DNA of 49,738 nucleotides, from contig SVGX01000004.1 in NCBI GenBank assembly GCA_015056105.1, positions 1 through 49,738 of the forward strand. The letters run 5' to 3'. Shown here in pieces: positions 1 through 49,738 of this stretch. The translations under genes were made by a program, and so were the position numbers. How positions within the stretch are numbered: position 1 is the stretch's first letter; each line of letters starts with the position of its first letter. The notes beneath the pieces were generated by a model. That model was not told the origin of the DNA, did not search any database, and saw only the letters and a list, made by a program, of their open reading frames with translations. The DNA comes from Clostridiales bacterium (GTDB lineage Bacteria; Bacillota; Clostridia; Christensenellales; CAG-138).

Positions 1-982
1 CATCAACGAGCGCATGATGGTGATCCCCAACATTATTGATCCCACTGTGCCCATCGGCAAGGATGACAGCGAAAACGTGGAACTCGAGCGCTTTGGCGAG
101 CCAGCTGTTCCCGAATATGAGGTGCCTTACCATGTGGACATCATGGAAAGCGTAAAGGGCATTGACCTTGACAACGCCCGCAAAACCAGCGGCAACGGCT
201 TCTATTACCTTTGCGGCGACATCGCAAGGCTGCAGAGCGCCATCCTTTCCTATGCCCGTGATTTCATGATCGATAAGGGCTTCACCTATTACATCCCTCC
301 CTTTATGATCCGCGGCAACGTGGTAAGCGGCGTGATGAGCTTTGCCGAGATGGACAACATGATGTACAAGATCGAAGGCGAAGACCTGTACCTCATCGGC
401 ACCAGCGAACATTCCATGATCGGCAAGTTCATCGATTCTTTCCTGACCGAAGAGGAACTGCCCCAGACGCTGACCAGCTATTCCCCCTGCTTCCGCAAGG
501 AAGTTGGCGCCCACGGCATTGAAGAGCGCGGCGTTTACCGCATCCACCAGTTTGAAAAGCAGGAGATGATCGTGGTTTGCCGCCCGGAAGAAAGCCCCGA
601 GTGGTTTGAAAAGCTCTGGAAATACTCCGTGGAATTCTTCCGCACGCTGGATATCCCCGTGCGCACCATCGAGTGCTGCAGCGGCGACCTTGCGGACCTG
701 AAGGTGAAGAGCATTGACGTGGAGGCATGGTCTCCCCGCCAGAAGAAATACTTTGAGGTGGGCAGCTGCTCCAACCTTGGCGATGCGCAGGCGCGCAGGC
801 TCGGCATCCGCGTGAAGAACAAGCAGAAGGGAAACTACTTCGCCCACACGCTAAACAACACCGTGGTGGCGCCCCCGCGCATGCTCATCGCATTCCTTGA
901 AAACAACCTGCAGGCGGATGGCAGCATCCGTATCCCCGAAGCCCTGAGAATGTATATGGGCGGCAAGGACTGCATTCGCTGA
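1..982 (+). CDS. serS: Seryl-tRNA synthetase, 5'-truncated by the window edge
   Basis: Class II aaRS motifs: YLIGTSEH, YSPCFRKEVG, RGVYRIHQFEKQE, EVGSCSN, HTLNNT, LENN..ADGSIRIPEAL. Confidence 0.97.
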   Translation, partial: INERMMVIPNIIDPTVPIGKDDSENVELERFGEPAVPEYEVPYHVDIMESVKGIDLDNARKTSGNGFYYLCGDIARLQSAILSYARDFMIDKGFTYYIPPFMIRGNVVSGVMSFAEMDNMMYKIEGEDLYLIGTSEHSMIGKFIDSFLTEEELPQTLTSYSPCFRKEVGAHGIEERGVYRIHQFEKQEMIVVCRPEESPEWFEKLWKYSVEFFRTLDIPVRTIECCSGDLADLKVKSIDVEAWSPRQKKYFEVGSCSNLGDAQARRLGIRVKNKQKGNYFAHTLNNTVVAPPRMLIAFLENNLQADGSIRIPEALRMYMGGKDCIR

Positions 983-1052
983 ACAAGCATAACACATACC
1001 ACCTGACGGGCGGGCCGCCGAGGCGCCGCCCGTCGCTTTACCCGTTTGCAGG

Positions 1053-1496
1053 GTGCAAAGAAAGGAGAGAACGCTCTTGCTGGCAAGAATGATGCTTTTA
1101 CTGTGTGCTGCGGCGCTGCTTTCGGGCTGCGCACAGCAGACCGGGGCGGAATATGCCGCACCTGCACCTTCTGCGACGCCTGCTGCAGCCCTGGAAACGC
1201 CCGCGCCGGAAGGGTTTGAGGCAATGCTCACATCGCACACCTGGCAGGACGTGTATGATGACAGTTTTTGGCTGGAATTTGACCTTCGGCAAGGCACGAT
1301 GACGGAAAACAACCGGGTTTTAGAAAGTAAAACAACATACCGTATTACGATTGACAAAGAAAAATCGGTTTTTTTGGCAGAAAACGGCGGCGAAAAGAAG
1401 GAAATTCCCTTCCGGTTGGAAAACGAATATCTTACGGTGGACTTTGGCGATCCCCTTGGCGAGATATTGTACCAGGCGGTGGATAAGACCCCATGA
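1053..1496 (+). CDS. Hypothetical lipoprotein
   Basis: Hydrophobic signal with lipobox LLSGC, then a Pro/Ala linker and a small beta-rich domain; start codon uncertain. Confidence 0.7.
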   Translation: MQRKERTLLLARMMLLLCAAALLSGCAQQTGAEYAAPAPSATPAAALETPAPEGFEAMLTSHTWQDVYDDSFWLEFDLRQGTMTENNRVLESKTTYRITIDKEKSVFLAENGGEKKEIPFRLENEYLTVDFGDPLGEILYQAVDKTP

Positions 1497-1515
1497 GATT
1501 GTGGTAAAATGTGTG

Positions 1516-1534
1516 CCGCAACCAACGGTTGCGG
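1516..1534. promoter_or_regulatory. Inverted repeat CCGCAACC-aac-GGTTGCGG, candidate operator of the downstream XRE regulator
   Basis: Perfect 8-bp arms; an extra GGTTGCGG half-site lies near 1581-1588, just before a TATGAT -10-like hexamer. Confidence 0.5.
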
Positions 1535-1640
1535 AGGGTTTCGGCCCGCTGAAAAGCGAAGTTGGTGGCGATGCAGCCCCGGTTGCGGCTATGATGAAAA
1601 CACCGAAAACAGGGCATTGCCATTGAAAGGACGGAAACGA

Positions 1641-2411
1641 ATGAATATTGAGATCGCAAACAGGCTGGTACAGCTCAGAAAGGCACACGGATATTCCCAG
1701 GAATCCCTTGCGGCGGCGCTGGGCATTTCCCGGCAGGCGGTGAGCAAATGGGAAAGGGCGGAATCCTCCCCGGAGCTTGAGAATGTGCTGGAACTTGCCC
1801 GCATTTACGGCATCACGCTGGATGCGCTGCTCAAAGGGGAGGCGGCAGCCGCGCCTGTGGAAGAAGCGGATACCACCGGACAGGCAGAGGAAACAGAGGC
1901 CGGTGCTTATCAAAAAGCAAATGCCGGCTATCCTGAAGCGAAGGCGGTTTATGAACAGGCGGAAGACATCCTGCAGGAAACGGATGGATACGATGCGGAA
2001 CAGGATGCGTGCATTGACAGCAGCGAAGAAGAGGACGGCAGCGGATCGTTCCGTTTTTCTGCCTCGCTGTACATTGATGACAGCGAAAACGGGAAGAAAG
2101 GCGCATGGCACGCGTTTCCTTACCCGATACTGACGGGGATCCTGTATCTTCTTGCGGGATTCCTTTTTGGAAAGTGGCTTGAAGGATGCCTGCTGTTCCT
2201 GACGGTACCCGTTTATTACAGCATCGCAAACTGGTTTGACGGCGGAAAAAAGGGCAGCTTTCTTACGGCGGTGCCCTATTCCGTCGTAACGGTGATCGTG
2301 TATCTGGTGGCGGGACTTTTCTTTGACGCATGGCATCCCACATGGCTTGTTTTTCTGACGATACCGCTTTATTATGCCGCTGCGGATGCTACGGCGCGGC
2401 GCAAAAAATAG
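1641..2411 (+). CDS. XRE-family HTH regulator with acidic linker and C-terminal transmembrane region
   Basis: LVQLRKAHGYSQESLAAALGISRQAVSKWERAESSPE HTH; start reassigned to ATG 1641 behind AAAGGA. Confidence 0.9.
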   Translation: MNIEIANRLVQLRKAHGYSQESLAAALGISRQAVSKWERAESSPELENVLELARIYGITLDALLKGEAAAAPVEEADTTGQAEETEAGAYQKANAGYPEAKAVYEQAEDILQETDGYDAEQDACIDSSEEEDGSGSFRFSASLYIDDSENGKKGAWHAFPYPILTGILYLLAGFLFGKWLEGCLLFLTVPVYYSIANWFDGGKKGSFLTAVPYSVVTVIVYLVAGLFFDAWHPTWLVFLTIPLYYAAADATARRKK

Positions 2412-2568
2412 ATCCTGCGATAACCAAAAAGCGGACTGTCTGCCGCGGCGGGGCGCCGAGCTGTCTGTTTCCCGGGACTTGCAGAGGAGGACAGATTCCT
2501 TTTATAATAGAAAAAGAATACAGGCAGATGGCAGCCGTGAAACAAAACGGAAAAGGAGATCGATTCGG

Positions 2569-4065
2569 ATGCAGGATACTGTAAAACGCTTTAAGGCGCA
2601 CCTTGCGAAGATGCACGCATATTCCCATGCGATGGGCGTGCTTTACTATGACTCGGAAACCGCCATGCCCAAGGGCGGCGTGGAAGGGCTCGGCGCTACC
2701 ATCGGCGTGATGAGCGAGGAAAGCTATCGGCTTTCCACCGCGCCGGAGCTTAAGGAGATGCTCAGGACCCTCAACGAAAACAAGGATGCCCTTGACATGG
2801 TCACCCGCCGGGAGGCAGAAGAGATGGCGGAGGAGCTTTCCCGCATGGAAAAGATCCCGATGGAGGAATTCGTAGCCTACCAGGTGGCGCAGAACGAAGC
2901 GGGCAACGTCTGGCGTCAGGCGAAGGTGAACAACGATTTTGCTGCCTTTGCACCCCACCTTGAAAAGCTGATCGGTTATCAGAGAAAGTTCGCTGGCTAT
3001 ATCCACCCGGAAATGAAGGCTTACGATGCGCTGCTTGACCAGTACGAAAAGGGCCTTACCATGGAGACCCTTGACGCATACTTCAAAAACGTAAGGGAAA
3101 AGCTGGTGCCGCTGATCCATGCGATCGCCGAGCGGGGCAGGAAGATCGACACAAGCTTCCTTGATAAGGAATTTGCCGTGGAAAAGCAAAAGCAGCTTTC
3201 CGACCACATCATGAAAGTGATGTGTATCGACCGCAGCTTCTGCGCCATCGGCGAGACGGAACATCCCTTTACCACCAATTTCAACAAGCGGGATGTGCGC
3301 ATTACCACCCATTATTATCCGGAAAGCCTGCTTTCCAGCTTCTACAGCGTGGTGCACGAGGGCGGCCATGCCACATACGAGCTCAACACCGGCGATGATC
3401 TGTTCGGTTCGCCCCTTGGCGGCGGCGCCAGCATGGGCATCCACGAATCCCAGTCCCGCTTCTTTGAAAACATCATCGGCAGGAGCAGGGAATTTATCGG
3501 CCTTGTGTATCCGAAGCTCATGGAGCTTTTCCCGGAAGAGCTCAAGGGTGTGACGGAAGAGATGCTTTACCTTGCCGCCAACAGGAGCGAGCCTTCGCTG
3601 ATCCGCACGGAGGCGGATGAGCTGACATATTCTTTGCACATCATGGTGCGCTATGAGCTGGAAAAACAGCTGATCGGCGGCACGCTCACCGTGAAAGAGC
3701 TGCCCGAAAAGTGGAATGCCCTTTACAAGGAATACCTTGGTGTGGATGTGCCCGATGACAGCCGCGGCGTGCTGCAGGATACCCACTGGTCCGGCGGGAT
3801 GTTCGGTTACTTTCCTTCCTATTCCATCGGCAGCGCCTACGCTTCGCAGATCTATGATGCGATGATGAAGGAGATGGATGTGCCCGCCCTTGTAAAGGAA
3901 GGAAAGCTTCAGCCTGTGATCGATTGGCTGACGGAAAAGATCTACCGCTTCGGCTGCCTCAAGAAGCCGGGCGAGCTGATTGAAAATGCCTGCGGTGCGG
4001 CATTCGATCCCGGGTATTATACGGATTATCTGAAGGAAAAGTATTCCGCCATTTACGGGCTGTAA
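2569..4065 (+). CDS. Carboxypeptidase, M32 (Taq) family
   Basis: HPF, DVRITT, HEGGH, HESQS, IRTEADELTY, QDTHW and GYFPSY motifs; ATG 2569 follows AAGGAG. Confidence 0.95.
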   Translation: MQDTVKRFKAHLAKMHAYSHAMGVLYYDSETAMPKGGVEGLGATIGVMSEESYRLSTAPELKEMLRTLNENKDALDMVTRREAEEMAEELSRMEKIPMEEFVAYQVAQNEAGNVWRQAKVNNDFAAFAPHLEKLIGYQRKFAGYIHPEMKAYDALLDQYEKGLTMETLDAYFKNVREKLVPLIHAIAERGRKIDTSFLDKEFAVEKQKQLSDHIMKVMCIDRSFCAIGETEHPFTTNFNKRDVRITTHYYPESLLSSFYSVVHEGGHATYELNTGDDLFGSPLGGGASMGIHESQSRFFENIIGRSREFIGLVYPKLMELFPEELKGVTEEMLYLAANRSEPSLIRTEADELTYSLHIMVRYELEKQLIGGTLTVKELPEKWNALYKEYLGVDVPDDSRGVLQDTHWSGGMFGYFPSYSIGSAYASQIYDAMMKEMDVPALVKEGKLQPVIDWLTEKIYRFGCLKKPGELIENACGAAFDPGYYTDYLKEKYSAIYGL

Positions 4066-4072
4066 AAAAGAC

Positions 4073-4110
4073 AAAAAGAACGGCAGACGGTCACACCGTC
4101 TGCCGTTTTG
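4073..4110. terminator. Bidirectional intrinsic terminator
   Basis: AACGGCAGACGG/CCGTCTGCCGTT stem with A/T flanks between convergent genes. Confidence 0.85.
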
Positions 4111-4120
4111 CTGTTGGCGG

Positions 4121-4858
4121 TCAGAAGGGAAGGGAGATGCCGAGACGCTCTTCCATGAAGCGAAGGAAGGCGGAAAAATCGCCGTGGCGGAATTGGGTGA
4201 TATCCATACCGTGCTCGTTTTCAAGGTGGTCGGTAATAAGAAAGCCCTCTATGCCCACCGCAAGGGCGGACATATCATCGGAAGGGTTGTTCCCGATCAT
4301 CAGACACTCCTCCGGCTTTTTGCCGAGAAGCCCGAGAATCTCCAGATAATAGCCCGGCTGCGGCTTGCAGAAAGTGGAATTATCATATGTCGTGACATGG
4401 ACAAAATCCTCCGGCACAAGGCCGATCCAATCAAGGCGGGAGCGGATGGCTTCCGGCGGGAACAGGGGATTGGTGGCAAGGCAGAGGGTGAACCCTGCCG
4501 CCTTGAGCGCATCGATCAGGGCGCGCACAGGCTTGACTTTTTTCATGATGGACTTCGTCTTGTTGAATTCGTTGGCATAAAAGCCTTCAAGAGGCCTTTC
4601 AAGGGCACGCCCTTTTTCGCCCCATATGGCGGTAAAACCCTCCCAGAAGGCATCCATGTTTTTACGGGAACCGTCGTTTGCGATCATCCGATCCGTGGCT
4701 TTCCACATGGAGGCGAGGAAGGGCTTCTTTTCATAACCGTATTGGGCGGCTTTTTCCGCAAGGTGGACGAAATATGTATCGATAAATTCCGTTTGGTCGA
4801 TGGGCAGAAGCGTGCCGTCAAGGTCGAACAGAACGGTGGTAATGGCATGCTGTGTCAT
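4121..4858 (-). CDS. HAD-superfamily hydrolase
   Basis: LFDLDGTL, LATN, KP and IGNNPSDD motifs; start taken at MTQHAIT. Confidence 0.92.
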   Translation of the reverse strand: MTQHAITTVLFDLDGTLLPIDQTEFIDTYFVHLAEKAAQYGYEKKPFLASMWKATDRMIANDGSRKNMDAFWEGFTAIWGEKGRALERPLEGFYANEFNKTKSIMKKVKPVRALIDALKAAGFTLCLATNPLFPPEAIRSRLDWIGLVPEDFVHVTTYDNSTFCKPQPGYYLEILGLLGKKPEECLMIGNNPSDDMSALAVGIEGFLITDHLENEHGMDITQFRHGDFSAFLRFMEERLGISLPF

Positions 4859-4951
4859 GGGAAACTCCTTCAAAAAACGTTCTACCCATGATACCACGAA
4901 AAAAAGCCGCCTGTCACCACACAAGTGTGAACAAACGGCAAAATGCATTAT

Positions 4952-5710
4952 TTATGAAAGCGGCGGCAGCAGTTTTATGCGGTATTCTTCTTCATCCCCA
5001 TAGGTATAGCCGATGTAACCGGGGATATCCGCCAGCTTATCAAGCAGAAAGGGATGATCCGCACAGCCGGAAAGCAGAAGGCGAATGCTGCCGTTTTTAT
5101 CGGGTGTAAGCAGGAACATGCGGGGTGTGCCATCGCTGTAAAACCCGAAGAGGGTAAAGGTGCCGTCCGCGTTGGTGATGTAAGTTCCTTCCTCCACAAG
5201 GCGGGAATCCGCATACAGGGAATATGTGCCGCAGCCATCTTCGTCAGGCCAATCCACAGCAAGGGAAAGGAAGAGAAAAGGCACGCTGCCTTCTTCCGGC
5301 TGATACTGATAGGTGCCCACAAGGGAGGGCGGTGCTTCCGCCCTAAGGAAAAGGAGGGGCAGCGCAATGAGCAGCACCACCGCAAGCGCCACAAGGAAAA
5401 CGGTACGCTGCTGCCGTTGATGTGCGCGCCGCTGGGCAAGGGTTTCTTCAAGCATATTTGCGGCAAGAGCTTCCACGGCGGCGGAGGGGGGCACTTCCTG
5501 CTGTTCACCGCCAAAGAGCGCTGCAACGGAAAGGGAGAGGGCATTGCATAGGGGCTCAACGAGGGAAACATCCGGAAAGCCTTTGCCCCGTTCCCACTTG
5601 GAAACAGTGGTATCGGAAATATGGAGAAGTGAGGCGAGCTGTTTTTGCGTGAGGGATTTTTCCCGGCGCGCGGATGCGATCAGCTCGCCTGTTTTTTCGT
5701 AGGTCTGCAT
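4952..5710 (-). CDS. XRE-family HTH regulator with one TM helix and an extracellular domain
   Basis: RREKSLTQKQLASLLHISDTTVSKWERGKGFPD; TM segment VFLVALAVVLLIALPLLFL; GGAGGT RBS. Confidence 0.9.
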   Translation of the reverse strand: MQTYEKTGELIASARREKSLTQKQLASLLHISDTTVSKWERGKGFPDVSLVEPLCNALSLSVAALFGGEQQEVPPSAAVEALAANMLEETLAQRRAHQRQQRTVFLVALAVVLLIALPLLFLRAEAPPSLVGTYQYQPEEGSVPFLFLSLAVDWPDEDGCGTYSLYADSRLVEEGTYITNADGTFTLFGFYSDGTPRMFLLTPDKNGSIRLLLSGCADHPFLLDKLADIPGYIGYTYGDEEEYRIKLLPPLS

Positions 5711-5826
5711 AGGTCACCTCCGCTTACAGAATACAGGATAGCGGCAAAAGAAGCAACCGACGCTTCGTCAAGTGAGAAAAGGGAACAAAAATGCCCGGGC
5801 AGAGGCCCGGGCGAAGGGGTCGGCTT

Positions 5827-5967
5827 TTATTTTTCCTTCTTGGCGAAAACGCGGTTCAGAAGGGCCACAAAGCCCCAGATGACCACGATGACCGCGAAGA
5901 TGCCCACAAGGCCCTTGAGCATGATGGGAAGGGTGACGGCGAGGGATTCGGGATTCCAGGAAAGCAT
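5827..5967 (-). CDS. Small single-TM protein, OadG-like decarboxylase gamma subunit (46 aa, not in the ORF track)
   Basis: My translation: MLSWNPESLAVTLPIMLKGLVGIFAVIVVIWGFVALLNRVFAKKEK; AGGAGGT RBS overlaps the oadB stop. Confidence 0.8.
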   Translation of the reverse strand: MLSWNPESLAVTLPIMLKGLVGIFAVIVVIWGFVALLNRVFAKKEK

Positions 5968-5979
5968 AGCGTGACCTCC

Positions 5980-7086
5980 TTAGAGCAGATTTTCCACGAG
6001 TGTGATGATGAGACCGCCGGCGATAACGGAAGCGATCTGGCCGGAAACGTTGGCGCCTGCCGCATGCATGAGAAGGAAGTTTTGCGGATCTTCATCACGG
6101 CCCATTTTATGCACCACACGGCTGGACATGGGGAAGGCAGAGATACCTGCCGCACCCACCATGGGATTGATCTTGTTTTTGCTGAAGAGGTTCAGAAGCT
6201 TTGCGAACATGACGCCGCCCACAGTATCGAACACAAAGGCCACAAGGCCGAGGGCGATGATGAGGAGCGTTTCAACGGTCACAAAGAGCTCCGCCTTCAT
6301 CTTGAAGGCAACGCTGATGCCAAGGAGCAGCGTGATGAGGTTTGCGAGCACGTTCTGCGCGGTGCCGGAAAGGCTGTCGAGCACGCCGCACTCACGGATG
6401 AGGTTACCGAACATCAGGAAGCCGATGAGCTCCGCGGATTTCGGTGCGATGGTGCCGGCGATGACGGTGACGAAGATGGGGAAGATGATCTTCGTGGCCT
6501 TGGTGACGGAATCCGGCTTATAGGGCATGCGGATGAGCCGTTCTTTTTTGCTGGTGATGGCCTTGATGACCGGCGGCTGCACGATGGGCACGAGCGCCAT
6601 GTAGGAATAGGCTGCCACCATGATGGGGCCCTGATAATTGGAAGAAAAATAGTTGGCGACGTAGATGGAGGTGGGGCCATCTGCCGCGCCGATGATGGAG
6701 ATAGAGGCCGCATCCTTCAGATCGAAGCCGAGGAGCATGGCGACGGTGAGGGTGAAGAAGATGCCGAATTGGGCCGCAGCACCAAAGAGGAACATCTTCG
6801 GGTTGGAAAGAAGGGGGCCGAAGTCGATCATGGCGCCAATGCCGATGAAGAGGAGAAGCGGGAACAGCTCGCTGGCGATGCCGGCGTTGAAAAGGGTCTC
6901 AATCGCCTCCGTGTGTACCATGGGAAGGTTCACAAGGATGGCACCAAAGCCCATCGGGAGCAGCAGCGCGGGTTCCATTTCCCGCTTGATGGCAAGCACG
7001 ATGAGGGTGATGCCGATCAGGATCATAAGCCCCTGCTGCCAGGTGAAGTTGAGGACGTTGCCGAACAGTTCCAGAATGAAATCCAA
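5980..7086 (-). CDS. oadB: Na+-translocating decarboxylase beta subunit (OadB/GcdB/MmdB family)
   Basis: EPALLLPMGFG, IGAMIDFGPLL, IIGAADGPT, AAYSYMALVP, GAAGISAFP, LLMHAAGANVSGQIAS; TTG start after AGGAGG. Confidence 0.95.
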   Translation of the reverse strand: MDFILELFGNVLNFTWQQGLMILIGITLIVLAIKREMEPALLLPMGFGAILVNLPMVHTEAIETLFNAGIASELFPLLLFIGIGAMIDFGPLLSNPKMFLFGAAAQFGIFFTLTVAMLLGFDLKDAASISIIGAADGPTSIYVANYFSSNYQGPIMVAAYSYMALVPIVQPPVIKAITSKKERLIRMPYKPDSVTKATKIIFPIFVTVIAGTIAPKSAELIGFLMFGNLIRECGVLDSLSGTAQNVLANLITLLLGISVAFKMKAELFVTVETLLIIALGLVAFVFDTVGGVMFAKLLNLFSKNKINPMVGAAGISAFPMSSRVVHKMGRDEDPQNFLLMHAAGANVSGQIASVIAGGLIITLVENLL

Positions 7087-7402
7087 GGCGAAATACCTCC
7101 TAAGATCGTTTGGGGGAGGGAAACCAACAACCTCCCCCTTATAAATATGATTTTACCAAAGTCAAGGAGAAGGGACAAGGTAAAAATATCAAAACCATGT
7201 CGATATAGATTGTAAAACATGATGAGAGACATTCGGTACGACGATGAAAGGAAAGATGTGAATAAACTGAAAATATGCTGAAAGGCCTGCCGCTTGGTAT
7301 TGAAACCGGCCTGGTTATCTTATATAGTAAAAATAAGAGGCATTTCTATCGTTGATTAAAAAAGGGTTTCAACACAAAACAGCATAAAAAAGGAGGAGCG
7401 GT

Positions 7403-7840
7403 ATGAGAAAACGGAACATTTTGATCGCTGTGCTTTGCTGCGTATTGGTTTTTTCGGCGTTTCCCGGTAAAGGTGAAGCGGCGCCGCAAAGGGAGTGCGT
7501 GCAGCAATACCAATCGGCCCGCATAGGCTTTGCGACCGGAAACGGGGAAGAGGGATGCAATGCTTACGACATGGTGTTTGACGCAGTGGCGAAGTTTTGT
7601 GCATACTACAATTCTCTTTCCGGCGGCAGCTTTGGCGAGGTGATGAGCTGCGGCATTGACAGCGGAACAGAGCTTCGCATCAACCTCAGCACAGACCGCC
7701 TGCTGACCGCAAAGGAGGCTGCCCAATTTGAAAAGCACAGCGTTCAGGTACTGTATGACATGATCGCAGCCATTGAAAAGAACGTGCCCCTTGCGGAAAA
7801 TGTTATGATTTGTGTGAAGACGTATTATCCTGCGGCGTAA
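7403..7840 (+). CDS. Hypothetical secreted protein
   Basis: AAGGAGG RBS, signal peptide, followed by a terminator. Confidence 0.75.
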   Translation: MRKRNILIAVLCCVLVFSAFPGKGEAAPQRECVQQYQSARIGFATGNGEEGCNAYDMVFDAVAKFCAYYNSLSGGSFGEVMSCGIDSGTELRINLSTDRLLTAKEAAQFEKHSVQVLYDMIAAIEKNVPLAENVMICVKTYYPAA

Positions 7841-7850
7841 TAGAGGAAAG

Positions 7851-7882
7851 AAAAACCGCCCCGAAAAATCGGGGCGGTTTTT
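7851..7882. terminator. Bidirectional intrinsic terminator
   Basis: AAAAACCGCCCCG/CGGGGCGGTTTTT. Confidence 0.9.
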
Positions 7883-7916
7883 GATTTGCCTGTCTTAGAG
7901 GGTCGGAGCGCAGCCC

Positions 7917-9317
7917 TTATTTGAAGGAGGTGCCGCCGCCCTTTTCGATGCTGGTCAGGTACTTGGCGGAAATGAGACCATCGGCATCAAACTCGTGATG
8001 GATGTTGTATTCCGGGGAAATGTACACGTTGACGGAGGAGATGGCGGTGCCGGTGTCGGTGAGCGTCTGCCATTCTTCCTTGACACGGCTGATGTTGTTG
8101 GGAAGATAGATGTACTCGCCGTCGATCATGTAGTTGGTGTCCGCAAGGGGCAGGTCGCTGCTTTCGCAGGGGAAGACCGCCGGGTCGGACATATCGATAC
8201 GGTTCAGGTAGGGAATCCCATCACCGTCATACATGACGAAATAGAGGTAGCAGCCATCGAGGATGGGCTGATAGGAAGGAACATAGGTGATGTTGACATC
8301 CGCATCATGGGCGATGTTGTAAAGGTGCAGCGATTCATCATCCGCATCATCCTGGAAGACGATCCAGTTTTCGCAGATGAAATAGGGATAGTAGAGCTCA
8401 CGGTTTACTACGGTGGTCAGATCATTGCCGTCCATATCCGTGGAAACGAAGTGATAATCCGCATCGGTGAAGTACAGGCGGCCGTTATAGATCTGCAGAT
8501 AGTCGCAGGCGCCGTCATAAAGGACTTCCACATCGCCGCCCGCAAGGGGAACACGGCAGATGGCGCTGTAATCCCGAACGTAGTAGAGGTGATCCCCTTC
8601 GATGCAGAGATAATTCGCAATGCCGCTTGCATCAAGATCGGTGACCTCGCCGAAGGAGGGGAAGTCGCCCTTCATGGTGAAAGCGGTGGCGCCGAGGGAG
8701 CCGCTAAGGGTAACGCTGTGGGAAAGACCGTACAGCACATCATCCTTGACGATGTAGCCGCCGCCTGCCATGAAGGTGCTCATGGCGGTGGTCTCCTGCT
8801 CGGAGAAGTTGGGTGCATAGGTGCGCCAGGGGTTGTTCAGGATGGCATCCGGCATTTCTTCCTGATTGACGAGGGTGAAGACGGAACCGTCCGCCACGGT
8901 GACGGTCAAAAGTCCCTCATCGGTAACAGCGGCTTTGGCTTCCTGATCGCCAAAGGTGAAGGTGGCGCTTTCGCCGCTGCCGCTCCAGCTGCTCTTGAAG
9001 AGCTCGTCAAAATAAACGCAGGTCACGGTGCCGTCCGCAGCAAAGCCGCAGGAGAGGGTATGATCCGCAGGGCCAAAGATGTCGGTGAGGAAATCGCCTT
9101 CATATTCGGAACCGTCAACGGCCATCTTGGTAACCACCCAAAAACCGGAATCGATGGTGACGGTGGGTTCGGGTTTGGGCGCGGCAGTCGGTGCGGCGGT
9201 CATAGAAGGGGGAGCGGGCAGTTTGGTTGAAACGGGATCTTCTGGGTTCTTGCCGCAGCCTGCAAACAGGGAAACCGCAAGAAGCACGCAAAGAAGCGCA
9301 GCAAGATATTGTTTCAT
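7917..9317 (-). CDS. Lipoprotein with C-terminal beta-propeller repeats (DUF5050-like)
   Basis: Lipobox LFAGC, Pro-rich linker, repeated units such as GDHLYYV, NGRLYFTD, ENWIVFQD, GCYLYFV, GEYIYL; GGAGGT RBS. Confidence 0.8.
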   Translation of the reverse strand: MKQYLAALLCVLLAVSLFAGCGKNPEDPVSTKLPAPPSMTAAPTAAPKPEPTVTIDSGFWVVTKMAVDGSEYEGDFLTDIFGPADHTLSCGFAADGTVTCVYFDELFKSSWSGSGESATFTFGDQEAKAAVTDEGLLTVTVADGSVFTLVNQEEMPDAILNNPWRTYAPNFSEQETTAMSTFMAGGGYIVKDDVLYGLSHSVTLSGSLGATAFTMKGDFPSFGEVTDLDASGIANYLCIEGDHLYYVRDYSAICRVPLAGGDVEVLYDGACDYLQIYNGRLYFTDADYHFVSTDMDGNDLTTVVNRELYYPYFICENWIVFQDDADDESLHLYNIAHDADVNITYVPSYQPILDGCYLYFVMYDGDGIPYLNRIDMSDPAVFPCESSDLPLADTNYMIDGEYIYLPNNISRVKEEWQTLTDTGTAISSVNVYISPEYNIHHEFDADGLISAKYLTSIEKGGGTSFK

Positions 9318-9521
9318 GTTTATACCTCCGGAACAGGATATTTCAAGCCGGAAAACGCATGTTTTGCCGGTATGAGACAAGGGGAAAGTATGATGCCATA
9401 TTACTGATGGCAGAGCGTTTTTGTAAAGAGTATTCTATCAAAAGAAATGGGGGTAATTCAACATTTCTAACCAAAATTCACGTTAGCAGACAGTTTTTAT
9501 GGAACGGAGATTTCTATGTGT

Positions 9522-9555
9522 AAAAAATGCCGCCCCGATGTTTCGGAGCGGCGTT
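9522..9555 (-). terminator. Intrinsic terminator of the pepF operon
   Basis: GC stem followed by a U6 tract on the minus strand. Confidence 0.75.
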
Positions 9556-9572
9556 GGTGTTGGCGCTTGCTG

Positions 9573-9899
9573 TTACTCCCAATCGATGGCATCCACGGAG
9601 GCGAGGTATTCTTCCGTGAAGTCGAGGTAGTCCTCCGCAAGGCGCATGCAGTACATCTTATACTGCGGGTAGGCTTTCTGCAGCCTGGCGAAGATGAGTT
9701 CATAGGCGTCATCGTCATCGTAGACTTCGCCTTCGTTGGCGCCGGAGGACTGCATGTATTCCTCATCATAGGAAAGCATGGCGTCCACGATCTCGGGCAG
9801 TTCCCCTTCCTTCAGGAAGTCAAAGTCGCCCTCGGCGGTGAACTTGTTGAGGATATAGGCGCGCAGTTCCTGTACATCGATCCCTTCGTACATGGTCAT
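9573..9899 (-). CDS. Small acidic hypothetical protein
   Basis: AAAGGAG RBS, host-like codon usage, lies downstream of pepF. Confidence 0.8.
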   Translation of the reverse strand: MTMYEGIDVQELRAYILNKFTAEGDFDFLKEGELPEIVDAMLSYDEEYMQSSGANEGEVYDDDDAYELIFARLQKAYPQYKMYCMRLAEDYLDFTEEYLASVDAIDWE

Positions 9900-9930
9900 T
9901 CTCCTTTATGATTGATAATTTTGTTTTTGT

Positions 9931-11718
9931 TCAGATATCCGCAAGAAGGGCTTCAAGCTCTTCAAGGGAAGCGGCAAACACATCAAGGGCACTCCTGACG
10001 GCTTCGGGCTTTGTCAGATCCACGCCCGCCACCTTCAGCTCATCGAGGGGATACCGGCTGCCGCCGAGGGTGAGAAAACGGAGATAATCGGAAGCGTCGC
10101 CGGTTTTAAGGATGTTGTTCACGATGGCCACGGCGCTGGAGAAGCCGGTGGCGTACTGATACACATAGAAGGCGTTGTAGAAATGGGGAATGTAGGACCA
10201 CTCCACCTCGATGGGCTCGCTGGGGTTCACGCCTGCATAATAGAGGGTGACAAGATCCTTGTAGACCTTGTTGAGGGCTTCCGCGGTGAGGGGGATGCCT
10301 GCCTGTTCCATCTCGTGGGCGGTGCGCTCGAATTCGGCGAAGAGGGTCTGGCGGAATACGGTGGTGCGGAAGCCTTCCAGGAAGTGGTTGAGGATGTAGG
10401 CTTTGCGGGCCTTGTCCTGCTCCGTTTTGAGAAGGTGCATGGTCATGAGCACTTCGTTGACGGTGGAAGCCACTTCCGCCACAAGGATGTGGTAGTTGTG
10501 GTTCGGATAATCCTGCGCTTCGCTGGAAAGGTAGGAATGCATGGCATGGCCGAGCTCATGTGCCACGGTGAAGGCATCGTTCAGGGTATCGGTGTAGTTC
10601 AGAAGCACATAGGGATGCACGCCATGTACGCCGCAGGAGAAGGCGCCGGTGGTCTTGCCCTTGTTCTCGTAAACATCCATCCAGTTTTCCCGATAGGCTT
10701 TGTCGAGAAGCTTGCCGTATTCCTCGCCGAGGGGCTTAGTGGCTTCCTTCACAAGGGCTTTCGCTTCTTCAAAGGAAACGGGATAATCCACGCTCTCCAG
10801 CATGGGGACATAAAGATCGTACATATTGAGCTCATCAAGGCCAAGCACCTTTTTGCGCAGGTCAAGGTAGCGGCGCATGGTGGGGAGGCCGCTATGGATG
10901 GCTTCGATGAGGCTTGAATACACGCTGACGGGCACGTTGCTCTGGAACAGGCTGGCGGCGCAGGCGGATTCATGGCTGCGGATATTCGCATAGAAGGTAT
11001 CAAACTTTACATTGCCCGCATACATGGCGGCAAAGGTATTGTTGTAGCGCTTGAATTCGCCGAAATATTTCTCGAAGGCCTCCTTGCGCACCCGCTGATC
11101 GCGGCTTTCGCGGAACACGCTGAAATTGCCGTGGGTAAGCTGCACATCGTTTCCCGCTTCATCCTTCACGGTGGGGAAGGTCATATCCACATTGTGGAGC
11201 ATGGTGAAGCTGTTGTCCGGAGACTGGGCGGCATCGCTGAGCTGGGCAAGCAGCTGCTCGCGGGCAGCATCGAGGGTATGGGCGCGGGAACGGGTGATAT
11301 CATCCACCATATGACGATAGGTGGCAAGACCTTCCGTTTCCATGAAGGAAGCAAGGGTATCTTCCGGGATGGCTAGCACTTCGGGAACCAGCCAGGCTGT
11401 GGTGGTGTTGAAGTTTACGAGCAGGGACATGCAGCGCGCTTCCATCGCCTGGGCTTCCGGGTCACCGTTGTCGCCGGATTTATAGAGCATGGCGTAAAGA
11501 TAGGTAAGCTCCAGTTTTTCGCCGAGGGTATCGATGGCGCGAAAGGCTTTTTCCAGCTGCGCGGCGCTTTCGCCGAGGGTGCCGCGGAAATCCGCAAGGG
11601 CGGGGATGCCCGCTTCCACCTTTTTAAAGGAAGCTTCCCACGCTTCTTTGTCAGGGAAAATATGGGAAAGATCCCACATAAAGGCGGGGTTCATGTCTTT
11701 GCGCTGTTTGAGTTCCAT
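9931..11718 (-). CDS. pepF: Oligoendopeptidase F (M3B family)
   Basis: WDLSHIF, GKTTGAFS, HPYVLLNY, AHELGHAMHS, AEVAST, IPHFYNAFYVYQYATG. Confidence 0.97.
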   Translation of the reverse strand: MELKQRKDMNPAFMWDLSHIFPDKEAWEASFKKVEAGIPALADFRGTLGESAAQLEKAFRAIDTLGEKLELTYLYAMLYKSGDNGDPEAQAMEARCMSLLVNFNTTTAWLVPEVLAIPEDTLASFMETEGLATYRHMVDDITRSRAHTLDAAREQLLAQLSDAAQSPDNSFTMLHNVDMTFPTVKDEAGNDVQLTHGNFSVFRESRDQRVRKEAFEKYFGEFKRYNNTFAAMYAGNVKFDTFYANIRSHESACAASLFQSNVPVSVYSSLIEAIHSGLPTMRRYLDLRKKVLGLDELNMYDLYVPMLESVDYPVSFEEAKALVKEATKPLGEEYGKLLDKAYRENWMDVYENKGKTTGAFSCGVHGVHPYVLLNYTDTLNDAFTVAHELGHAMHSYLSSEAQDYPNHNYHILVAEVASTVNEVLMTMHLLKTEQDKARKAYILNHFLEGFRTTVFRQTLFAEFERTAHEMEQAGIPLTAEALNKVYKDLVTLYYAGVNPSEPIEVEWSYIPHFYNAFYVYQYATGFSSAVAIVNNILKTGDASDYLRFLTLGGSRYPLDELKVAGVDLTKPEAVRSALDVFAASLEELEALLADI

Positions 11719-11765
11719 AGGCTTTGAAATTTCCTCCTTATAGAAAAGATTGGATCGGATATGGA

Positions 11766-12866
11766 TCAGGCTTCGGGAGTATCATCTTCCCGGAATACGG
11801 GGGTGGGCGCTTCCGTTTCTACGTTTATCGCCACATCCATGGCTATATCGACGGAAGGATCGGCCTGAACGGGTGCGGACTGCGGCACAAAGGGCGGGAA
11901 GGAAGTGCCTTCAAGCCGGGCACGGGCATCGAAGTAAAGCACCGTGGCGATGGCGGGCTGGTACAGGGCCAGGAAGATGATCAGCCCGAGATAAAGAACG
12001 GTGACAAGGCTGATGGCAACGGCTGCCGCGGCGGCGGGCAGCAGCTCGCTGACGGCGACGACGGCGCCGAAAAGGAGTGCTGCTACGATGACGGCGCCGT
12101 TGATGATGAACATGCAGCCGACGACCCGGCCGAACCGCTTCCACACGAGCCTGATGCTGCGGCCCACGGCGGCAAAGTTTTTAAGGGGCTCATTTACCGC
12201 CACGGGGAATACGAAAAGCAGCAGGGAGCTTGCGACAACGGTGACGGCAAGCACGAGAAGATAGATAAATACAAAAGCGATAACGGCGCCGACGCCGAGG
12301 GAAGCACTTTCGCCCACAACGGCAAAAACGGAGCCGAACAGGACGAAGACCGTCATCACGCCGGTCAGAAGGCCCGTAACAAGGCTGACGGCGAAATTGA
12401 TGCCCCAGGCGGAAAGCAGATTGCAGAGGGTAGTGGTAAAAAAGCGCTTTAAGCTGTATTTGCTGCGGCGCAGCATTTGCCCGAGGGAACTTGCCCGCCC
12501 ATAAACACGGGCTGTCATTTCCCCGTAGACGGTACCCGAAACGATGGGTACGAACAGCAGCGAAAGAGCGAGGGCGGCGAGCATAACAAGGAACATGCCG
12601 CCGAGCAGGCCGGCGATAAAGGAAAGCACATCGCCGCCGGAAGCGGAGAAGGAAGAGGAGAAACCGTTGGAAGTGCCTTCAAGGGAAAACCCCGCAAGAA
12701 CGATGGCAAGGGTGCCGGGCAGCGGAAGGAGCAGCGCGAAAAGCAAGTACAGCACATGATACCCGGCAAGCGCACCGAGACGGCGGCGGACAAGCTGATT
12801 CGCGATGCCGAAGACGCCGCGCAGGGTCAGCGGGCGGATCACGATGGGGGGATAGGTTTTGAGCAT
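11766..12866 (-). CDS. Multi-pass membrane protein (glycerophosphodiester phosphodiesterase membrane-domain-like)
   Basis: About 6 TM segments, N-terminal IRPLTL and C-terminal LYFDARAR pattern; AGGAGG RBS before ATG 12866. Confidence 0.75.
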   Translation of the reverse strand: MLKTYPPIVIRPLTLRGVFGIANQLVRRRLGALAGYHVLYLLFALLLPLPGTLAIVLAGFSLEGTSNGFSSSFSASGGDVLSFIAGLLGGMFLVMLAALALSLLFVPIVSGTVYGEMTARVYGRASSLGQMLRRSKYSLKRFFTTTLCNLLSAWGINFAVSLVTGLLTGVMTVFVLFGSVFAVVGESASLGVGAVIAFVFIYLLVLAVTVVASSLLLFVFPVAVNEPLKNFAAVGRSIRLVWKRFGRVVGCMFIINGAVIVAALLFGAVVAVSELLPAAAAAVAISLVTVLYLGLIIFLALYQPAIATVLYFDARARLEGTSFPPFVPQSAPVQADPSVDIAMDVAINVETEAPTPVFREDDTPEA

Positions 12867-13029
12867 AAGCGCCACCTCCTGAAAGATAAATTGTCATTTA
12901 CAGTATACCACGAAAAAAGGAAAACACGCTACGCTTCCCGGGGAAAAACCCATGGCAAGGGGATGAAGATACTGTGGCAAACCGTGCCGTACTTTGCATG
13001 GATGCACATTTCGTGCACAAAATCCGCAC

Positions 13030-13058
13030 TTGATAGCAAACAAATGTTCTGCTAAAAT
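13030..13058 (+). promoter_or_regulatory. SigmaA promoter with a LexA-type (Cheo) box in the spacer
   Basis: TTGATA (13030-35), 17 bp, TG-n-TAAAAT (13053-58); AAAC-AAAT-GTTC at 13038-13049 matches GAAC-N4-GTTC with one mismatch. Confidence 0.75.
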
Positions 13059-13091
13059 GCAGACAGTGGATGCGTGGGCAACATGCATCCC

Positions 13092-13128
13092 GGCCGTTTA
13101 AGAAAAGCAAGCGGCTTTTTTATTTTTT
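13092..13128 (+). terminator. Terminator-like hairpin in the 5' leader of the virion operon
   Basis: GCCGTTT/AAGCGGC stem followed by TTTTTTATTTTTT; preceded by a second hairpin at 13068-13090. Confidence 0.6.
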
Positions 13129-13179
13129 GGCAGCGCCGGCCGGAACGGCGCAGCGCACGAAAGTGCGAAAGGAGGATAG

Positions 13180-13734
13180 ATGAACAAATCTGTACGAAAG
13201 CCCCTCAAGGAGGCGTTCGAGGAGAGGATGGCCCTTGAAGGCGCCGTGAAAAAGGTGCGGGAGGAGTACGAGAACAGCCCCGAATACCGCATCGGCTGTG
13301 AGCTCATTGACGGTCTGACGGAGGAGCTTGGCATTTCCGCCGAGCAGGCGGCGGAGATGCTTTCCGCCAAGGTACGCCCGAGCGGCGTGGATGTGCTTTC
13401 AAGCCGCGCGGCAGCCACCCTTGGTGAGATGGAGAAGCAGGGCGCGCTCAAGCGCCCCGCGAAAGCGTACCTTGAGGAAGCCGCTTTTGAAGCGCTGCTC
13501 AAAGAGCTGCCCGCGGCGGCAGCCATCCGTGTGTTTGATGCGGAAAACGCGCTGCAGCAGGCAGGGGCACAGGCGAACAGCGAAAGGGAGCAGGAGATCT
13601 ACGAGATGATCCGCGCCCAGCGGGCACTGCCCCGCCAGATGAAGCCCCAGGCACCCACCGCACAGAGCCCGGACTTCGGCCGCATGAGCAGCGAAGAATT
13701 CGAGCTTTTCAAGAAGCACTACTTTTCCCGCTGA
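13180..13734 (+). CDS. Putative capsid scaffolding protein
   Basis: Charged helical protein directly upstream of the capsid gene, ending in a PDFGRMSSEEF tail as seen in scaffold-position genes; function inferred from position. Confidence 0.6.
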   Translation: MNKSVRKPLKEAFEERMALEGAVKKVREEYENSPEYRIGCELIDGLTEELGISAEQAAEMLSAKVRPSGVDVLSSRAAATLGEMEKQGALKRPAKAYLEEAAFEALLKELPAAAAIRVFDAENALQQAGAQANSEREQEIYEMIRAQRALPRQMKPQAPTAQSPDFGRMSSEEFELFKKHYFSR

Positions 13735-13768
13735 CAAAAAACACTAAGAAAGGAAAGAAAAACAAACT

Positions 13769-14980
13769 ATGGCAAACAACATGACCAACACCACCAACAC
13801 CACTGTACCCGGTACCGGGCTCAATAAGACTTTTTTTGACAGGCAGCTGCTTGAAGGCGCCCGCACCCGCCTTGTGCATGCGGAATACGGCCAGAAGCGC
13901 GTGATCCCCCCGCACAACGGCAAAAGGGTGGAATTCCGCCGATGGAACCTGTTCGATATCGATGAAAACATGTGCGCCCTTTCCGAAGGCGTGACCCCCG
14001 ACGGTCAGACCCTTTCCCAGAGCATCGTGGAAGCGGAGGTAAGCCAGTACGGTGCCTTTGTGGAGGTTTCCGACCTGCTTGAACAGACCGCTTACGAGCA
14101 GGTGCTCAAGGACAGCGCGGAGCTTCTCGGCGAGCAGCTTGGCACCGTTGTGGAATGGGTGACCCGCGACGCCATGTGCTCCGGAAACAACGTGCAGCGC
14201 GCCGGCGGCAAGACCCTCCGCAGCGAGATCGAAGACAGCGACACCCTGACCGTCGATGAGATCCGCAAGGCGGTGCGCACCCTCAAGAAGGCCAAGGCGC
14301 GCCCCTTCGGCGGCAAAAACGGCAGGAAACAGCACTTTATCTGCATCTGTTCTCCCGATGCGACCTACGACCTGCAGAACGACCCCATGTGGCAGGATGT
14401 TTCCAAATATGCCGCCCATGAGCAGCTTTATACCGGTGAGATCGGTATGCTGTTCGGCGTGGTATTCGTGGAATCCACCGAAGCGAAGGTGATCCGCCAG
14501 GCGGTGCTGAGCAAGGTCGTTTCCCATGCCGGCGGCAGCGCAGTTCTGACCGTGGATGTGCTCAGCAAGGAGGGCGCGGCATTCCTCAACAAGGGCGGCG
14601 CAGTCATCAGCATCGGCGATCAGGAATATGCCGTCGCTTCCGCCGATGCGGAAAGCAAGACCATCACCCTTTCGGCGGCGCCCGGCAGCGCTTTTGCGGC
14701 GGGCACCCTTGTTTACAGCACCGAAGCGGGCAAGATGGATGAAACCACCAGGGCTGCGGCGGATGTGCACATGACCCTTGTGTTCGGCAAGGACGCTTAC
14801 GGCACCATCGACCTTTCGAGCGGCGGTGCTGTGACCACCATCATCAAGGGCCGCGGCAGCGCCGGCACCGATGATCCCCTTGACCAGCGTGCCACCGTCG
14901 GCGCGAAGGTGATGGGCTTCACCGCAGCCATCCTCAACGACCTCTGGCTGCTCCGCATCGAACACGGCGTCAGCGCCTGA
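13769..14980 (+). CDS. Major capsid protein, N4-gp56 family
   Basis: GKRVEFRR, LSEGVTPDG, QYGAFVEVSD, GEIGMLFGVVFVES and DPLDQRATVGAK motifs. Confidence 0.9.
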   Translation: MANNMTNTTNTTVPGTGLNKTFFDRQLLEGARTRLVHAEYGQKRVIPPHNGKRVEFRRWNLFDIDENMCALSEGVTPDGQTLSQSIVEAEVSQYGAFVEVSDLLEQTAYEQVLKDSAELLGEQLGTVVEWVTRDAMCSGNNVQRAGGKTLRSEIEDSDTLTVDEIRKAVRTLKKAKARPFGGKNGRKQHFICICSPDATYDLQNDPMWQDVSKYAAHEQLYTGEIGMLFGVVFVESTEAKVIRQAVLSKVVSHAGGSAVLTVDVLSKEGAAFLNKGGAVISIGDQEYAVASADAESKTITLSAAPGSAFAAGTLVYSTEAGKMDETTRAAADVHMTLVFGKDAYGTIDLSSGGAVTTIIKGRGSAGTDDPLDQRATVGAKVMGFTAAILNDLWLLRIEHGVSA

Positions 14981-14994
14981 CGGATATTTTTACG

Positions 14995-15028
14995 GGGGAA
15001 CGGCGGAAAAGCCGTTCCCTTTCCCTTT
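14995..15028 (+). terminator. Weak terminator or stem-loop after the capsid gene
   Basis: GGGAACGGC/GCCGTTCCC stem followed by an interrupted U tract. Confidence 0.65.
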
Positions 15029-15060
15029 GACCGAAAAAGATGATAAGGAGGAAATGAAAC

Positions 15061-15348
15061 ATGAAATACATGACCGACCGTGAGATCGATCAGCTCAGCG
15101 GCGAGGCGGGCGAGCGCCTTCGGAAGGAGAAGAAGGTCAGGATCCGCATTATGCCCCGTGAGGGCGGAACCAATACACCCTGGGAGGGTGGACTGAATGG
15201 CTGGTTTTTCCGCATCCCCCGCGGCATTCCCGTGGAGGTGCCGGAAAGCCTTGCAAAGCTGATCCGCGAAAACGAATGCACGGAGGCGCTTGCGAAGGAG
15301 AGGCTGCAGGAATACCGCGGCGGCCGCGGCAAGCGTCTTCGCGTATAA
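15061..15348 (+). CDS. Small phage protein of the type that follows N4-gp56 capsids
   Basis: GLNGWFFRIPRGIPVEVPESLAKLI resembles the NG..Y.I.RG..V.VP motif; AAGGAGG RBS. Confidence 0.7.
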   Translation: MKYMTDREIDQLSGEAGERLRKEKKVRIRIMPREGGTNTPWEGGLNGWFFRIPRGIPVEVPESLAKLIRENECTEALAKERLQEYRGGRGKRLRV

Positions 15349-15360
15349 GGAGGGGTTCGC

Positions 15361-15909
15361 GTGACGCTCAACGATATTATCGTTTCCGCCCTTGCACAGC
15401 TTGACCGCGGGCACGATGCGCAGACCCTTGACACCTGGCGTGACAAGTTCACCCGTTTTGCCAACGAAGCGGTGGTCGACCTCAGCGCCGCCTGGTGCCC
15501 CCGCCGCACGGAGGATTTTACCCTTTCGGGAAAGCTGCTCGACACGAGAAAGCTTCAAAGGGAATGCATCCGGGTACACGGGGTAAAGCGGCTTGGCCGC
15601 TATATGACGTTTTTTGAGACCGGCGACAGCGGCATTCTCTGCGTGCCCGGCGCAAAGGCGGACAGCGTGGTGCAGGTGAATTACCGCTTTGCGCCCCATA
15701 CCCTTTCGAGCACCAGCGATGTGCCGGAGCTGCCCGACTGGTGCCACGGGCTGATCGTCTGCTACGTGGTGGGCAGGGAGCGCGCCAGCGGCGAGGTAGG
15801 CATCCAGAGGGGCAGCAACATCTATTTTCAGATGTACGAAGCCGGAAAGGCCAGGCTGCGCCCCCACATGGGCGGTGCGGACAGCTACCGCATCCTGAAC
15901 AGGTGGTGA
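15361..15909 (+). CDS. Putative head-tail adaptor (podovirus-type)
   Basis: MTLNDII start, ANEA, and PELPDWCHGLIVCY motif; size and position fit an adaptor; AAGGAGG RBS with GTG start. Confidence 0.65.
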   Translation: MTLNDIIVSALAQLDRGHDAQTLDTWRDKFTRFANEAVVDLSAAWCPRRTEDFTLSGKLLDTRKLQRECIRVHGVKRLGRYMTFFETGDSGILCVPGAKADSVVQVNYRFAPHTLSSTSDVPELPDWCHGLIVCYVVGRERASGEVGIQRGSNIYFQMYEAGKARLRPHMGGADSYRILNRW

Positions 15910-15913
15910 TCCC

Positions 15914-17338
15914 ATGGCCCGCAGGATATACCGCATCGACGAATTTCACGGCATCGACCAATCCCGCAACGAAAACGCCATCGGTGCGGGCATGAGCCCG
16001 GATGCAGCCAATATGGATACGGAAAACGGCAGCCTGGCGGTGGCGGCGGGCTATGTCAGACACATCGATGCGCCCGTCCCCGGCGACGCGCCCCCTCACA
16101 GGCTGTTTCTTCACCGAAGAAAGGATGGGGATGTGTTCATCGCCATTGCGGGGGACACGGTCTACGCCTGCAGGGACGGCGTTTGGAAGGAGATCTATAC
16201 CTACGAAACGCCCCTTGCCGCCCACGAGTTTGATTTTGCGGAGGTGCAGATCGACAGCGTGGACCACCTTGTGATCGGCTGCGGGGAAAGGCAGCTCATC
16301 AAATACAACGGCAGCGAAGTGAGCCTTTTCGGCAGCGAAGAGGGACTTTCCAATGTGCACGTCCGCTACCTTGCCATGTACCGCAACAGGCTTTTTTCCG
16401 CGGGCGACAGCGAACACCCGAACCGGCTTTACTGGTCGCAGCTGCCCGGCAGCGGCAGAAGCATCGAAAACTGGGGCATTGTGGAGGCTTCCCCCAACGT
16501 GGAGGGCGGCCACACGGAGGTGGGAGATACGGGCGGCGACCCCATCACGGGGCTTGCGGCCCTTTCCAACCAGCTGCTGATCTTCAAACAGCACGAGATA
16601 TACCGGCTTCTTGGCGATAGACCCGGCAATTACATCGTAGAAAAGGTGGAATCCCGGGGCGAGACGCCCGCCCATACGGCGGTGGTGCCTTCCGGCGATG
16701 CCCTTTATTACATGACGAAAAGCGGCCTTTGCTGCTTTAACGGTGTGAGCGCCGCACCCATGGGTGACGCAAGGCGCATCCGCACCATCCTTTCGGATGC
16801 GGACACCTCCCGCTCGAAGGGCGCCATCTGCGCGGACAAGCTTTATTTTACCCTTCAGCAAAGCGGCGGCAGCGCGGTAGCCGTATACGACCTTGTGCGG
16901 GGCGCATACATGATGCGAAACGGCTTTACCGCCCACGATGTCTGCGCCAGGGGAGATACCCTTTACATCCTTAACGGCAAGCGGCATGTTTGCCGCTTCG
17001 GCGAGGGCCGCACCTACGACGGCATTCCCATTGCGGCCCATTGGCAGACGCCCCTTACGGATCTGCACGAGAAGGGGTGCGTCAAATGCATGCGGGAGCT
17101 TTACCTGCGCGGCAGCAGCGAATTGCCCGATTCCGTGATCCTGATGGATATGACGGTGGGCAAAAACACCGCCGCGCACCGCATCCGCGTGCCGGATACC
17201 CGGGATGAGGTGTCGGAAGTGCCCCTTGTAAACGAGGGACGCACATTCTCCATGCGCTTTTACAACGAGGCGGGCGGGCACTTTGTGATAGAGGCGGGCA
17301 TAGAGCTGATGTTCGATGAACGGAGGCGAAGCGAATAA
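15914..17338 (+). CDS. Putative tail nozzle/hub protein (P22 gp10 / T7 gp12-like beta-propeller)
   Basis: FHGID...DAANM start, YRNRLF, NRLYWS, GDPITGL...LLIFK, ALYYMTKSG propeller-type motifs; follows the adaptor. Confidence 0.7.
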   Translation: MARRIYRIDEFHGIDQSRNENAIGAGMSPDAANMDTENGSLAVAAGYVRHIDAPVPGDAPPHRLFLHRRKDGDVFIAIAGDTVYACRDGVWKEIYTYETPLAAHEFDFAEVQIDSVDHLVIGCGERQLIKYNGSEVSLFGSEEGLSNVHVRYLAMYRNRLFSAGDSEHPNRLYWSQLPGSGRSIENWGIVEASPNVEGGHTEVGDTGGDPITGLAALSNQLLIFKQHEIYRLLGDRPGNYIVEKVESRGETPAHTAVVPSGDALYYMTKSGLCCFNGVSAAPMGDARRIRTILSDADTSRSKGAICADKLYFTLQQSGGSAVAVYDLVRGAYMMRNGFTAHDVCARGDTLYILNGKRHVCRFGEGRTYDGIPIAAHWQTPLTDLHEKGCVKCMRELYLRGSSELPDSVILMDMTVGKNTAAHRIRVPDTRDEVSEVPLVNEGRTFSMRFYNEAGGHFVIEAGIELMFDERRRSE

Positions 17339-17523
17339 TGGCACTTGATATGCGCGCGCTCTATTATATTGCGCTGCCCACGGGCGCGCTCCGGGAGGAG
17401 AACAAACAGACCTATACGGAGCGGGTGAAGGCAAACGAAAACTGCATGAACCAGAATTTTACCATACTGGCGCAGAAGATCGCAGAACTGGAGGCGCGGC
17501 TTGCCGCGCTTGAAAACGAATAA
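17338..17523 (+). CDS. Small coiled-coil phage protein
   Basis: TAATG translational coupling; C-terminal heptads KIAELEARLAALE. Confidence 0.7.
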   Translation: MALDMRALYYIALPTGALREENKQTYTERVKANENCMNQNFTILAQKIAELEARLAALENE

Positions 17524-17540
17524 AGGAAGGAGAACACACT

Positions 17541-18488
17541 TTGGCAAGTTATTATGTTTTGGAGGGCTACACCACGCCCGCCGGCGTCGACAGCCGGCAA
17601 AAGGTGAAGGATTACCAGAAACAGCTTGGCGTACGGGCGGACGGCATCTGGGGACCGGAGACGCAGGCGGCATACAATGCTTCCGGCATGGGAAATACCA
17701 CGGAGCGCTGGGGTTTGCTGCACGGCAGCAGCTACGGCACCGGCGCAGCGAACACCTTCGGCGCATTTTACAACGATGCCCTTTCGATGCTCGGCACGCC
17801 GTCCATCCATGTGAACACCCCCTCAAGGGCATCCATCGAAAAGGATATTGCCGCATCATTGCGCCCGGCGACGGAGCAGGCCATTGATGCGCGAAGGGAC
17901 CAGGCGGAGACCAACATGGCAGAGCTTGATGCGGACGCCGCATCCCGCGGCATGGGCGCTTCCACCTATGTGACCAGCATGAAAGGCAGGGAACTGAGCA
18001 GGAGCGAAAGCGATGTGGCGATGATGGAATCCAACTATTCCGCCGCCCTTGCGGAACGCGTGGCAAACTATCTGCAGTACTATGCCAACCTGGAGTTTCA
18101 GGCGGCGATGCAGAATGCGCAGCTTCGCACCAACGCGCAGAATGCGGCTGCAAGCCTTGCATCGCAGTGGTACGCCGCATACCTTGCGGCAAACGCCGCG
18201 AACAGCAGCGGCGGCAGCGGAAAGAGCGGCAGCAGCGCTGCGGATAACAAAGAATACTTCAGCATGACGGCGGACGAATACGAAGCTTTTGTGCGGGGCA
18301 TGAGCAGCAGTGAGCTGCTGGAGCTCTTCAATTCGAAAGATGCTTACTGGCAGGACAGCCGCGACGAGCTTTACGATGCGCTCGGCAGCAGCCGCTACAG
18401 CGCGCTTGAAAGCAGTCTGAACCCCGTTAAGAAAAAAACGTCGGGCTTGAGCGGAAAGGAAGGCACATGGGTGAGAGAGAAGTATTAA
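17541..18488 (+). CDS. Putative internal virion/ejection protein with N-terminal peptidoglycan-binding-like motif
   Basis: VKDYQKQLGVRADGIWGPETQAAY resembles PG_binding_1; Ala/Ser/Gln-rich helical middle; TTG start after AAGGAAGGAG. Confidence 0.6.
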   Translation: MASYYVLEGYTTPAGVDSRQKVKDYQKQLGVRADGIWGPETQAAYNASGMGNTTERWGLLHGSSYGTGAANTFGAFYNDALSMLGTPSIHVNTPSRASIEKDIAASLRPATEQAIDARRDQAETNMAELDADAASRGMGASTYVTSMKGRELSRSESDVAMMESNYSAALAERVANYLQYYANLEFQAAMQNAQLRTNAQNAAASLASQWYAAYLAANAANSSGGSGKSGSSAADNKEYFSMTADEYEAFVRGMSSSELLELFNSKDAYWQDSRDELYDALGSSRYSALESSLNPVKKKTSGLSGKEGTWVREKY

Positions 18489-19402
18489 AACGCTTTGAAG
18501 TTGCCCTTGATATCAGCCGATCCATTTCAAACCGCGCTTTTACGGTGGTGGAAGGCGATACGGGCAACCTTCTGCACATTACCCTTACCGACAACGGCAT
18601 GCCGGTGGACCTCACCGGCTGCCGTGTGCTGGCGGTCTTTTCAAAATCCAACGGCACCTCCTCCCAGGACAGCGGCGTGGAAGAAGGCGGCGTGAGCCTT
18701 GGCGGCAAAAGCGGGAACGAGGTGACCATCTCCCTTTTCAACAGCTCTTTCGCACCGGGCATGGTGGAATGTGAACTGCAGGTGTATTCCGGAGAGGACC
18801 GCATGACCCTTGTGACGAGCGCAAAGTTCAATTTCAACTGCAGGCGCGGCATACTCAACGGGGAAACGGTACAATCCACCGGCGATTATCCGGTGCTTGT
18901 GGCGCTGATCGCCGAGACGGAAAAAGCGGCGGCGGCAGCCTATGCGGCTGCTGCCGCCACAGGACAGGCTGCCCATGCATCGCGCCATGCAGCAGGCGGC
19001 ACAGACCCCCTGACGCCTGCAGCCATCGGTGCGGCCACGGCGGAGCACACGCACGCACCCGCAACCATCGGTGCGGCCGCAGCGGAGCATACGCACACGC
19101 CTGCTGCCATCGGTGCGGCCGCAGCACCCATCATTGCCGCAAACGTTGCGGTGGAACTGAGCTGTTGGGCGGACGATGCCACCTTCGCTGCATACCCTTA
19201 CCGGGCGGCGGTTCCTGTGAGCGCCGCAAAAGAAGGAATGTATGCATATGTATCCTTCGACGCTGCGGAATCCGACAGCGGCGCTTACGCAAAGCAGACA
19301 GCGGCGTATGAAGGCGGCGTTTACATCTATGCCAATGCACTGCCTGCAACGACCATCACGCTGTTGACGGTGCTGCTGATCCCCGTTGGAGGTGCCGTAT
19401 GA
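18467..19402 (+). CDS. BppU/DUF2479-like fibre-anchoring protein with His-x-His repeats
   Basis: VVEGDTGNLLHITLTDNGMPVDLTG...F.KSNG...GMVECELQVY...TSAKFNF; HASRHAAGGTDPLTPAAIGA and HTH repeats. Confidence 0.8.
   Translation: MGEREVLKRFEVALDISRSISNRAFTVVEGDTGNLLHITLTDNGMPVDLTGCRVLAVFSKSNGTSSQDSGVEEGGVSLGGKSGNEVTISLFNSSFAPGMVECELQVYSGEDRMTLVTSAKFNFNCRRGILNGETVQSTGDYPVLVALIAETEKAAAAAYAAAAATGQAAHASRHAAGGTDPLTPAAIGAATAEHTHAPATIGAAAAEHTHTPAAIGAAAAPIIAANVAVELSCWADDATFAAYPYRAAVPVSAAKEGMYAYVSFDAAESDSGAYAKQTAAYEGGVYIYANALPATTITLLTVLLIPVGGAV
19013..19126 (+). repeat. 42-bp tandem repeat, about 2.7 copies
   Basis: CCATCGGTGCGGCC recurs at 19023, 19065 and 19107; encodes PAAIGAAxAEHTHx. Confidence 0.9.
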
Positions 19403-19791
19403 TCTTTGGCATGACAAACGCAGGCGCAGGCGGCGGATTGAAGCTTGTGACGGGCAGTTTCACTTCGAGTAACACGGAAACCCAGGAAAAGTTTACTGTA
19501 TCCGGTCTTACCTTTGAACCGAAAATCGTTGCCATCAGGCGCACAAGCCTCACCGATGGAGATGCTGTCGGCGGTAACAACATGCTGATTTGTGCATTTT
19601 CCGATCTTGAGACAAACATAGGCTTTTGCGGATACGGCATTTCAGGTTCTGGCACGGTGAAAACATCGAGTGCTTTGACGGTATCGGGCTGCAATGGTAC
19701 ATATACCGTAACTTCGTCAACGTATCCCTTTTCCTATGTTGCTTTCGGCAAAGCGAACTATGGCAAATACACATATTACATCTACGGATAA
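19399..19791 (+). CDS. Putative tail-fibre tip / receptor-binding subunit
   Basis: ATGA coupling; Gly-rich N-terminus (GAGGG); Thr/Ser/Tyr-rich; visibly more AT-rich than its neighbours. Confidence 0.55.
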   Translation: MIFGMTNAGAGGGLKLVTGSFTSSNTETQEKFTVSGLTFEPKIVAIRRTSLTDGDAVGGNNMLICAFSDLETNIGFCGYGISGSGTVKTSSALTVSGCNGTYTVTSSTYPFSYVAFGKANYGKYTYYIYG

Positions 19792-19803
19792 GGGGTGAAC
19801 GGC

Positions 19804-20136
19804 ATGGCATTTGTGAGGTGGGTATTTTATGACACCGAAGGCAATGTGAAATATGAAGGCATGCAGGAAGGCAGCTTCCGCCATATCCCTGCGGCGGATG
19901 TGGCGGCATCCTTCGGACTGACGGATGTAAGGTGCATGGAATGGCGGCAGAAAGATCCTGCCGTTGAAGCGGCGTTTGCCGACACAGATGAGAACGGGGC
20001 GCTCCGGCACGTGGAGGTGTCCGTGGACGTGAGCGGAAACGAACCGAAACTCGTGTTTGCCTACACGCCCGTGGAGGAGACGGAAAGGGATGACCCCTAT
20101 GCGATCATTGATATTCTGACAGGAGGTGAAGCCTGA
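19804..20136 (+). CDS. Hypothetical phage protein (possible fibre assembly factor)
   Basis: Acidic small ORF in the fibre module, ending IIDILTGGEA, coupled to the next gene. Confidence 0.65.
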   Translation: MAFVRWVFYDTEGNVKYEGMQEGSFRHIPAADVAASFGLTDVRCMEWRQKDPAVEAAFADTDENGALRHVEVSVDVSGNEPKLVFAYTPVEETERDDPYAIIDILTGGEA

Positions 20137-20564
20137 TGGCAGTAAGGACTATGGAAGAAGCCCGTGCATGGCGGGCAAGGATGGAGAACCTGACGAAGGA
20201 AGCAACGGATGCGACCGCTTCCACCATGCCGGAAGCCTTTCCGAAGCTGAAGGGTGACGGAAGCCTTGTAAGGGCCGGTACCCGCATCAACTGGCATGGC
20301 ATGCTGAAGCGTGCTGCCGCAGACCTGTGGGACACGGCGGAAAACACGCCGGAAAATGCGCCCTCGCTGTGGGAGGATATCGACTATAGGGACGGCATCC
20401 GCATCATCCCCGATTTGATCACAGCGGGCACGGCCTTCCAAAAGGGTGAACTTGGCTGGTGGGGCGATGCTGTTTATCGCTCCGTGCATGACGGCGCAAA
20501 CGTGTGGACGCCCGAAGAGTATCCTGCCGCATGGGAAAAAGCGGAGGAGGAAGGTGATGTATGA
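20136..20564 (+). CDS. Phage protein with a CBM5/12-like tryptophan module
   Basis: PENAPSLWEDI, FQKGELGWWGDAVYRS...NVWTPEEYPAAWE. Confidence 0.7.
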   Translation: MAVRTMEEARAWRARMENLTKEATDATASTMPEAFPKLKGDGSLVRAGTRINWHGMLKRAAADLWDTAENTPENAPSLWEDIDYRDGIRIIPDLITAGTAFQKGELGWWGDAVYRSVHDGANVWTPEEYPAAWEKAEEEGDV

Positions 20565-21265
20565 TGCAGGGCTTTCTTGAATATTTGAAGGAACAGGTGG
20601 GCCGCTCCGTATATGTATGGGGCGGCCAGGGGGAGACGGAGATCACAGAAAAGTGGGTCCGCTCCCGGGAAAACAAGGAGGCAAATATCCTTCGGGTAAT
20701 GCGCTTTTACGAAGGCCTGCGATCAAAGGGGATATCTCCCATCCGGGCATACGATTGCAGCGGGCTGATCCTCCATTACTGGCAGGACAGGGTGGGTTTT
20801 TTCACATCGGATATGACGGCAGCCGGGCTTTTCCGGCTCTGCACGGCCCTTGAAAAGACAGCGCTGCAGCCGGGCGATCTTGTGTTTCGCCATAACGGCA
20901 CAGCCATTCACCATGTGGGTGTCTATATGGGCGACGGACAGGTGATCGAAGCGGAGGGAAGAGACAGAGGCGTTGTGGAGCGGCATATCGACGCGGGCGG
21001 AACAGGATACTGGAACCGCTTCGGCAGGCCGCCTTTTTTTGACCTCAAAAAGACGGATGACAGCTGCTTTGCCCGGGTGAAGGGCGATTCTGTGAACCTC
21101 AGGGCAGGCCCGGGGACGGAATATCCCATCGTAACGGTAACGCACCGCGGCGATCCGCTGCTTGCCCGGGCGGAACGGGAAGGCTGGTGTGAAACGGCGG
21201 CCATCGCCGGCGGCAAGATGCAGCGGGGCTACATGAGCGCAAAATATATCGAAAGAAACAAGTGA
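20561..21265 (+). CDS. Endolysin: NlpC/P60 peptidase with C-terminal SH3b domain
   Basis: YVWGG, YDCSGL, PGDLVF, HHVGVYMGDGQVIEA; SH3b VNLRAGPGTEY...GW...GYMSAKYI. Confidence 0.9.
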   Translation: MMQGFLEYLKEQVGRSVYVWGGQGETEITEKWVRSRENKEANILRVMRFYEGLRSKGISPIRAYDCSGLILHYWQDRVGFFTSDMTAAGLFRLCTALEKTALQPGDLVFRHNGTAIHHVGVYMGDGQVIEAEGRDRGVVERHIDAGGTGYWNRFGRPPFFDLKKTDDSCFARVKGDSVNLRAGPGTEYPIVTVTHRGDPLLARAEREGWCETAAIAGGKMQRGYMSAKYIERNK

Positions 21266-21278
21266 AAGGAGGGAGAGT

Positions 21279-21692
21279 ATGGAACGGATCGCGGACATTC
21301 TGAAACTTGCTGCGGCGGCGGCCGGCGCGGCGGCTTCTTATCTTTGGGGCCCCTTTGATGCGCTGATCTTGACGCTTGTGGCGGTGGTATGCATCGACTA
21401 CATCACGGGGATCGTAAAGGCGGTCATCCTTAAGGAGCTTTCGAGCGGCGTCGGATTTCGCGGGCTTCTTAAGAAGATGTTCATCTTTGCACTGGTGGCC
21501 CTTGCAACGGTCATCGATGGGATGATCCCCGCCGCAAAGGATGCCATCCGCACGGCGGTGATCGGCTTTTATGTGGCGAACGAGGGCATCAGCATCCTTG
21601 AAAACGCGGGCGCTATCGGGCTTCCCATGCCGAAGGCGCTCAAAGGCGCCCTTGAAAGGCTGCAGGAAGCCGGAGAAAATGCGCAAGAGTAA
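21279..21692 (+). CDS. Holin (Phage_holin_4_1, toxin secretion/phage lysis family)
   Basis: IDYITG, LSSGVGFRGLLKK, FYVANEGISILENAGAIGLPMP. Confidence 0.93.
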   Translation: MERIADILKLAAAAAGAAASYLWGPFDALILTLVAVVCIDYITGIVKAVILKELSSGVGFRGLLKKMFIFALVALATVIDGMIPAAKDAIRTAVIGFYVANEGISILENAGAIGLPMPKALKGALERLQEAGENAQE

Positions 21693-21785
21693 GGCGGTTT
21701 TGCGGCGAATGCACTTGTGTTCCCCGCGGGATTGGTCTTATAATAATTGAAAACAACGCAAACACAGCGGGCGGAGGAACAGCCA

Positions 21786-22715
21786 ATGCAGCAGCGGCAG
21801 CGCATCTTAACGGAATACAGGGCAAAACGGCAGGCGGCCATCGCTGCGGCGGCGGAAAACCGCGCCAAAGCGGAAGCGAAGCTGCCGCGTCTTCGCGAGA
21901 TCGAAGAGATGCAGCGGCGCCTTGCCTTTGCGCTTGGCCTGAAGCTTGTGACGGCTGCCGACAAGGATGCTGTGCGAAAGGATACCGAGACGCAGATCGC
22001 TGCCCTTGAACGGGAGGCGGAACTGCTGCTTGCGGATCACGGCATCGCCCCGGAAAGCCTTAAACCCCGGTTTGAATGTGAAATCTGCGAAGACACAGGC
22101 TTTGTGGGAGCGGAAAAACAGCCCTGCGCCTGTTTCAAAAAACGGCTGCTGCAGGCGGAATACGCATCCTCCGGCCTGGCGGAAAATGCCCGGTTCGCCC
22201 TTTTTGACGAAAGCATTTATCGGGATGAGACCCAGAAAAAACGCAGCCTCAAGGCAAAGCGCATTTTGGAGGAATATGCGCAAACACTTTCCTTCAACGA
22301 TGCAAAGGGGCTGATGCTGCTTGGCGCGGTAGGCGTGGGCAAGACCTTCCTTCTTGACTGCGTGGGCCATGCGGCCATGGAAAATGGGTTTACGGTAAAA
22401 AAATACACCGCGTACAATCTTGTCGATCGGATGCTGCAGGGCATCCGGGAGCGGGAAAGCGGCCTTGCGGCGCTGACAAAGCCTGATCTTCTGCTTATCG
22501 ATGATCTCGGCACGGAGCCCTTTATCCAGAACATCACATACGAAGGGCTTTTCGGCATTGTGAACGAAAGGCAGAATGCGGGCAAAGCCACTGCCATCGC
22601 CACGAACCTTTCCCCCAAAGAGATACTTGACGCATATGGCGAAAGACTGTTTTCAAGGCTCACATCCCCCCGGCTTTTCACGGTACTGGAACTCAAAGGG
22701 GAGAGCCTCCGCTGA
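21786..22715 (+). CDS. dnaC: DnaC/DnaI-like helicase-loader ATPase with zinc finger
   Basis: CEICEDTG...CAC zinc site, Walker A GAVGVGKT, LLLIDDLGTE, ATNL, YGERLFSRL; GGAGG RBS before ATG 21786. Confidence 0.88.
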   Translation: MQQRQRILTEYRAKRQAAIAAAAENRAKAEAKLPRLREIEEMQRRLAFALGLKLVTAADKDAVRKDTETQIAALEREAELLLADHGIAPESLKPRFECEICEDTGFVGAEKQPCACFKKRLLQAEYASSGLAENARFALFDESIYRDETQKKRSLKAKRILEEYAQTLSFNDAKGLMLLGAVGVGKTFLLDCVGHAAMENGFTVKKYTAYNLVDRMLQGIRERESGLAALTKPDLLLIDDLGTEPFIQNITYEGLFGIVNERQNAGKATAIATNLSPKEILDAYGERLFSRLTSPRLFTVLELKGESLR

Positions 22716-22721
22716 AAAGAG

Positions 22722-22769
22722 AAAGAAAAACGGAACCGTTTTTGACGGTTCCGTTCTTTTTTTGTTTTT
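22722..22769. terminator. Bidirectional intrinsic terminator
   Basis: AACGGAACCGT/ACGGTTCCGTT stem with A and T tracts. Confidence 0.9.
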
Positions 22770-22775
22770 GGAGTT

Positions 22776-23339
22776 TTAAGGATCCACCCGGAATGTATAC
22801 TGCGCCGTACCGAGATCATACACCGCATCGATCACATACAGGCAGGGGAGATCTTCCTCCGCAATATAAAGGCTGACGCTTTCCCCTACATCGCGGATCA
22901 CAGCGGGAACGCCTTCGCCATAGCTGCCGGAGAGACATTCCTCTTCGCTGTAGCGGCGGAGTGTGAAGCTTTCAAGGGTGTGGTAAAAGCTGAAGGTGAT
23001 TTTCCCTTCCGTTTTTCCCGCTTCGATGCGGGCAAGCCATTCTTCATTGAAGGAGGCGGCGGGATGGTCTCCGCAGGCGATGGCGGAGGCGGATGTCTCA
23101 TCATCCACCGGGTATTCCCATTCATAGGCGCCAAGGGTTGCATAGGTGCAGCTTGCCACTTCGCCGTAAACGGTGGCAAGGCCAACATTGGGCGGTGACG
23201 GCAGCGGATCGGCACTGCCTGCCCAGGCGATCTCCGCCGTGGCTTCCGTTGTTGTTTCCGCTGCCGGACAGCTTTCTGTGTGCGCACAGGCGGAAAGGTA
23301 CAGCGGCAGAACGAGCAGCAGGGCAAGAAATCGTTTCAT
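22776..23339 (-). CDS. Hypothetical lipoprotein
   Basis: MKRFLALLLVLPLYLSAC lipobox; GGAGGT RBS. Confidence 0.75.
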   Translation of the reverse strand: MKRFLALLLVLPLYLSACAHTESCPAAETTTEATAEIAWAGSADPLPSPPNVGLATVYGEVASCTYATLGAYEWEYPVDDETSASAIACGDHPAASFNEEWLARIEAGKTEGKITFSFYHTLESFTLRRYSEEECLSGSYGEGVPAVIRDVGESVSLYIAEEDLPCLYVIDAVYDLGTAQYTFRVDP

Positions 23340-23401
23340 GAAGAGACCTCCCGAAAAGTCAGTGTTGCCAATAACACGGGCGAAGGAAGAAAAAGGTTGC
23401 G

Positions 23402-24598
23402 TCAATCTTCGAGAAGATCGATGCCGATGGCGGCAAGTTCCGCATCGGAATAGGTGCGTTTTTTGTGATTGTGCGCCTTTGCAAGGCCGCTCTTCTTTTC
23501 GATGCTCTGCCCCTTTTCTTCCTTCTGTTTAAAGGTTTCCGCCTGCGCCACGGTGGCAACGCCCGCATCGTGCCAGGCGGTGAGAAGCTTTTTGATATTC
23601 CCGAAGGGCTGGGAAGATTCCCGGGAAAGATCCGCGGCATAAAGGATGAGCTCCGCGCTCATATGCCATGTTTCGTGCCATGTCTCGATTTGTTCTCGCT
23701 GGGAAAGGGTGGGGGTGCGTTTAAGCCCTGCCCGGGCGAACACCATGCGCGCAAGCTCTTCGGAAGCATCCCGGGCTTTTCTGAGCGCCGCGGCGGCTTC
23801 TTCCGTAATGACGCCGTTCATGCGGTATGTGGCGAGGATGGAATCAAGGTATTTGAAGCTGGGCTGGGCGCTCGATGTGGCATCGGCACAGGCATCGAGG
23901 ATGACGGATTCATCAAAACCCCATTCTTCCACCCACTTGGCGTAAAGGGCAAGCTCATCTTCCGTGGCGGCGCGGCTGCGCTTCCACCGCTGCAGGATGC
24001 GCTGTGCGCCGGCGCAGCGCTGCCGCTCCCGCGCAAAAAAGCGCTCCGCTTCCTCTGCGGTAACGACACCCGCGTTGGCAAGGCGCTTTGCGGCGTTGTT
24101 GAGCTGCCACATCTTCGCCCGGGTGCCGTACCTTGCAAGGCATTCCCTGACGCAGAGCACGGCCGCCGCTTCCTCAAAGCGAAAGGTCTCGATCCAATCG
24201 TAGATCTCGGAAAGCTCATAGCCGGAGAACATCCTTGTGCCTGCCGCATCCTGCAGCGCCGCCACAAGGGAAGCGTATTTGCGGGGCGCATCAGCCGGGG
24301 GGGCACCTGCGGCGCCCACGGGCAGGTATTCGACGGTAAGGGGATCTTCCGCCGCTACGTGGACAAGGCCCGCCGTCTGCCAATAGGCGAAAGCTTTTGC
24401 GACAGCTGCCGCATCCACGCCGAGGATGCCGCCAATATCGAGCGATGCCGCTTCCTTGCCGGGCACGGCGGAAAGCATGAGACCGAGAAGATAGACCTTC
24501 ACATGGCCTTCCGGGGCTTTCGGCATATGCTCCGTCAAAAAGATATTGCTGACGGCGGTAACATCAAGAAGCGGGGCGCGCTTGAGAAAAACGGACAT
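23402..24598 (-). CDS. dnaD: DnaD/DnaB-domain replication protein
   Basis: VSNIFLTEHMPKA...VKVYL N-terminus; three DnaD-like repeats (W..EWGF...I..A, FKYLDSIL, IKKLLTAWHDAGV). Confidence 0.85.
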   Translation of the reverse strand: MSVFLKRAPLLDVTAVSNIFLTEHMPKAPEGHVKVYLLGLMLSAVPGKEAASLDIGGILGVDAAAVAKAFAYWQTAGLVHVAAEDPLTVEYLPVGAAGAPPADAPRKYASLVAALQDAAGTRMFSGYELSEIYDWIETFRFEEAAAVLCVRECLARYGTRAKMWQLNNAAKRLANAGVVTAEEAERFFARERQRCAGAQRILQRWKRSRAATEDELALYAKWVEEWGFDESVILDACADATSSAQPSFKYLDSILATYRMNGVITEEAAAALRKARDASEELARMVFARAGLKRTPTLSQREQIETWHETWHMSAELILYAADLSRESSQPFGNIKKLLTAWHDAGVATVAQAETFKQKEEKGQSIEKKSGLAKAHNHKKRTYSDAELAAIGIDLLED

Positions 24599-24721
24599 AG
24601 GTTTTGCTCCCTTAACATGATTCTTCAAAAGGTGTGTTTCCATTATAAAGGGCAAAGGCCCGTTGCGCAATGCGATAAAAGTTCATTGTTTGCTCATATC
24701 TTCGCATGGTATACTGTAACC

Positions 24722-26227
24722 ATGAATATGAAAAAACGGCTGCATTCAAACTATCTTCTTTTGACACTTGCGGTGCTTGCGCTTGCGGCGGCGCTTCTTT
24801 TCCATGGGCGCAGCAGCCTTGCGGAGGAACGGCTTTGGGGCGTGATGGAGGAGGGCGGCACGCCGGAAGCGACCCCGGCGCCGGATTATGCTCCCATACC
24901 CGCCGCTTCCGCTTCCCGAGGCGAGCATGCGGAAAATCTTTACGAGGCAGAGCTGAAGGTGGACAGGGCCGGAAAACGCCTTGAAGGAAAGCTGCGCCTT
25001 ACCTATACGAACCGCACGGCAGATGTGCTGTATGTCATCAAGCTCAGGCTCCACGCCAACGATGCTGCCCCCGGCTCGCTTAAAATCAAGAGTGTTGCCG
25101 TGAATGGGGAACGCTCCTATTACACCCTTGACGGGGAAAAGGAAAGCATGCTTACGGTGCCGCTGCCCCTTGAGATCAAAAACGGGGAAGAGGCGGAAGT
25201 GTTTTTGACCTTTGACCTTGTATTCCCCGAGACCGGCGACCGTTTCGGCATCAACGATACCGGCGTGATGCTCGGCAACTTCCTGCCCATCGCGGCGGTC
25301 TACGAGGACGGCGCCTGGCGAAACGACCGCTATATTTCGGAGGGCGATGCTTTTTACAGCGAAACGGCGGATTACAGGATCGTGCTCACCTATCCGGATG
25401 ACCATACCGTTGCCCATACCGGCCGCCGGATAGAAGAAAGCCGGGATAACGTTTACGAAAGAAGCTGCTATATCACCGCTGCGCGGGCACGGGATTTCGC
25501 TCTTGCGCTGATCCCGGAAGGAAAGAAGGCCGAAGCGCCTGCCCTCGGCGGCAGGGTGACCGTGCATGCGGTGACGGCGTCCGAATCCAGCGCCGCTTTC
25601 GCGGCGGAGACCGCTGCAAAGGCCATCGACTTTTTCAGCGCAAAGATCGGCCTTTACCCCTATACGGACTTTTCCCTTGTGCCCTTTGACCGCACCGGCG
25701 GCATGGAATATCCCGGTCTTGTGATGATCGCCTCGCGTTACTTGCGGGAAAGCTACCGGGAAATGGGAGAGCTCGTCATCTTCCACGAGGCGGCGCACCA
25801 GTGGTTCTACGCCCTTGTGGGCAGCGACCAGATCAACGACCCGTGGCTGGATGAATCGCTGGTGGAATTCCTCGGCTTCCGCTGCTATGCGGATGTGCAC
25901 GGGGAGGAAGCGGCGGAAGAGCTCTGGCAGGAGCGCTTTGCGGATTACCGCAGTACGCCGCGCACATCCCGCCTTGATGCGGACCTGTATGCCTTTGAGC
26001 AAGAGGGCTACTTCATGACCGTCTATGCCCACGGTGCTGCCCTTTACAAGGCTCTTTATGAGGAACTGGGGGCGGATACCTTCTACGGTGCGCTGCGCAT
26101 TTACTTCGATGCCAACAGCTTTTCCGTTGCGGATATGGATGACCTGATCGCTGCCTTTGAGGAGGCATCGGGCAGAGATCTTACCGCCTGGTTTGAGGAG
26201 CGCATGGCGGCGGAGTATAGGTTTTAG
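24722..26227 (+). CDS. Secreted or membrane-anchored M1-family metallopeptidase
   Basis: N-terminal TM/signal, ARDF, GGMEYP, HEAAHQWFY, WLDES; the real start lies well inside the 920-aa ORF. Confidence 0.92.
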   Translation: MNMKKRLHSNYLLLTLAVLALAAALLFHGRSSLAEERLWGVMEEGGTPEATPAPDYAPIPAASASRGEHAENLYEAELKVDRAGKRLEGKLRLTYTNRTADVLYVIKLRLHANDAAPGSLKIKSVAVNGERSYYTLDGEKESMLTVPLPLEIKNGEEAEVFLTFDLVFPETGDRFGINDTGVMLGNFLPIAAVYEDGAWRNDRYISEGDAFYSETADYRIVLTYPDDHTVAHTGRRIEESRDNVYERSCYITAARARDFALALIPEGKKAEAPALGGRVTVHAVTASESSAAFAAETAAKAIDFFSAKIGLYPYTDFSLVPFDRTGGMEYPGLVMIASRYLRESYREMGELVIFHEAAHQWFYALVGSDQINDPWLDESLVEFLGFRCYADVHGEEAAEELWQERFADYRSTPRTSRLDADLYAFEQEGYFMTVYAHGAALYKALYEELGADTFYGALRIYFDANSFSVADMDDLIAAFEEASGRDLTAWFEERMAAEYRF

Positions 26228-26247
26228 GGAACAAGAAAGAAAAAACG

Positions 26248-26280
26248 ACAGCCCTGCGGCACTTGCCGCAGGGCTGTTTT
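26248..26280. terminator. Bidirectional intrinsic terminator
   Basis: ACAGCCCTGCGGCA/TGCCGCAGGGCTGT stem. Confidence 0.85.
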
Positions 26281-26292
26281 CTGCTTTTTGGC

Positions 26293-27681
26293 TCACGCCG
26301 CCTTCTTTTTCCCCAGCAGCGAATAGCTTTCCCACTTGCCGAAAAGGAAGTAGAGAAGGCCCGGGATGGCGGTGCCGTAGGCCGCAAGGCCGTAGCCGAG
26401 GAAGAAGCCGAAGAGACCCTGACCGAACACCACGCCGATCAGGCAGCTCAAGGTGATGCGCAGCACCACGCTGTCGATGAGGGCAAATACGAGGCTGAGC
26501 TTTGAATTGCCCACGCCCGTGATGAAGCCGGAGGTGGCACGCATGAGCGCCATGGCGGGGAAGCTCCACACGAGGGCGGAGATGAACACCGGCGCCAGGG
26601 CAATGACCTCTTTGTCATCCGTAAAGAGGGCGAAAAGGTTTTGCCCCCAAATAAGGTAGATCACCGTAAAGACCGCATAGGCGATGACGGAGAACAGCAG
26701 GCACCAGTAAACGATCTTCTTGGTGCGGCCAAAATCCTTCGCACCGATGTTCTGGCCAATCATGGCGGAGGAGGAATAGGTGAGGCTGACGGTGGTCTTA
26801 TTGATGATATCGTCGATCTTGATGCCTGTGCCGAAGACCGCGCTTGCCACTACGCCGAAGGTGTTTACCATGCTGCTTACGAACATCATGGAGATGTTGA
26901 TGGCGCCGCTGCGAAGGGCGAAGGGCACGCCTACCTTCGTGAGGGTCTTGAGGATGTCCTTATCGGGCAGCAGGCTTTTGAGCTTGAAATCAAAGCCGAA
27001 GGAATCCTTATGCCTGAAGAGGAACACGAGGGCGAACAGGAAGGAGATCGCTTGCCCCATGATGGTGGCAAGGGCTGCGCCCGCCACGCTCCAGCCGAGC
27101 ACCGGCACGAAGAGAAGGTCAAGGATGAGGTTCGCCACGGAGGCGATCAGAATGAAAAGAAGCGGGTGTTTTGAATCGCCCATGCCCCGGAGCACCGCAG
27201 AAACGGTGTTGTAGCCATAGGTGAAGATGAGACCGATGGTGGAGATGAGGGCATAATCCACCGCCATGTCATAGGCTTCCTTCGGGGTGTTGAGAAGGTC
27301 GAGAACGCCCCGGTGGGAAAGAAGGCTCACGCCCATCATCAGAAGGCAGATGCCCACGACGCTCGTGAACAGCGTGCCGATGGTGCGGTTGAGCTCATCC
27401 TTTCTGCCGGCGCCGATGAGCTGGGAGATATATACCTGCCCGCCGGAAGCAAAGCCCACGCAGAGCATGGTAAGAAAGTTGCAAAGCTGGCTTGCTGTGG
27501 AAACAGCGCTAAGGCCGCTTGAACCCACAAATCTGCCCACCACCGCCATATCCACAAGGGAATAGACAAGCTGCAGCACATTGGAAAGAATAAAGGGAAC
27601 GGAAAAGCGAAGCAGCTGCTTCGGGATGCTGCCCACGGTAAAATCCCGGATGATGGCTGCGCTCCTGGTTTTGTCCGACAA
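26293..27681 (-). CDS. MATE family efflux transporter
   Basis: FTVGSIPKQLLRFSVP, VDMAVVGRFVG, LRGMGDSKHP, IGQNIGAK; about 12 TM; TTG start inferred from GGAGG. Confidence 0.93.
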   Translation of the reverse strand: MSDKTRSAAIIRDFTVGSIPKQLLRFSVPFILSNVLQLVYSLVDMAVVGRFVGSSGLSAVSTASQLCNFLTMLCVGFASGGQVYISQLIGAGRKDELNRTIGTLFTSVVGICLLMMGVSLLSHRGVLDLLNTPKEAYDMAVDYALISTIGLIFTYGYNTVSAVLRGMGDSKHPLLFILIASVANLILDLLFVPVLGWSVAGAALATIMGQAISFLFALVFLFRHKDSFGFDFKLKSLLPDKDILKTLTKVGVPFALRSGAINISMMFVSSMVNTFGVVASAVFGTGIKIDDIINKTTVSLTYSSSAMIGQNIGAKDFGRTKKIVYWCLLFSVIAYAVFTVIYLIWGQNLFALFTDDKEVIALAPVFISALVWSFPAMALMRATSGFITGVGNSKLSLVFALIDSVVLRITLSCLIGVVFGQGLFGFFLGYGLAAYGTAIPGLLYFLFGKWESYSLLGKKKAA

Positions 27682-27781
27682 AAAAAGACCTCCCCGCAAC
27701 GAAATAGGGCAGATGCGCCTTTGCGGCTGTATCTGCCCTGTTATGGTATCATATTTTGGTGAAAAAAGATATATTTTTGCT

Positions 27782-28351
27782 TTATCCGATCACGCCAAGG
27801 TGCTCGAGCAGGATCTTGAGCCCCATCAAAATCAGCACGACGCCGCCAAAGAGCTCTGCCCAGCTTTTGTACTTTGCGCCGAATACGTTGCCAAGCTTTA
27901 CGCCCACGCAGGAAAGGGCAAATGTGATCACGCCGATAAAGCTCACCGCCGGCAGGATATCGACGCTCAAAAATGCGAAGGTGACGCCCACCGCAAGGGC
28001 ATCGATGCTGGTGGCAACGGCAAGGGGGAACATGGCTTTCGGTGAGAAGGAAGCATCCATGGGATCATCATCGCAGTCACAGCCGCGGGATTCCCGAATC
28101 ATATTGCCGCCGATGAGGCCCAACAGCACGAAGGCGATCCAGTGATCCACCGCCTTGATGAGCCCCTCGAATTTCACACCGAGAAGATAGCCGATCAGCG
28201 GCATCAGCGCCTGAAACAGGCCGAACCAAAGGCCCGTTGTGAGCATATGGCGCGGCTGTACCCTGCGCACGGAAAGACCCTTGCAGACGGCGACCGCAAA
28301 GGCATCCATGGAAAGGCCCACGGCGATCACGAAAAGTTCCCAAAGCTCCAT
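27782..28351 (-). CDS. mntP: Manganese efflux pump MntP
   Basis: [24 protein letters not shown] and [10 protein letters not shown] motifs. Confidence 0.95.
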
Positions 28352-28380
28352 AAAGATGATCCCCCAAAGTGGTTTGTGCA

Positions 28381-28508
28381 AAAAAAGAGACCCATCTGCG
28401 CCTTTTGTGAAGTACAGATAAGTCTCACCGTTTCATTCAAAGCCGGGAAGCAAAGGCTTCCGGTGTGTCGGCTTTGCCGCGCATGTCATGCGCCGGCTAC
28501 TCCCTTAA
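28381..28508 (-). ncRNA. yybP-ykoY Mn2+ riboswitch with terminator expression platform
   Basis: Minus strand reads TAAGGGAGTAGC...GCCGACAC...GGTGAGACTTA; the GAGACTTATCTG/CAGATGGGTCTC-TTTTTT terminator overlaps the aptamer 3' end; lies upstream of mntP. Confidence 0.9.
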
Positions 28509-28515
28509 CTAATTT

Positions 28516-28545
28516 ATTTTATCACGGATACGGTGGGAGCGTCAA
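28516..28545 (-). promoter_or_regulatory. SigmaA promoter for riboswitch-mntP
   Basis: TTGACG, 18 bp, TG-n-TAAAAT just upstream of the aptamer. Confidence 0.7.
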
Positions 28546-28910
28546 CCGGGAACCGCCCTGAGCGTGCCGGTTTCATCGGTTTCGAGCAGGATGCGGACAG
28601 GCCCCTGCGAGAAATCGCAGGCAAAGGTTTCTTCAAACAGCGGCCGGCCCATATCTGCTCCCGCACCGCCGTACGCGGAAAGGGTGAACTCCGTTTCTTT
28701 TTCCGGCAGGGAAAAAAGAAAACATTCGTTCTCTTCAAGGGCGGAATTGTTCGCATTCTGGGCAACGGCAGTCTCGTGTTCCCGGGAAACGGCAAGGGAG
28801 AAAATGCCCTTCACATTGCCGATCTCCACGGTGAGGTTGCTCTGCACGGGACTTTTTGCCGCGCAGGCGGAAAGAAGCAGCGGCAAAAGAAGAAGGAAAA
28901 GCCGTTTCAT
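28542..28910 (-). CDS. Hypothetical lipoprotein
   Basis: MKRLFLLLLPLLLSAC lipobox; GAGGT RBS. Confidence 0.75.
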   Translation of the reverse strand: MKRLFLLLLPLLLSACAAKSPVQSNLTVEIGNVKGIFSLAVSREHETAVAQNANNSALEENECFLFSLPEKETEFTLSAYGGAGADMGRPLFEETFACDFSQGPVRILLETDETGTLRAVPG

Positions 28911-28919
28911 GCGGGTACC

Positions 28920-30317
28920 TCACGGCAGGTCTTCGATGTCCACATCATAATAGATCTCCTCTTTCATGGGACTTTCAAGCAGCACCTTCTTCGCATCGGC
29001 GGAAAGCTGATAGCGAAGATAATTTGCATCGCTTTCGCGGAGGGTGCCTGTCTTTGCTGCTTCCGCCAGCACGCTTTTTGCGATGACGGCATCGATGTTG
29101 ATGGCGCTCAGGGCAAGGTACCAGAGGACGAGTGCCATCGCAAGGGTACGGATGAGCTTCAGCTTCGGCCGGTACAGCTTTCCCGCGAAAAGGCCGAGGG
29201 CGATGAGCAGGAAGCCCATGAACCAAAGGGAAAGGATGCGCTTGAAGGTAAGGCCGTAAGCGTCGATATACAGGATGAGGCGATAGAGCGCACTCACAAG
29301 CAGCAGCGCCGTTGCGGCGAGAAGCGCCAGCAGCATGGGGCGAAGGGCTTTGTGCTCCTTCGTAAAGGCTTGAAGGAGGGCAAACACCGTGAAGTTGATG
29401 CCCGCCACGGCGCAAAGCTCCCCGAAGCCCTGTACGGCGTATTCCGAATAGGTAAGTTCCTCCGGCAGCCCCGCAAGGCCTGTAAGATAGGAGAACTGGA
29501 ACGCTGCAAACACGCCGTAAAGCGCAAGAAGGACTGTAAGCACCGTTGCGGCGGTGAGCCCTTCGAGGGGCTTCGGATAGGGTGCATCCGAAATTCGGGG
29601 CTTTTTCCAGGTCATGGCATAGTAGAAGGAATAGAACACCACGGCGATGATGCAGGTGAAGATGAGCCGCGTCAGCGTGTCGCCGAAGGAGAGCCCATCA
29701 AGGAAACGACTGAGGTAGTAGGACATGGCCGCATCCGCGCGGATCAGCAGCAGTGCTGCCACCGCCGCTATGGGCAGCGCAGCAAGGATGCCGATGCGGA
29801 CGGCCTTTGTTTTTTCATCGGCTTTTCCTCTGGGGAACAGGGCGGCGATGGCACCGAAAAACCGCCCGATGCAAAGGAAGGGCGCACCGAACCAGCCCCG
29901 AAGGTAAAGGGCGATGTATTGCCCTTCCCGGCAGGCGGGGACATCAAAGGCAACATCCACCGCATGAAGCATGAGGATAAGAGGGATCACCAGCAGGTTG
30001 AGAAGGGAAGTTTCCGCTTGTCTGTATACCCCATAGCGCAGAAACAGCAGCGCTGCGGCGGCGAGCAGGAAAAGGGATGCGGGGTGCTTTGCCCTGTCCC
30101 GGTTAAACAGGCAGAAGCCTGCCGCATACACGCCCCAAAAAAGGGCATAGACGGGGATGAAACGGCGAAGTTCATGGGTCAGATAATCCGAATTTTCACC
30201 GAACCAGATCCAGCAGACGATGATGCCAAGGGCAAAAGCGAAGGCCAGCGCCAGCTTTTCCGGCAGGGTGTAAACGTGCTTTTCGGGCGGCGGCAAAGGC
30301 GTGCGGTTTTCTTCCAT
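28920..30317 (-). CDS. DUF4153/DUF4173 membrane protein
   Basis: Multi-TM; LLIRADAAM, TYSEYAVQGFGEL, RLILYIDAYGLTFKR motifs. Confidence 0.88.
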   Translation of the reverse strand: MEENRTPLPPPEKHVYTLPEKLALAFAFALGIIVCWIWFGENSDYLTHELRRFIPVYALFWGVYAAGFCLFNRDRAKHPASLFLLAAAALLFLRYGVYRQAETSLLNLLVIPLILMLHAVDVAFDVPACREGQYIALYLRGWFGAPFLCIGRFFGAIAALFPRGKADEKTKAVRIGILAALPIAAVAALLLIRADAAMSYYLSRFLDGLSFGDTLTRLIFTCIIAVVFYSFYYAMTWKKPRISDAPYPKPLEGLTAATVLTVLLALYGVFAAFQFSYLTGLAGLPEELTYSEYAVQGFGELCAVAGINFTVFALLQAFTKEHKALRPMLLALLAATALLLVSALYRLILYIDAYGLTFKRILSLWFMGFLLIALGLFAGKLYRPKLKLIRTLAMALVLWYLALSAINIDAVIAKSVLAEAAKTGTLRESDANYLRYQLSADAKKVLLESPMKEEIYYDVDIEDLP

Positions 30318-30532
30318 CAGGCTTCCTCCTCATCGGGAATGAATTCGAGAATATCGGCTACGGAGCAGGAAAGGATGCGGCAGAGGGCATCAAGGGTGGA
30401 AAAGCGGATGGCTTTGCCCTTGTTGGTTTTGAGTATGGAAAGGTTTGCCGGTGTGATGCCCAGCTTTTCCGCCAGCTCCAGAGAGGACATGCCCCGCTTT
30501 GCCAGCATGATATCAAGGTTGACGCGGATCAT
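30317..30532 (-). CDS. YozG-type XRE HTH regulator
   Basis: LAEKLGITPANLSILKTNKGKAIRFSTLDALC. Confidence 0.93.
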   Translation of the reverse strand: MIRVNLDIMLAKRGMSSLELAEKLGITPANLSILKTNKGKAIRFSTLDALCRILSCSVADILEFIPDEEEA

Positions 30533-30544
30533 GGTGTTTCCTCC

Positions 30545-30994
30545 TTATATGGTTAGATCGTTTTCCGCCTTGTATTCGACAGCACGGCGAAATACCGCTG
30601 CCAGTACCAGCGCAAACATGCCCGCCAGCAGCATCACGATGGCACAGACCGCTGTCATGGGGGTGAAGCTTAAAAAGCAGCGGCCTACAAACAGTAAACC
30701 TGCCAGCTCTGCGGCGGCACCCATGCGGAGAAAGGCCTTTACGTTGCGCTCAAGGAAGGGATCATCGGTCACGGTGCGGAACACGAAGAAAAGCTCAAAA
30801 AGGATCCACAGTGCAAAGGCGGCGGCAAGGGTAAGGAATACCTTGAGCGTGGCAACGCTGCCCTCCCAGTAGCCTGCAAGAGCTTCGCCCCAGCGGCTGC
30901 CGGGGATATAAAAGAGCACAAGGCAGAACACGACGAACAGGATGAGTAGGATAAGCATGCCCTCGGTGATACGACAAAGGAGCTTGGTGGACAT
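30545..30994 (-). CDS. DUF2975 membrane protein
   Basis: PF...NVKAF and C-terminal AVEYKAENDLTI; characteristic pairing with YozG. Confidence 0.9.
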   Translation of the reverse strand: MSTKLLCRITEGMLILLILFVVFCLVLFYIPGSRWGEALAGYWEGSVATLKVFLTLAAAFALWILFELFFVFRTVTDDPFLERNVKAFLRMGAAAELAGLLFVGRCFLSFTPMTAVCAIVMLLAGMFALVLAAVFRRAVEYKAENDLTI

Positions 30995-31027
30995 AAAAAC
31001 AATACCTCCAACTTGTGGTGTGGAGGT

Positions 31028-31080
31028 ATTGTAGCATGAGAAATATCGAAATTCAATATGAAATTATCGTTTTTCAATAA
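31028..31080 (-). promoter_or_regulatory. SigmaA promoter with tandem operators for the DUF2975-YozG operon
   Basis: TTGAAT, 17 bp, TACAAT; imperfect palindromes ATATCG-N5-CAATAT (31043-59) and TTATCG-N5-CAATAA (31064-80), 21 bp apart. Confidence 0.75.
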
Positions 31081-31170
31081 TTGTTCATAATAGGGGAAAC
31101 AAAACCGCTGCGGCAGTTGCCGCAGCGATAAAACTCGCCCATGCCCCTGCATGGGACGAAAGCGTAAGCG

Positions 31171-32544
31171 CTATACCAGCCTTCTGATCCAAAGCCCCTG
31201 ATTGGTGCGCCTGAGCGCGAAGATCAGACGGACTACCGCTGCGATGTGCTGCATCATATACACGAAGGGCAGGGGAAGATCGAAATAAAGGCCTGTCAGC
31301 ATCGCAAGGGGGACGGAGATGGCCCAAAGGGGTACGAGGTCGATAACCGCTGCCACGCGGGTATCGCCGCCGCTTCGCAGCACGCCCACAATGATGGTAA
31401 AATTGAGCGCCCAAAGGGGCAGAGCGGGGCCCATGGTGTAGATGGTCTGAATGGCAAGCGTTTGCGTTTCCGGGTTGGTGTTGGTGTAAAGATAGGGCAC
31501 ATACACGCCCGCAAGGCATACCACCACGCCCGTAAGGGCGCCCACAAGGCCGCTCAGCCACAGGAAGCGGTTCGCATAGGTGCGGGCATTCCGGAAGCCC
31601 TCCCGGTCGCCGAGGGTATTGCCGAGCACCACCGCGCTGGCGGTGCCGATGCTCTGCAGCGTGATAAAGGCCAGTTTGTCAACGGTGCCAACGATCATCA
31701 TTGCCGCAAAGGTGGCGGTTCCCATTTGTCCATAAACGAAGTTGAGCATCAGCTGACCGAGGGCCCAGATGGAATCATCCAGCAGCACCGGCGTGCTGAC
31801 GCGGATGAAATCCCGGAGGTTGGAAAACACATTTGTAAACAGGGCTTTGAAGCCTGCCCGGGCATAGGTGTTTTTCAGATAGCTGAAAAGAAGCAGGGCA
31901 GAGGCATCAAGGAAGGATCCGATGAGCGTCGCATAGGCGGCACCCCTTACCCCAAGGGCCGGGAAGCCGAGATTGCCGAAGATCAAACACCAGTTGAGGA
32001 ACATGTTCGCAAAAAGGCCGATGCAGTCGGAAAGCATGGGGAGCTTCGCGCTGCCGGTGGCTTTGTGCACTGTGCCGTAGGGGTAGATGATCGCTTTGAA
32101 AAGATAGCCCCAGGAAGCGATTTTCAGGTATTCAAGGCCGCTTGCGATCACCGCGGCATCATCGCTGAAAAGGCCGATGCAGAAGGTGCCCGCAAGCTGG
32201 GCAAGCATGATGAAGATCCCTGCGGTCGCTGCCGCAAGAAGCAGGATAAGACCCAGTGTACGCTTGATGCCCGCCGGTTCTTTTTTGCCGAAATACTGTG
32301 CCACAAAGACGCTGCCGCCGCCGGTGATGCCGAAAAGGCAGATATCGAGCACATAGGTAAGCTGGTTTGCCGCGCCCACGCCCGCAAGCTCAATGTCGCC
32401 GAGACCGCCGATCATCATGGTATCCACCATGTACATGGCGGTGACGAGCAGCTGCTGCAGTATGATAGGAAGGGAGACCGCCAGCACCTTGCGGTAAAAA
32501 TCCCTGTCGGAAAGGCCGAGGATATCGCGCTTGAAAACTCCCAT
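31171..32544 (-). CDS. MATE family efflux transporter
   Basis: VDTMMIGGLG, AQYFGKK, FGNLGFPALGVRGAAYAT, GVLRSGGDTR. Confidence 0.93.
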   Translation of the reverse strand: MGVFKRDILGLSDRDFYRKVLAVSLPIILQQLLVTAMYMVDTMMIGGLGDIELAGVGAANQLTYVLDICLFGITGGGSVFVAQYFGKKEPAGIKRTLGLILLLAAATAGIFIMLAQLAGTFCIGLFSDDAAVIASGLEYLKIASWGYLFKAIIYPYGTVHKATGSAKLPMLSDCIGLFANMFLNWCLIFGNLGFPALGVRGAAYATLIGSFLDASALLLFSYLKNTYARAGFKALFTNVFSNLRDFIRVSTPVLLDDSIWALGQLMLNFVYGQMGTATFAAMMIVGTVDKLAFITLQSIGTASAVVLGNTLGDREGFRNARTYANRFLWLSGLVGALTGVVVCLAGVYVPYLYTNTNPETQTLAIQTIYTMGPALPLWALNFTIIVGVLRSGGDTRVAAVIDLVPLWAISVPLAMLTGLYFDLPLPFVYMMQHIAAVVRLIFALRRTNQGLWIRRLV

Positions 32545-32702
32545 GGAAAGGCATCCTTTTCGTTGGATTTGCGGCACAAAGGCAGTGCGCACAAATGTAA
32601 TCATAGCATTTTTGTGAGAAATTGTGAAGGGCTGTGGGAAAAGCCGCGGAATGTGGTATACTGTTGATAAGACAACGCCACAGTGCGGCGAAAGGAGCAA
32701 AA

Positions 32703-33401
32703 ATGGGTTATTATTACGGTTACGATGGCATGTTCATTCTGGTGATTCTGGTGGCCATACTTGGCATGATCGCCTCTTCCCGGGTGAACAGCACCTTCAA
32801 AAAATATGCGAAGCTGCCTGCGCAGCGGGGCATCCGCGCCTGCGATGCAGCGCAGAACATGCTTTGGCAGGGCGGCAGCGATGCGAAACTCACCCGCGTC
32901 AGCGGCAGCCTGACGGATCACTTCAACCCCAAGACCAACACCGTGGGCCTTTCGGAGGCGGTATACGATGAATCCTCTGTGGCAGCGCTGGCAGTGGCAG
33001 CCCATGAGATCGGTCACGTGATGCAGTATCAGGAGGGCTACGGTCCTATCAAGCTGCGCAACACCCTTGTACCGGTGGTGAACTTCTCCTCCAAGGCTTC
33101 GCCCTTCATTGTGCTGCTGGGCCTTTTTATCGGCAGCTATGATCTTGCCATGGCGGGCGTGCTGCTCTTTGGCGGCATGCTGCTTTTTCAGCTGATCACC
33201 CTGCCTGTGGAGCTCAATGCTTCCCGCCGCGCTATCGCCATGTTGACGGAGGGCGGCTACATTACGGGCAATGATGAAGAGCGCGCCGCGAAAAAGGTGC
33301 TCAGGGCGGCAGCCATGACCTATGTGGTGGCGGCGCTTTCCGCCTTTGTATCCTTCCTGCGCCTGTTCCTGATCGTAAGCCGCAGCCGCAGAAGGAATTG
33401 A
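32703..33401 (+). CDS. YugP-family membrane zinc metallopeptidase
   Basis: GSLTDHFNP, VAAHEIGH, TLPVELNASRRA, VLRAAAMTYV. Confidence 0.93.
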   Translation: MGYYYGYDGMFILVILVAILGMIASSRVNSTFKKYAKLPAQRGIRACDAAQNMLWQGGSDAKLTRVSGSLTDHFNPKTNTVGLSEAVYDESSVAALAVAAHEIGHVMQYQEGYGPIKLRNTLVPVVNFSSKASPFIVLLGLFIGSYDLAMAGVLLFGGMLLFQLITLPVELNASRRAIAMLTEGGYITGNDEERAAKKVLRAAAMTYVVAALSAFVSFLRLFLIVSRSRRRN

Positions 33402-33426
33402 CGGGGAAAACTTCTTCCAAAAGATG

Positions 33427-33464
33427 AAAATGCGGTGCGGGAATATCCCGCACCGCATTATTTT
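33427..33464. terminator. Bidirectional intrinsic terminator
   Basis: AATGCGGTGCGGG/CCCGCACCGCATT stem. Confidence 0.8.
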
Positions 33465-33717
33465 ATTCCGAAAGCCCGAGCAGCACATCCGCCGAAACGC
33501 CCAGCACCTTTGCGATGGCGGCAAGCTCGATATCCGTGACAAAGCGTGCGCCGCTTTCAATGCGCTGTATGGCGTTTTTATCCATATCAAGGCCATAGAG
33601 CTGCAGCATTGCCGCAAACTTTTGCTGGGAGGGGTGCGTGGGCAGCGCCTTGCGCAGCGCGCGGATCCTGAGGCCGCAAAGGTTGTTTCGCTGATCGGCG
33701 GTTTTGTTTTTGAACAT
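33463..33717 (-). CDS. Small XRE-family HTH protein
   Basis: NLCGLRIRALR...SQQKFAAMLQ...AIQRIESGARFVTDIEL; AGGAG RBS. Confidence 0.88.
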   Translation of the reverse strand: MFKNKTADQRNNLCGLRIRALRKALPTHPSQQKFAAMLQLYGLDMDKNAIQRIESGARFVTDIELAAIAKVLGVSADVLLGLSE

Positions 33718-33856
33718 GGCCCTCTCCTGTTTTGACATGCAGTGCATGCTTTTATCGGTGTGTGATAGCATAAGACCAAAAATGATTTTTGGCAAGCGGC
33801 AAAAGAAAATGGAAAACGGATCTGGGATATGACGGCATGGCTGTGCTGCCGAAAAC

Positions 33857-33892
33857 AAAAAAGGAACGTTTCTTTCTGAAACGTTCCTTTTT
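33857..33892 (-). terminator. Terminator of the liv operon
   Basis: AAAAAGGAACGTTTC/GAAACGTTCCTTTTT. Confidence 0.85.
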
Positions 33893-33906
33893 GCATGTTG
33901 CTGTTT

Positions 33907-34605
33907 TTAGCCGCCGAGATAGGCTTTCTTGACGGCATCGCTGTTGGCAAGTTCCTGACCGGTGCCGGAAAGGGTGATGCGGCCCTGTTCGAGAACGTAG
34001 GCGCGGTCCGCTATCGCAAGGGCTTTGCCGGCATTCTGCTCCACAAGGAGGATGGTGGTGCCCATGGCGTGGAATTCGCGGACGATGTCGAAGATCTGTT
34101 CCACAAGGATCGGCGCAAGACCCATGGAAGGCTCATCAAGCATGAGAAGCTTCGGTTTGCTCATCATCGCGCGGCCCATGGCAAGCATCTGCTGCTCGCC
34201 GCCCGAAAGGGTGCCGGCGATCTGCTTTTCGCGTTCCTTCAGACGGGGGAAGCGGCGGAATACATCCTCGATATCCTTGTCGGAGACATCCTTCTGGGTG
34301 AAAGCACCCATATCGAGGTTTTCACGCACGGTCATCTGCAGGAAGATGCGCCTTCCTTCGGGAACATGGGCAAGGCCCCGGTTCACGAGCTTGTAGGCTT
34401 CCGTATGATGAATGTTCTCGCCAAGGAAGCTGATGCTGCCGCTCCTCGGGCGAAGAAGGCCGGAAACGGTCTTGAGGATGGTGGATTTACCCGCACCGTT
34501 GGCGCCGATCAGGGCGACGATCTCGCCCTCGTGCACCTCAAAGGAAACGCCCTTAATGGCATGGATTTGGCCGTAGTAAACGTGGATATCGTCAACTTTC
34601 AGCAT
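33907..34605 (-). CDS. livF: Branched-chain amino acid ABC transporter ATPase
   Basis: GANGAGKS, VPEGRRIF, LSGGEQQMLA, DEPSMGLAP. Confidence 0.96.
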   Translation of the reverse strand: MLKVDDIHVYYGQIHAIKGVSFEVHEGEIVALIGANGAGKSTILKTVSGLLRPRSGSISFLGENIHHTEAYKLVNRGLAHVPEGRRIFLQMTVRENLDMGAFTQKDVSDKDIEDVFRRFPRLKEREKQIAGTLSGGEQQMLAMGRAMMSKPKLLMLDEPSMGLAPILVEQIFDIVREFHAMGTTILLVEQNAGKALAIADRAYVLEQGRITLSGTGQELANSDAVKKAYLGG

Positions 34606-34609
34606 GGCG

Positions 34610-35429
<820 letters not shown>

Positions 35430-35437
<8 letters not shown>

Positions 35438-36470
35438 TGGCGTTGCCCTCCTTCACTGCTTTTTTTGCTTTGATCGCCGCTTTGATGGCGCCGGGGCTGA
35501 ACCGCGTCTTGAACGCCGCAAAGCGGGGGGAGGCGTTAAGGAGCATCATGATGATGAGAACGAGGGCATAGATGAGCATACGGTAATCCGCGAGATCACG
35601 GAGCACCTCCGGCAGGAGCGTGATGATGATGGCGCTGATCACGCTGCCGCGGATGGAACCCATGCCGCCGAGGACCACGATAACAAGAAGCTCGATGGAT
35701 TTGTTGTAGTCGAAGGTGCCTGCGGTAAGGATGGAAAGGTTATGGCCGTAAAGAACGCCCGCAACCCCCGCGAAGAATGCGGCTATCACGAAGGCCAGCA
35801 TGCGGAAATAAGTAACGTTGATGCCGGAAGCTTCCGCGGCGATGCGGTTGTCGCGGATGGCGGTGATGGCGCGTCCGTGGCGGGAATTGACAAGGTTCAT
35901 GGTCACAAGAAGCGTGATCATCACCACGATAAAGGCGATCACGAAGGTGGAATCCTGCGGGGTGCCCTTAAGGCCTGCCGCGCCGCCGGTGAATTCAAGG
36001 TTGATGATCACGCTGCGGATGATCTCGCCGAAGGCAAGGGTCACGATGGCAAGATAGTCGCCGTGAAGGCGCAGTACCGGGATGCCGATCACGATGCCGA
36101 ACACCGCTGCCACAAGGCCGCCCACCAGCATCGCAAGGGGGAAGCGGATGGCCATGGGCAGGATCTCCTTCATGGCGATGGAGAAAAGGCAGCCCGCATA
36201 GGCGCCCACGGACATGAAGCCCGCATGGCCGAGGGTGAGCTCACCGAGGAAACCCACCAGCAGGTTCAGCGATACCGCAAGGATGATGTTGATGCACACC
36301 GGCACCAGCATGGAACGCATATGGCGGGAAAGGATACCGGTTTCGGAAAGGGTGAACATCACAATGAAAAGCGCCACGACCATTGCCAGGGTAACAAGGT
36401 TGGTCGCAAGGGGCTTTTTCTTCATTTTGATCCTGGGGGTGTGATGGTGATGTGTATGCATGGCTGGCAC
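35430..36470 (-). CDS. livM: Branched-chain amino acid ABC transporter permease
   Basis: LGHAGF, LRLHGDYLAIVTLAFGEI, GRAITAIRDN, VVLGGMGS. Confidence 0.95.
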
Positions 36471-36471
36471 C

Positions 36472-37350
36472 TCAAACTTTCTCGTTGACTTTCTTGCCGA
36501 GAAGACCCGTGGGCTTCACCATAAGAACGATGATGAGCACCGCGAATACGATGGCGTCGGAAAGCTCCGTGGAGATATAGCGCTTCGACAGGTTTTCGAT
36601 CACGCCGAGAAGAATGCCGCCGAGCATGGCGCCGGGCATGGAGCCGATGCCGCCGAACACCGCCGCAACGAAGGCTTTGATGCCGGGCATGGAACCGGTG
36701 TAGGGCCCGATGAAGCCATAGGTGGTGCCGTAGAAAAGGCCCGCCACCGCCGCAAGGGCGCTGCCGATGGCAAAGGTGATGGTGATGGTGCGGTTGACGC
36801 TGATGCCCATGAGCTCTGCGGCATCACGGTCTTCGGAAACGGCGCGCATGGCTTTGCCGGTCTTGGACTTGTTGATGAAGATGCTCATGCCTGCCATGAT
36901 GGCGGTTGTGATCAAAAGGGTGATGAGCATGTTGCCGCGGATGGTCAGCTCGCCAAGGGTGATGGCGGGCATATTGATGATTTTCGGGAAGCTGTGCTGG
37001 GTGGAGCCGAAGATCAGGAGCGCAAGGCTCTGCAGAAAATAGCTGACGCCGATGGCGGTGATGAGCACCGCGAGCGGCGGGGATTTGCGAAGGGGCTTAT
37101 AGGCGATGCGCTCGATGCATACGCCGAGCACAACGCAGCAGACGATGCTGATAAGAATGGAAACGACGGGCGGAAGGCCGAGCATGGAAACGCTGGTGAT
37201 CACCGCGAAGGCGCCCACCATGATCACGTCACCATGGGCGAAGTTGAGCATTTTCGCAATGCCGTATACCATGGTGTAGCCAAGAGCGATCAGCGCATAG
37301 ATGCTGCCGAGGCTAAGGCCGCTGATAAGGGTAGAGATAAAATCCATCAT
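36472..37350 (-). CDS. livH: Branched-chain amino acid ABC transporter permease
   Basis: GSIYALIALGYTMVYG, NFAHG, GKAMRAVSED, KAFVAAVFGGIGS. Confidence 0.96.
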   Translation of the reverse strand: MMDFISTLISGLSLGSIYALIALGYTMVYGIAKMLNFAHGDVIMVGAFAVITSVSMLGLPPVVSILISIVCCVVLGVCIERIAYKPLRKSPPLAVLITAIGVSYFLQSLALLIFGSTQHSFPKIINMPAITLGELTIRGNMLITLLITTAIMAGMSIFINKSKTGKAMRAVSEDRDAAELMGISVNRTITITFAIGSALAAVAGLFYGTTYGFIGPYTGSMPGIKAFVAAVFGGIGSMPGAMLGGILLGVIENLSKRYISTELSDAIVFAVLIIVLMVKPTGLLGKKVNEKV

Positions 37351-37455
37351 TGTTGGGGAACTCCTTTGGGAAAGATCCTGAAAGGGGATAAATGGGGATG
37401 AAAGCGTTGTGGGGATGAGCAGGAGCTGCCCATCCCCTTGAAGGAAACGGTGTGA

Positions 37456-38601
37456 TTATTTTGCAACGTAGGGGGAAGGTACGCCGTCCTGCAGAACGAC
37501 AACGGCCGCGGCCTTTTCGGGAGCGCCGTCAGCGGTCCAGGTCATGGTGCCGGTGGTGCCGTCCACGGTGATCTCGGTCATGGCAGCGATGATCTTCTCG
37601 TTGAAGTCCGCATCGCCGGGCTTTACGTTGGCCTTTTCCGCAGCGGCCTTGATGGTGTAGATGGCGTCATAGCCGTCGCCCGCGAACTGGTCGGGGGTGG
37701 CATTGTAGGCAGCCTGATAGTCGGCGGTGAACTTGATGTTCTGCTCGTCGGCCTGGGTATCGAAGGGCGTGAGGAACATGAGGCCGTTGGTGGCGGAAAC
37801 GTTGTCCGCGCCGATCTTTTCCACGATGCCGTCCATGCCGTCACCGCCGAAGAAGATGTGCTCCATGCCCGCGCTCTGGGCCTGGGTGAGGATGTAAGCG
37901 GCTTCCTGTGCATAGATGGGGAGGAAGATCAGTTCCGCATCGGTGCCGGCGATGGTCTGCAGCTGCACGGAGAAGTCGGTGTTGGACTGGTTGGTGAAGG
38001 CCTGTTCGGAAACGATCTCAAGGCCGTATTCGGGCGCAACGGAAACGAAGGTTTCCTTGATGCCGTTGGAATAGTCGTTGGACTTATCGTAGATGATGGC
38101 GATCTTCTTGGCAACGTTGTTGTTCGCAAGGAACTTCGCCGCGTTCACGCCCTGCTCGGGGTCGCCGAAGCAAATACGGAAAGCGTTGGGATACTGGATG
38201 CACTCTACCTGGGAGCCGGAGGGGGTGATCATGAGGATGCCGTCCTCATTGGCCTTTTCGCTGACTGCGATGCAGGCGCCGCTGGTCACTGCACCGAGGG
38301 AAACATCCATGCCGTCATCCATCAGCTTGTTGTAAGCGTTAACGGCCATTTCGGCGTCAACCTGGTCATCTTCGAAGAGGAGCTCAACGGGAACGCCGTT
38401 GATGCCGCCGGCAGCGTTGATTTCCTTAACGGCAAGCTCGGCACCCTGCTTGACGGAAACGCCGTAGGTGGCATAGTCACCGGTGAGGGGGCCTACGCCG
38501 CCGATCACGAAGGAAGCGTCATCGGAACCGCTGTTGCCGCAGCCCGCGAACATCACGGTGATCATCATTGCCGCGAGGGCGATCGCAAAGATCTTTTTCA
38601 T
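37456..38601 (-). CDS. livJ: Branched-chain amino acid ABC substrate-binding lipoprotein (LivJ/LivK)
   Basis: Lipobox FAGC; GPLTG..A.YG, INAAGGING, DYSNG, TDFSVQL. Confidence 0.92.
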   Translation of the reverse strand: MKKIFAIALAAMMITVMFAGCGNSGSDDASFVIGGVGPLTGDYATYGVSVKQGAELAVKEINAAGGINGVPVELLFEDDQVDAEMAVNAYNKLMDDGMDVSLGAVTSGACIAVSEKANEDGILMITPSGSQVECIQYPNAFRICFGDPEQGVNAAKFLANNNVAKKIAIIYDKSNDYSNGIKETFVSVAPEYGLEIVSEQAFTNQSNTDFSVQLQTIAGTDAELIFLPIYAQEAAYILTQAQSAGMEHIFFGGDGMDGIVEKIGADNVSATNGLMFLTPFDTQADEQNIKFTADYQAAYNATPDQFAGDGYDAIYTIKAAAEKANVKPGDADFNEKIIAAMTEITVDGTTGTMTWTADGAPEKAAAVVVLQDGVPSPYVAK

Positions 38602-38643
38602 TGTGTTTCTCCTTTGGGTATTATGATTTTTGAAGATTTATGC

Positions 38644-38678
38644 AGAAAGGCGGTCCCGAGGATTCGGAACCGCCTTTT
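38644..38678 (-). terminator. Attenuator-like terminator between the leader ORF and livJ
   Basis: AAAGGCGGTTCCGA/TCGGGACCGCCTTT stem with a short U tract. Confidence 0.7.
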
Positions 38679-38693
38679 ACATACACGACGATT

Positions 38694-38888
38694 TTATTCC
38701 GCTCTCCCCGGTAACGCGCCGAAGCGCAGGCTAAGGACGAGGACCAAAAGTACAGATACAGAAAGTACCAGACCAAGGCGCACGCCGATTACGCCGACCA
38801 TCGCAAGGATGGCGGCGCCGGTAATGATGAGCGCGAAATGAAGAGCGCGCAAACGTGCAAAATGGCTGATGTTTTCGGCAAACGGCAC
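38694..38888 (-). CDS. Leu/Val/Ile-rich leader peptide (64 aa)
   Basis: GTG start after AAAGGAG; 26 of 64 residues are L/I/V; lies between the promoter and the terminator. Confidence 0.7.
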   Translation of the reverse strand: MPFAENISHFARLRALHFALIITGAAILAMVGVIGVRLGLVLSVSVLLVLVLSLRFGALPGRAE

Positions 38889-38934
38889 GGGGCGCTCCTT
38901 TCCACTGCATGGCAGTAATAAATTGATTGGAAAA

Positions 38935-38963
38935 ATAATAGCACCGTACACAGGGCTTGTCAA
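38935..38963 (-). promoter_or_regulatory. SigmaA promoter of the liv leader and operon
   Basis: TTGACA, 17 bp, TG-n-TATTAT. Confidence 0.85.
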
Positions 38964-39185
38964 GGAAAATATATTATTTTAAATGAATTTTATTTTCTTC
39001 CTGCAAATCGGGGAAGGGCGGGCGAAAAATGCGTTTTTTCCCGGCCTTTGCGGCATATTCGACAAAAACAGGTATTTTTTTAACAAAATAAAAACAAAGG
39101 AGGAAGGATGCCGCAAGTCCGTCTTTTGCGGAACATGTTTTTATGCTATACTGTATATACCAAGACCACGGAAAGGAACTGCACA

Positions 39186-39662
39186 ATGAGAAGGAAAGAC
39201 AGAGAAGTAACGGATCCCATCAGGATCGAAGCGATCATGAAACGCTGCAGCGTCTGCAGGGTCGGCTTTTACGATGATGGCGAGATCTATATCCTGCCCC
39301 TCAACTTTGGTTTTGAAAGGAACGGGGAAAGCTATACGCTGTATTTCCACGGCGCAAAGGAAGGAAGGAAGATCAATCTTGCCGCGAAGGAGCCGCGGGT
39401 GGGCTTTGAGATGGACGGCACATACACGCTGAAAACAGCGGATGAGGCATGTTCTTTTTCCGCCGAATATGAAAGCATTATCGGCACGGGCCGTATCCGC
39501 CTTGTCTGTGATGCCGAAGAAAAGCGCCGCGGCCTTGCCTGCGTGATGGCACAGGTCACCGGCCGTTCCGACTGGAGTTTCCCGGATGCTGCCGTTGCCG
39601 GCACCGCGGTGATGCGTCTTGACGTGGAAACGCTTTCCTGCAAAACGAACGCCAAGGAATAA
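39186..39662 (+). CDS. Pyridoxamine 5'-phosphate oxidase-like flavin-binding protein (NimA-like)
   Basis: MRRKDREV, YILPLNFG, LYFHGAKEGRK, YESIIGTG. Confidence 0.9.
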   Translation: MRRKDREVTDPIRIEAIMKRCSVCRVGFYDDGEIYILPLNFGFERNGESYTLYFHGAKEGRKINLAAKEPRVGFEMDGTYTLKTADEACSFSAEYESIIGTGRIRLVCDAEEKRRGLACVMAQVTGRSDWSFPDAAVAGTAVMRLDVETLSCKTNAKE

Positions 39663-39720
39663 GGGAACGGCATCGGGTGACAACGTCATTTTACAATTAC
39701 AGAGATATAGATATTTAATG

Positions 39721-39753
39721 AAAAAAAGAGCTTTCCGCGGGGAAAGCTCTTTT
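39721..39753. terminator. Bidirectional intrinsic terminator
   Basis: AAAAGAGCTTTCC/GGAAAGCTCTTTT. Confidence 0.88.
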
Positions 39754-39770
39754 GCATAGCTGCTTTTATT

Positions 39771-40865
39771 TTATTTCCAAAGGCCGAGACCCTTTGCAAG
39801 GGTGACCACGAAATCCTGTACGTTGGTAACGATGCCGCGGGCGCTGAGGCTGCCCCGGTCCGTCAGCTTGTTGACGGCGAATTCGGCGATGTCCACACAG
39901 TAGAAGTAGATCTCCCTGACGGTGCCGTCGGGCAGCACCCGGTATGCGGGGGTCATGTTACCGGTGGCGATGGTGTGGAGCATGCTTGCCATGCCGATGA
40001 CGGTGGTGGCGGTGCGGATCTCGCCGCGCATCCTGTCCTGCGCCTCATAAGCGTCGCCGATCACGGAGGGAAGGGGGCCGTCATCCCGGATGGAGCTTGC
40101 GAGCACATAGGGCACGCCGTGCTTTTCACATTCGTAGATGATGCCGTCTTCGATGTTTTCCTTTTCGATAAACCGGGCGATACTGCCGTGATACCAGACG
40201 CGGTTGATGGTATCAAGGTGGTTGTAATGGCCAAGGGGCTGGCTTTCCTGGGTATAGATATTCTGGCCGAGGGCCGTTTTGAGGTATGCGGCTTCAAGGT
40301 CGTGGGTAGCAAGGGCATTGCCCGCCAGCAGTGCATCCACATAGCCGTGTTTGACGAGCAGGGAAAAGGCTTTCCTTGCATCGTAATCAAAGGTGAAGGC
40401 AGGCCCGATGACCCAGACGATCTTGCCGTGCTCCCGCTCATGGTGCAGAAGCTGATACAGCTCATCGTAATCCCGGGAGAATGCCGTTTCACGGGAACGG
40501 CCCTTGCGGAATGCGAACGCATCCGGCTTTTTCTCTTCCGCCCAGAAACCGTCCGGGTAGACAAGGATGCCCTCTTCGCCCTGTTCCGTGCGGCCGACGG
40601 CCACAGGCTCGCCCGCTTTGAGCCTTCGCATTTCCTTGACTTCGATGCGGCCTTCCGAAAGGACGGCAACGCAGTCCATACGGCTTTCTTCCGCAAGAAG
40701 CCATGTGCCGTTCACCTTGAAGTATTCCGGGAAGATGCTCAGCGCGTGGTAGTTTTCCGGCGCGGTCCTGTCAAAGGGCGCGGGAACGAACCGGGCATCC
40801 GGCGCTTCGAGCAGCTCTTTTTTTGTAAAATCCGGCGCATGATAGGGCCTCAGTGCAAACTCCAT
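39771..40865 (-). CDS. LOR/SDH-conserved-domain protein (ArgZ/AgrE C-terminal-like, putative ornithine cyclodeaminase)
   Basis: APENYHA, RMDC, LAGNALATHDLE, GHYNHL, SIRDDGPLP, MLHTIATGNMTP, KLTDRGS. Confidence 0.82.
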   Translation of the reverse strand: MEFALRPYHAPDFTKKELLEAPDARFVPAPFDRTAPENYHALSIFPEYFKVNGTWLLAEESRMDCVAVLSEGRIEVKEMRRLKAGEPVAVGRTEQGEEGILVYPDGFWAEEKKPDAFAFRKGRSRETAFSRDYDELYQLLHHEREHGKIVWVIGPAFTFDYDARKAFSLLVKHGYVDALLAGNALATHDLEAAYLKTALGQNIYTQESQPLGHYNHLDTINRVWYHGSIARFIEKENIEDGIIYECEKHGVPYVLASSIRDDGPLPSVIGDAYEAQDRMRGEIRTATTVIGMASMLHTIATGNMTPAYRVLPDGTVREIYFYCVDIAEFAVNKLTDRGSLSARGIVTNVQDFVVTLAKGLGLWK

Positions 40866-41092
40866 GGTGGGAACCTCCCTTTGGTCGCATCCTTTTCTGA
40901 ATAAAAGACAGAAAGGAACCGTTTATCAGCATATCACATTAGAAAATCAAATGCAAGATATTAAAAAACATAATGGATACAGAAAAGACGCTGACCGTTT
41001 TGCATGGGCGCGCTGCATACTGCGGCGGCGTATGGGAATACTAAACGCGAAAAAAGAGCCGGCACATGCCGGAATCAACAAGGAGGCACAGT

Positions 41093-41623
41093 ATGAAATT
41101 ACACGGAATGCTTTTGTGCGCGCTGCTTTCCGCGCTGCTGCTGTTTACCGCAGCCTGCGGTGACGGCGATGTTTCCCCCACGCCCACGGCGAAGCCGAAC
41201 AATACGGTAACGCCCAGTCCTACCGCTGCGGCAACGCCCGATACCGCCCCTTCGCCCACGGCGAATATGGGCGCCAATACCACCGATGACCCGGGCATCC
41301 TTGAAGGCGCAGCGGATACCATCGAAGGCTTTGTGGAAGGCGCGGTGGTGGAGATCGCGGAGCTGCCCGAAAAGGTGAGCGCCGCCATCAAGGACAAATA
41401 TCCGGACGCCACCGTAAAGGGCGCTACCTATGCGACCTATATGAACGGGCAGATGTATAAGCTGACCCTTGACGGCGCGAAGGATGGCACCACCGATGTT
41501 TATGCCCGCGCGGACGGTACCCTTGTGCCCTACACGCCGGATGCGACTCCCGGCGGCAGTAACGGCGGCAGCGGCAGTGGCGGTACCGGCAGCGGCAGCA
41601 GCGGCAGCGCGGGCAGCAATTAA
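41093..41623 (+). CDS. Lipoprotein with Pro/Thr linker, PepSY/BLIP-like domain and Gly/Ser tail
   Basis: AAGGAGG RBS, lipobox TAAC, ELPEKVSAAIKDKYPDATV motif. Confidence 0.8.
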   Translation: MKLHGMLLCALLSALLLFTAACGDGDVSPTPTAKPNNTVTPSPTAAATPDTAPSPTANMGANTTDDPGILEGAADTIEGFVEGAVVEIAELPEKVSAAIKDKYPDATVKGATYATYMNGQMYKLTLDGAKDGTTDVYARADGTLVPYTPDATPGGSNGGSGSGGTGSGSSGSAGSN

Positions 41624-41662
41624 TTAAGGAAGCGGATTAGAAAGCAGACGACCGCAAAGCAG

Positions 41663-41703
41663 AAGCACCTCCCTTCGGCCTCCGGCCGGGGGGAGGTGCT
41701 TTG
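41663..41703. terminator. Long GC hairpin, probable terminator
   Basis: AAGCACCTCCCTTCGGCC/GGCCGGGGGGAGGTGCTT. Confidence 0.65.
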
Positions 41704-42095
41704 CCTGCGGGGGAAAACTTGCCGCTGTGCCGGCTGTTGACCGCAAAAATGGCCTGCCTGCGGCAGATCCGCCTCTTTTTGCGATGGCTTTTTCGGCGCT
41801 GTTTATTTTGATATCATGCTTTGGGAGTGAGCTCAAGCCCGGCTTTGGCCGTTAAGCCCGGGGCAGCATCAGCTGTATCGGGTACATGATAAGCTCTTTT
41901 TTGTTTATATACGCCGTTGTCATTCATATGGCTGCTGCTTTCGAATTTGCATGGCGGCATAAACATCAACTTCATCCGCCGCAGGCACTGTTTCACCGCC
42001 GCCCCTTCGGGGGCGGCTATTGCTTCCTGTGCGGCGGAAATGGTATACTGAGAACGGTATGATCCATTCGAATCCATTTCTTTCGGAGGGTTTTT

Positions 42096-42629
42096 ATGCG
42101 TCTTTTTATCGCCATTGAACTTCCCCGCTCCTTCAAACAGGAGCTTTCCCGGGTACAGAAGGAGGTCAAGCAATTAAGCTGCGGCGGCCGCTTTGTTCCC
42201 ACGGATAATTTTCACATCACGCTCCATTTCATCGGCGAATCCGATGATCTTGCAGGCACCGTTGCTGCCATGCGGGAGGCCTGCCGCGGGATCCGTACCT
42301 TTACGTTGCACCTTGGCAAGTATGACTGCTTTGACAAAAACGGCAGCAAAACATCCTTCCTTGAGATGAAGGGCGAGCTTGACGAACTGGACAGGCTGTA
42401 TGAATCGCTGCAGTGCGCCCTTTACGACAACGGCTTTTCGCGGGAGCGCAAACGCTTCCGCCCCCATATCACCCTCGGCAGGAGCGTGGAGCATGATGAG
42501 CTTGTAACGGGCGAGCTCAAACAGCTTTCTCCCAACGCCTCCATGACGGTGCAGGGCATCACCCTGTTTGAAAGCGTCAGGCAGGATGGGAAGATGGTCT
42601 ACAACGCCCTGCACAGGGAGCGCTTCTGA
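42096..42629 (+). CDS. thpR: RNA 2',3'-cyclic phosphodiesterase (2H family)
   Basis: MRLFIAI, two HITL motifs, LFES. Confidence 0.93.
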   Translation: MRLFIAIELPRSFKQELSRVQKEVKQLSCGGRFVPTDNFHITLHFIGESDDLAGTVAAMREACRGIRTFTLHLGKYDCFDKNGSKTSFLEMKGELDELDRLYESLQCALYDNGFSRERKRFRPHITLGRSVEHDELVTGELKQLSPNASMTVQGITLFESVRQDGKMVYNALHRERF

Positions 42630-45600
42630 TGGCAGCGCCCATCACATTTCTCGTTGGCCGCGCGGGCAGCGGGAAAACAAGGCTCATCCGGCAGCTGGTC
42701 GCCGAGTGCACGGCACGCGGCGAGCGTGCTGCGCTCATCGTTCCCGAACAGTTTACATTTGAGACCGAACGCGAACTTGCGGCCTGCCTTCCCGGCGGGC
42801 TCATGTACGCTTCGGTCTTTTCCTTTACCTCCCTTGCGCGGCGGGTGCTGAAGGAAACGGGGGAAAGAAGCGTGTTTCTTTCCAGGCAGGGCAGAAGGAT
42901 GGTGATCCGCAAGGCGGCGGATGAAGCCGCATCCGCCCTTTCCGCCTTTGGCAGCGTGTATGAGCGCAGCGGCTTTGCGGAGCAGTGCGATGCCTTTTTC
43001 ACCCAATGCAAACGCTTCAACATTGAACCGGAAGCGCTCAGGGAAGCCGCTTCCAATTTAAAGGAAGGCTCCCTGTTTCAAAAGAAGCTTTCCGATCTGG
43101 CGCTGCTTTACGGGGAAACGGAAGGCTACCTTGCGGGCCGCAGCATGGACGCGGCGGATACCTTCCGTGCCCTTTCGGAGCGGCTTCCCCGCTCCTCCTT
43201 TGCCGGGCAGACGGTGATAATAGACGGGTTCGATCTCATCTCCGAACAGCTTTACGATGTGCTCGGCGCGCTGATGGAAACGGCGGGCTCGCTGACGATC
43301 GCCCTTCGTGCGGATCTTTCCGCGGCCTGCCGCGATAAGGAAGTGTTCCGGGCGGAGAAAAAACTGCTTTCAAGGCTGCAGAAGCTGGCCGGGGAAAAGG
43401 GCTGCGCGGTGAAAACGCTGCGCCTTCCCATGGCAGGTACCCATGAGGATGAAGCAAAACGCGCTCATGCGGCGCTCCGGCACCTTGAGCGGGAAGCCTT
43501 CACACCAGAACCCCGGCCTTATGAAGCGGGCGGCGCGGCGGAGGCTATCGGCCTTTTTGCCGCCACGAGCCGTACCGCGGAGGCGGAAGCCGTGGCGGAT
43601 GCCATCCTTGCCGCCGCAAAGAAGGGCATCCGTTACCGGGATATGGCCGTGATCGCTACGGAGCTTGACGCGTATATCAACCCCGTGAAGCGGGCGCTCC
43701 GGGCAAGGGATATCCCCTTTTTCACCGATGCAAAGCATCCCCTTGCGGGCTATGCCGCCGCAAGGCTTCTTGTGAGCGCACTGCTCTCGGCGAGCCGTGC
43801 CTTCCGGCAGAAGGATGTCATCGAGCTGCTCAAGACCGGCCTTACCGGCGTTTCCCGGGAGGATGCGGAGCAGTTTGAGCTGTATATCCTCCGTTACGGT
43901 ATAAGGGGCAGCGGCTTCCTCAAACCCTTTGACCGGGGCGAAGTGCCCGAAGCGGCGGAGCGGGCAAGGCAGCAGCTGATAGAGCCCCTTGCCGTGCTGA
44001 AGGAAGCCCTTTCCGGCGCAAGGAGCGCAAAGGCCAAAACAGAAGCGGCTTACGGATATCTGACGGCCCTCGATGTTCGCCGGAAGCTGACCGATGAAGC
44101 GGAAAAGCTCCGGGCGGCGGGCCAGTTTGAACATATGGAAGAATGCGCCCAGGTCTATAACATGCTGATGGAGCTGTTTACCCAGATGCATGCCATCCTC
44201 GGCGATGCACCCATCTCCACGGAACGCTATATCGCCGTGCTGCAGGAGGGCCTTTCCACCTATGAGGTGGGCGTCATCCCCACCACGGCGGATCAGGTGC
44301 TCTTCGGCAGTCTCGGCCGCACCCGCGCCCGCAGCGTCAGGGCGCTCTTTGTGCTCGGCGCGGTGGAAGGACTGTTTCCGGCCTATGCACGGGATGACAG
44401 CATGATAGACGATGCGGAGCTTTCGGCCCTTTCTTCGCTGGGACTTCCCGAACTTCCGTCGAGCCGCGAGCGGACGGAAAAGGAACTGAGCGATGTTTAC
44501 GGCGCCGTGGCAAAACCCAGCGAATACCTGTACCTTTCCTATCCCCTCGGCGTGGGGACGGAGGCGGCGGTGCCCTGCCGTCTTGTGGATACGGTAAAGG
44601 CCATGTTTGCGGATGTAAAAGAAGAAACGGATCTTGCGCCTGCGCCGCCGGTCAGCGCGGAAACGGGCTTTAAACGGCTGGTGGAAGGTCTGCGCAACGG
44701 CGTGGATGCGGGCGCTTTCAGCGAAGAGACTGCCGCGCTTTACGGCGCATACCGGGCAGAGCCTGTCTATGCAGGGCGGCTTCGGGCGGCGGAAGAGGCG
44801 CTTTTCTACAACCGATCCCCGGAACCCTTCGGCAGGGAGCTTGCCGCAGCCCTTTACGGTGCGCCCCTTTACGGCAGCGCCACAAGGCTTGAGACCTTCA
44901 ACGCCTGCCCCTTCAAGCATTTTGCCCGCTACGGGCTCAGGCTGATGCCGCCCCTTGAATACCGGGAGCGGCGGGCGGACGAGGGCACCTTCTGCCATGA
45001 GGCCCTTGCGCAGTTTACGGAAAAACTCATCGGCCTCGGCCGCGGTGCAAAGGACATCGGCAGCGAAGATGTGGGCCGCATGCTCGATGAGATCATACCG
45101 CCCCTTCTTCAAAGCCACAACAACGGCGTGCTGCTCGACACGGCACGCATGCGCGCCCTTGCGGGAAGGCTCGTGCGGCGCATCCGGGAGACCGCCAACG
45201 CCATCGTGCTGCAGCTTGCGCGCAGCCGCTTTGTGCCCCTCGGCGCGGAGGTGGAGTTCGGCCGGGGCAAGACCTACCCTCCCATTGAGCTTGCGCTGCC
45301 CGGCGGCAGGCGCTGCTGCCTTTCCGGAAAGATCGACAGGCTTGATGGCTTCCGGGACGAAACCGGCGAAAGCTTTATCCGCATCATTGATTACAAGACC
45401 GGCAGCAGCGATTTCAGCTATACGGATCTTTATTACGGACTGAAGCTGCAGCTGCCCCTTTACCTTGCCGCTGCCGCAGCGGCGGATGAAGCCGCCGCGA
45501 AGGTGAGCGCGGCGGGGTTCTACTACCTGCCCGTCAAGACCGCCGTGGCAAAGGCGGGCACCGAAGAAGCGGATCTCATGGAAACGGTGATGAAGACCTT

Positions 45601-45946
45601 CCGGCTGAAGGGCATCTCTCTCAACGAGGGCGAGCTTCTTGAGCTGCAGGGCGGCGATGCCGTTTTGCCGAAAAAGGGCAGCGGCGTTTTGCGCCGGGGG
45701 GAATTTGACGCTGTGACGGCTTTTGCAAAGCGCAAGGCGGAGGAGACTGCGGCGGCGCTCGCCGCCGGCAGGGCGGAAACGGCACCCTACCGCCGGAACA
45801 AACAGGATACCGCCTGCAGCCGCTGCGATTACGGCAGCCTTTGCGCCTTTGATCCCGCTTTTGCGGGCTGCCGCTACCGCAATGTGCGCACCGTGAAGGC
45901 GGAAGCATTCTTTAAGGAGGCGAACCATGACCAGATGGACGAATGA
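42629..45946 (+). CDS. addB: ATP-dependent helicase/nuclease subunit B
   Basis: GRAGSGKT, IVPEQFT, CPFKHF, GKIDRLD, IIDYKTG, LQLPLY and C..C.Y..LC Fe-S cysteines. Confidence 0.96.
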   Translation: MAAPITFLVGRAGSGKTRLIRQLVAECTARGERAALIVPEQFTFETERELAACLPGGLMYASVFSFTSLARRVLKETGERSVFLSRQGRRMVIRKAADEAASALSAFGSVYERSGFAEQCDAFFTQCKRFNIEPEALREAASNLKEGSLFQKKLSDLALLYGETEGYLAGRSMDAADTFRALSERLPRSSFAGQTVIIDGFDLISEQLYDVLGALMETAGSLTIALRADLSAACRDKEVFRAEKKLLSRLQKLAGEKGCAVKTLRLPMAGTHEDEAKRAHAALRHLEREAFTPEPRPYEAGGAAEAIGLFAATSRTAEAEAVADAILAAAKKGIRYRDMAVIATELDAYINPVKRALRARDIPFFTDAKHPLAGYAAARLLVSALLSASRAFRQKDVIELLKTGLTGVSREDAEQFELYILRYGIRGSGFLKPFDRGEVPEAAERARQQLIEPLAVLKEALSGARSAKAKTEAAYGYLTALDVRRKLTDEAEKLRAAGQFEHMEECAQVYNMLMELFTQMHAILGDAPISTERYIAVLQEGLSTYEVGVIPTTADQVLFGSLGRTRARSVRALFVLGAVEGLFPAYARDDSMIDDAELSALSSLGLPELPSSRERTEKELSDVYGAVAKPSEYLYLSYPLGVGTEAAVPCRLVDTVKAMFADVKEETDLAPAPPVSAETGFKRLVEGLRNGVDAGAFSEETAALYGAYRAEPVYAGRLRAAEEALFYNRSPEPFGRELAAALYGAPLYGSATRLETFNACPFKHFARYGLRLMPPLEYRERRADEGTFCHEALAQFTEKLIGLGRGAKDIGSEDVGRMLDEIIPPLLQSHNNGVLLDTARMRALAGRLVRRIRETANAIVLQLARSRFVPLGAEVEFGRGKTYPPIELALPGGRRCCLSGKIDRLDGFRDETGESFIRIIDYKTGSSDFSYTDLYYGLKLQLPLYLAAAAAADEAAAKVSAAGFYYLPVKTAVAKAGTEEADLMETVMKTFRLKGISLNEGELLELQGGDAVLPKKGSGVLRRGEFDAVTAFAKRKAEETAAALAAGRAETAPYRRNKQDTACSRCDYGSLCAFDPAFAGCRYRNVRTVKAEAFFKEANHDQMDE

Positions 45947-48900
45947 GCAGCGCGATGCCATTACCCTTGATGGCAATCTGCTCGTCAGCGCGGCGGCGGG
46001 CAGCGGCAAGACGGCTGTTCTGACAGAACGCTTTGTGCGCCTTGTGACGGAAGGTGCTTCCATCGGGGAATTTCTTTGTGTGACATTCACCACCGCCGCG
46101 GCGGCGGAGATGAAAAAGCGGGTGGAAAAACGGCTTACTGCGGCGGCGCTCGCCGCGGAGGATGAGGCGCTTCGGGAGCGGCTTTTCACCGCTGCCCGGG
46201 ATACGGTAAGGGCAAATATCTCCACCATGCATGCCTTCTGCACGGAGGTGCTCCGGCGCCATTTCCACGAAGCGGGGCTTGACCCTTCCTTCCGCGTGGC
46301 GGACGAAGCGGAGATCCGCGTGCTCAAACAGGAAGTATGGGATGAGGTGGCGGAAGCGCGCTTTGAAAGCGATACCGGCACGTTTCAGCTGCTGCTTGAA
46401 GCCCTTTCCCCCCGGGAGGAGGAGGCGGCGGAAGAGATCCTGAAGCTTTATGATTTTATCCTTGCGCAGCCTGATCCCTTCGGGTGGCTGCGCACTGCCG
46501 CAGAGCGGTACCTTGCGGATGAGGATGCCCTCGCAGCTTCTCCCGCCATGGCGGAACTTGTAAAAAACGCAAAGCGGATCCTGCTTGCGGCGGCGGACCG
46601 GCTGCAGGGGCTCCGGGATGCTTATGCGGCAGAGTCGCCGAAAACGGCGGCACAGCTTGATGAGGAGATCATGGCGGTCCGGGGTCTTGCGCTGCAGGAA
46701 GGGTATGATGCCTATGGGGAAGCGCTGCGGCTTTTCCCCGGCTTTGCGCGCATCAGCTGGAAAGGGCTTGCGGAAACGGAAAAGGACAGGCTTTCCAAGG
46801 CGCGCGAAGGGCTCAAAAAGCTGATTCGGGAACAGCAGGAGATGTTCGCAAGGCCCCTTGCCGATGCGGCAGCGGAGCTGAAGGAGCAGTATCCCCTGAT
46901 GCAGGAACTGTACTGTACGGTGGAAGCGCTGGACAAGCGTTACCGCGAGGTGAAATCCGCCCGCTCCGTGATCGATTACAGCGATATGGAACATATGGTG
47001 CTCAAGCTGTTCCGGGGTGATACCGCAGAGGAATACAGACGGCGCTTCCGGTACATTTTTATCGACGAATATCAGGATTCGAACCCGGTGCAGGAGGAGA
47101 TCATCGCCGCCATCGCAAGGAAAGAGGGGCTCTTCCTTGTGGGGGATGTCAAACAGTCCATCTACCGTTTCCGCATGGCGGAACCCCGGCTGTTTATGGA
47201 TCGTTATGCCCGCTACAAGGCGGAGCGGGGCGGGAAAAAGATCGACCTTAACGCCAATTTCAGAAGCGCACAGCGCGTGGTGGATGCGGTGAACGGCATC
47301 TTTTCGCGCATTATGAGCGCGGAGGCGGCGGAGATCGAATACGACGGTGCGGCTGCCCTTGTACACGGCAGGCAGGATGGGGGTATTTCCGGCGCGGCGG
47401 AGCTGATCCTTGCGGATATGCGTGCCCTTCCCGCCGGGGCGGAAGCGGATGAAGAGGGGGAGACTCCCTTTGATACGGATGAGGATGAGCGCCCCGACGC
47501 GGTGGAACTGGAAGCCGCCCTTGCGGCGGAGCGCATCCACAAACTGATGGAAACGGAAATGATCCCAGACAGGGAAACGGGGGAGATGCGCCCTTTGCGG
47601 TTTTCCGATTTTGCGGTGCTGCTTCGCTCTCACAAAGGCGTAGCGGGCATCTGGACGGAAACGCTGACGGCTTCCGGCGTGCCTGCCTATGCGGAGCTTT
47701 CCGGCGGCTTCTTCGATGCGGTGGAAGTGCGCATCTTTATGGATCTTCTTCGGGTGATCGACAACCGGCGGCGGGATATCTCTCTCGCGGCGGTGCTGCG
47801 CTCGCCCATCGGCGGCTTTACCACGGAGGAGATCGCCGCTCTTCGGGTGGAATACGGCAGGGATGAAAATGGCGAAATGCCCGCCTGTGCGGATTCCCTG
47901 ATGAAAGCCGCCCGGTACGATACGCCCCTTGGCAAAAAGGCGGAAAAGATACTTTCCGATATTTCCCGCTGGCAGGATCTTTCGCGCCTTCTTTCCGTGG
48001 AGGAACTGTGCGGGCATATCCTTGACGAAACGGGCTATCTTCGCTTCCTTACGGCGCTGCCTTCCGGCAAACAGCGCGCGGCGAATATGGAAGCCTTTAC
48101 GGAAAGGGCACGGCTTTACGAGCGAAGCGGCGTCAGAAGCCTTTCTTCCTTTCTTTCCTTTATGGAAAAGGTGGTCGGCACAGGCACCCTCGGCGCGGCG
48201 GAGACTGCCGGCGCGGATGTGGTGCGCGTGATGAGCATACACAAAAGCAAGGGCCTTGAATTTCCTGTGGTGATCGTGGCGGGTCTTGCAAAGAAATTCA
48301 ACCGCCGCGGGGAAAGCGCCCTGCTGACGGCGGATGGTGCCCTCGGCATAGCGGCGAAGTACGAGATGCGGGGCATACGGCAGGAAAGCGTTTACAGAAA
48401 GGCCATCGCCGCAAGGATGCGCATGAAAAACCTGGCGGAAGAGATGCGCGTGCTGTATGTGGCCATGACCCGCGCAAGGGAAAGGCTCATTCTTCTCTCC
48501 GCGCTGCCGAAGGCGGAAAAGGCGGTAAGGGAAGCGGGGTTCAGCCTCAGCCGGGCGAGCGTGGCAAACGCCGGCAGCTTTATCGATTGGATCCTCGGCG
48601 CGGTGATGGCAACGGAGGATGGGGACATCCTGCGAAAGCATTACGGCATCCCCTGGAAACCTGCGGCGCCTTCCATGGGCATCGATGTATCCCTGCGCGC
48701 CGCGGCAGGCAGCGCCCTTCTTGATCACAGGATGACGGAAGGGGCATACGCCCGCTTTGTCCGGAGCGCGGAAACGGGAGGGGAAGATTACCGCTGCCTT
48801 TTTGAAAGCGCCTATGCGTTTGCGGCGGATACGGTGATCCCGAGCCGCGTGAGCGTAACGGGGCTTGCGGGCAAGGAGATCAGCATGGCGGAAGCACCGC

Positions 48901-49436
48901 TTTTTGCCGCAAAGGACGCAAGGTTCACCGCGGCGGACCGGGGCACGGCGGTGCATACGCTGCTTTGTGCCATACCCCTTGCCGTCCACAGCACTGCATC
49001 CATGAAAGCGGAGATCGACCGGCTTGTACACGCGGGCATCCTTTCGCCGGAGGAAGGGGCGGCCATCCGCCCTTACCGCATTGCATCCTTCTTTGCATCG
49101 GCAGTGGGCAGGCGGCTCATTGCGGCAAAAGAGGTGCTTCGGGAGCAGGAATTCAATTACCGGGTCAGCGCAAGGCGGCTCCTCGGTGCGGATACGGATG
49201 CGGAGATATTGCTGCAGGGCGTGATCGACTGCTGCTTTATGGAGGATGATGGTTGGGTGCTGCTTGACTACAAGACGGATTATGTGCCGGAAGGCACGGA
49301 CCCCCGCCTTGCGGCGGCAAAGCACACGGAGCAGCTGTTCCTGTATGCGGAGGCGCTTCAGGCGCTGACGGGAAAGCCGGTGAAAGAAGGCTATGTGTGC
49401 CTGCTCAACATCGGAGAAAATGTGCGGATGCTGTAA
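45927..49436 (+). CDS. addA: ATP-dependent helicase/nuclease subunit A
   Basis: AAAGSGKT, DEYQD, VGDVKQSIYRFR, HKSKGLEF, YVAMTRA, GVID..LLDYKTD. Confidence 0.97.
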   Translation: MTRWTNEQRDAITLDGNLLVSAAAGSGKTAVLTERFVRLVTEGASIGEFLCVTFTTAAAAEMKKRVEKRLTAAALAAEDEALRERLFTAARDTVRANISTMHAFCTEVLRRHFHEAGLDPSFRVADEAEIRVLKQEVWDEVAEARFESDTGTFQLLLEALSPREEEAAEEILKLYDFILAQPDPFGWLRTAAERYLADEDALAASPAMAELVKNAKRILLAAADRLQGLRDAYAAESPKTAAQLDEEIMAVRGLALQEGYDAYGEALRLFPGFARISWKGLAETEKDRLSKAREGLKKLIREQQEMFARPLADAAAELKEQYPLMQELYCTVEALDKRYREVKSARSVIDYSDMEHMVLKLFRGDTAEEYRRRFRYIFIDEYQDSNPVQEEIIAAIARKEGLFLVGDVKQSIYRFRMAEPRLFMDRYARYKAERGGKKIDLNANFRSAQRVVDAVNGIFSRIMSAEAAEIEYDGAAALVHGRQDGGISGAAELILADMRALPAGAEADEEGETPFDTDEDERPDAVELEAALAAERIHKLMETEMIPDRETGEMRPLRFSDFAVLLRSHKGVAGIWTETLTASGVPAYAELSGGFFDAVEVRIFMDLLRVIDNRRRDISLAAVLRSPIGGFTTEEIAALRVEYGRDENGEMPACADSLMKAARYDTPLGKKAEKILSDISRWQDLSRLLSVEELCGHILDETGYLRFLTALPSGKQRAANMEAFTERARLYERSGVRSLSSFLSFMEKVVGTGTLGAAETAGADVVRVMSIHKSKGLEFPVVIVAGLAKKFNRRGESALLTADGALGIAAKYEMRGIRQESVYRKAIAARMRMKNLAEEMRVLYVAMTRARERLILLSALPKAEKAVREAGFSLSRASVANAGSFIDWILGAVMATEDGDILRKHYGIPWKPAAPSMGIDVSLRAAAGSALLDHRMTEGAYARFVRSAETGGEDYRCLFESAYAFAADTVIPSRVSVTGLAGKEISMAEAPLFAAKDARFTAADRGTAVHTLLCAIPLAVHSTASMKAEIDRLVHAGILSPEEGAAIRPYRIASFFASAVGRRLIAAKEVLREQEFNYRVSARRLLGADTDAEILLQGVIDCCFMEDDGWVLLDYKTDYVPEGTDPRLAAAKHTEQLFLYAEALQALTGKPVKEGYVCLLNIGENVRML

Positions 49437-49542
49437 AGGGTTGACGGAAAGGCGGCTTCAGCTGGTATAATGGCAGCGGAAGGAACTTTTGAACGAAACC
49501 GAACCATATAAACCAAAATATAAAAACGGGAGAAAGACGATC

Positions 49543-49738
49543 ATGGAAAAAGCAAAGGTGTTTTTTACGGATTTCCGTACGGTGGGCGCTGATGTGAGCC
49601 TGCCGAAGAAGCTGCAGCGGCTGATGCGCCGTGCCGACATCGGCAATATCGATATGGAGGGCAAGTTCGTTGCCATCAAGATGCACTTCGGCGAGCTTGG
49701 CAACCTCGGCTACCTGCGCCCGAACTATGCCCGCGCCG
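49543..49738 (+). CDS. DUF362-family Fe-S protein, 3'-truncated by the window edge
   Basis: My translation: MEKAKVFFTDFR...FVAIKMHFGELGNLGYLRPNYA; TGGTATAAT extended -10 upstream. Confidence 0.8.
   Translation, partial: MEKAKVFFTDFRTVGADVSLPKKLQRLMRRADIGNIDMEGKFVAIKMHFGELGNLGYLRPNYARA

What the first reader, a model, noticed from the sequence alone, without database searches (positions are those of the whole stretch)
12876..13769. Packaging module (terminase and portal) is missing exactly where it should be
Seen: upstream of the scaffold-like gene there is only ~300 bp of intergenic DNA and a divergent host membrane gene, with no recognisable remnant of terminase or portal sequence. Known: in tailed phages the adaptor and nozzle dock on the portal, so these tail genes need one. 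Inference: either a separate portal/terminase locus exists elsewhere in the chromosome (a split, GTA-like architecture), or the operon works with or against incoming phages, for example by capsid/tail substitution or interference.
Basis: inference. Interest (0 to 1): 0.7.

Follow-up and report, generated by a model that had tools for sequence, protein, structure and literature searches.

The report
Split gene-transfer-agent-like capsid operon
The capsid, short-tail and lysis genes in this window are one half of a tamed virus kept by a whole family of gut bacteria, and the DNA-packaging genes that seemed to be missing sit at a second site in the same genome.

Summary
Upstream of the scaffold-like gene lie 304 bp of intergenic DNA and a divergent host gene, with no terminase or portal remnant. 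The genome's only large terminase and its only P22/SU10-type portal lie on another contig, C32, flanked upstream by host genes. Both loci carry the same LexA-type box. Its 12-mer occurs three times in 1.81 Mb; the third copy is at a DNA polymerase IV promoter.

Capsid, portal and terminase were found in 133, 135 and 135 of 151 genomes of the family, whose record titles say Christensenellales. Each is usually a single intact copy. All 13 sampled genera are monophyletic on the capsid tree, and dN/dS is 0.07-0.22. Some genera keep the cluster contiguous; others break it at different points.

The closest known system is FpGTA of Faecalibacterium (PMC12946183). Direct sequence orthology to it could not be tested. 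Genera with distant loci lack the gp3-type small terminase and instead carry an SOS-controlled helix-turn-helix protein.

This scan has read the same kind of element on other DNA three times. Packaging and transfer remain inferred.

The parts
13030..13058 (+). Sigma-70-type promoter of the head-tail-lysis operon (TTGATA, 17 nt, TAAAAT, with TG before the -10).
   Evidence: It is the only promoter-like site in 12700-13900, with 10 of 12 matches; shuffles give a mean of 0.3. The -35 and -10 are conserved in the genus alignment A2.
13038..13049 (+). LexA-type (Cheo) box AAAC-AAAT-GTTC in the promoter spacer, one mismatch from GAAC-N4-GTTC.
   Evidence: The 12-mer AACAAATGTTCT (13039-13050) occurs exactly 3 times in the 1.81-Mb assembly: here, upstream of the terminase locus (C32:27990) and in the promoter of a DNA polymerase IV gene (C22:30280). 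Perfect boxes stand at the same place in 3 of 3 other genus members aligned. lexA genes of relatives carry AGAACAAAAGTTTG.
13059..13179 (+). 5' leader with three hairpins. The second hairpin is followed by a T-run (TTTTTTATTTTTTGG), and a GC hairpin GCGCCGGCCGGAACGGCGC follows that.
   Evidence: RNA fold -47.7 kcal/mol, z -3.1. The T-run plus GC-hairpin motif is conserved in genera g1 and g32. In other genera the same position holds clear intrinsic terminators. No Rfam family matched.
13180..13734 (+). Scaffold-like protein, 184 aa (label by position only).
   Evidence: No Pfam, PHROG or NCBIfam match. Homologues lie between portal and capsid in contiguous relatives. dN/dS is 0.15 against G077.
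13769..14980 (+). Major capsid protein, N4-gp56 family, 403 aa.
   Evidence: TIGR04387 at 254.7 bits; phrog_1357 at 4e-66; PF13252. Single copy in the genome. Found in 133 of 151 family genomes.
15061..15348 (+). Small conserved protein, 95 aa, of unknown role, between capsid and adaptor.
   Evidence: No family match. Conserved at this position across genera at 41-88% identity.
15361..15909 (+). Head-to-tail adaptor, 182 aa.
   Evidence: PF24175 SU10_adaptor, E 1.6e-6, 29.2 bits against a cut-off of 27. It is 88-96% identical within the genus.
15914..17338 (+). Tail nozzle or hub protein, 474 aa.
   Evidence: phrog_3287 and phrog_511. The AF2 model (pLDDT 63) matches podophage nozzles at Foldseek E 9e-15 to 1e-7, including P22 gp10 (8eap_D).
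17541..18488 (+). Tail-associated protein with an N-terminal peptidoglycan-binding motif, 315 aa.
   Evidence: PF01471, E 1e-5. It follows the nozzle in nearly all related loci.
18467..19402 (+). BppU-like fibre or baseplate protein, 311 aa.
   Evidence: PF10651 BppU_N, E 8e-6, 26 bits against a cut-off of 23.1. FpGTA operon II also holds a BppU-like fibre (supplement table).
19399..20564 (+). Three small ORFs (130, 113 and 142 aa), probably distal tail or receptor-binding parts.
   Evidence: Only weak PHROG matches, to families of unknown function. Conserved in G077 at 55-93%.
20561..21265 (+). Endolysin, NlpC/P60 endopeptidase plus SH3 domain, 234 aa.
   Evidence: PF00877 at 8e-13 and PF08239 at 1e-7.
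21279..21692 (+). Holin, 137 aa.
   Evidence: PF05105 at 1.5e-38; TIGR01593 at 94 bits.

Best explanation
The window holds the head-tail-lysis half of a chromosomally fixed, podovirus-derived particle system of the gene-transfer-agent type. In order it encodes a scaffold-like protein, an N4-gp56-type capsid, an adaptor, a nozzle, fibre proteins, an endolysin and a holin.

The packaging half sits at a second locus on contig C32. It consists of a 188-aa helix-turn-helix protein ('C_reg'), the large terminase and a P22/SU10-type portal. The two loci are separated by host genes.

Shown here:
- Both halves exist, each as a single copy.
- Both carry a LexA-type box.
- The same genes form one contiguous cluster in sister genera.
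- The set is kept by purifying selection across a bacterial family.

Inferred mechanism: DNA damage inactivates LexA, which derepresses both promoters. C_reg, or another factor, lets RNA polymerase read through the terminator-like leader of the head operon. Procapsids assemble on the portal. TerL fills them by headful packaging with host DNA. No gp3-type small terminase was found in this lineage, so packaging would not be targeted to a specific site. Adaptor, nozzle and fibres are then added, and holin and endolysin release the particles.

By analogy with FpGTA, the particles would carry random chromosome fragments too short to encode the whole system.
For: Location of the packaging genes:
- Terminase_6N matched at C32:28651-29274.
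- The C32 ORFs are TerL (PF03237 4.8e-14; phrog_979 1.5e-53) and portal (PF16510 2.9e-21; PF23899 SU10_portal 3e-12; phrog_156 3e-50). Host AcnX and OYE genes lie upstream.
- All element genes are single copy in the assembly.

Same element in relatives:
- Three complete genomes of genus g20 have TerS-TerL-portal-(scaffold)-capsid-s95-adaptor-nozzle in one run.
- Of 80 related loci, 47 are contiguous in this way. Ten have at least 5 kb of upstream DNA with neither TerL nor portal.
- The window's arrangement recurs in 3 other genomes of the genus.
- In G109 both loci share one contig, 28 kb apart, with amino-acid metabolism and germination genes between them.

Distribution and descent:
- Capsid in 133 of 151, portal in 135 of 151 and TerL in 135 of 151 family genomes, covering 46-47 of 50 genera.
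- On a capsid tree of 55 genomes, all 13 genera are monophyletic: 12 label changes, which is the minimum, against a shuffled mean of 43.2 (0 of 200 shuffles as low).
- Against G077, dN/dS is 0.07-0.22 for 12 element genes. Their dS of 0.34-1.19 resembles that of the flanking PepF (0.52) and membrane gene (0.77).

Regulation: LexA-box evidence is.

Published analogue: FpGTA particles, about 40 nm with 8.4-8.9 kb DNA, were shown by EM, proteomics and long reads. GTA-like packaging was also recorded for Christensenellaceae MAGs in 3 of 25 events (PMC12946183, sections 9, 10 and 26 and supplement file 4 read).
Against: - No particle, packaged DNA or transfer has been observed for this organism. 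No RNA run holds the locus.
- Orthology to FpGTA proteins was not tested at the sequence level.
- LexA and RecA were not found in this 86.6%-complete assembly. LexA was found in 4 of 5 relatives searched.
- The window's own box has one mismatch.
- LexA boxes are missing upstream of TerL in 41 of 43 contiguous-type loci, so SOS control is specific to this lineage.
- C_reg's role is unproven. It has no Pfam or NCBIfam match, and Foldseek found nothing at E <= 0.001.
- C32 ends 5 kb after the portal, so that locus is incompletely seen.
- A PBSX-like role, in which particles do not deliver their DNA, is not excluded.
Confidence: 0.78

Rival explanations
1. It is a PBSX-like defective particle or bacteriocin. 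The same two loci build SOS-induced particles that package host DNA or none. The particles serve to kill or compete, or simply to lyse the cell, and do not deliver DNA to recipients.
For: SOS-type control together with lysis genes resembles PBSX. The FpGTA authors leave this possibility open for their own element (discussion read). A polymorphic-toxin-like gene array lies directly downstream of the portal on C32.
Against: Known tailocins are built from contractile or long flexible tails. Here a full capsid, portal and terminase are kept under purifying selection, and a pure killing device would not need them. Nothing links the neighbouring toxin-like array to the particle.
Confidence: 0.12
2. 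It is a phage satellite or an interference module, such as a capsid-forming PICI or a capsid/tail substitution system. On this reading it depends on, or acts against, incoming helper phages.
For: A head operon without adjacent packaging genes looks superficially like a satellite. A DnaC/IstB-like ATPase gene follows the holin.
Against: - No integrase or replication initiator was seen in the flanks.
- The chromosomal position is fixed within the genus.
- The element is family-wide with genus-monophyletic descent.
- It has its own adaptor, nozzle, fibre, lysin and holin.
- Its own TerL and portal are present elsewhere in the genome.
Confidence: 0.03
3. It is a decaying prophage remnant. The packaging genes were lost from this site, and the C32 genes belong to another, unrelated prophage.
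For: Cryptic prophage fragments are common in bacterial genomes. The C32 contig ends 5 kb after the portal, so what lies beyond it is unseen.
Against: - All 12 element ORFs are intact, with dN/dS of 0.07-0.22.
- The orthologues of the C32 TerL and portal are physically joined to orthologues of the window's capsid in other genera.
- There is no second capsid in the genome.
- Both loci share the same LexA box.
Confidence: 0.04
4. The split is an assembly or binning artefact, and the two loci are really adjacent.
For: The genome is an 88-contig metagenome-assembled genome, 86.6% complete.
Against: - The scaffold gene is preceded by 13 kb of host genes within the same contig. The terminase locus is preceded by 27 kb of host genes.
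- The same separation is seen in 4 other genomes of the genus.
- In G109 the two loci lie 28 kb apart on a single contig.
Confidence: 0.02

Closest known systems
FpGTA of Faecalibacterium prausnitzii, operons I and II (Borodovich et al., Nat Commun 2026, PMC12946183)
   Same: [quoted passage not shown]
- The capsid carries the same NCBI family name, N4-gp56 (supplement table; here).
- The gene order TerL-portal-X-capsid-...-nozzle (nozzle likened to PDB 8eap) equals the contiguous form in this family.
- It has a BppU-like fibre, a holin and an endolysin.
- Its genes lie at two distant loci.
- It is near-ubiquitous in its host genus.
   Different: - The host is a different order; record titles here say Christensenellales.
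- The break point differs. FpGTA separates the fibre and lysis genes from the TerS-to-nozzle run. This genome separates TerL and portal from the scaffold-to-holin run.
- No gp3-type TerS was found here, and an HTH protein stands upstream of TerL instead.
- LexA boxes stand on both loci here. None of the passages I read describes LexA boxes at FpGTA.
- Sequence identity to the FpGTA proteins was not measured.
- No particles have been shown for this element.
RcGTA-type gene transfer agents of Alphaproteobacteria (recalled; reviewed in PMC9662315, of which only the search listing was seen)
   Same: It is a domesticated phage structural gene set that is inherited vertically, spread over several loci, under host regulation and released by lysis.
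   Different: RcGTA is siphovirus-like with an HK97-type head and is controlled by CtrA and quorum signals (recalled). This element is podovirus-like with an N4-type capsid and carries LexA-type boxes.
PBSX of Bacillus subtilis (recalled; mentioned in the discussion of PMC12946183)
   Same: It is an SOS-inducible defective particle of a Gram-positive host that packages host DNA. This element's TerL gives a weak, below-cut-off match to the PBSX-family terminase model (TIGR01547, 51 bits against a cut-off of 105).
   Different: PBSX is one contiguous myovirus-like prophage region and acts as a killing particle. This element is podovirus-like, split and family-wide.
Podophages with N4-gp56-type capsids: Bacillus megaterium phages Page and Pony, Paenibacillus phage API480, and uncultured human-faecal phage contigs
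   Same: They are the nearest viral relatives. The capsid is 31-35% identical to the cultured phages over about half to 70% of its length, and 35-44% identical to five faecal contigs.
   Different: They are far more distant than the bacterial family's own copies, which are 56-69% identical between genera. The portal is at most 31% identical to any phage record. The cultured ones are complete phage genomes of about 40-45 kb (record lengths), not two loci among host genes.

Membership tests
Gene transfer agent / viriform (general definition) | Phage-like structural genes resident in the host chromosome, conserved and vertically inherited. | tested here: met
   Capsid in 133, portal in 135 and TerL in 135 of 151 family genomes. 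All 13 genera are monophyletic on the capsid tree. Flanking synteny is conserved in the genus. dS resembles that of the flanking genes.
Gene transfer agent / viriform (general definition) | No replication, integration or lysogeny module, and genes may lie at several loci. | tested here: met
   Pfam on the flanking ORFs of the window and of C32 found no integrase, repressor-excision or replication-initiator set. There are two loci. Caveats: a DnaC/IstB-like ATPase follows the holin, and C32 ends 5 kb after the portal.
Gene transfer agent / viriform (general definition) | Particles package random host DNA in pieces too small to carry the whole gene set. | not testable with these tools
   No virome or particle data exist for this organism. 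The two loci are at least 18 kb apart (13 kb plus 5 kb to the contig ends), so one 8-9 kb headful, which is the FpGTA size, could not hold both. This is an inference.
Gene transfer agent / viriform (general definition) | Production is under host regulatory control. | tested here: inconclusive
   LexA-type boxes stand at both promoters and at a Pol IV promoter. They are conserved in the genus and at the C_reg gene in genera g27 and g40. This is sequence evidence only, and LexA itself was not found in this incomplete assembly.
Gene transfer agent / viriform (general definition) | Delivery of the packaged DNA to recipient cells. | not testable with these tools
   This needs a transfer assay.
FpGTA family | [quoted passage not shown] | tested here: met
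   TIGR04387 at 254.7 bits against a cut-off of 60. FpGTA's RCH50849.1 bears the same family name.
FpGTA family | Operon I order: TerS, TerL, portal, scaffold-position gene, capsid, ..., nozzle. | tested here: not met
   In this genome the run is broken between portal and scaffold, and no gp3-type TerS was found. Sister genera of the same family do meet the order.
FpGTA family | Sequence orthology to the FpGTA proteins (RCH50849, RCH50851, RCH50852). | not tested
Eight class-level loci fetched in search of them (L120-L123, L169-L172) did not show the FpGTA gene order. GC was computed only for L169-L172 and was 43-48%.
Capsid-forming phage satellite (cf-PICI type) | Integrase, replication module and horizontal, patchy distribution. 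| tested here: not met
   No integrase or replication module was seen in the flanks. The element is family-wide with genus-monophyletic descent.
P22/SU10-type portal (is one hidden in the window?) | A portal fold or family match among the window's ORFs. | tested here: not met
   No portal family matched any window ORF. The largest unassigned ORF is a beta-propeller nozzle. tblastn of the genome's portal on the window gave a best E of 8.1.

The most novel reading that the evidence does not exclude
In the lineage that holds this genome, the packaging genes were moved away from the head-tail-lysis operon. At the same time the gp3-type small terminase was given up for a LexA-controlled protein, C_reg, with a C-terminal helix-turn-helix that weakly resembles sigma region 4.

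On this reading C_reg is the trans-acting switch. It would act as an activator or antiterminator on the terminator-rich leader of the head operon. The cascade would run from DNA damage through LexA and C_reg to synchronous expression of two distant loci, followed by TerS-independent, sequence-blind headful packaging and lysis.

Together with capsid homologues found in nearly every sampled genome of three other Clostridia families, this would point to an old, class-wide domestication of one podophage lineage.
Probability: 0.3. Interest if true: 0.7.

Novelty: new variant of a known kind. Interest (0 to 1): 0.5.

Why it matters
Podovirus-like gene transfer agents were first described in 2026, in a single genus. 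This window shows a relative of that system kept across at least 46 of 50 sampled genera of a Christensenellales family of gut and rumen bacteria.

That family gives a natural series of contiguous and differently split forms. The series can be used to ask how a tamed virus comes under host control. Two concrete leads come from it:
- An SOS (LexA) link on both loci.
- A clean either/or pattern between a classical small terminase and a LexA-controlled HTH protein.

The published study recorded GTA-like DNA packaging from Christensenellaceae genomes in human faeces without naming the genes responsible. This cluster is the obvious candidate.

Tried and rejected
- **Rfam.** A search of both upstream regions found no credible family; the two hits were at E 0.035 and 0.16, both below their gathering scores.
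- **C_reg.** No Pfam or NCBIfam match. A PDB sequence profile search gave nothing below E 0.18. Foldseek gave nothing at E <= 0.001; there were only weak ECF-sigma rows at E 0.4-0.8. hhalign against the gp3-type TerS profile gave probability 0.7%.
- **LexA and RecA in this assembly.** The one weak PF01726 hit is a MarR-like protein. RecA was not found. The assembly is 86.6% complete, so neither result shows absence.
- **Same leader at both loci.** The terminase locus has a different upstream layout. A terminator-like hairpin and a conserved palindrome stand before the promoter, and almost no leader follows the LexA box. I did not build a covariance model.
- **Link to FpGTA by sequence.** Cluster look-up and the homologue search gave no Faecalibacterium names. 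Class-level loci L120-L123 and L169-L172 have other gene orders. GC, computed only for L169-L172, was 43-48%.
- **PDB sequence searches.** Nothing for the nozzle profile or the portal.
- **One or several split events.** The free capsid tree needs 2 changes, but a single origin is not rejected (p-AU 0.26). No host species tree was built.
Full report
**Observation.** The window is contig C17 of an 88-contig, 1.81-Mb metagenome-assembled genome, 86.6% complete. A 304-bp intergenic stretch (12876-13179) separates two genes. One is a divergent minus-strand ORF (11766-12875) with only a weak, below-cut-off match to a membrane domain. The other is a plus-strand, 184-aa ORF with no family match.

From there a tight plus-strand run follows:
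- N4-gp56-type capsid (TIGR04387, 254.7 bits; phrog_1357, 4e-66).
- A 95-aa protein.
- An SU10-type adaptor (PF24175).
- A 474-aa protein.
- A protein with a peptidoglycan-binding motif.
- A BppU_N fibre-like protein.
- Three small ORFs.
- An NlpC/P60-SH3 endolysin.
- A holin.

An AlphaFold model of the 474-aa protein is all-beta (pLDDT 63). It matches podophage tail nozzles at Foldseek E 9e-15 to 1e-7, including Pa223, P22 gp10 (8eap_D), Sf6 gp8, SU10 and T7 gp12. It is a nozzle and not a hidden portal. This genome's own TerL and portal find nothing in the window; the best tblastn E is 1.6. The rest of the window is ordinary chromosome.

**Where the packaging genes are.** Terminase_6N matches once in the genome, on contig C32. 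Downstream of minus-strand host genes (AcnX and an OYE-type oxidoreductase), three plus-strand genes follow there:
- A 188-aa ORF that I call C_reg (L003:11525-12091).
- TerL (PF03237 4.8e-14; phrog_979 1.5e-53). It probably starts at L003:12073 and overlaps C_reg by 19 nt.
- A portal (PF16510 P22_portal 2.9e-21; PF23899 SU10_portal 3e-12).

Every element gene is single copy in the assembly. The scaffold-like gene is preceded by 13 kb of host genes within its contig, and the terminase locus by 27 kb. The two loci therefore cannot be adjacent.

**One element, not two.** In three complete genomes of genus g20 the orthologues form one run: TerS, TerL, portal, scaffold position, capsid, s95, adaptor, nozzle and the peptidoglycan-binding protein. 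I examined 80 related loci, the best 80 of 199 found with a g20-led query and so biased towards that type:
- 47 show TerL-portal-capsid contiguous.
- 7 show portal-capsid with no TerL in at least 3.3 kb upstream.
- 10 have at least 5 kb upstream with neither gene.
- 16 are cut too short to tell.

Homologues of the window's scaffold-like protein sit between portal and capsid in contiguous loci, so the break here falls exactly between portal and scaffold. The window's arrangement runs PepF and the membrane gene, then divergently scaffold to holin, then a DnaC-like gene and an M1 peptidase. It recurs in three other genomes of the genus. In G109 (genus g32) both loci lie on one contig, 28 kb apart. 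Amino-acid metabolism, germination and amylase genes lie between them.

**Distribution and descent.** In a sample of 151 genomes of the family (50 genera), the capsid was found in 133, the portal in 135 and TerL in 135. Each covers 46-47 genera and is mostly a single intact copy. Capsid and portal co-occur in 128 genomes. Five have the capsid only, 7 the portal only and 11 neither; one of the 11 is a one-contig genome. Most genomes are incomplete and kin are not independent, so I give no test statistic.

Identity to the window's proteins is nested by rank. For the capsid it is 81-90% in the genus, 56-69% in most other genera, at most 47% in other Clostridia families and at most 44% in any phage record.

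I built a capsid tree of 55 genomes. I chose 13 genera that each had at least three full-length hits and took 3-6 genomes from each; all other genomes were left out. Every genus is monophyletic. The tree needs 12 label changes, which is the minimum, against a shuffled mean of 43.2 (0 of 200 shuffles as low).

Against the nearest genome (G077), twelve element genes have dN/dS of 0.07-0.22. Their dS of 0.34-1.19 is in the range of the flanking PepF (0.52) and membrane gene (0.77). More distant pairs are near saturation. Record titles of relatives name Christensenellales, Christensenellaceae, Clostridia and Oscillospiraceae MAGs from guts and digesters.

**Regulation.** The window has one promoter-like site, 13030-13058. 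A box AAAC-AAAT-GTTC lies in its spacer. The 12-mer AACAAATGTTCT occurs three times in the assembly, where about 0.2 are expected for a given 12-mer on both strands (my arithmetic):
- In the window, at 13039-13050.
- 24 nt before the C_reg start codon on C32, as a perfect AGAACAAATGTTCT.
- In the promoter spacer of a DNA polymerase IV gene.

Other GAAC-N4-GTTC boxes precede a second Y-family polymerase and a UvrD/PcrA-like helicase; I identified both from their N-terminal sequences, without a family scan. All five genus genomes with the terminase locus carry a perfect box before C_reg. Three of three other genus members aligned carry a perfect box in the head promoter. G109 has one-mismatch boxes. 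lexA genes of relatives carry AGAACAAAAGTTTG. The C_reg genes of genera g27 and g40 carry a perfect and a one-mismatch box in the same promoter layout.

By contrast, only 2 of 43 contiguous-type loci have even a near-box in the 900 nt upstream of TerL. LexA and RecA themselves were not found in this incomplete assembly.

The 121-nt leader of the head operon folds into three hairpins (z -3.1) with a T-run after the second. The T-run and a GC hairpin are conserved in g1 and g32. Other genera have clear intrinsic terminators, sometimes two, at the same place. No Rfam family matches. The terminase locus does not share this leader. It has its own conserved palindrome, GTACCATAAACGGTAC, upstream of the promoter.

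**Small terminase versus C_reg.** In contiguous-type loci the ORF before TerL is a gp3-type small terminase (PF16677 in 12 of 12 members, best E 3.9e-11). I searched profiles of this TerS and of C_reg over the 54 other genomes of the tree and obtained an almost clean either/or pattern:
- TerS present: g20 5/5, g30 4/4, g31 4/4, g4 4/4, g5 3/3. It was absent from the other eight genera.
- C_reg present: g1 3/4, g32 6/6, g40 5/5, g27 4/4, g21 4/4, g3 3/3, g4 1/4. It was absent from g20, g30, g31, g5, g6 and g17.
- g6 and g17 have neither.
- One genome (G003) has both.

G000 itself and G041 have C_reg and no TerS. The C_reg genera are those in which portal and capsid lie on different contigs or tens of kb apart.

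C_reg is not homologous to the TerS (hhalign probability 0.7%). Its model (pLDDT 75) has two long helices and a C-terminal three-helix bundle. The only hints to its function are phrog_36 'transcriptional regulator' (1.1e-6) and weak ECF-sigma rows. It could be a regulator that ties the two loci together, or an unrelated small terminase. I lean 60:40 to regulator, because its promoter is the SOS-controlled one and because in g27 and g40 it is transcribed divergently from TerL.

On the free capsid tree the split/C_reg state needs two changes, but a single origin is not rejected (p-AU 0.26).

**Mechanism.** The following is shown:
- Two intact, co-inherited loci together hold a full podovirus head, neck, tail, packaging motor and lysis set.
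- No replication or integration genes were seen in either locus or its sampled flanks.
- Both loci carry LexA-type boxes.

The following is inferred. DNA damage derepresses both loci. The head operon additionally needs read-through of its leader. TerL packages host DNA by headful without a site-specific small terminase. Lysis releases particles that cannot carry their own gene set, because the loci are at least 18 kb apart.

**Comparison with what is known.** The closest system is FpGTA (PMC12946183; I read the outline, sections 9, 10 and 26, passages, and part 1 of 4 of supplement file 4). It is a podovirus-like GTA of Faecalibacterium with two operons 125 kb apart. Its particles are about 40 nm and carry 8.4-8.9 kb of DNA. 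Its capsid is named N4-gp56 family, its nozzle is likened to 8eap, and it has a BppU-like fibre.

The paper reports GTA-like packaging from Christensenellaceae MAGs in 3 of 25 events; none of the sections and passages I read names a gene cluster for them. 'FpGTA' occurs in no other paper of the library. Searches for 'gene transfer agent' with Faecalibacterium, or with podovirus and Clostridia, gave no other such system. Sequence orthology to FpGTA could not be tested here.

This scan has already read the same kind of element on other DNA three times (e1-5152324, e1-3786139, e1-3968162), each time as GTA-like with FpGTA as the closest known. I reached the same reading before seeing those notes.

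**Verdict.** The 'missing' packaging module is not missing. It sits at a second locus. The finding is a real, split, domesticated particle system of a kind published in 2026. New here are the break point between portal and scaffold, the shared LexA box, and the TerS/C_reg alternation across genera. Function in DNA transfer remains untested.

Noticed in passing
L003:15312-20000 (contig C32:31812-36500, directly downstream of the portal): This looks like a polymorphic toxin/immunity array. A 612-aa protein shares a short N-terminal stretch with the peptidoglycan-binding motif of the window's tail protein. Its last ~115 residues recur as two orphan cassettes at 46-51% identity, with a weak DUF4329 match. 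Each cassette is followed by members of one small paralogous family. A homologue of the 612-aa protein also follows the portal in G077 (49%), and partial homologues follow it in three other genus members.
   Followed up: partly
window 13059-13179, and the same position in L012, L015, L033, L085, L086, L096, L109: The head-operon leader is conserved in layout across genera. A hairpin starts a few bases after the -10, then comes a T-run (TTTATTTTTGG), then a GC hairpin, and often a second true terminator. No Rfam family matches. It may be an antitermination-controlled leader.
   Followed up: partly
L003:11402-11417 (C32), and the aligned positions in L116-L119 and L032: The palindrome GTACCATAAACGGTAC lies about 30 nt upstream of the -35 of the C_reg promoter. 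It is largely conserved in g1 and g32, and similar sequences occur in g27 and g40. It may be an operator for a second regulator.
   Followed up: partly
window 21747-22715: A DnaC/IstB-like ATPase gene follows the holin directly (PRK06835, 205 bits, just under its cut-off of 215). It keeps this place in g1 (63-80% identity) and in G109 (48%). It is unclear whether it is a host neighbour or part of the element.
   Followed up: no
class-level genomes; L120 (G430), L122 (G207), L123 (G231), L170, L172: Capsid homologues at 38-47% identity were found in nearly every sampled genome of three other Clostridia families (f13 14/14, f22 7/7, f23 12/13). None was found in 15 genomes of the window's own order outside its family. 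Arrangements differ. For example, L120 has scaffold-like, capsid, one further gene and nozzle with no TerL or portal nearby.
   Followed up: partly
L029 (G061:C1:2530001-2550000): One complete g20 genome carries a second, diverged copy of the whole cluster about 26 kb upstream of the first. Against this genome its TerL is 60%, its portal 45% and its capsid 56% identical, and its nozzle match is in two pieces.
   Followed up: no
G000 C55:2151, C67:16800, C22:30279: There is a small putative SOS regulon. GAAC-N4-GTTC boxes stand in promoter positions before two Y-family polymerase genes and a UvrD/PcrA-like helicase.
   Followed up: partly
phage records MT836150.1, MT836218.1, MT837590.1, MT835662.1: The nearest 'phage' records are short, unannotated human-faecal contigs (6.6-22.6 kb) with portal and capsid side by side. 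Their capsids are 35-44% identical. They could be chromosomal pieces of related domesticated elements caught in viromes rather than phages.
   Followed up: no
family f13 hits, e.g. G231:C23:132811-133713: In family f13 the capsid match falls into two pieces, query residues 1-248 and 332-400, sometimes in different frames. This suggests an inserted domain, a frameshift or an intervening element in that family's capsid gene.
   Followed up: no

Follow-up and report, generated by a model that had tools for sequence, protein, structure and literature searches.

The window, the whole stretch of 49,738 nt that we analysed, comes from a Clostridiales bacterium (GCA_015056105.1 SVGX01000004.1:1-49738). 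It is contig C17 of a genome labelled G000, which is 86.6% complete. Between positions 13180 and 21692 lies an operon of 13 intact open reading frames (ORFs), all on the plus strand, with host genes on both sides. The ORFs are joined by short gaps or overlaps of 1-22 nt, and none of the 13 contains an internal stop. All the intact, co-oriented ORFs described by an earlier reading made from the sequence alone (the sequence-only reading) are present. The set comprises a scaffold candidate, capsid, adaptor, nozzle, BppU-type anchor, variable distal proteins, lysin and holin.

The first ORF is the scaffold candidate (13180..13734, plus strand, 184 aa; dN/dS 0.15 against the congeneric genome G001). 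It has no family match; its place between portal and capsid genes matches that in phages Page and API480 and in family relatives. Next comes the major capsid protein, of N4-gp56/Phage_capsid_3 type (13769..14980, plus strand, 403 aa, dN/dS 0.13), which matches PF13252 (3.8e-10) and phrog_1357 (4e-66). By capsid, the closest cultured phages are the Pagevirus and API480-like podophages that infect Bacillus and Paenibacillus; the alignments cover part of the protein at 31-35% identity. The following 95-aa protein (15061..15348, plus strand, dN/dS 0.11) has no family match. It is a conserved protein of the virion module, and its gene adjoins the adaptor gene in most of 80 loci. The head-to-tail adaptor itself (15361..15909, plus strand, 182 aa, dN/dS 0.08) matches PF24175 SU10_adaptor over its full length (1.6e-6) and is 96% identical in G001.

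Judged by its modelled fold, ORF5 (15914..17338, plus strand, 474 aa) is a podovirus tail hub or nozzle protein. The AF2 model is a beta-propeller (pLDDT 90.1, pTM 0.88) for which Foldseek returns the Pa223 tail (E 5e-23, TM 0.81), VP1, P22 gp10, Sf6 gp8, T7 gp12 and the SU10 nozzle; phrog_3287 and phrog_511 are matched as well. A 61-aa helical protein, whose start overlaps the nozzle stop (17338..17523, plus strand, dN/dS 0.04), has no family above threshold and is kept 3' of the nozzle gene in many loci. ORF7 (17541..18488, plus strand, 315 aa) is a virion protein conserved across genera and a candidate for an ejection or tail-associated function. Residues 12-44 match PG_binding_1 (1e-5), and its sequence matches no solved structure.

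The distal part of the tail is variable. ORF8 (18467..19402, plus strand) is a BppU_N-type anchor or baseplate protein (PF10651, 8e-6, above its cut-off). Its C-terminus varies, its homologues are between 191 and 873 aa long, and it contains a 14-aa tandem repeat, encoded by 42-nt repeats at 19016-19141. ORF9 (19399-19791, 130 aa), ORF10 (19795-20136, 113 aa) and ORF11 (20136-20564, 142 aa), all on the plus strand, are fibre or receptor-binding candidates with no family match apart from one weak match to phrog_18593. These genes differ even within the genus: ORF9 shares 55% identity with its counterpart in G001, and neither ORF9 nor ORF11 was detected in G003. The operon ends with an endolysin that joins an NlpC/P60 peptidase to SH3 (SH3_3) (20561..21265, plus strand, dN/dS 0.13; PF00877 8e-13, PF08239 1e-7) and a holin (21279..21692, plus strand, dN/dS 0.07; PF05105 Phage_holin_4_1 1.5e-38, phrog_199 2e-25). 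Profile or AF2 matches bear out the earlier labels for capsid, adaptor, nozzle, BppU-like anchor, lysin and holin; that of scaffold is a label from position alone.

The operon has a predicted promoter of its own, as had been proposed. A sigma-70-type site (TTGATA-17 nt-TAAAAT with a TG extension, 10/12 matches; 13030..13058, plus strand) has the top promoter-like score within 12500-22900, and its hexamers and spacing are kept in four congeneric genomes. The 5' leader (13059..13179, plus strand) consists of a variable hairpin, an invariant T-run (TTTTTATTTTT) and two conserved G+C hairpins, followed by the ribosome binding site. The stem GCGCCG/CGGCGC is invariant in 5/5 genomes, one of 13 pairs shows a compensatory change, and the leader matches no Rfam family.

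On the left the operon is flanked by a membrane protein gene (11766-12875, minus strand) and pepF (9931-11718, minus strand), and on the right by a DnaC/IstB-type loader (21747-22715). All three are host genes, and capsid-less genomes of the same family carry the loader too. These three neighbours had been named correctly. The ORF called dnaD (22776-23405) has no family match, and the 920-aa ORF called an M1 peptidase is over-extended. Neither an integrase nor a repressor adjoins the operon, flanking direct repeats do not go beyond short chance-level ones, in agreement with the sequence-only reading, and the window contains no tRNA genes. Codon use is host-like, as had also been claimed: RSCU correlates with that of the host genes in the window at r = 0.94 (0.96 between two halves of the host genes), and GC3 is 0.708 versus 0.711.

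The operon had been described as stand-alone, but it is not. Portal and terminase genes are both absent from it, and a second locus on contig C32 (G000:C32:28025-31560) encodes a sigma-region-4-like HTH protein, a large terminase (TerL; Terminase_6N/6C, phrog_979 1.5e-53) and a portal (P22_portal 2.9e-21, SU10_portal, phrog_156 3e-50), with host genes adjoining TerL and portal. Hence the operon represents half of a multilocus system. In related phages the genes run TerS-TerL-x-portal-scaffold-capsid, thus the split in this genus falls exactly between portal and scaffold. In most other genera a phrog_606 small terminase (TerS) precedes TerL. This type was not found in G000, G001, G002, G003, G007 or G031, and no clear small terminase turned up in the window's genus.

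A division into loci is found across the family. Among 44 well-flanked loci, 27 have the portal without lysis genes, 12 have lysis genes without the portal, five have neither and none has both. The whole system thus lies at one locus in 0/44 cases, its genes being dispersed over more than one locus. In every genus examined the clusters span 8-11 kb and host genes directly adjoin them; no integrase, replication or excision genes were found beside the clusters examined. Rearrangements among the family loci have shifted whole functional modules and left the genes unbroken.

Two other kinds of element were considered and rejected. An integrated prophage would unite an integrase or recombinase, a repressor, a replication module and att sites in a single continuous island, and no such island was found at the loci examined. 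A tailocin, against which the sequence-only reading had already argued from the capsid, is rejected since capsid, portal and TerL are all present and conserved.

The host family consists of Christensenellales-like gut Clostridia. Of its genomes, 208/240 carry the capsid gene, as do 113/124 of those of high quality and 46/50 genera, nearly always as a single, intact copy. In a smaller sample, 33/36 other family genomes have the capsid, and likewise 33/36 the portal. There is no capsid match in 32/240 genomes, including 11/124 of high quality, and therefore the system can be lost. Capsid-profile matches also occur in other Clostridia families. A second related capsid is absent from most genomes. 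The same hosts do harbour true phages related to the system, and prophage-like copies, and contig C14 of genome G004 carries a second capsid (42% identity) and a second portal (32% identity).

The sequence-only reading had proposed to examine synteny, patchiness and pseudogenisation, the capsid tree, dN/dS, and the presence of a complete prophage at the site in relatives. Within the genus the locus keeps its place between pepF and dnaC. The capsid is family-wide, single copy and intact, and none of the relatives examined carries a complete prophage at this position. Trees of capsid, portal (a quick tree rather than a careful one) and the host protein AddA for 14 genomes have all major clades in common, with a Mantel r of 0.88-0.91; relatedness among the genomes inflates the Mantel p-value. 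Identities to G000 drop in step with distance: 90%, then 81-82%, then 57-65% for the capsid; 89%, then 77%, then 52-64% for the portal; and 84%, then 65-68%, then 38-48% for AddA. Against G001, the 13 genes all have dN/dS values within 0.04-0.31, TerL has 0.08 and the portal 0.10, like the host genes pepF (0.11), dnaC (0.15) and AddA (0.17). The system is inherited vertically with its host and is under purifying selection.

Both particle loci in the window's genus carry conserved, predicted LexA-type promoter boxes. At the operon, a predicted LexA (SOS, Cheo-type) box, AAACAAATGTTC (13038..13049), lies inside the spacer between -35 and -10. It has one mismatch in G000, and G001, G002 and G003 have a perfect GAAC-N4-GTTC box at the same promoter position. 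A lone site of this kind is not above chance (17 one-mismatch sites in the window, 15.2 expected). The same motif lies upstream of the TerL-portal locus in 4/4 genomes, of recA in 5/5 and of a lexA-like gene in 3/3 congeners. In G000 it is also found upstream of two Y-family polymerases (dinB-like) and a UvrD/PcrA helicase. Across the family, a perfect box precedes the cluster in 7/80 loci, three of them from the window's genus. Hence, the predicted SOS control is not family-wide.

How does the system relate to known ones? Pagevirus and API480-like phages share the module order TerS-TerL-portal-scaffold-capsid-tail-lysis. However, they are complete autonomous phages of 40-45 kb with replication genes, whereas the present element is limited to structural and lysis genes, about 12-16 kb in all, at two or more loci. 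Gene transfer agents (GTAs) of the RcGTA type in Alphaproteobacteria resemble it in having domesticated head, tail and lysis genes over several loci, in vertical inheritance and in purifying selection. They are released through lysis of a subpopulation of cells. In contrast to the present short-tailed system with its nozzle and adaptor, they are siphovirus-like, with a tape measure and a tail tube. RcGTA is regulated by CtrA, GafA and quorum sensing, whereas the promoters here carry predicted LexA boxes. Prophages, PBSX and bacteriocins are more typically under direct SOS control than the classical alphaproteobacterial GTAs are. PBSX of Bacillus subtilis is comparable: this defective phage-like element of a Gram-positive bacterium responds to DNA damage, packages DNA of its host and lyses the cell that makes it, as the present system may do. 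It is contractile-tailed, sits at a single locus with its own repressor and is restricted to close relatives of one species, whereas the present system is multilocus and spans a family-level clade.

FpGTA of Faecalibacterium prausnitzii is a GTA-like, podovirus-like element with its genes in two operons (Borodovich et al., Nat Commun 2026, PMC12946183; preprint 2024). According to that paper, operon 1 (10 ORFs, 10.5 kb) contains TerS, TerL, portal, scaffold, capsid and further virion genes, and operon 2 (5.5 kb) baseplate, fibre, RBP, holin and endolysin. The capsids are 40-nm and hold about 9-kb of DNA. MMseqs2 clustering confines FpGTA to Faecalibacterium; GTA-like packaging is also described in Christensenellaceae MAGs, with the genes not identified (PMC12946183). 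Like FpGTA in this account, the present system has a gut Clostridia host, podovirus-type genes and no replication or integration genes, and most genera of the family have the same division into two operons (27 of the 44 well-flanked loci). A two-operon architecture, podovirus head and tail genes and a holin with an endolysin are thus found in both, with a variant split in the window's genus: its break separates portal from scaffold, the fibre and lysis genes form one operon with the capsid gene, and an HTH protein stands in place of a recognisable TerS. The host order differs as well (Christensenellales, Christensenellaceae here). SOS boxes stand at both promoters here; LexA is not mentioned for FpGTA in the available part of the paper (PMC12946183). 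The comparison with FpGTA (capsid RCH50849.1, portal RCH50851.1) is one of gene content and layout.

Taken together, the operon is probably one locus, with the capsid, tail and lysis genes, of a chromosomally fixed, multilocus, podovirus-derived system of the GTA/viriform kind that is inherited vertically throughout the family. The gene identities, the split, the vertical descent, the purifying selection and the conservation of the SOS boxes are established here, and the system shares with GTAs and viriforms chromosomal phage structural genes that lack genes for replication, integration or excision and are dispersed over more than one locus. The comparative tests thus favour the domesticated, podovirus-derived, GTA-like particle of the sequence-only reading, without its stand-alone character.

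The same SOS-induced domesticated particle could also have been selected for killing non-kin, as a PBSX-like killer with a possible toxin, and not for gene transfer; we consider this rather unlikely. SOS boxes, found at both loci, are expected for damage-induced bacteriocins and PBSX, and the distal tail genes are hypervariable. For FpGTA, too, the killing alternative is left open (PMC12946183). The candidate toxin is a 612-aa protein encoded directly 3' of the portal gene. It has a C-terminal JAB motif (HSH..S..D) in a domain that matches DUF4329 (Tox-JAB-2) weakly and recurs as two orphan cassettes interleaved with four paralogous small membrane proteins, and homologues of the protein lie within the capsid-tail operon at three other loci. 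However, the DUF4329 matches are under the Pfam cut-off (E 0.001-0.005), and the protein is at most a candidate component of the particle. JAB domains are also found in ordinary phage tail proteins, and in most genera the cluster does not include the toxin-like cassette. Furthermore, TerL and portal are both intact and strongly constrained by purifying selection, which argues that DNA packaging matters.

It is highly improbable that the loci are the inert leftovers of an ancient prophage, maintained by chance or through co-opted single genes such as lysin or holin. The element is indeed fragmented and lacks integration and replication genes, as decaying prophages do. Yet the 13 genes, TerL and portal are intact with dN/dS values (0.04-0.31) equal to those of host genes, single copies without stops occur in 46/50 genera, the trees are congruent with the host tree, and rearrangements moved whole functional modules with their genes unbroken. 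We give equally little credence to a structural-gene reservoir or satellite that needs a co-resident helper phage, to which it lends capsids and tails or from which it borrows packaging. Helpers could be at hand in the related phages and prophage-like copies of the same hosts (G004:C14 with its second capsid and second portal is an example), and no small terminase is recognised in the window's genus. But TerL, portal, a complete tail and lysis genes are all encoded by the system itself, none of the clusters examined adjoins genes for an integrase, replication or excision, and a second related capsid is missing from most genomes. Satellites are also mobile; here, in contrast, the insertion point does not vary within the genus and the gene trees agree with that of the host.

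For a GTA-like system known here from its genes, we infer particle production, DNA packaging and transfer as follows. LexA would repress both promoters through the SOS boxes. DNA damage would then derepress both loci in a fraction of cells. Scaffold and capsid protein would assemble a procapsid on the portal, and TerL would fill it by a headful mechanism. Since the element can neither replicate nor excise, this DNA would probably be that of the host. The short tail would be built from adaptor, nozzle, 61-aa protein, PG-binding protein, BppU-type anchor and the variable distal proteins. Finally, holin and NlpC/P60-SH3 lysin would lyse the producer and release the particles.

The sequence-only reading knew of no characterised system with this combination; with the publication of FpGTA in 2026 (PMC12946183) this no longer holds. 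A podovirus-like, two-operon, GTA-like element is thus already on record (PMC12946183), and the present system is probably of the same kind in another family.

The phage-type genes of the window form one run of 13 co-oriented + strand ORFs (13180-21692), spaced by short gaps or overlaps of 1-22 nt. The window is contig C17 of its source genome (G000; 1.81 Mb, 88 contigs, completeness 86.6%). ORF1 (13180-13734) is a scaffold candidate from its position alone and has no family match. ORF2 (13769-14980) encodes an N4-gp56/Phage_capsid_3 capsid (phrog_1357, 4e-66); the protein atlas labels it 'N4-gp56 capsid' only, and among PDB sequences it matched other capsids over 50 residues only. ORF3 (15061-15348) encodes a conserved 95-aa protein without a family match. 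Family searches identified an SU10-type adaptor (ORF4, 15361-15909), an N-terminal PG_binding_1 domain (ORF7, 17541-18488), a BppU_N protein (ORF8, 18467-19402), an NlpC/P60-SH3 lysin (ORF12, 20561-21265) and a Phage_holin_4_1 holin (ORF13, 21279-21692). No family rose above the threshold for the 61-aa helical protein of ORF6 (17338-17523) or the three small proteins of ORF9-ORF11 (19399-20564), and ORF7 had nothing beyond chance-level matches among PDB sequences. The BppU-type gene ORF8 carries three tandem 42-nt repeats (14-aa unit) at 19016-19141, and its C-terminal part ranges from 191 to 873 aa across relatives.

ORF5 (15914-17338) is the tail hub or nozzle (phrog_3287/511). Its profile did not match any PDB sequence. 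We modeled the protein with AF2 from an alignment of 19 family sequences (pLDDT 90.1), and the Foldseek matches of the model are podovirus tail hub/nozzle proteins: Pa223 (E 5e-23, TM 0.81), VP1, P22 gp10, Sf6 gp8, T7 gp12 and SU10. Because of these matches, the short-tailed particle proposed in the sequence-only reading is sound. ORF calls, family searches and folds likewise bear out its 13 co-oriented phage-type ORFs.

Searches of the window also agree with that reading on the surroundings of the operon. A minus-strand membrane protein and pepF, both host genes, lie to the left. On the right is a DnaC/IstB-type loader, a single orthologue of which also occurs in capsid-less family genomes. 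Family searches of the window found no integrase or repressor beside the operon, direct repeats around it are short and at chance level (no att sites), the window holds no tRNA, and codon use resembles that of the host. The flanking M1 peptidase stands in part: a Peptidase_M1 domain is present at residues 712-909, but the 920-aa ORF (23465-26227) is over-extended. Its N-terminal part has a dN/dS of 1.3-1.5, and a minus-strand ORF that overlaps it (23402-24670) has 70% identity in the congener G003. At 23402-26227 the true genes are probably that minus-strand one and, from near 24700 on, a shorter peptidase gene. A 474-aa + strand ORF (5791-7215) is the antisense shadow of minus-strand oadB (5980-7086; OAD_beta, 1e-149). 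The window further contains addB and addA (42629-49436), a host recombination helicase-nuclease; AddA served as host marker in our comparisons.

The operon contains neither portal nor terminase. By capsid, the cultured phages nearest to it, each with less than 60% identity, are Page-like phages of Bacillus and API480 of Paenibacillus. They share the gene order TerS-TerL-x-portal-scaffold-capsid (TerS and TerL are the small and large terminase), and therefore the operon starts exactly after the expected portal position. We sought the missing genes by tblastn against the G000 contigs. TerL (C32:28588-29916; Terminase_6N/6C, phrog_979 1.5e-53) and the portal (C32:29962-31560; P22_portal, SU10_portal, phrog_156 3e-50) lie on contig C32, with host oxidoreductase and AcnX genes to their left. 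Hence, the system is multilocus, and the operon is not 'stand-alone' as it had been called.

Such a combination had also been thought to have no characterized counterpart. It does: a podovirus-like GTA (gene transfer agent) of Faecalibacterium prausnitzii, FpGTA, has been described (Borodovich et al., Nat Commun 2026, and a 2024 preprint; PMC12946183). According to that paper, FpGTA consists of two operons 125 kb apart, its 40-nm capsids hold DNA pieces of about 9 kb, and its particle proteins were confirmed by proteomics. Its two loci lie in CP030777, and RCH50849.1 and RCH50851.1 are among its proteins. By clustering, FpGTA is reported from Faecalibacterium only. The authors report that, in viromes of human faeces, host DNA is most commonly borne in capsids through GTA-like packaging, with genes identified for Faecalibacterium only; they also saw such packaging in Christensenellaceae MAGs (HGM11616, QANA01), where the genes were not identified (PMC12946183). 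A 2026 preprint presents candidate two-cluster GTAs in Coprocola. By gene content and split operons, our system is of the same kind as FpGTA and belongs to another order.

The division into loci varies across the family. We scored 80 loci from species representatives around the capsid gene. TerL, portal and capsid are contiguous in 32 of them. Portal and capsid are contiguous in another 7 without TerL adjacent and in 2 with the upstream sequence cut. The window's type, with portal and TerL absent within 3.5 kb or more upstream, accounts for 24, and 15 have too little upstream sequence to classify. Among the 44 loci with adequate flanks on both sides, 27 divide as reported for FpGTA, with the portal upstream and no downstream lysis genes, 12 are like the window in having lysis genes and no portal, and 5 have neither. 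The whole system was found at one locus in none of the 44. In ten genomes, from the window's genus and other genera, clusters of 8-11 kb directly abut genes with homologues elsewhere in G000. In further variants the adaptor-nozzle block has moved behind the lysis genes, or extra genes are inserted after the capsid gene. The genes remain intact through every rearrangement seen.

The capsid gene occurs in 33/36 other genomes of the family, compared to 4/24 genomes from other families of the order; the portal is likewise present in 33/36 other family genomes. A capsid profile matches 208/240 family genomes, 113/124 of those at ≥90% completeness, and 46/50 genera. Within the family the gene is nearly always single copy and has no internal stop, and the best 120 capsid homologues all come from the window's clade. 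The orthologous capsid was not found in the assembly of one congener, G004 (95% complete). That genome carries a distant second capsid (42% identity) and a portal (32%) side by side (C14:6422-10678), probably a true prophage of the same lineage.

Capsid and portal identity drop with taxonomic distance in the same manner as AddA. Capsid identity to the window protein is 90% in the closest congener (G001), 81-82% in other congeners and 57-65% in other genera; the values are 89%, 77% and 52-64% for the portal and 84%, 65-68% and 38-48% for AddA. Maximum-likelihood trees were built for the 14 genomes with all three genes in the fetched loci, the portal tree being a quick tree rather than a careful search. 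All major clades are common to the three trees: {G010, G021}, {G000-G003}, {G008, G012} joined by G019, and {G009, G011, G013, G023}. The capsid tree is thus congruent with the AddA tree. Mantel r is 0.88-0.91 among the three genes, with a permutation p-value that is inflated by the kinship of the genomes.

Selection on the operon is purifying. Compared with G001, dN/dS is 0.04-0.31 for all 13 operon genes, 0.08 for TerL and 0.10 for the portal, nowhere near 1; the host genes pepF, dnaC and AddA have 0.11, 0.15 and 0.17. We set aside the M1 ORF (artefactual 1.48), oadB (not in the G001 loci) and one small C32 gene (dS incomputable). Within the genus, the locus has a fixed position, with pepF on one side and dnaC on the other. 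In other genera, oadB lies upstream in 12 loci (before the scaffold gene in 11, before TerL in L111), and dnaC lies downstream of the cluster in 6.

Distribution, trees, selection, synteny and architecture together bear on what the operon is. We reject the prophage reading because of the family-wide single intact copy, the host-congruent trees, the purifying dN/dS, the site fixed within the genus and the lack of the whole system at any of the 44 well-flanked loci. The rearrangements could be read as those of a decaying remnant. This reading is rejected as well, since the genes are intact despite rearrangement, dN/dS is low throughout and the trees are congruent. The likely explanation is a working particle system of the GTA kind that the host has domesticated. 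Apart from the multilocus layout and the already published kind, the interpretation of the sequence-only reading was largely right. The selected role of the particle may be gene transfer or killing.

Related capsids occur more widely. In other Clostridia families, 51/399 scored genomes match the capsid profile, including 12/13 in family f42, 8/8 in f33 and 2/2 in f41. Only the capsid resembles window genes in the f42 loci; in f54, f57 and f33 there are also matches to TerL and, in most cases, to the portal. Six loci fetched from such families (L124-L129) have a G+C of 40-54% and different neighbours. Such loci could be additional domesticated clusters. Related TerL, portal and capsid genes, with a capsid identity of 39-45%, also occur on two contigs from human faecal viromes, MT836150.1 and MT835607.1, both labelled 'Bacteriophage sp.'. 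Their G+C is 43% and 60%, and they look like other elements, which may be phages or packaged host DNA.

The operon appears to have its own promoter, as had been claimed: the predicted site at 13030-13058 is conserved in four congeners. Its spacer carries GAAC-N4-GTTC, which we take to be the Gram-positive LexA (Cheo) box, perfect in G001-G003 and AAAC...GTTC in G000. At the C32 locus the box AGAACAAATGTTCT is invariant in 4/4 genomes and lies just 3' of a TTGAAA-17-TACTAT promoter-like site and 5' of the first gene's ribosome site. The box also precedes recA in 5/5 congeners and a lexA-like S24 gene in 3/3, and a second S24 gene in 0/3. In G000, two Y-family (IMS) polymerase genes and a UvrD/PcrA helicase gene have boxes within their TTGAC-type promoters (C22:30279, C55:2151 and C67:16800). 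Neither recA nor the lexA-like gene was found in the G000 assembly (86.6% complete); in G001 the two are separated by 12 kb, and the lack of a single contig would thus account for both.

In the window, lone boxes with one mismatch are no more frequent than chance predicts (17 found, 15.2 expected), and genome-wide the strict motif shows no enrichment (19 found, about 26 expected). The prediction of SOS control at both loci is well supported by box conservation in the window's genus. It does not extend to the family as a trait, because only 7/80 loci have a perfect box upstream of the cluster, 3 of them from the window's genus (about 0.7 expected from background density). In the 5' leader (13059-13179), the sequence of one hairpin differs from species to species, a T-run is invariant, and two G+C hairpins are conserved. 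The leader resembles a terminator or attenuator that separates the promoter from the first gene; the Rfam scan of the window, leader included, gave no match at the gathering score.

Genera whose TerL, portal and capsid genes are contiguous have a 151-aa small terminase (phrog_606) before TerL. Another 33 fetched loci contain it, some of them representing one genome twice. Searches did not find it in G000-G003, G007 and G031, in which a 188-aa protein adjoins TerL. This protein, present in 12/36 family genomes, could stand in for TerS or act as a late activator. In favour of the former, it occurs where phrog_606 TerS was not found, and its stop overlaps the TerL start in the window's genus (in G007 and G031 it is divergently oriented). 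A regulator role is suggested by the sigma-70-region-4-like HTH at its C-terminus, by phrog_36 'transcriptional regulator' (1e-6) and weak sigma-70 ECF region 4 matches, and by a fold that resembles sigma region 4 only locally (TM 0.73-0.75 over 63-70 residues), with no Foldseek match at E ≤ 0.001.

Directly after the portal gene lies a conserved 68-aa ORF (C32:31578-31784; 14579-14785 of the fetched locus L023). Its identity is 98% in G001, 73% in G003, 71% in G002 and 36-44% in G007, G021 and G026; homologues always lie beside a portal or TerL gene, and PHROG gave a chance-level match only. A 612-aa protein also follows the portal (region C32:31812-36498; L023:14813-19499). Its residues 55-91 resemble the PG-binding N-terminus of ORF7, and its C-terminal 110 residues have a JAB-type HSH..S..D motif and weak DUF4329 (Tox-JAB-2) matches; the protein atlas had nothing for it. 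The C-terminal domain recurs as two orphan ORFs (116 and 138 aa), with which four paralogous small membrane proteins are interleaved. In layout, this region matches a polymorphic toxin accompanied by immunity and orphan cassettes. In three loci (L048, L049, L055), homologues of the 612-aa protein separate the capsid gene from the 95-aa gene.

These genes allow a speculative and rather improbable proposal: the particle would be an SOS-triggered kin-discriminating device. Built from a domesticated podovirus capsid and tail, it would carry host DNA and also deliver a polymorphic toxin with a JAB domain (Tox-JAB-2-like), recruited via the N-terminal module shared with ORF7; genes for membrane-anchored immunity proteins would lie next to the toxin gene. 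In that case, cells that lyse altruistically after DNA damage would free particles lethal to relatives without immunity and able to pass DNA to kin that have it.

Beyond what is described for FpGTA, the present system shows family-wide host co-phylogeny, a consistently multilocus and fluid architecture, and LexA boxes at both loci in the window's genus. In the literature searched, which covers few subscription journals, we found no paper on a Christensenellales GTA gene cluster, on family-wide co-phylogeny of a podovirus-type GTA or on direct LexA-box control of one. Our analysis names a specific set of genes in another order of gut Clostridia, where packaging had been seen but not tied to genes. 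It provides evidence for an ancient system, inherited vertically across about 50 genera, that is always multilocus and is reshuffled in module-sized blocks. In at least one genus, the LexA boxes on both loci are predicted to form a simple induction switch.

Follow-up and report, generated by a model that had tools for sequence, protein, structure and literature searches.

Is the virion operon carried by this stretch of DNA under the direct control of its host's SOS repressor, and does such control mark it as domesticated? The window, by which we mean the whole 49,738-nucleotide stretch analysed, is an entire contig (C17) of a 1.81 Mb host genome assembled in 88 contigs (55% G+C, 86.6% complete). 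A preliminary description of its letters had read the promoter at 13030-13058 as wiring the operon directly to the host SOS regulon, and had taken this as a sign that the host now commands particle production. From sequence features, conservation, scores and gene content, we consider it likely that the box AAACAAATGTTC is a working LexA operator, set in the sole strong sigma-70-type promoter before a domesticated podovirus-derived operon that resembles FpGTA, the GTA-like element of Faecalibacterium. How directly the operon would answer to LexA, and whether the arrangement arose in the host or in the ancestral phage, are questions on which the evidence is more evenly spread, and these are taken up below together with the readings that compete with ours.

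The promoter at 13030-13058 and its box

The forward-strand promoter comprises the −35 hexamer TTGATA (13030-13035), of which TTGA is invariant in four genus sequences, and an extended −10 element, TGcTAAAAT (13050-13058; TG at 13050-13051, TAAAAT at 13053-13058), which is kept within the genus. The two are separated by a 17-base spacer and agree with the consensus at 10 of 12 positions in addition to the TG, so the promoter first proposed from the letters is borne out. Promoter-like matches number one around the site against 1.0 expected in shuffles, and four over 12800-23500 against 3.8 expected, with a single one of these combining 10 of 12 consensus positions with a TG; no promoter-like site was seen in the stretch from the leader terminator to the start of the first gene (13180). 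The predicted LexA (Cheo-type) operator AAACAAATGTTC, to which no strand is assigned, lies within the spacer at 13038-13049, between −35 and −10 as originally described and with its coordinates corrected here. It thus overlaps the core promoter, from which transcription is predicted to start at 13065-13066 on the forward strand, judging by the position of the −10 element. Twelve bases upstream of the −35 hexamer, an inverted repeat that can be read from the sequence, TGCAC-N5-GTGCA (13003-13017), is identical in the congener G001, with the left arm alone kept in G003 and G002, and is a possible site for a second regulator.

Bare patterns of this kind are frequent in the host genome, which contains 19 exact copies of GAAC-N4-GTTC and 48 of the one-mismatch form represented by AAACAAATGTTC, and genome-wide there is no excess of the GAAC/GTTC pattern at spacing 4 over other spacings. 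Because the bare pattern is common, the test had to use the lineage's own operators. Neither lexA nor recA was found in the host assembly (86.6% complete), in which the sole LexA-like match is a 218-aa XRE-HTH and S24 protein that is present in most relatives. Canonical lexA is found in four of five congeners and recA in all five; the two genes share one contig, some 12-13 kb apart, in G001, G002 and G004, so a single missing piece of the host assembly may explain both absences.

The operators of these relatives have a consistent form. GAAC-N4-GTTT lies 82-85 bases before lexA in all four congeners that have the gene, and GAAC-N4-GTTA lies over the recA −10 in all five. More broadly, a box with at most one mismatch is found upstream of lexA at 19 of the 28 loci examined and upstream of recA at 11 of 17 family loci. 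With lexA and recA operators ending in GTTT and GTTA, the outermost base of one half-site is normally non-consensus in the genus. The box AAACAAATGTTC is the reverse complement of the GAAC-N4-GTTT form, that of the genus's lexA operator, and its apparent mismatch is thus a normal operator form in the genus. Together with its A/T-rich spacer, this gives the site the form of a Bacillota LexA operator (GAAC-N4-GTTC, or GAAC-N4-GTTT in clostridia). Indeed, lexA and recA of C. difficile are both listed with GAAC....GTTT (PMC4234289). The placement is also familiar to the host genome, where exact boxes lie between the −35 and −10 elements of two Y-family polymerase genes, the same design as that in the window.

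Scoring against a LexA matrix, proposed in the preliminary description as a check on the site, was carried out with the lexA and recA sites of relatives. The 14-base weight matrix was trained solely on 24 distinct promoter sites of these two genes, chosen by their likeness to GAAC-N4-GTTC, with no sites from the host genome or from phage-like clusters and with one outlier (recA locus L105, 2.4 bits) left out of the final matrix. On this scale AAACAAATGTTC reaches 19.2 bits, within the training range of 15.7-21.9 bits, and is the highest-scoring site in the whole 1.81-Mb genome, in which 20 sites reach at least 13 bits. The site ranks first to third when matrices of 12-16 bases are used and ninth to fifteenth with an 18-base matrix (14.0-15.6 bits); this lower rank is due to a single flank base, a component of the TGn motif, that none of the training sites has. 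Once the A/T-rich spacer and the flanks enter the score, AAACAAATGTTC stands far clear of background and is probably a real LexA operator.

Some other high-scoring sites of the genome have both outer positions changed and were not assigned to any function; they are found upstream of the gene for an ABC permease, within that for a histidine kinase and in the gap separating the genes for a LysR protein and a dehydrogenase. A small lipoprotein gene on the minus strand contains a further site, at 28720 (15.5 bits), which we discounted as probably a chance match.

Conservation upstream of orthologous clusters, which had been suggested as a further check, is found in every congener with the region. 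A perfect GAAC-N4-GTTC occupies the orthologous place in G001, G002 and G003, a count of three out of three that leaves aside G005, where a contig end cuts the region, and G004, in the assembly of which an orthologous capsid locus was not found. In these three genomes conserved −35 and −10 elements flank the box and its four spacer bases vary, the DNA further upstream of the promoter is barely alignable among the genus genomes, and synonymous divergence between the host and these congeners in adjacent genes is about 0.5-1. Among public sequencing runs, one (X4) gave no cover of the site and none of RNA was listed for 12900-15000.

The operon, its second locus and their spread

The operon served by this promoter consists of thirteen forward-strand genes separated by short gaps (13180-22715, 9.7 kb), and ends at a strong two-way intrinsic terminator (22729-22755) with a stem of 12-14 pairs and T-runs on both strands. 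It opens with an AGGAGG ribosome-binding site and the start codon, ATG, of the first gene (13170-13182), which encodes a 184-aa protein (13180-13734) with no significant family; in relatives this gene is the immediate upstream neighbour of the capsid gene, and the protein is assigned to the scaffold from its position only. The major capsid protein follows (13769-14980; phrog_1357 major head protein, 4e-66; PF13252, 3.8e-10), the closest isolated phages to which are Bacillus megaterium podophages at ∼36% identity. Next are a 95-aa conserved protein of no family (15061-15348), encoded beside the adaptor gene across the family, the SU10 adaptor-like head-tail adaptor itself (15361-15909; PF24175, 1.6e-06, above cut-off) and a 474-aa virion structural protein (15914-17338; phrog_3287, 3.8e-14; phrog_511, 2.9e-13). 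These are succeeded by a 315-aa protein with an N-terminal peptidoglycan-binding domain (17541-18488; PF01471, 1e-05), a 311-aa BppU_N protein of baseplate or receptor-binding type (18467-19402; PF10651, 8.1e-06) and three small ORFs of 130, 113 and 142 aa (19399-20564) with no significant family that are conserved in the genus. Lysis functions are represented by an NlpC/P60 and SH3 cell-wall hydrolase, or lysin (20561-21265; PF00877, 8.1e-13; PF08239, 1.2e-07), and a holin (21279-21692; PF05105, 1.5e-38; phrog_199, 2e-25). The last gene of the operon, and the one replication-type gene of the element, encodes a DnaC/IstB-like ATPase (21747-22715; PF01695; phrog_50, 7.5e-35; NF005304, 205 bits against a cut-off of 215).

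The 13180-22715 cluster was found to contain neither a terminase nor a portal gene, and neither an integrase nor a repressor gene. It is bordered by host genes, with those for pepF and a membrane protein to one side and that for an M1 peptidase to the other, in a synteny that is fixed in the genus. The divergent 369-aa ORF upstream of the promoter (11766-12875, minus strand; probable start codon ATG at 12866, preceded by a ribosome site of GGAGG type) matches Pfam only weakly (GPDPase_memb, E 0.0025) and PHROG not at all, and is syntenic with the cluster within the genus only; it is likely a membrane protein outside the element.

The packaging genes missing from the window are found elsewhere in the host genome. 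A genome scan revealed three exact boxes in promoter positions besides that of the window, two at the polymerase genes mentioned above and one on contig C32, where it comes after a promoter and ahead of the ribosome site of a 188-aa gene; this gene is followed by a large terminase gene and a P22/SU10-type portal gene. This box is kept in all five genus genomes that have this terminase, and the element accounts for two of the four clearly promoter-placed high-scoring boxes in the host genome. The ORFs that follow the portal gene on C32 matched nothing in Pfam or PHROG. Host genes flank this locus too, with no integrase or repressor detected beside it, and the absence of a local repressor, to which the preliminary description had drawn attention, therefore holds beside both loci. 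The 188-aa protein has matches to phrog_36 ‘transcriptional regulator’ (2e-06) and TIGR02937 (E 0.0095); Sigma70_r4_2 is detected in four of nine homologues, below the curated cut-off (best E 1.8e-04), and its atlas neighbours are DUF1492/Sigma70_r4 clusters at 0.95-0.97. A fold search with its model (pLDDT 77.8) returned nothing at E ≤0.001, ECF sigma factors heading the list, and a sequence search of solved structures gave nothing significant. From these weak matches, the protein looks like a sigma-region-4-type phage regulator.

Of the 36 other genera in the family, 33 have the capsid and 33 the terminase; elsewhere in the order both occur only sporadically. Terminase, portal and capsid genes are contiguous in many genera, and split in the host genus and its nearer relatives. 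Across 12 genomes, capsid and terminase identities follow RecA identity (Spearman 0.72 and 0.56, respectively; Mantel 0/2000), and dN/dS against G001 is 0.07-0.31, compared with 0.11 for the neighbouring pepF. The element is under purifying selection, and its divergence keeps pace with that of RecA. With its host flanks, fixed synteny and presence in 33/36 genera, it looks domesticated, in agreement with the preliminary description. Two of the features by which a GTA is judged are found here: vertical inheritance of chromosomal phage structural genes under selection, and dispersed loci with no integration, lysogeny or replication module of their own, the DnaC-like ATPase gene being the one gene of replication type.

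Boxes were also counted across relatives. Of the 31 examined, 14 have a box of at least 14 bits ahead of the packaging genes and 17 show none. Such a box precedes a separate capsid-operon start in four of 30, namely the three congeners and, with a weak match, G010; many of these 30 are contiguous-type loci without a separate start. Operon-start windows hold 21 sites in 61 kb against three in 500 kb elsewhere, a count in which some loci overlap and a few sites enter twice. Five of 14 more distant terminase homologues have sites of at least 15 bits within 1.4 kb upstream.

This distribution bears on the origin of the control. LexA may have been the switch of a podovirus lineage that carried no repressor of its own, in which case the LexA control is real but was inherited from the phage ancestor, as in the prophage GIL01, where LexA has been described as repressor (PMC4551915); the element may then be a long-resident phage remnant, and the box would say nothing on domestication. 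High-scoring boxes upstream of terminase genes in other families, including those of second, more divergent copies (the 5/14 loci above), speak for such an origin, as do the boxes before packaging genes in 14/31 family members and the lack of a repressor gene beside either locus. It accounts less well for the capsid-operon promoter, the box of which is confined to the host genus: in most split-type genera a box is missing ahead of the capsid operon, and the nearest of them have consensus promoters without one. The boxes of G025, a perfect core box overlapping the −35 that falls below 14 bits, and G010 are at other positions relative to their promoters, suggesting repeated later gains, and the host flanks, two-locus split, purifying selection and RecA-paced divergence all fit domestication. 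We regard inheritance from the phage as possible rather than probable. The preliminary description is borne out in that a box of LexA form lies in the core promoter and is kept in congeners; a take-over of particle production by the host is one of two directions that fit the data, as LexA dependence may be an ancestral phage trait.

A further reading, which we advance tentatively, is that a family-wide, vertically inherited GTA of podovirus descent in uncultured gut Clostridia joined the host SOS regulon through a LexA operator at each locus. The capsid-operon operators would have been gained repeatedly (three promoter positions in three genera), and DNA damage would cause a subpopulation to lyse and host DNA to be packaged, either for transfer or for recombinational repair.

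The leader RNA and the proposed switch

Between the predicted start and the first gene, the leader (13064-13185) has a minimum-energy fold of −47.7 kcal/mol (z −3.85), with none of 200 shuffles as stable. On the forward strand this fold places a first hairpin at 13066-13091 and an intrinsic terminator at 13092-13128 (stem 13092-13099/13109-13116, a 9-base loop and a T-run to 13128), followed just before the ribosome site by two further conserved hairpins (13133-13151 and 13153-13167). In the genus alignment (four sequences), three of five pairs in the terminator stem have both bases replaced with pairing preserved, and the T-run does not vary; all six pairs of the 13133-13151 hairpin are invariant and the 13153-13167 hairpin has one compensatory pair. 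Other split-type genera also have a promoter and then a terminator-like hairpin ahead of the scaffold gene. Of 14 genomes in which a scaffold start was available, 10 show this arrangement, a count obtained with a home-made detector run without a shuffle control, and several of these ten belong to genera without any LexA box at the scaffold promoter. No Rfam family reaches its gathering score in the window, and 12880-13200 gives chance-level matches only (E 0.43 or worse).

Since transcripts must pass the leader terminator, LexA release is probably necessary and not the whole switch. Derepression alone might yield mostly short RNA, and the conservation of the terminator implies what would be a second control layer, undescribed so far. 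Taken further, the promoter could serve mainly to make a LexA-controlled leader RNA of ∼55-65 bases, with antitermination or activation deciding whether the operon is expressed. The compensatory changes and invariant T-run of the terminator, the stability of the leader, the recurrence of promoter and hairpin in genera without a box and the sigma-like regulator encoded at the LexA-boxed second locus are all consistent with such a role. Against it, no alternative anti-terminator pairing was identified in the leader and there is no Rfam match, and with no promoter downstream of the terminator, initiation would still depend on the LexA-boxed promoter. We think it rather unlikely that the leader RNA is the main product. 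These same features qualify the direct SOS wiring originally proposed: the box in the core promoter argues for it, and the conserved leader terminator and the sigma-like gene behind its own LexA box at the second locus suggest that the route from LexA to the virion genes has further steps.

Our preferred reading of AAACAAATGTTC as a working LexA operator can be set out as a switch. In the undamaged cell a LexA dimer on the 13038-13049 box would block RNA polymerase. Damage would activate RecA and lead LexA to cleave itself, opening the promoter; the C32 box would open simultaneously and release the sigma-like regulator, large terminase and portal, so that both loci answer one signal. Transcripts in the window would then have to pass the terminator ∼50 bases downstream, LexA release being probably necessary and insufficient alone, and read-through may be partial or may be aided by a factor such as the sigma-like protein. 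The leader terminator, perhaps with this protein, could thus set a threshold or a delay. DNA damage probably switches particle production on.

That the host site is instead a decayed or chance match, an operator inactivated by a G-to-A change, and the promoter constitutive or otherwise controlled, seems improbable to us. Among four genus sequences, that of the host is alone in deviating from the perfect palindrome, and the 48 copies of the bare pattern and the ninth to fifteenth rank on the 18-base matrix would be in keeping with chance. The changed position, however, is a variable one in the lexA and recA operators of the genus too, the site has the top score in the genome on the independent 14-base matrix, contigs of three public metagenome runs cover the box with its letters unchanged, and an unrepressed lysis operon would be costly for the cell. 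It is most improbable that a different SOS-cleavable repressor binds the box, such as the XRE-HTH and S24-peptidase protein that is the sole LexA-like gene in the assembly and widespread in the family, given that the motif is the standard Bacillota LexA operator, found in this lineage before lexA, recA and Y-family polymerase genes, that canonical LexA is present in 4/5 congeners and that XRE-type domains normally read other sequences than the LexA motif.

Comparison with known systems

The closest described counterpart is FpGTA, a podovirus-like, GTA-like element of Faecalibacterium that is encoded in two loci and forms particles with ∼9-kb fragments of host DNA; GTA-like packaging is also reported in Christensenellaceae in the same source (PMC12946183). 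FpGTA and the present element are both chromosomal and phage-derived, occur in gut Clostridia, are divided between two loci, have an affinity with short-tailed phages and are near-ubiquitous in their host group, a likeness in gene content and layout that is drawn from the description in that paper. The split differs between the two. Terminase, portal, scaffold and capsid genes are grouped apart from tail, receptor-binding, holin and lysin genes in FpGTA (PMC12946183), whereas in the present element the genes for scaffold and capsid are grouped with those for tail and lysis.

Podovirus-like GTA-like particles of gut Clostridia were first described in 2026, and their regulation was not analysed in the main text of that report, which has no mention of ‘LexA’ or ‘promoter’ (PMC12946183). 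Nor did we find in the open-access literature a description of LexA operators before structural genes of a GTA or domesticated-prophage element. If LexA does gate both loci directly, a global repressor of the host would coordinate the dispersed loci of a domesticated virus, and the trigger of the element becomes testable. Drugs that damage DNA would also be connected with cell lysis and the mobilisation of DNA in bulk in the gut communities of ruminants and humans, and should the reading of the element as a GTA of the SOS regulon be true, SOS-inducing drugs and diet would be tied directly to gut gene flow.

With RcGTA of Rhodobacter capsulatus and the Caulobacter GTA, the present element shares its multi-locus organisation, vertical inheritance, domestication and tie to host global regulation. 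RcGTA has an indirect need for LexA, and to our knowledge no LexA operators precede the structural genes of RcGTA or of the Caulobacter GTA. Both differ from the present element in being siphovirus-like and alphaproteobacterial. They are driven by activators of the GafA/GafYZ type (PMC6363796, PMC9638019), and the Caulobacter GTA is reported to help cells survive DNA damage (PMC9632790).

SOS-induced particles or toxins coupled to lysis of the producer, as proposed here, are also the output of PBSX of Bacillus subtilis and of the colicin and pyocin operons. Colicin operons are directly repressed by LexA and differ from the present element in that colicins are not phage particles; PBSX is myovirus-like and has its own Xre repressor.

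The second locus recalls SigN (ZpdN) of the Bacillus subtilis plasmid pBS32, a sigma-type regulator of a cryptic prophage-like element. Its promoter is repressed by LexA, as seen with a lexA mutant and by gel shift, and DNA damage results in cell death (PMC6751061). The regulator-terminase-portal locus described here similarly starts with a gene behind a LexA box that is, on weak matches, sigma-region-4-like. The structural operon of pBS32 is reported as insensitive to SigN and has no LexA box in that account, whereas the structural operon of the present element has a box of its own.

A phage that is held by the LexA of its host is provided by GIL01 of Bacillus thuringiensis, in which host LexA acts with gp7 as the repressor of lysogeny (PMC4551915). 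Like GIL01, as described there, the present element has LexA/SOS boxes, here predicted, in a phage promoter and encodes no CI-type repressor. GIL01 is, however, a tectivirus maintained as a replicating linear plasmid prophage, in which LexA acts at the early lysogenic promoter and needs a phage co-factor (PMC4551915). In the present element the predicted boxes stand before the structural and packaging operons, and the element itself is chromosomal and non-replicating.

Packaging genes at a second locus

The packaging genes of the element lie on a contig of the source genome separate from that of the virion cluster (C32:27989-31560; stored loci L124 and L137), where an exact LexA box is followed by a gene for a sigma-like regulator of 188 aa and then by the large terminase and portal genes. 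This predicted operator is retained in all five genus genomes that have this terminase. The second-locus promoter also has an inverted repeat, GTACC-N6-GGTAC, ~30 bases ahead of its -35 (L137:925-942; columns ~46-63 of alignment A3), and this repeat is mostly kept among the five. The terminase matches in relatives G001, G002, G025, G008 and G015 were reported with in-frame stops. Because the open frame in the congeners G001 and G002 is nearly as long as the query, the stop in these two probably lies upstream of the real terminase start.

Sequences around the main promoter and candidate regulators

Between the main promoter and the first gene of the virion operon is a structured leader (window 13064-13179) containing an intrinsic terminator (13092-13128), which is conserved within the genus with compensatory changes. 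A search of the leader against Rfam families gave no match; a comparable promoter-terminator arrangement is found ahead of the scaffold gene in other genera. A further inverted repeat, TGCAC-N5-GTGCA (13003-13017), 12 bases upstream of the -35, has the same sequence in G001 and is half retained in the congeners G002 and G003, and is a possible site for an additional regulator.

Two XRE-family HTH genes (1509-2411, plus strand; 4952-5710, minus strand) are located 8-11 kb upstream of the cluster, with host genes standing in between, and no tie between them and the element was seen. Elsewhere in the genome, a minus-strand gene (C71:11838-12194; L001:1483-2139) encodes a 218-aa protein combining an XRE-HTH with an S24 peptidase, whose likeness to LexA is confined to its C-terminal half; similar genes are present in most relatives.

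Other LexA boxes in the genome

Exact LexA boxes also lie between the -35 and -10 of each of two Y-family (IMS) polymerase genes (C22:30279 and C55:2151; loci L123 and L125). Among the top-scoring sites with annotated neighbour genes, no box of at least 13 bits, as scored on a matrix trained on relatives' lexA and recA promoter sites, precedes a recognisable excision-repair gene, so the predicted SOS regulon of this genome looks small. A LexA-like site at window 28720 (15.5 bits) is probably a chance match rather than an operator, falling within a small minus-strand gene with a lipoprotein-type signal peptide (28542-28910). As this gene overlaps it, the 779-aa plus-strand ORF at 28533-30872 is at least in part spurious.

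Related capsids in viromes

Four matches in a phage collection (H1-H4) encode capsids 35-44% identical to that of the window. These contigs, 6.5-22 kb long, come from viromes of human faeces and bear the name 'Bacteriophage sp.' with no annotation; they may represent related elements, or DNA packaged by such elements.
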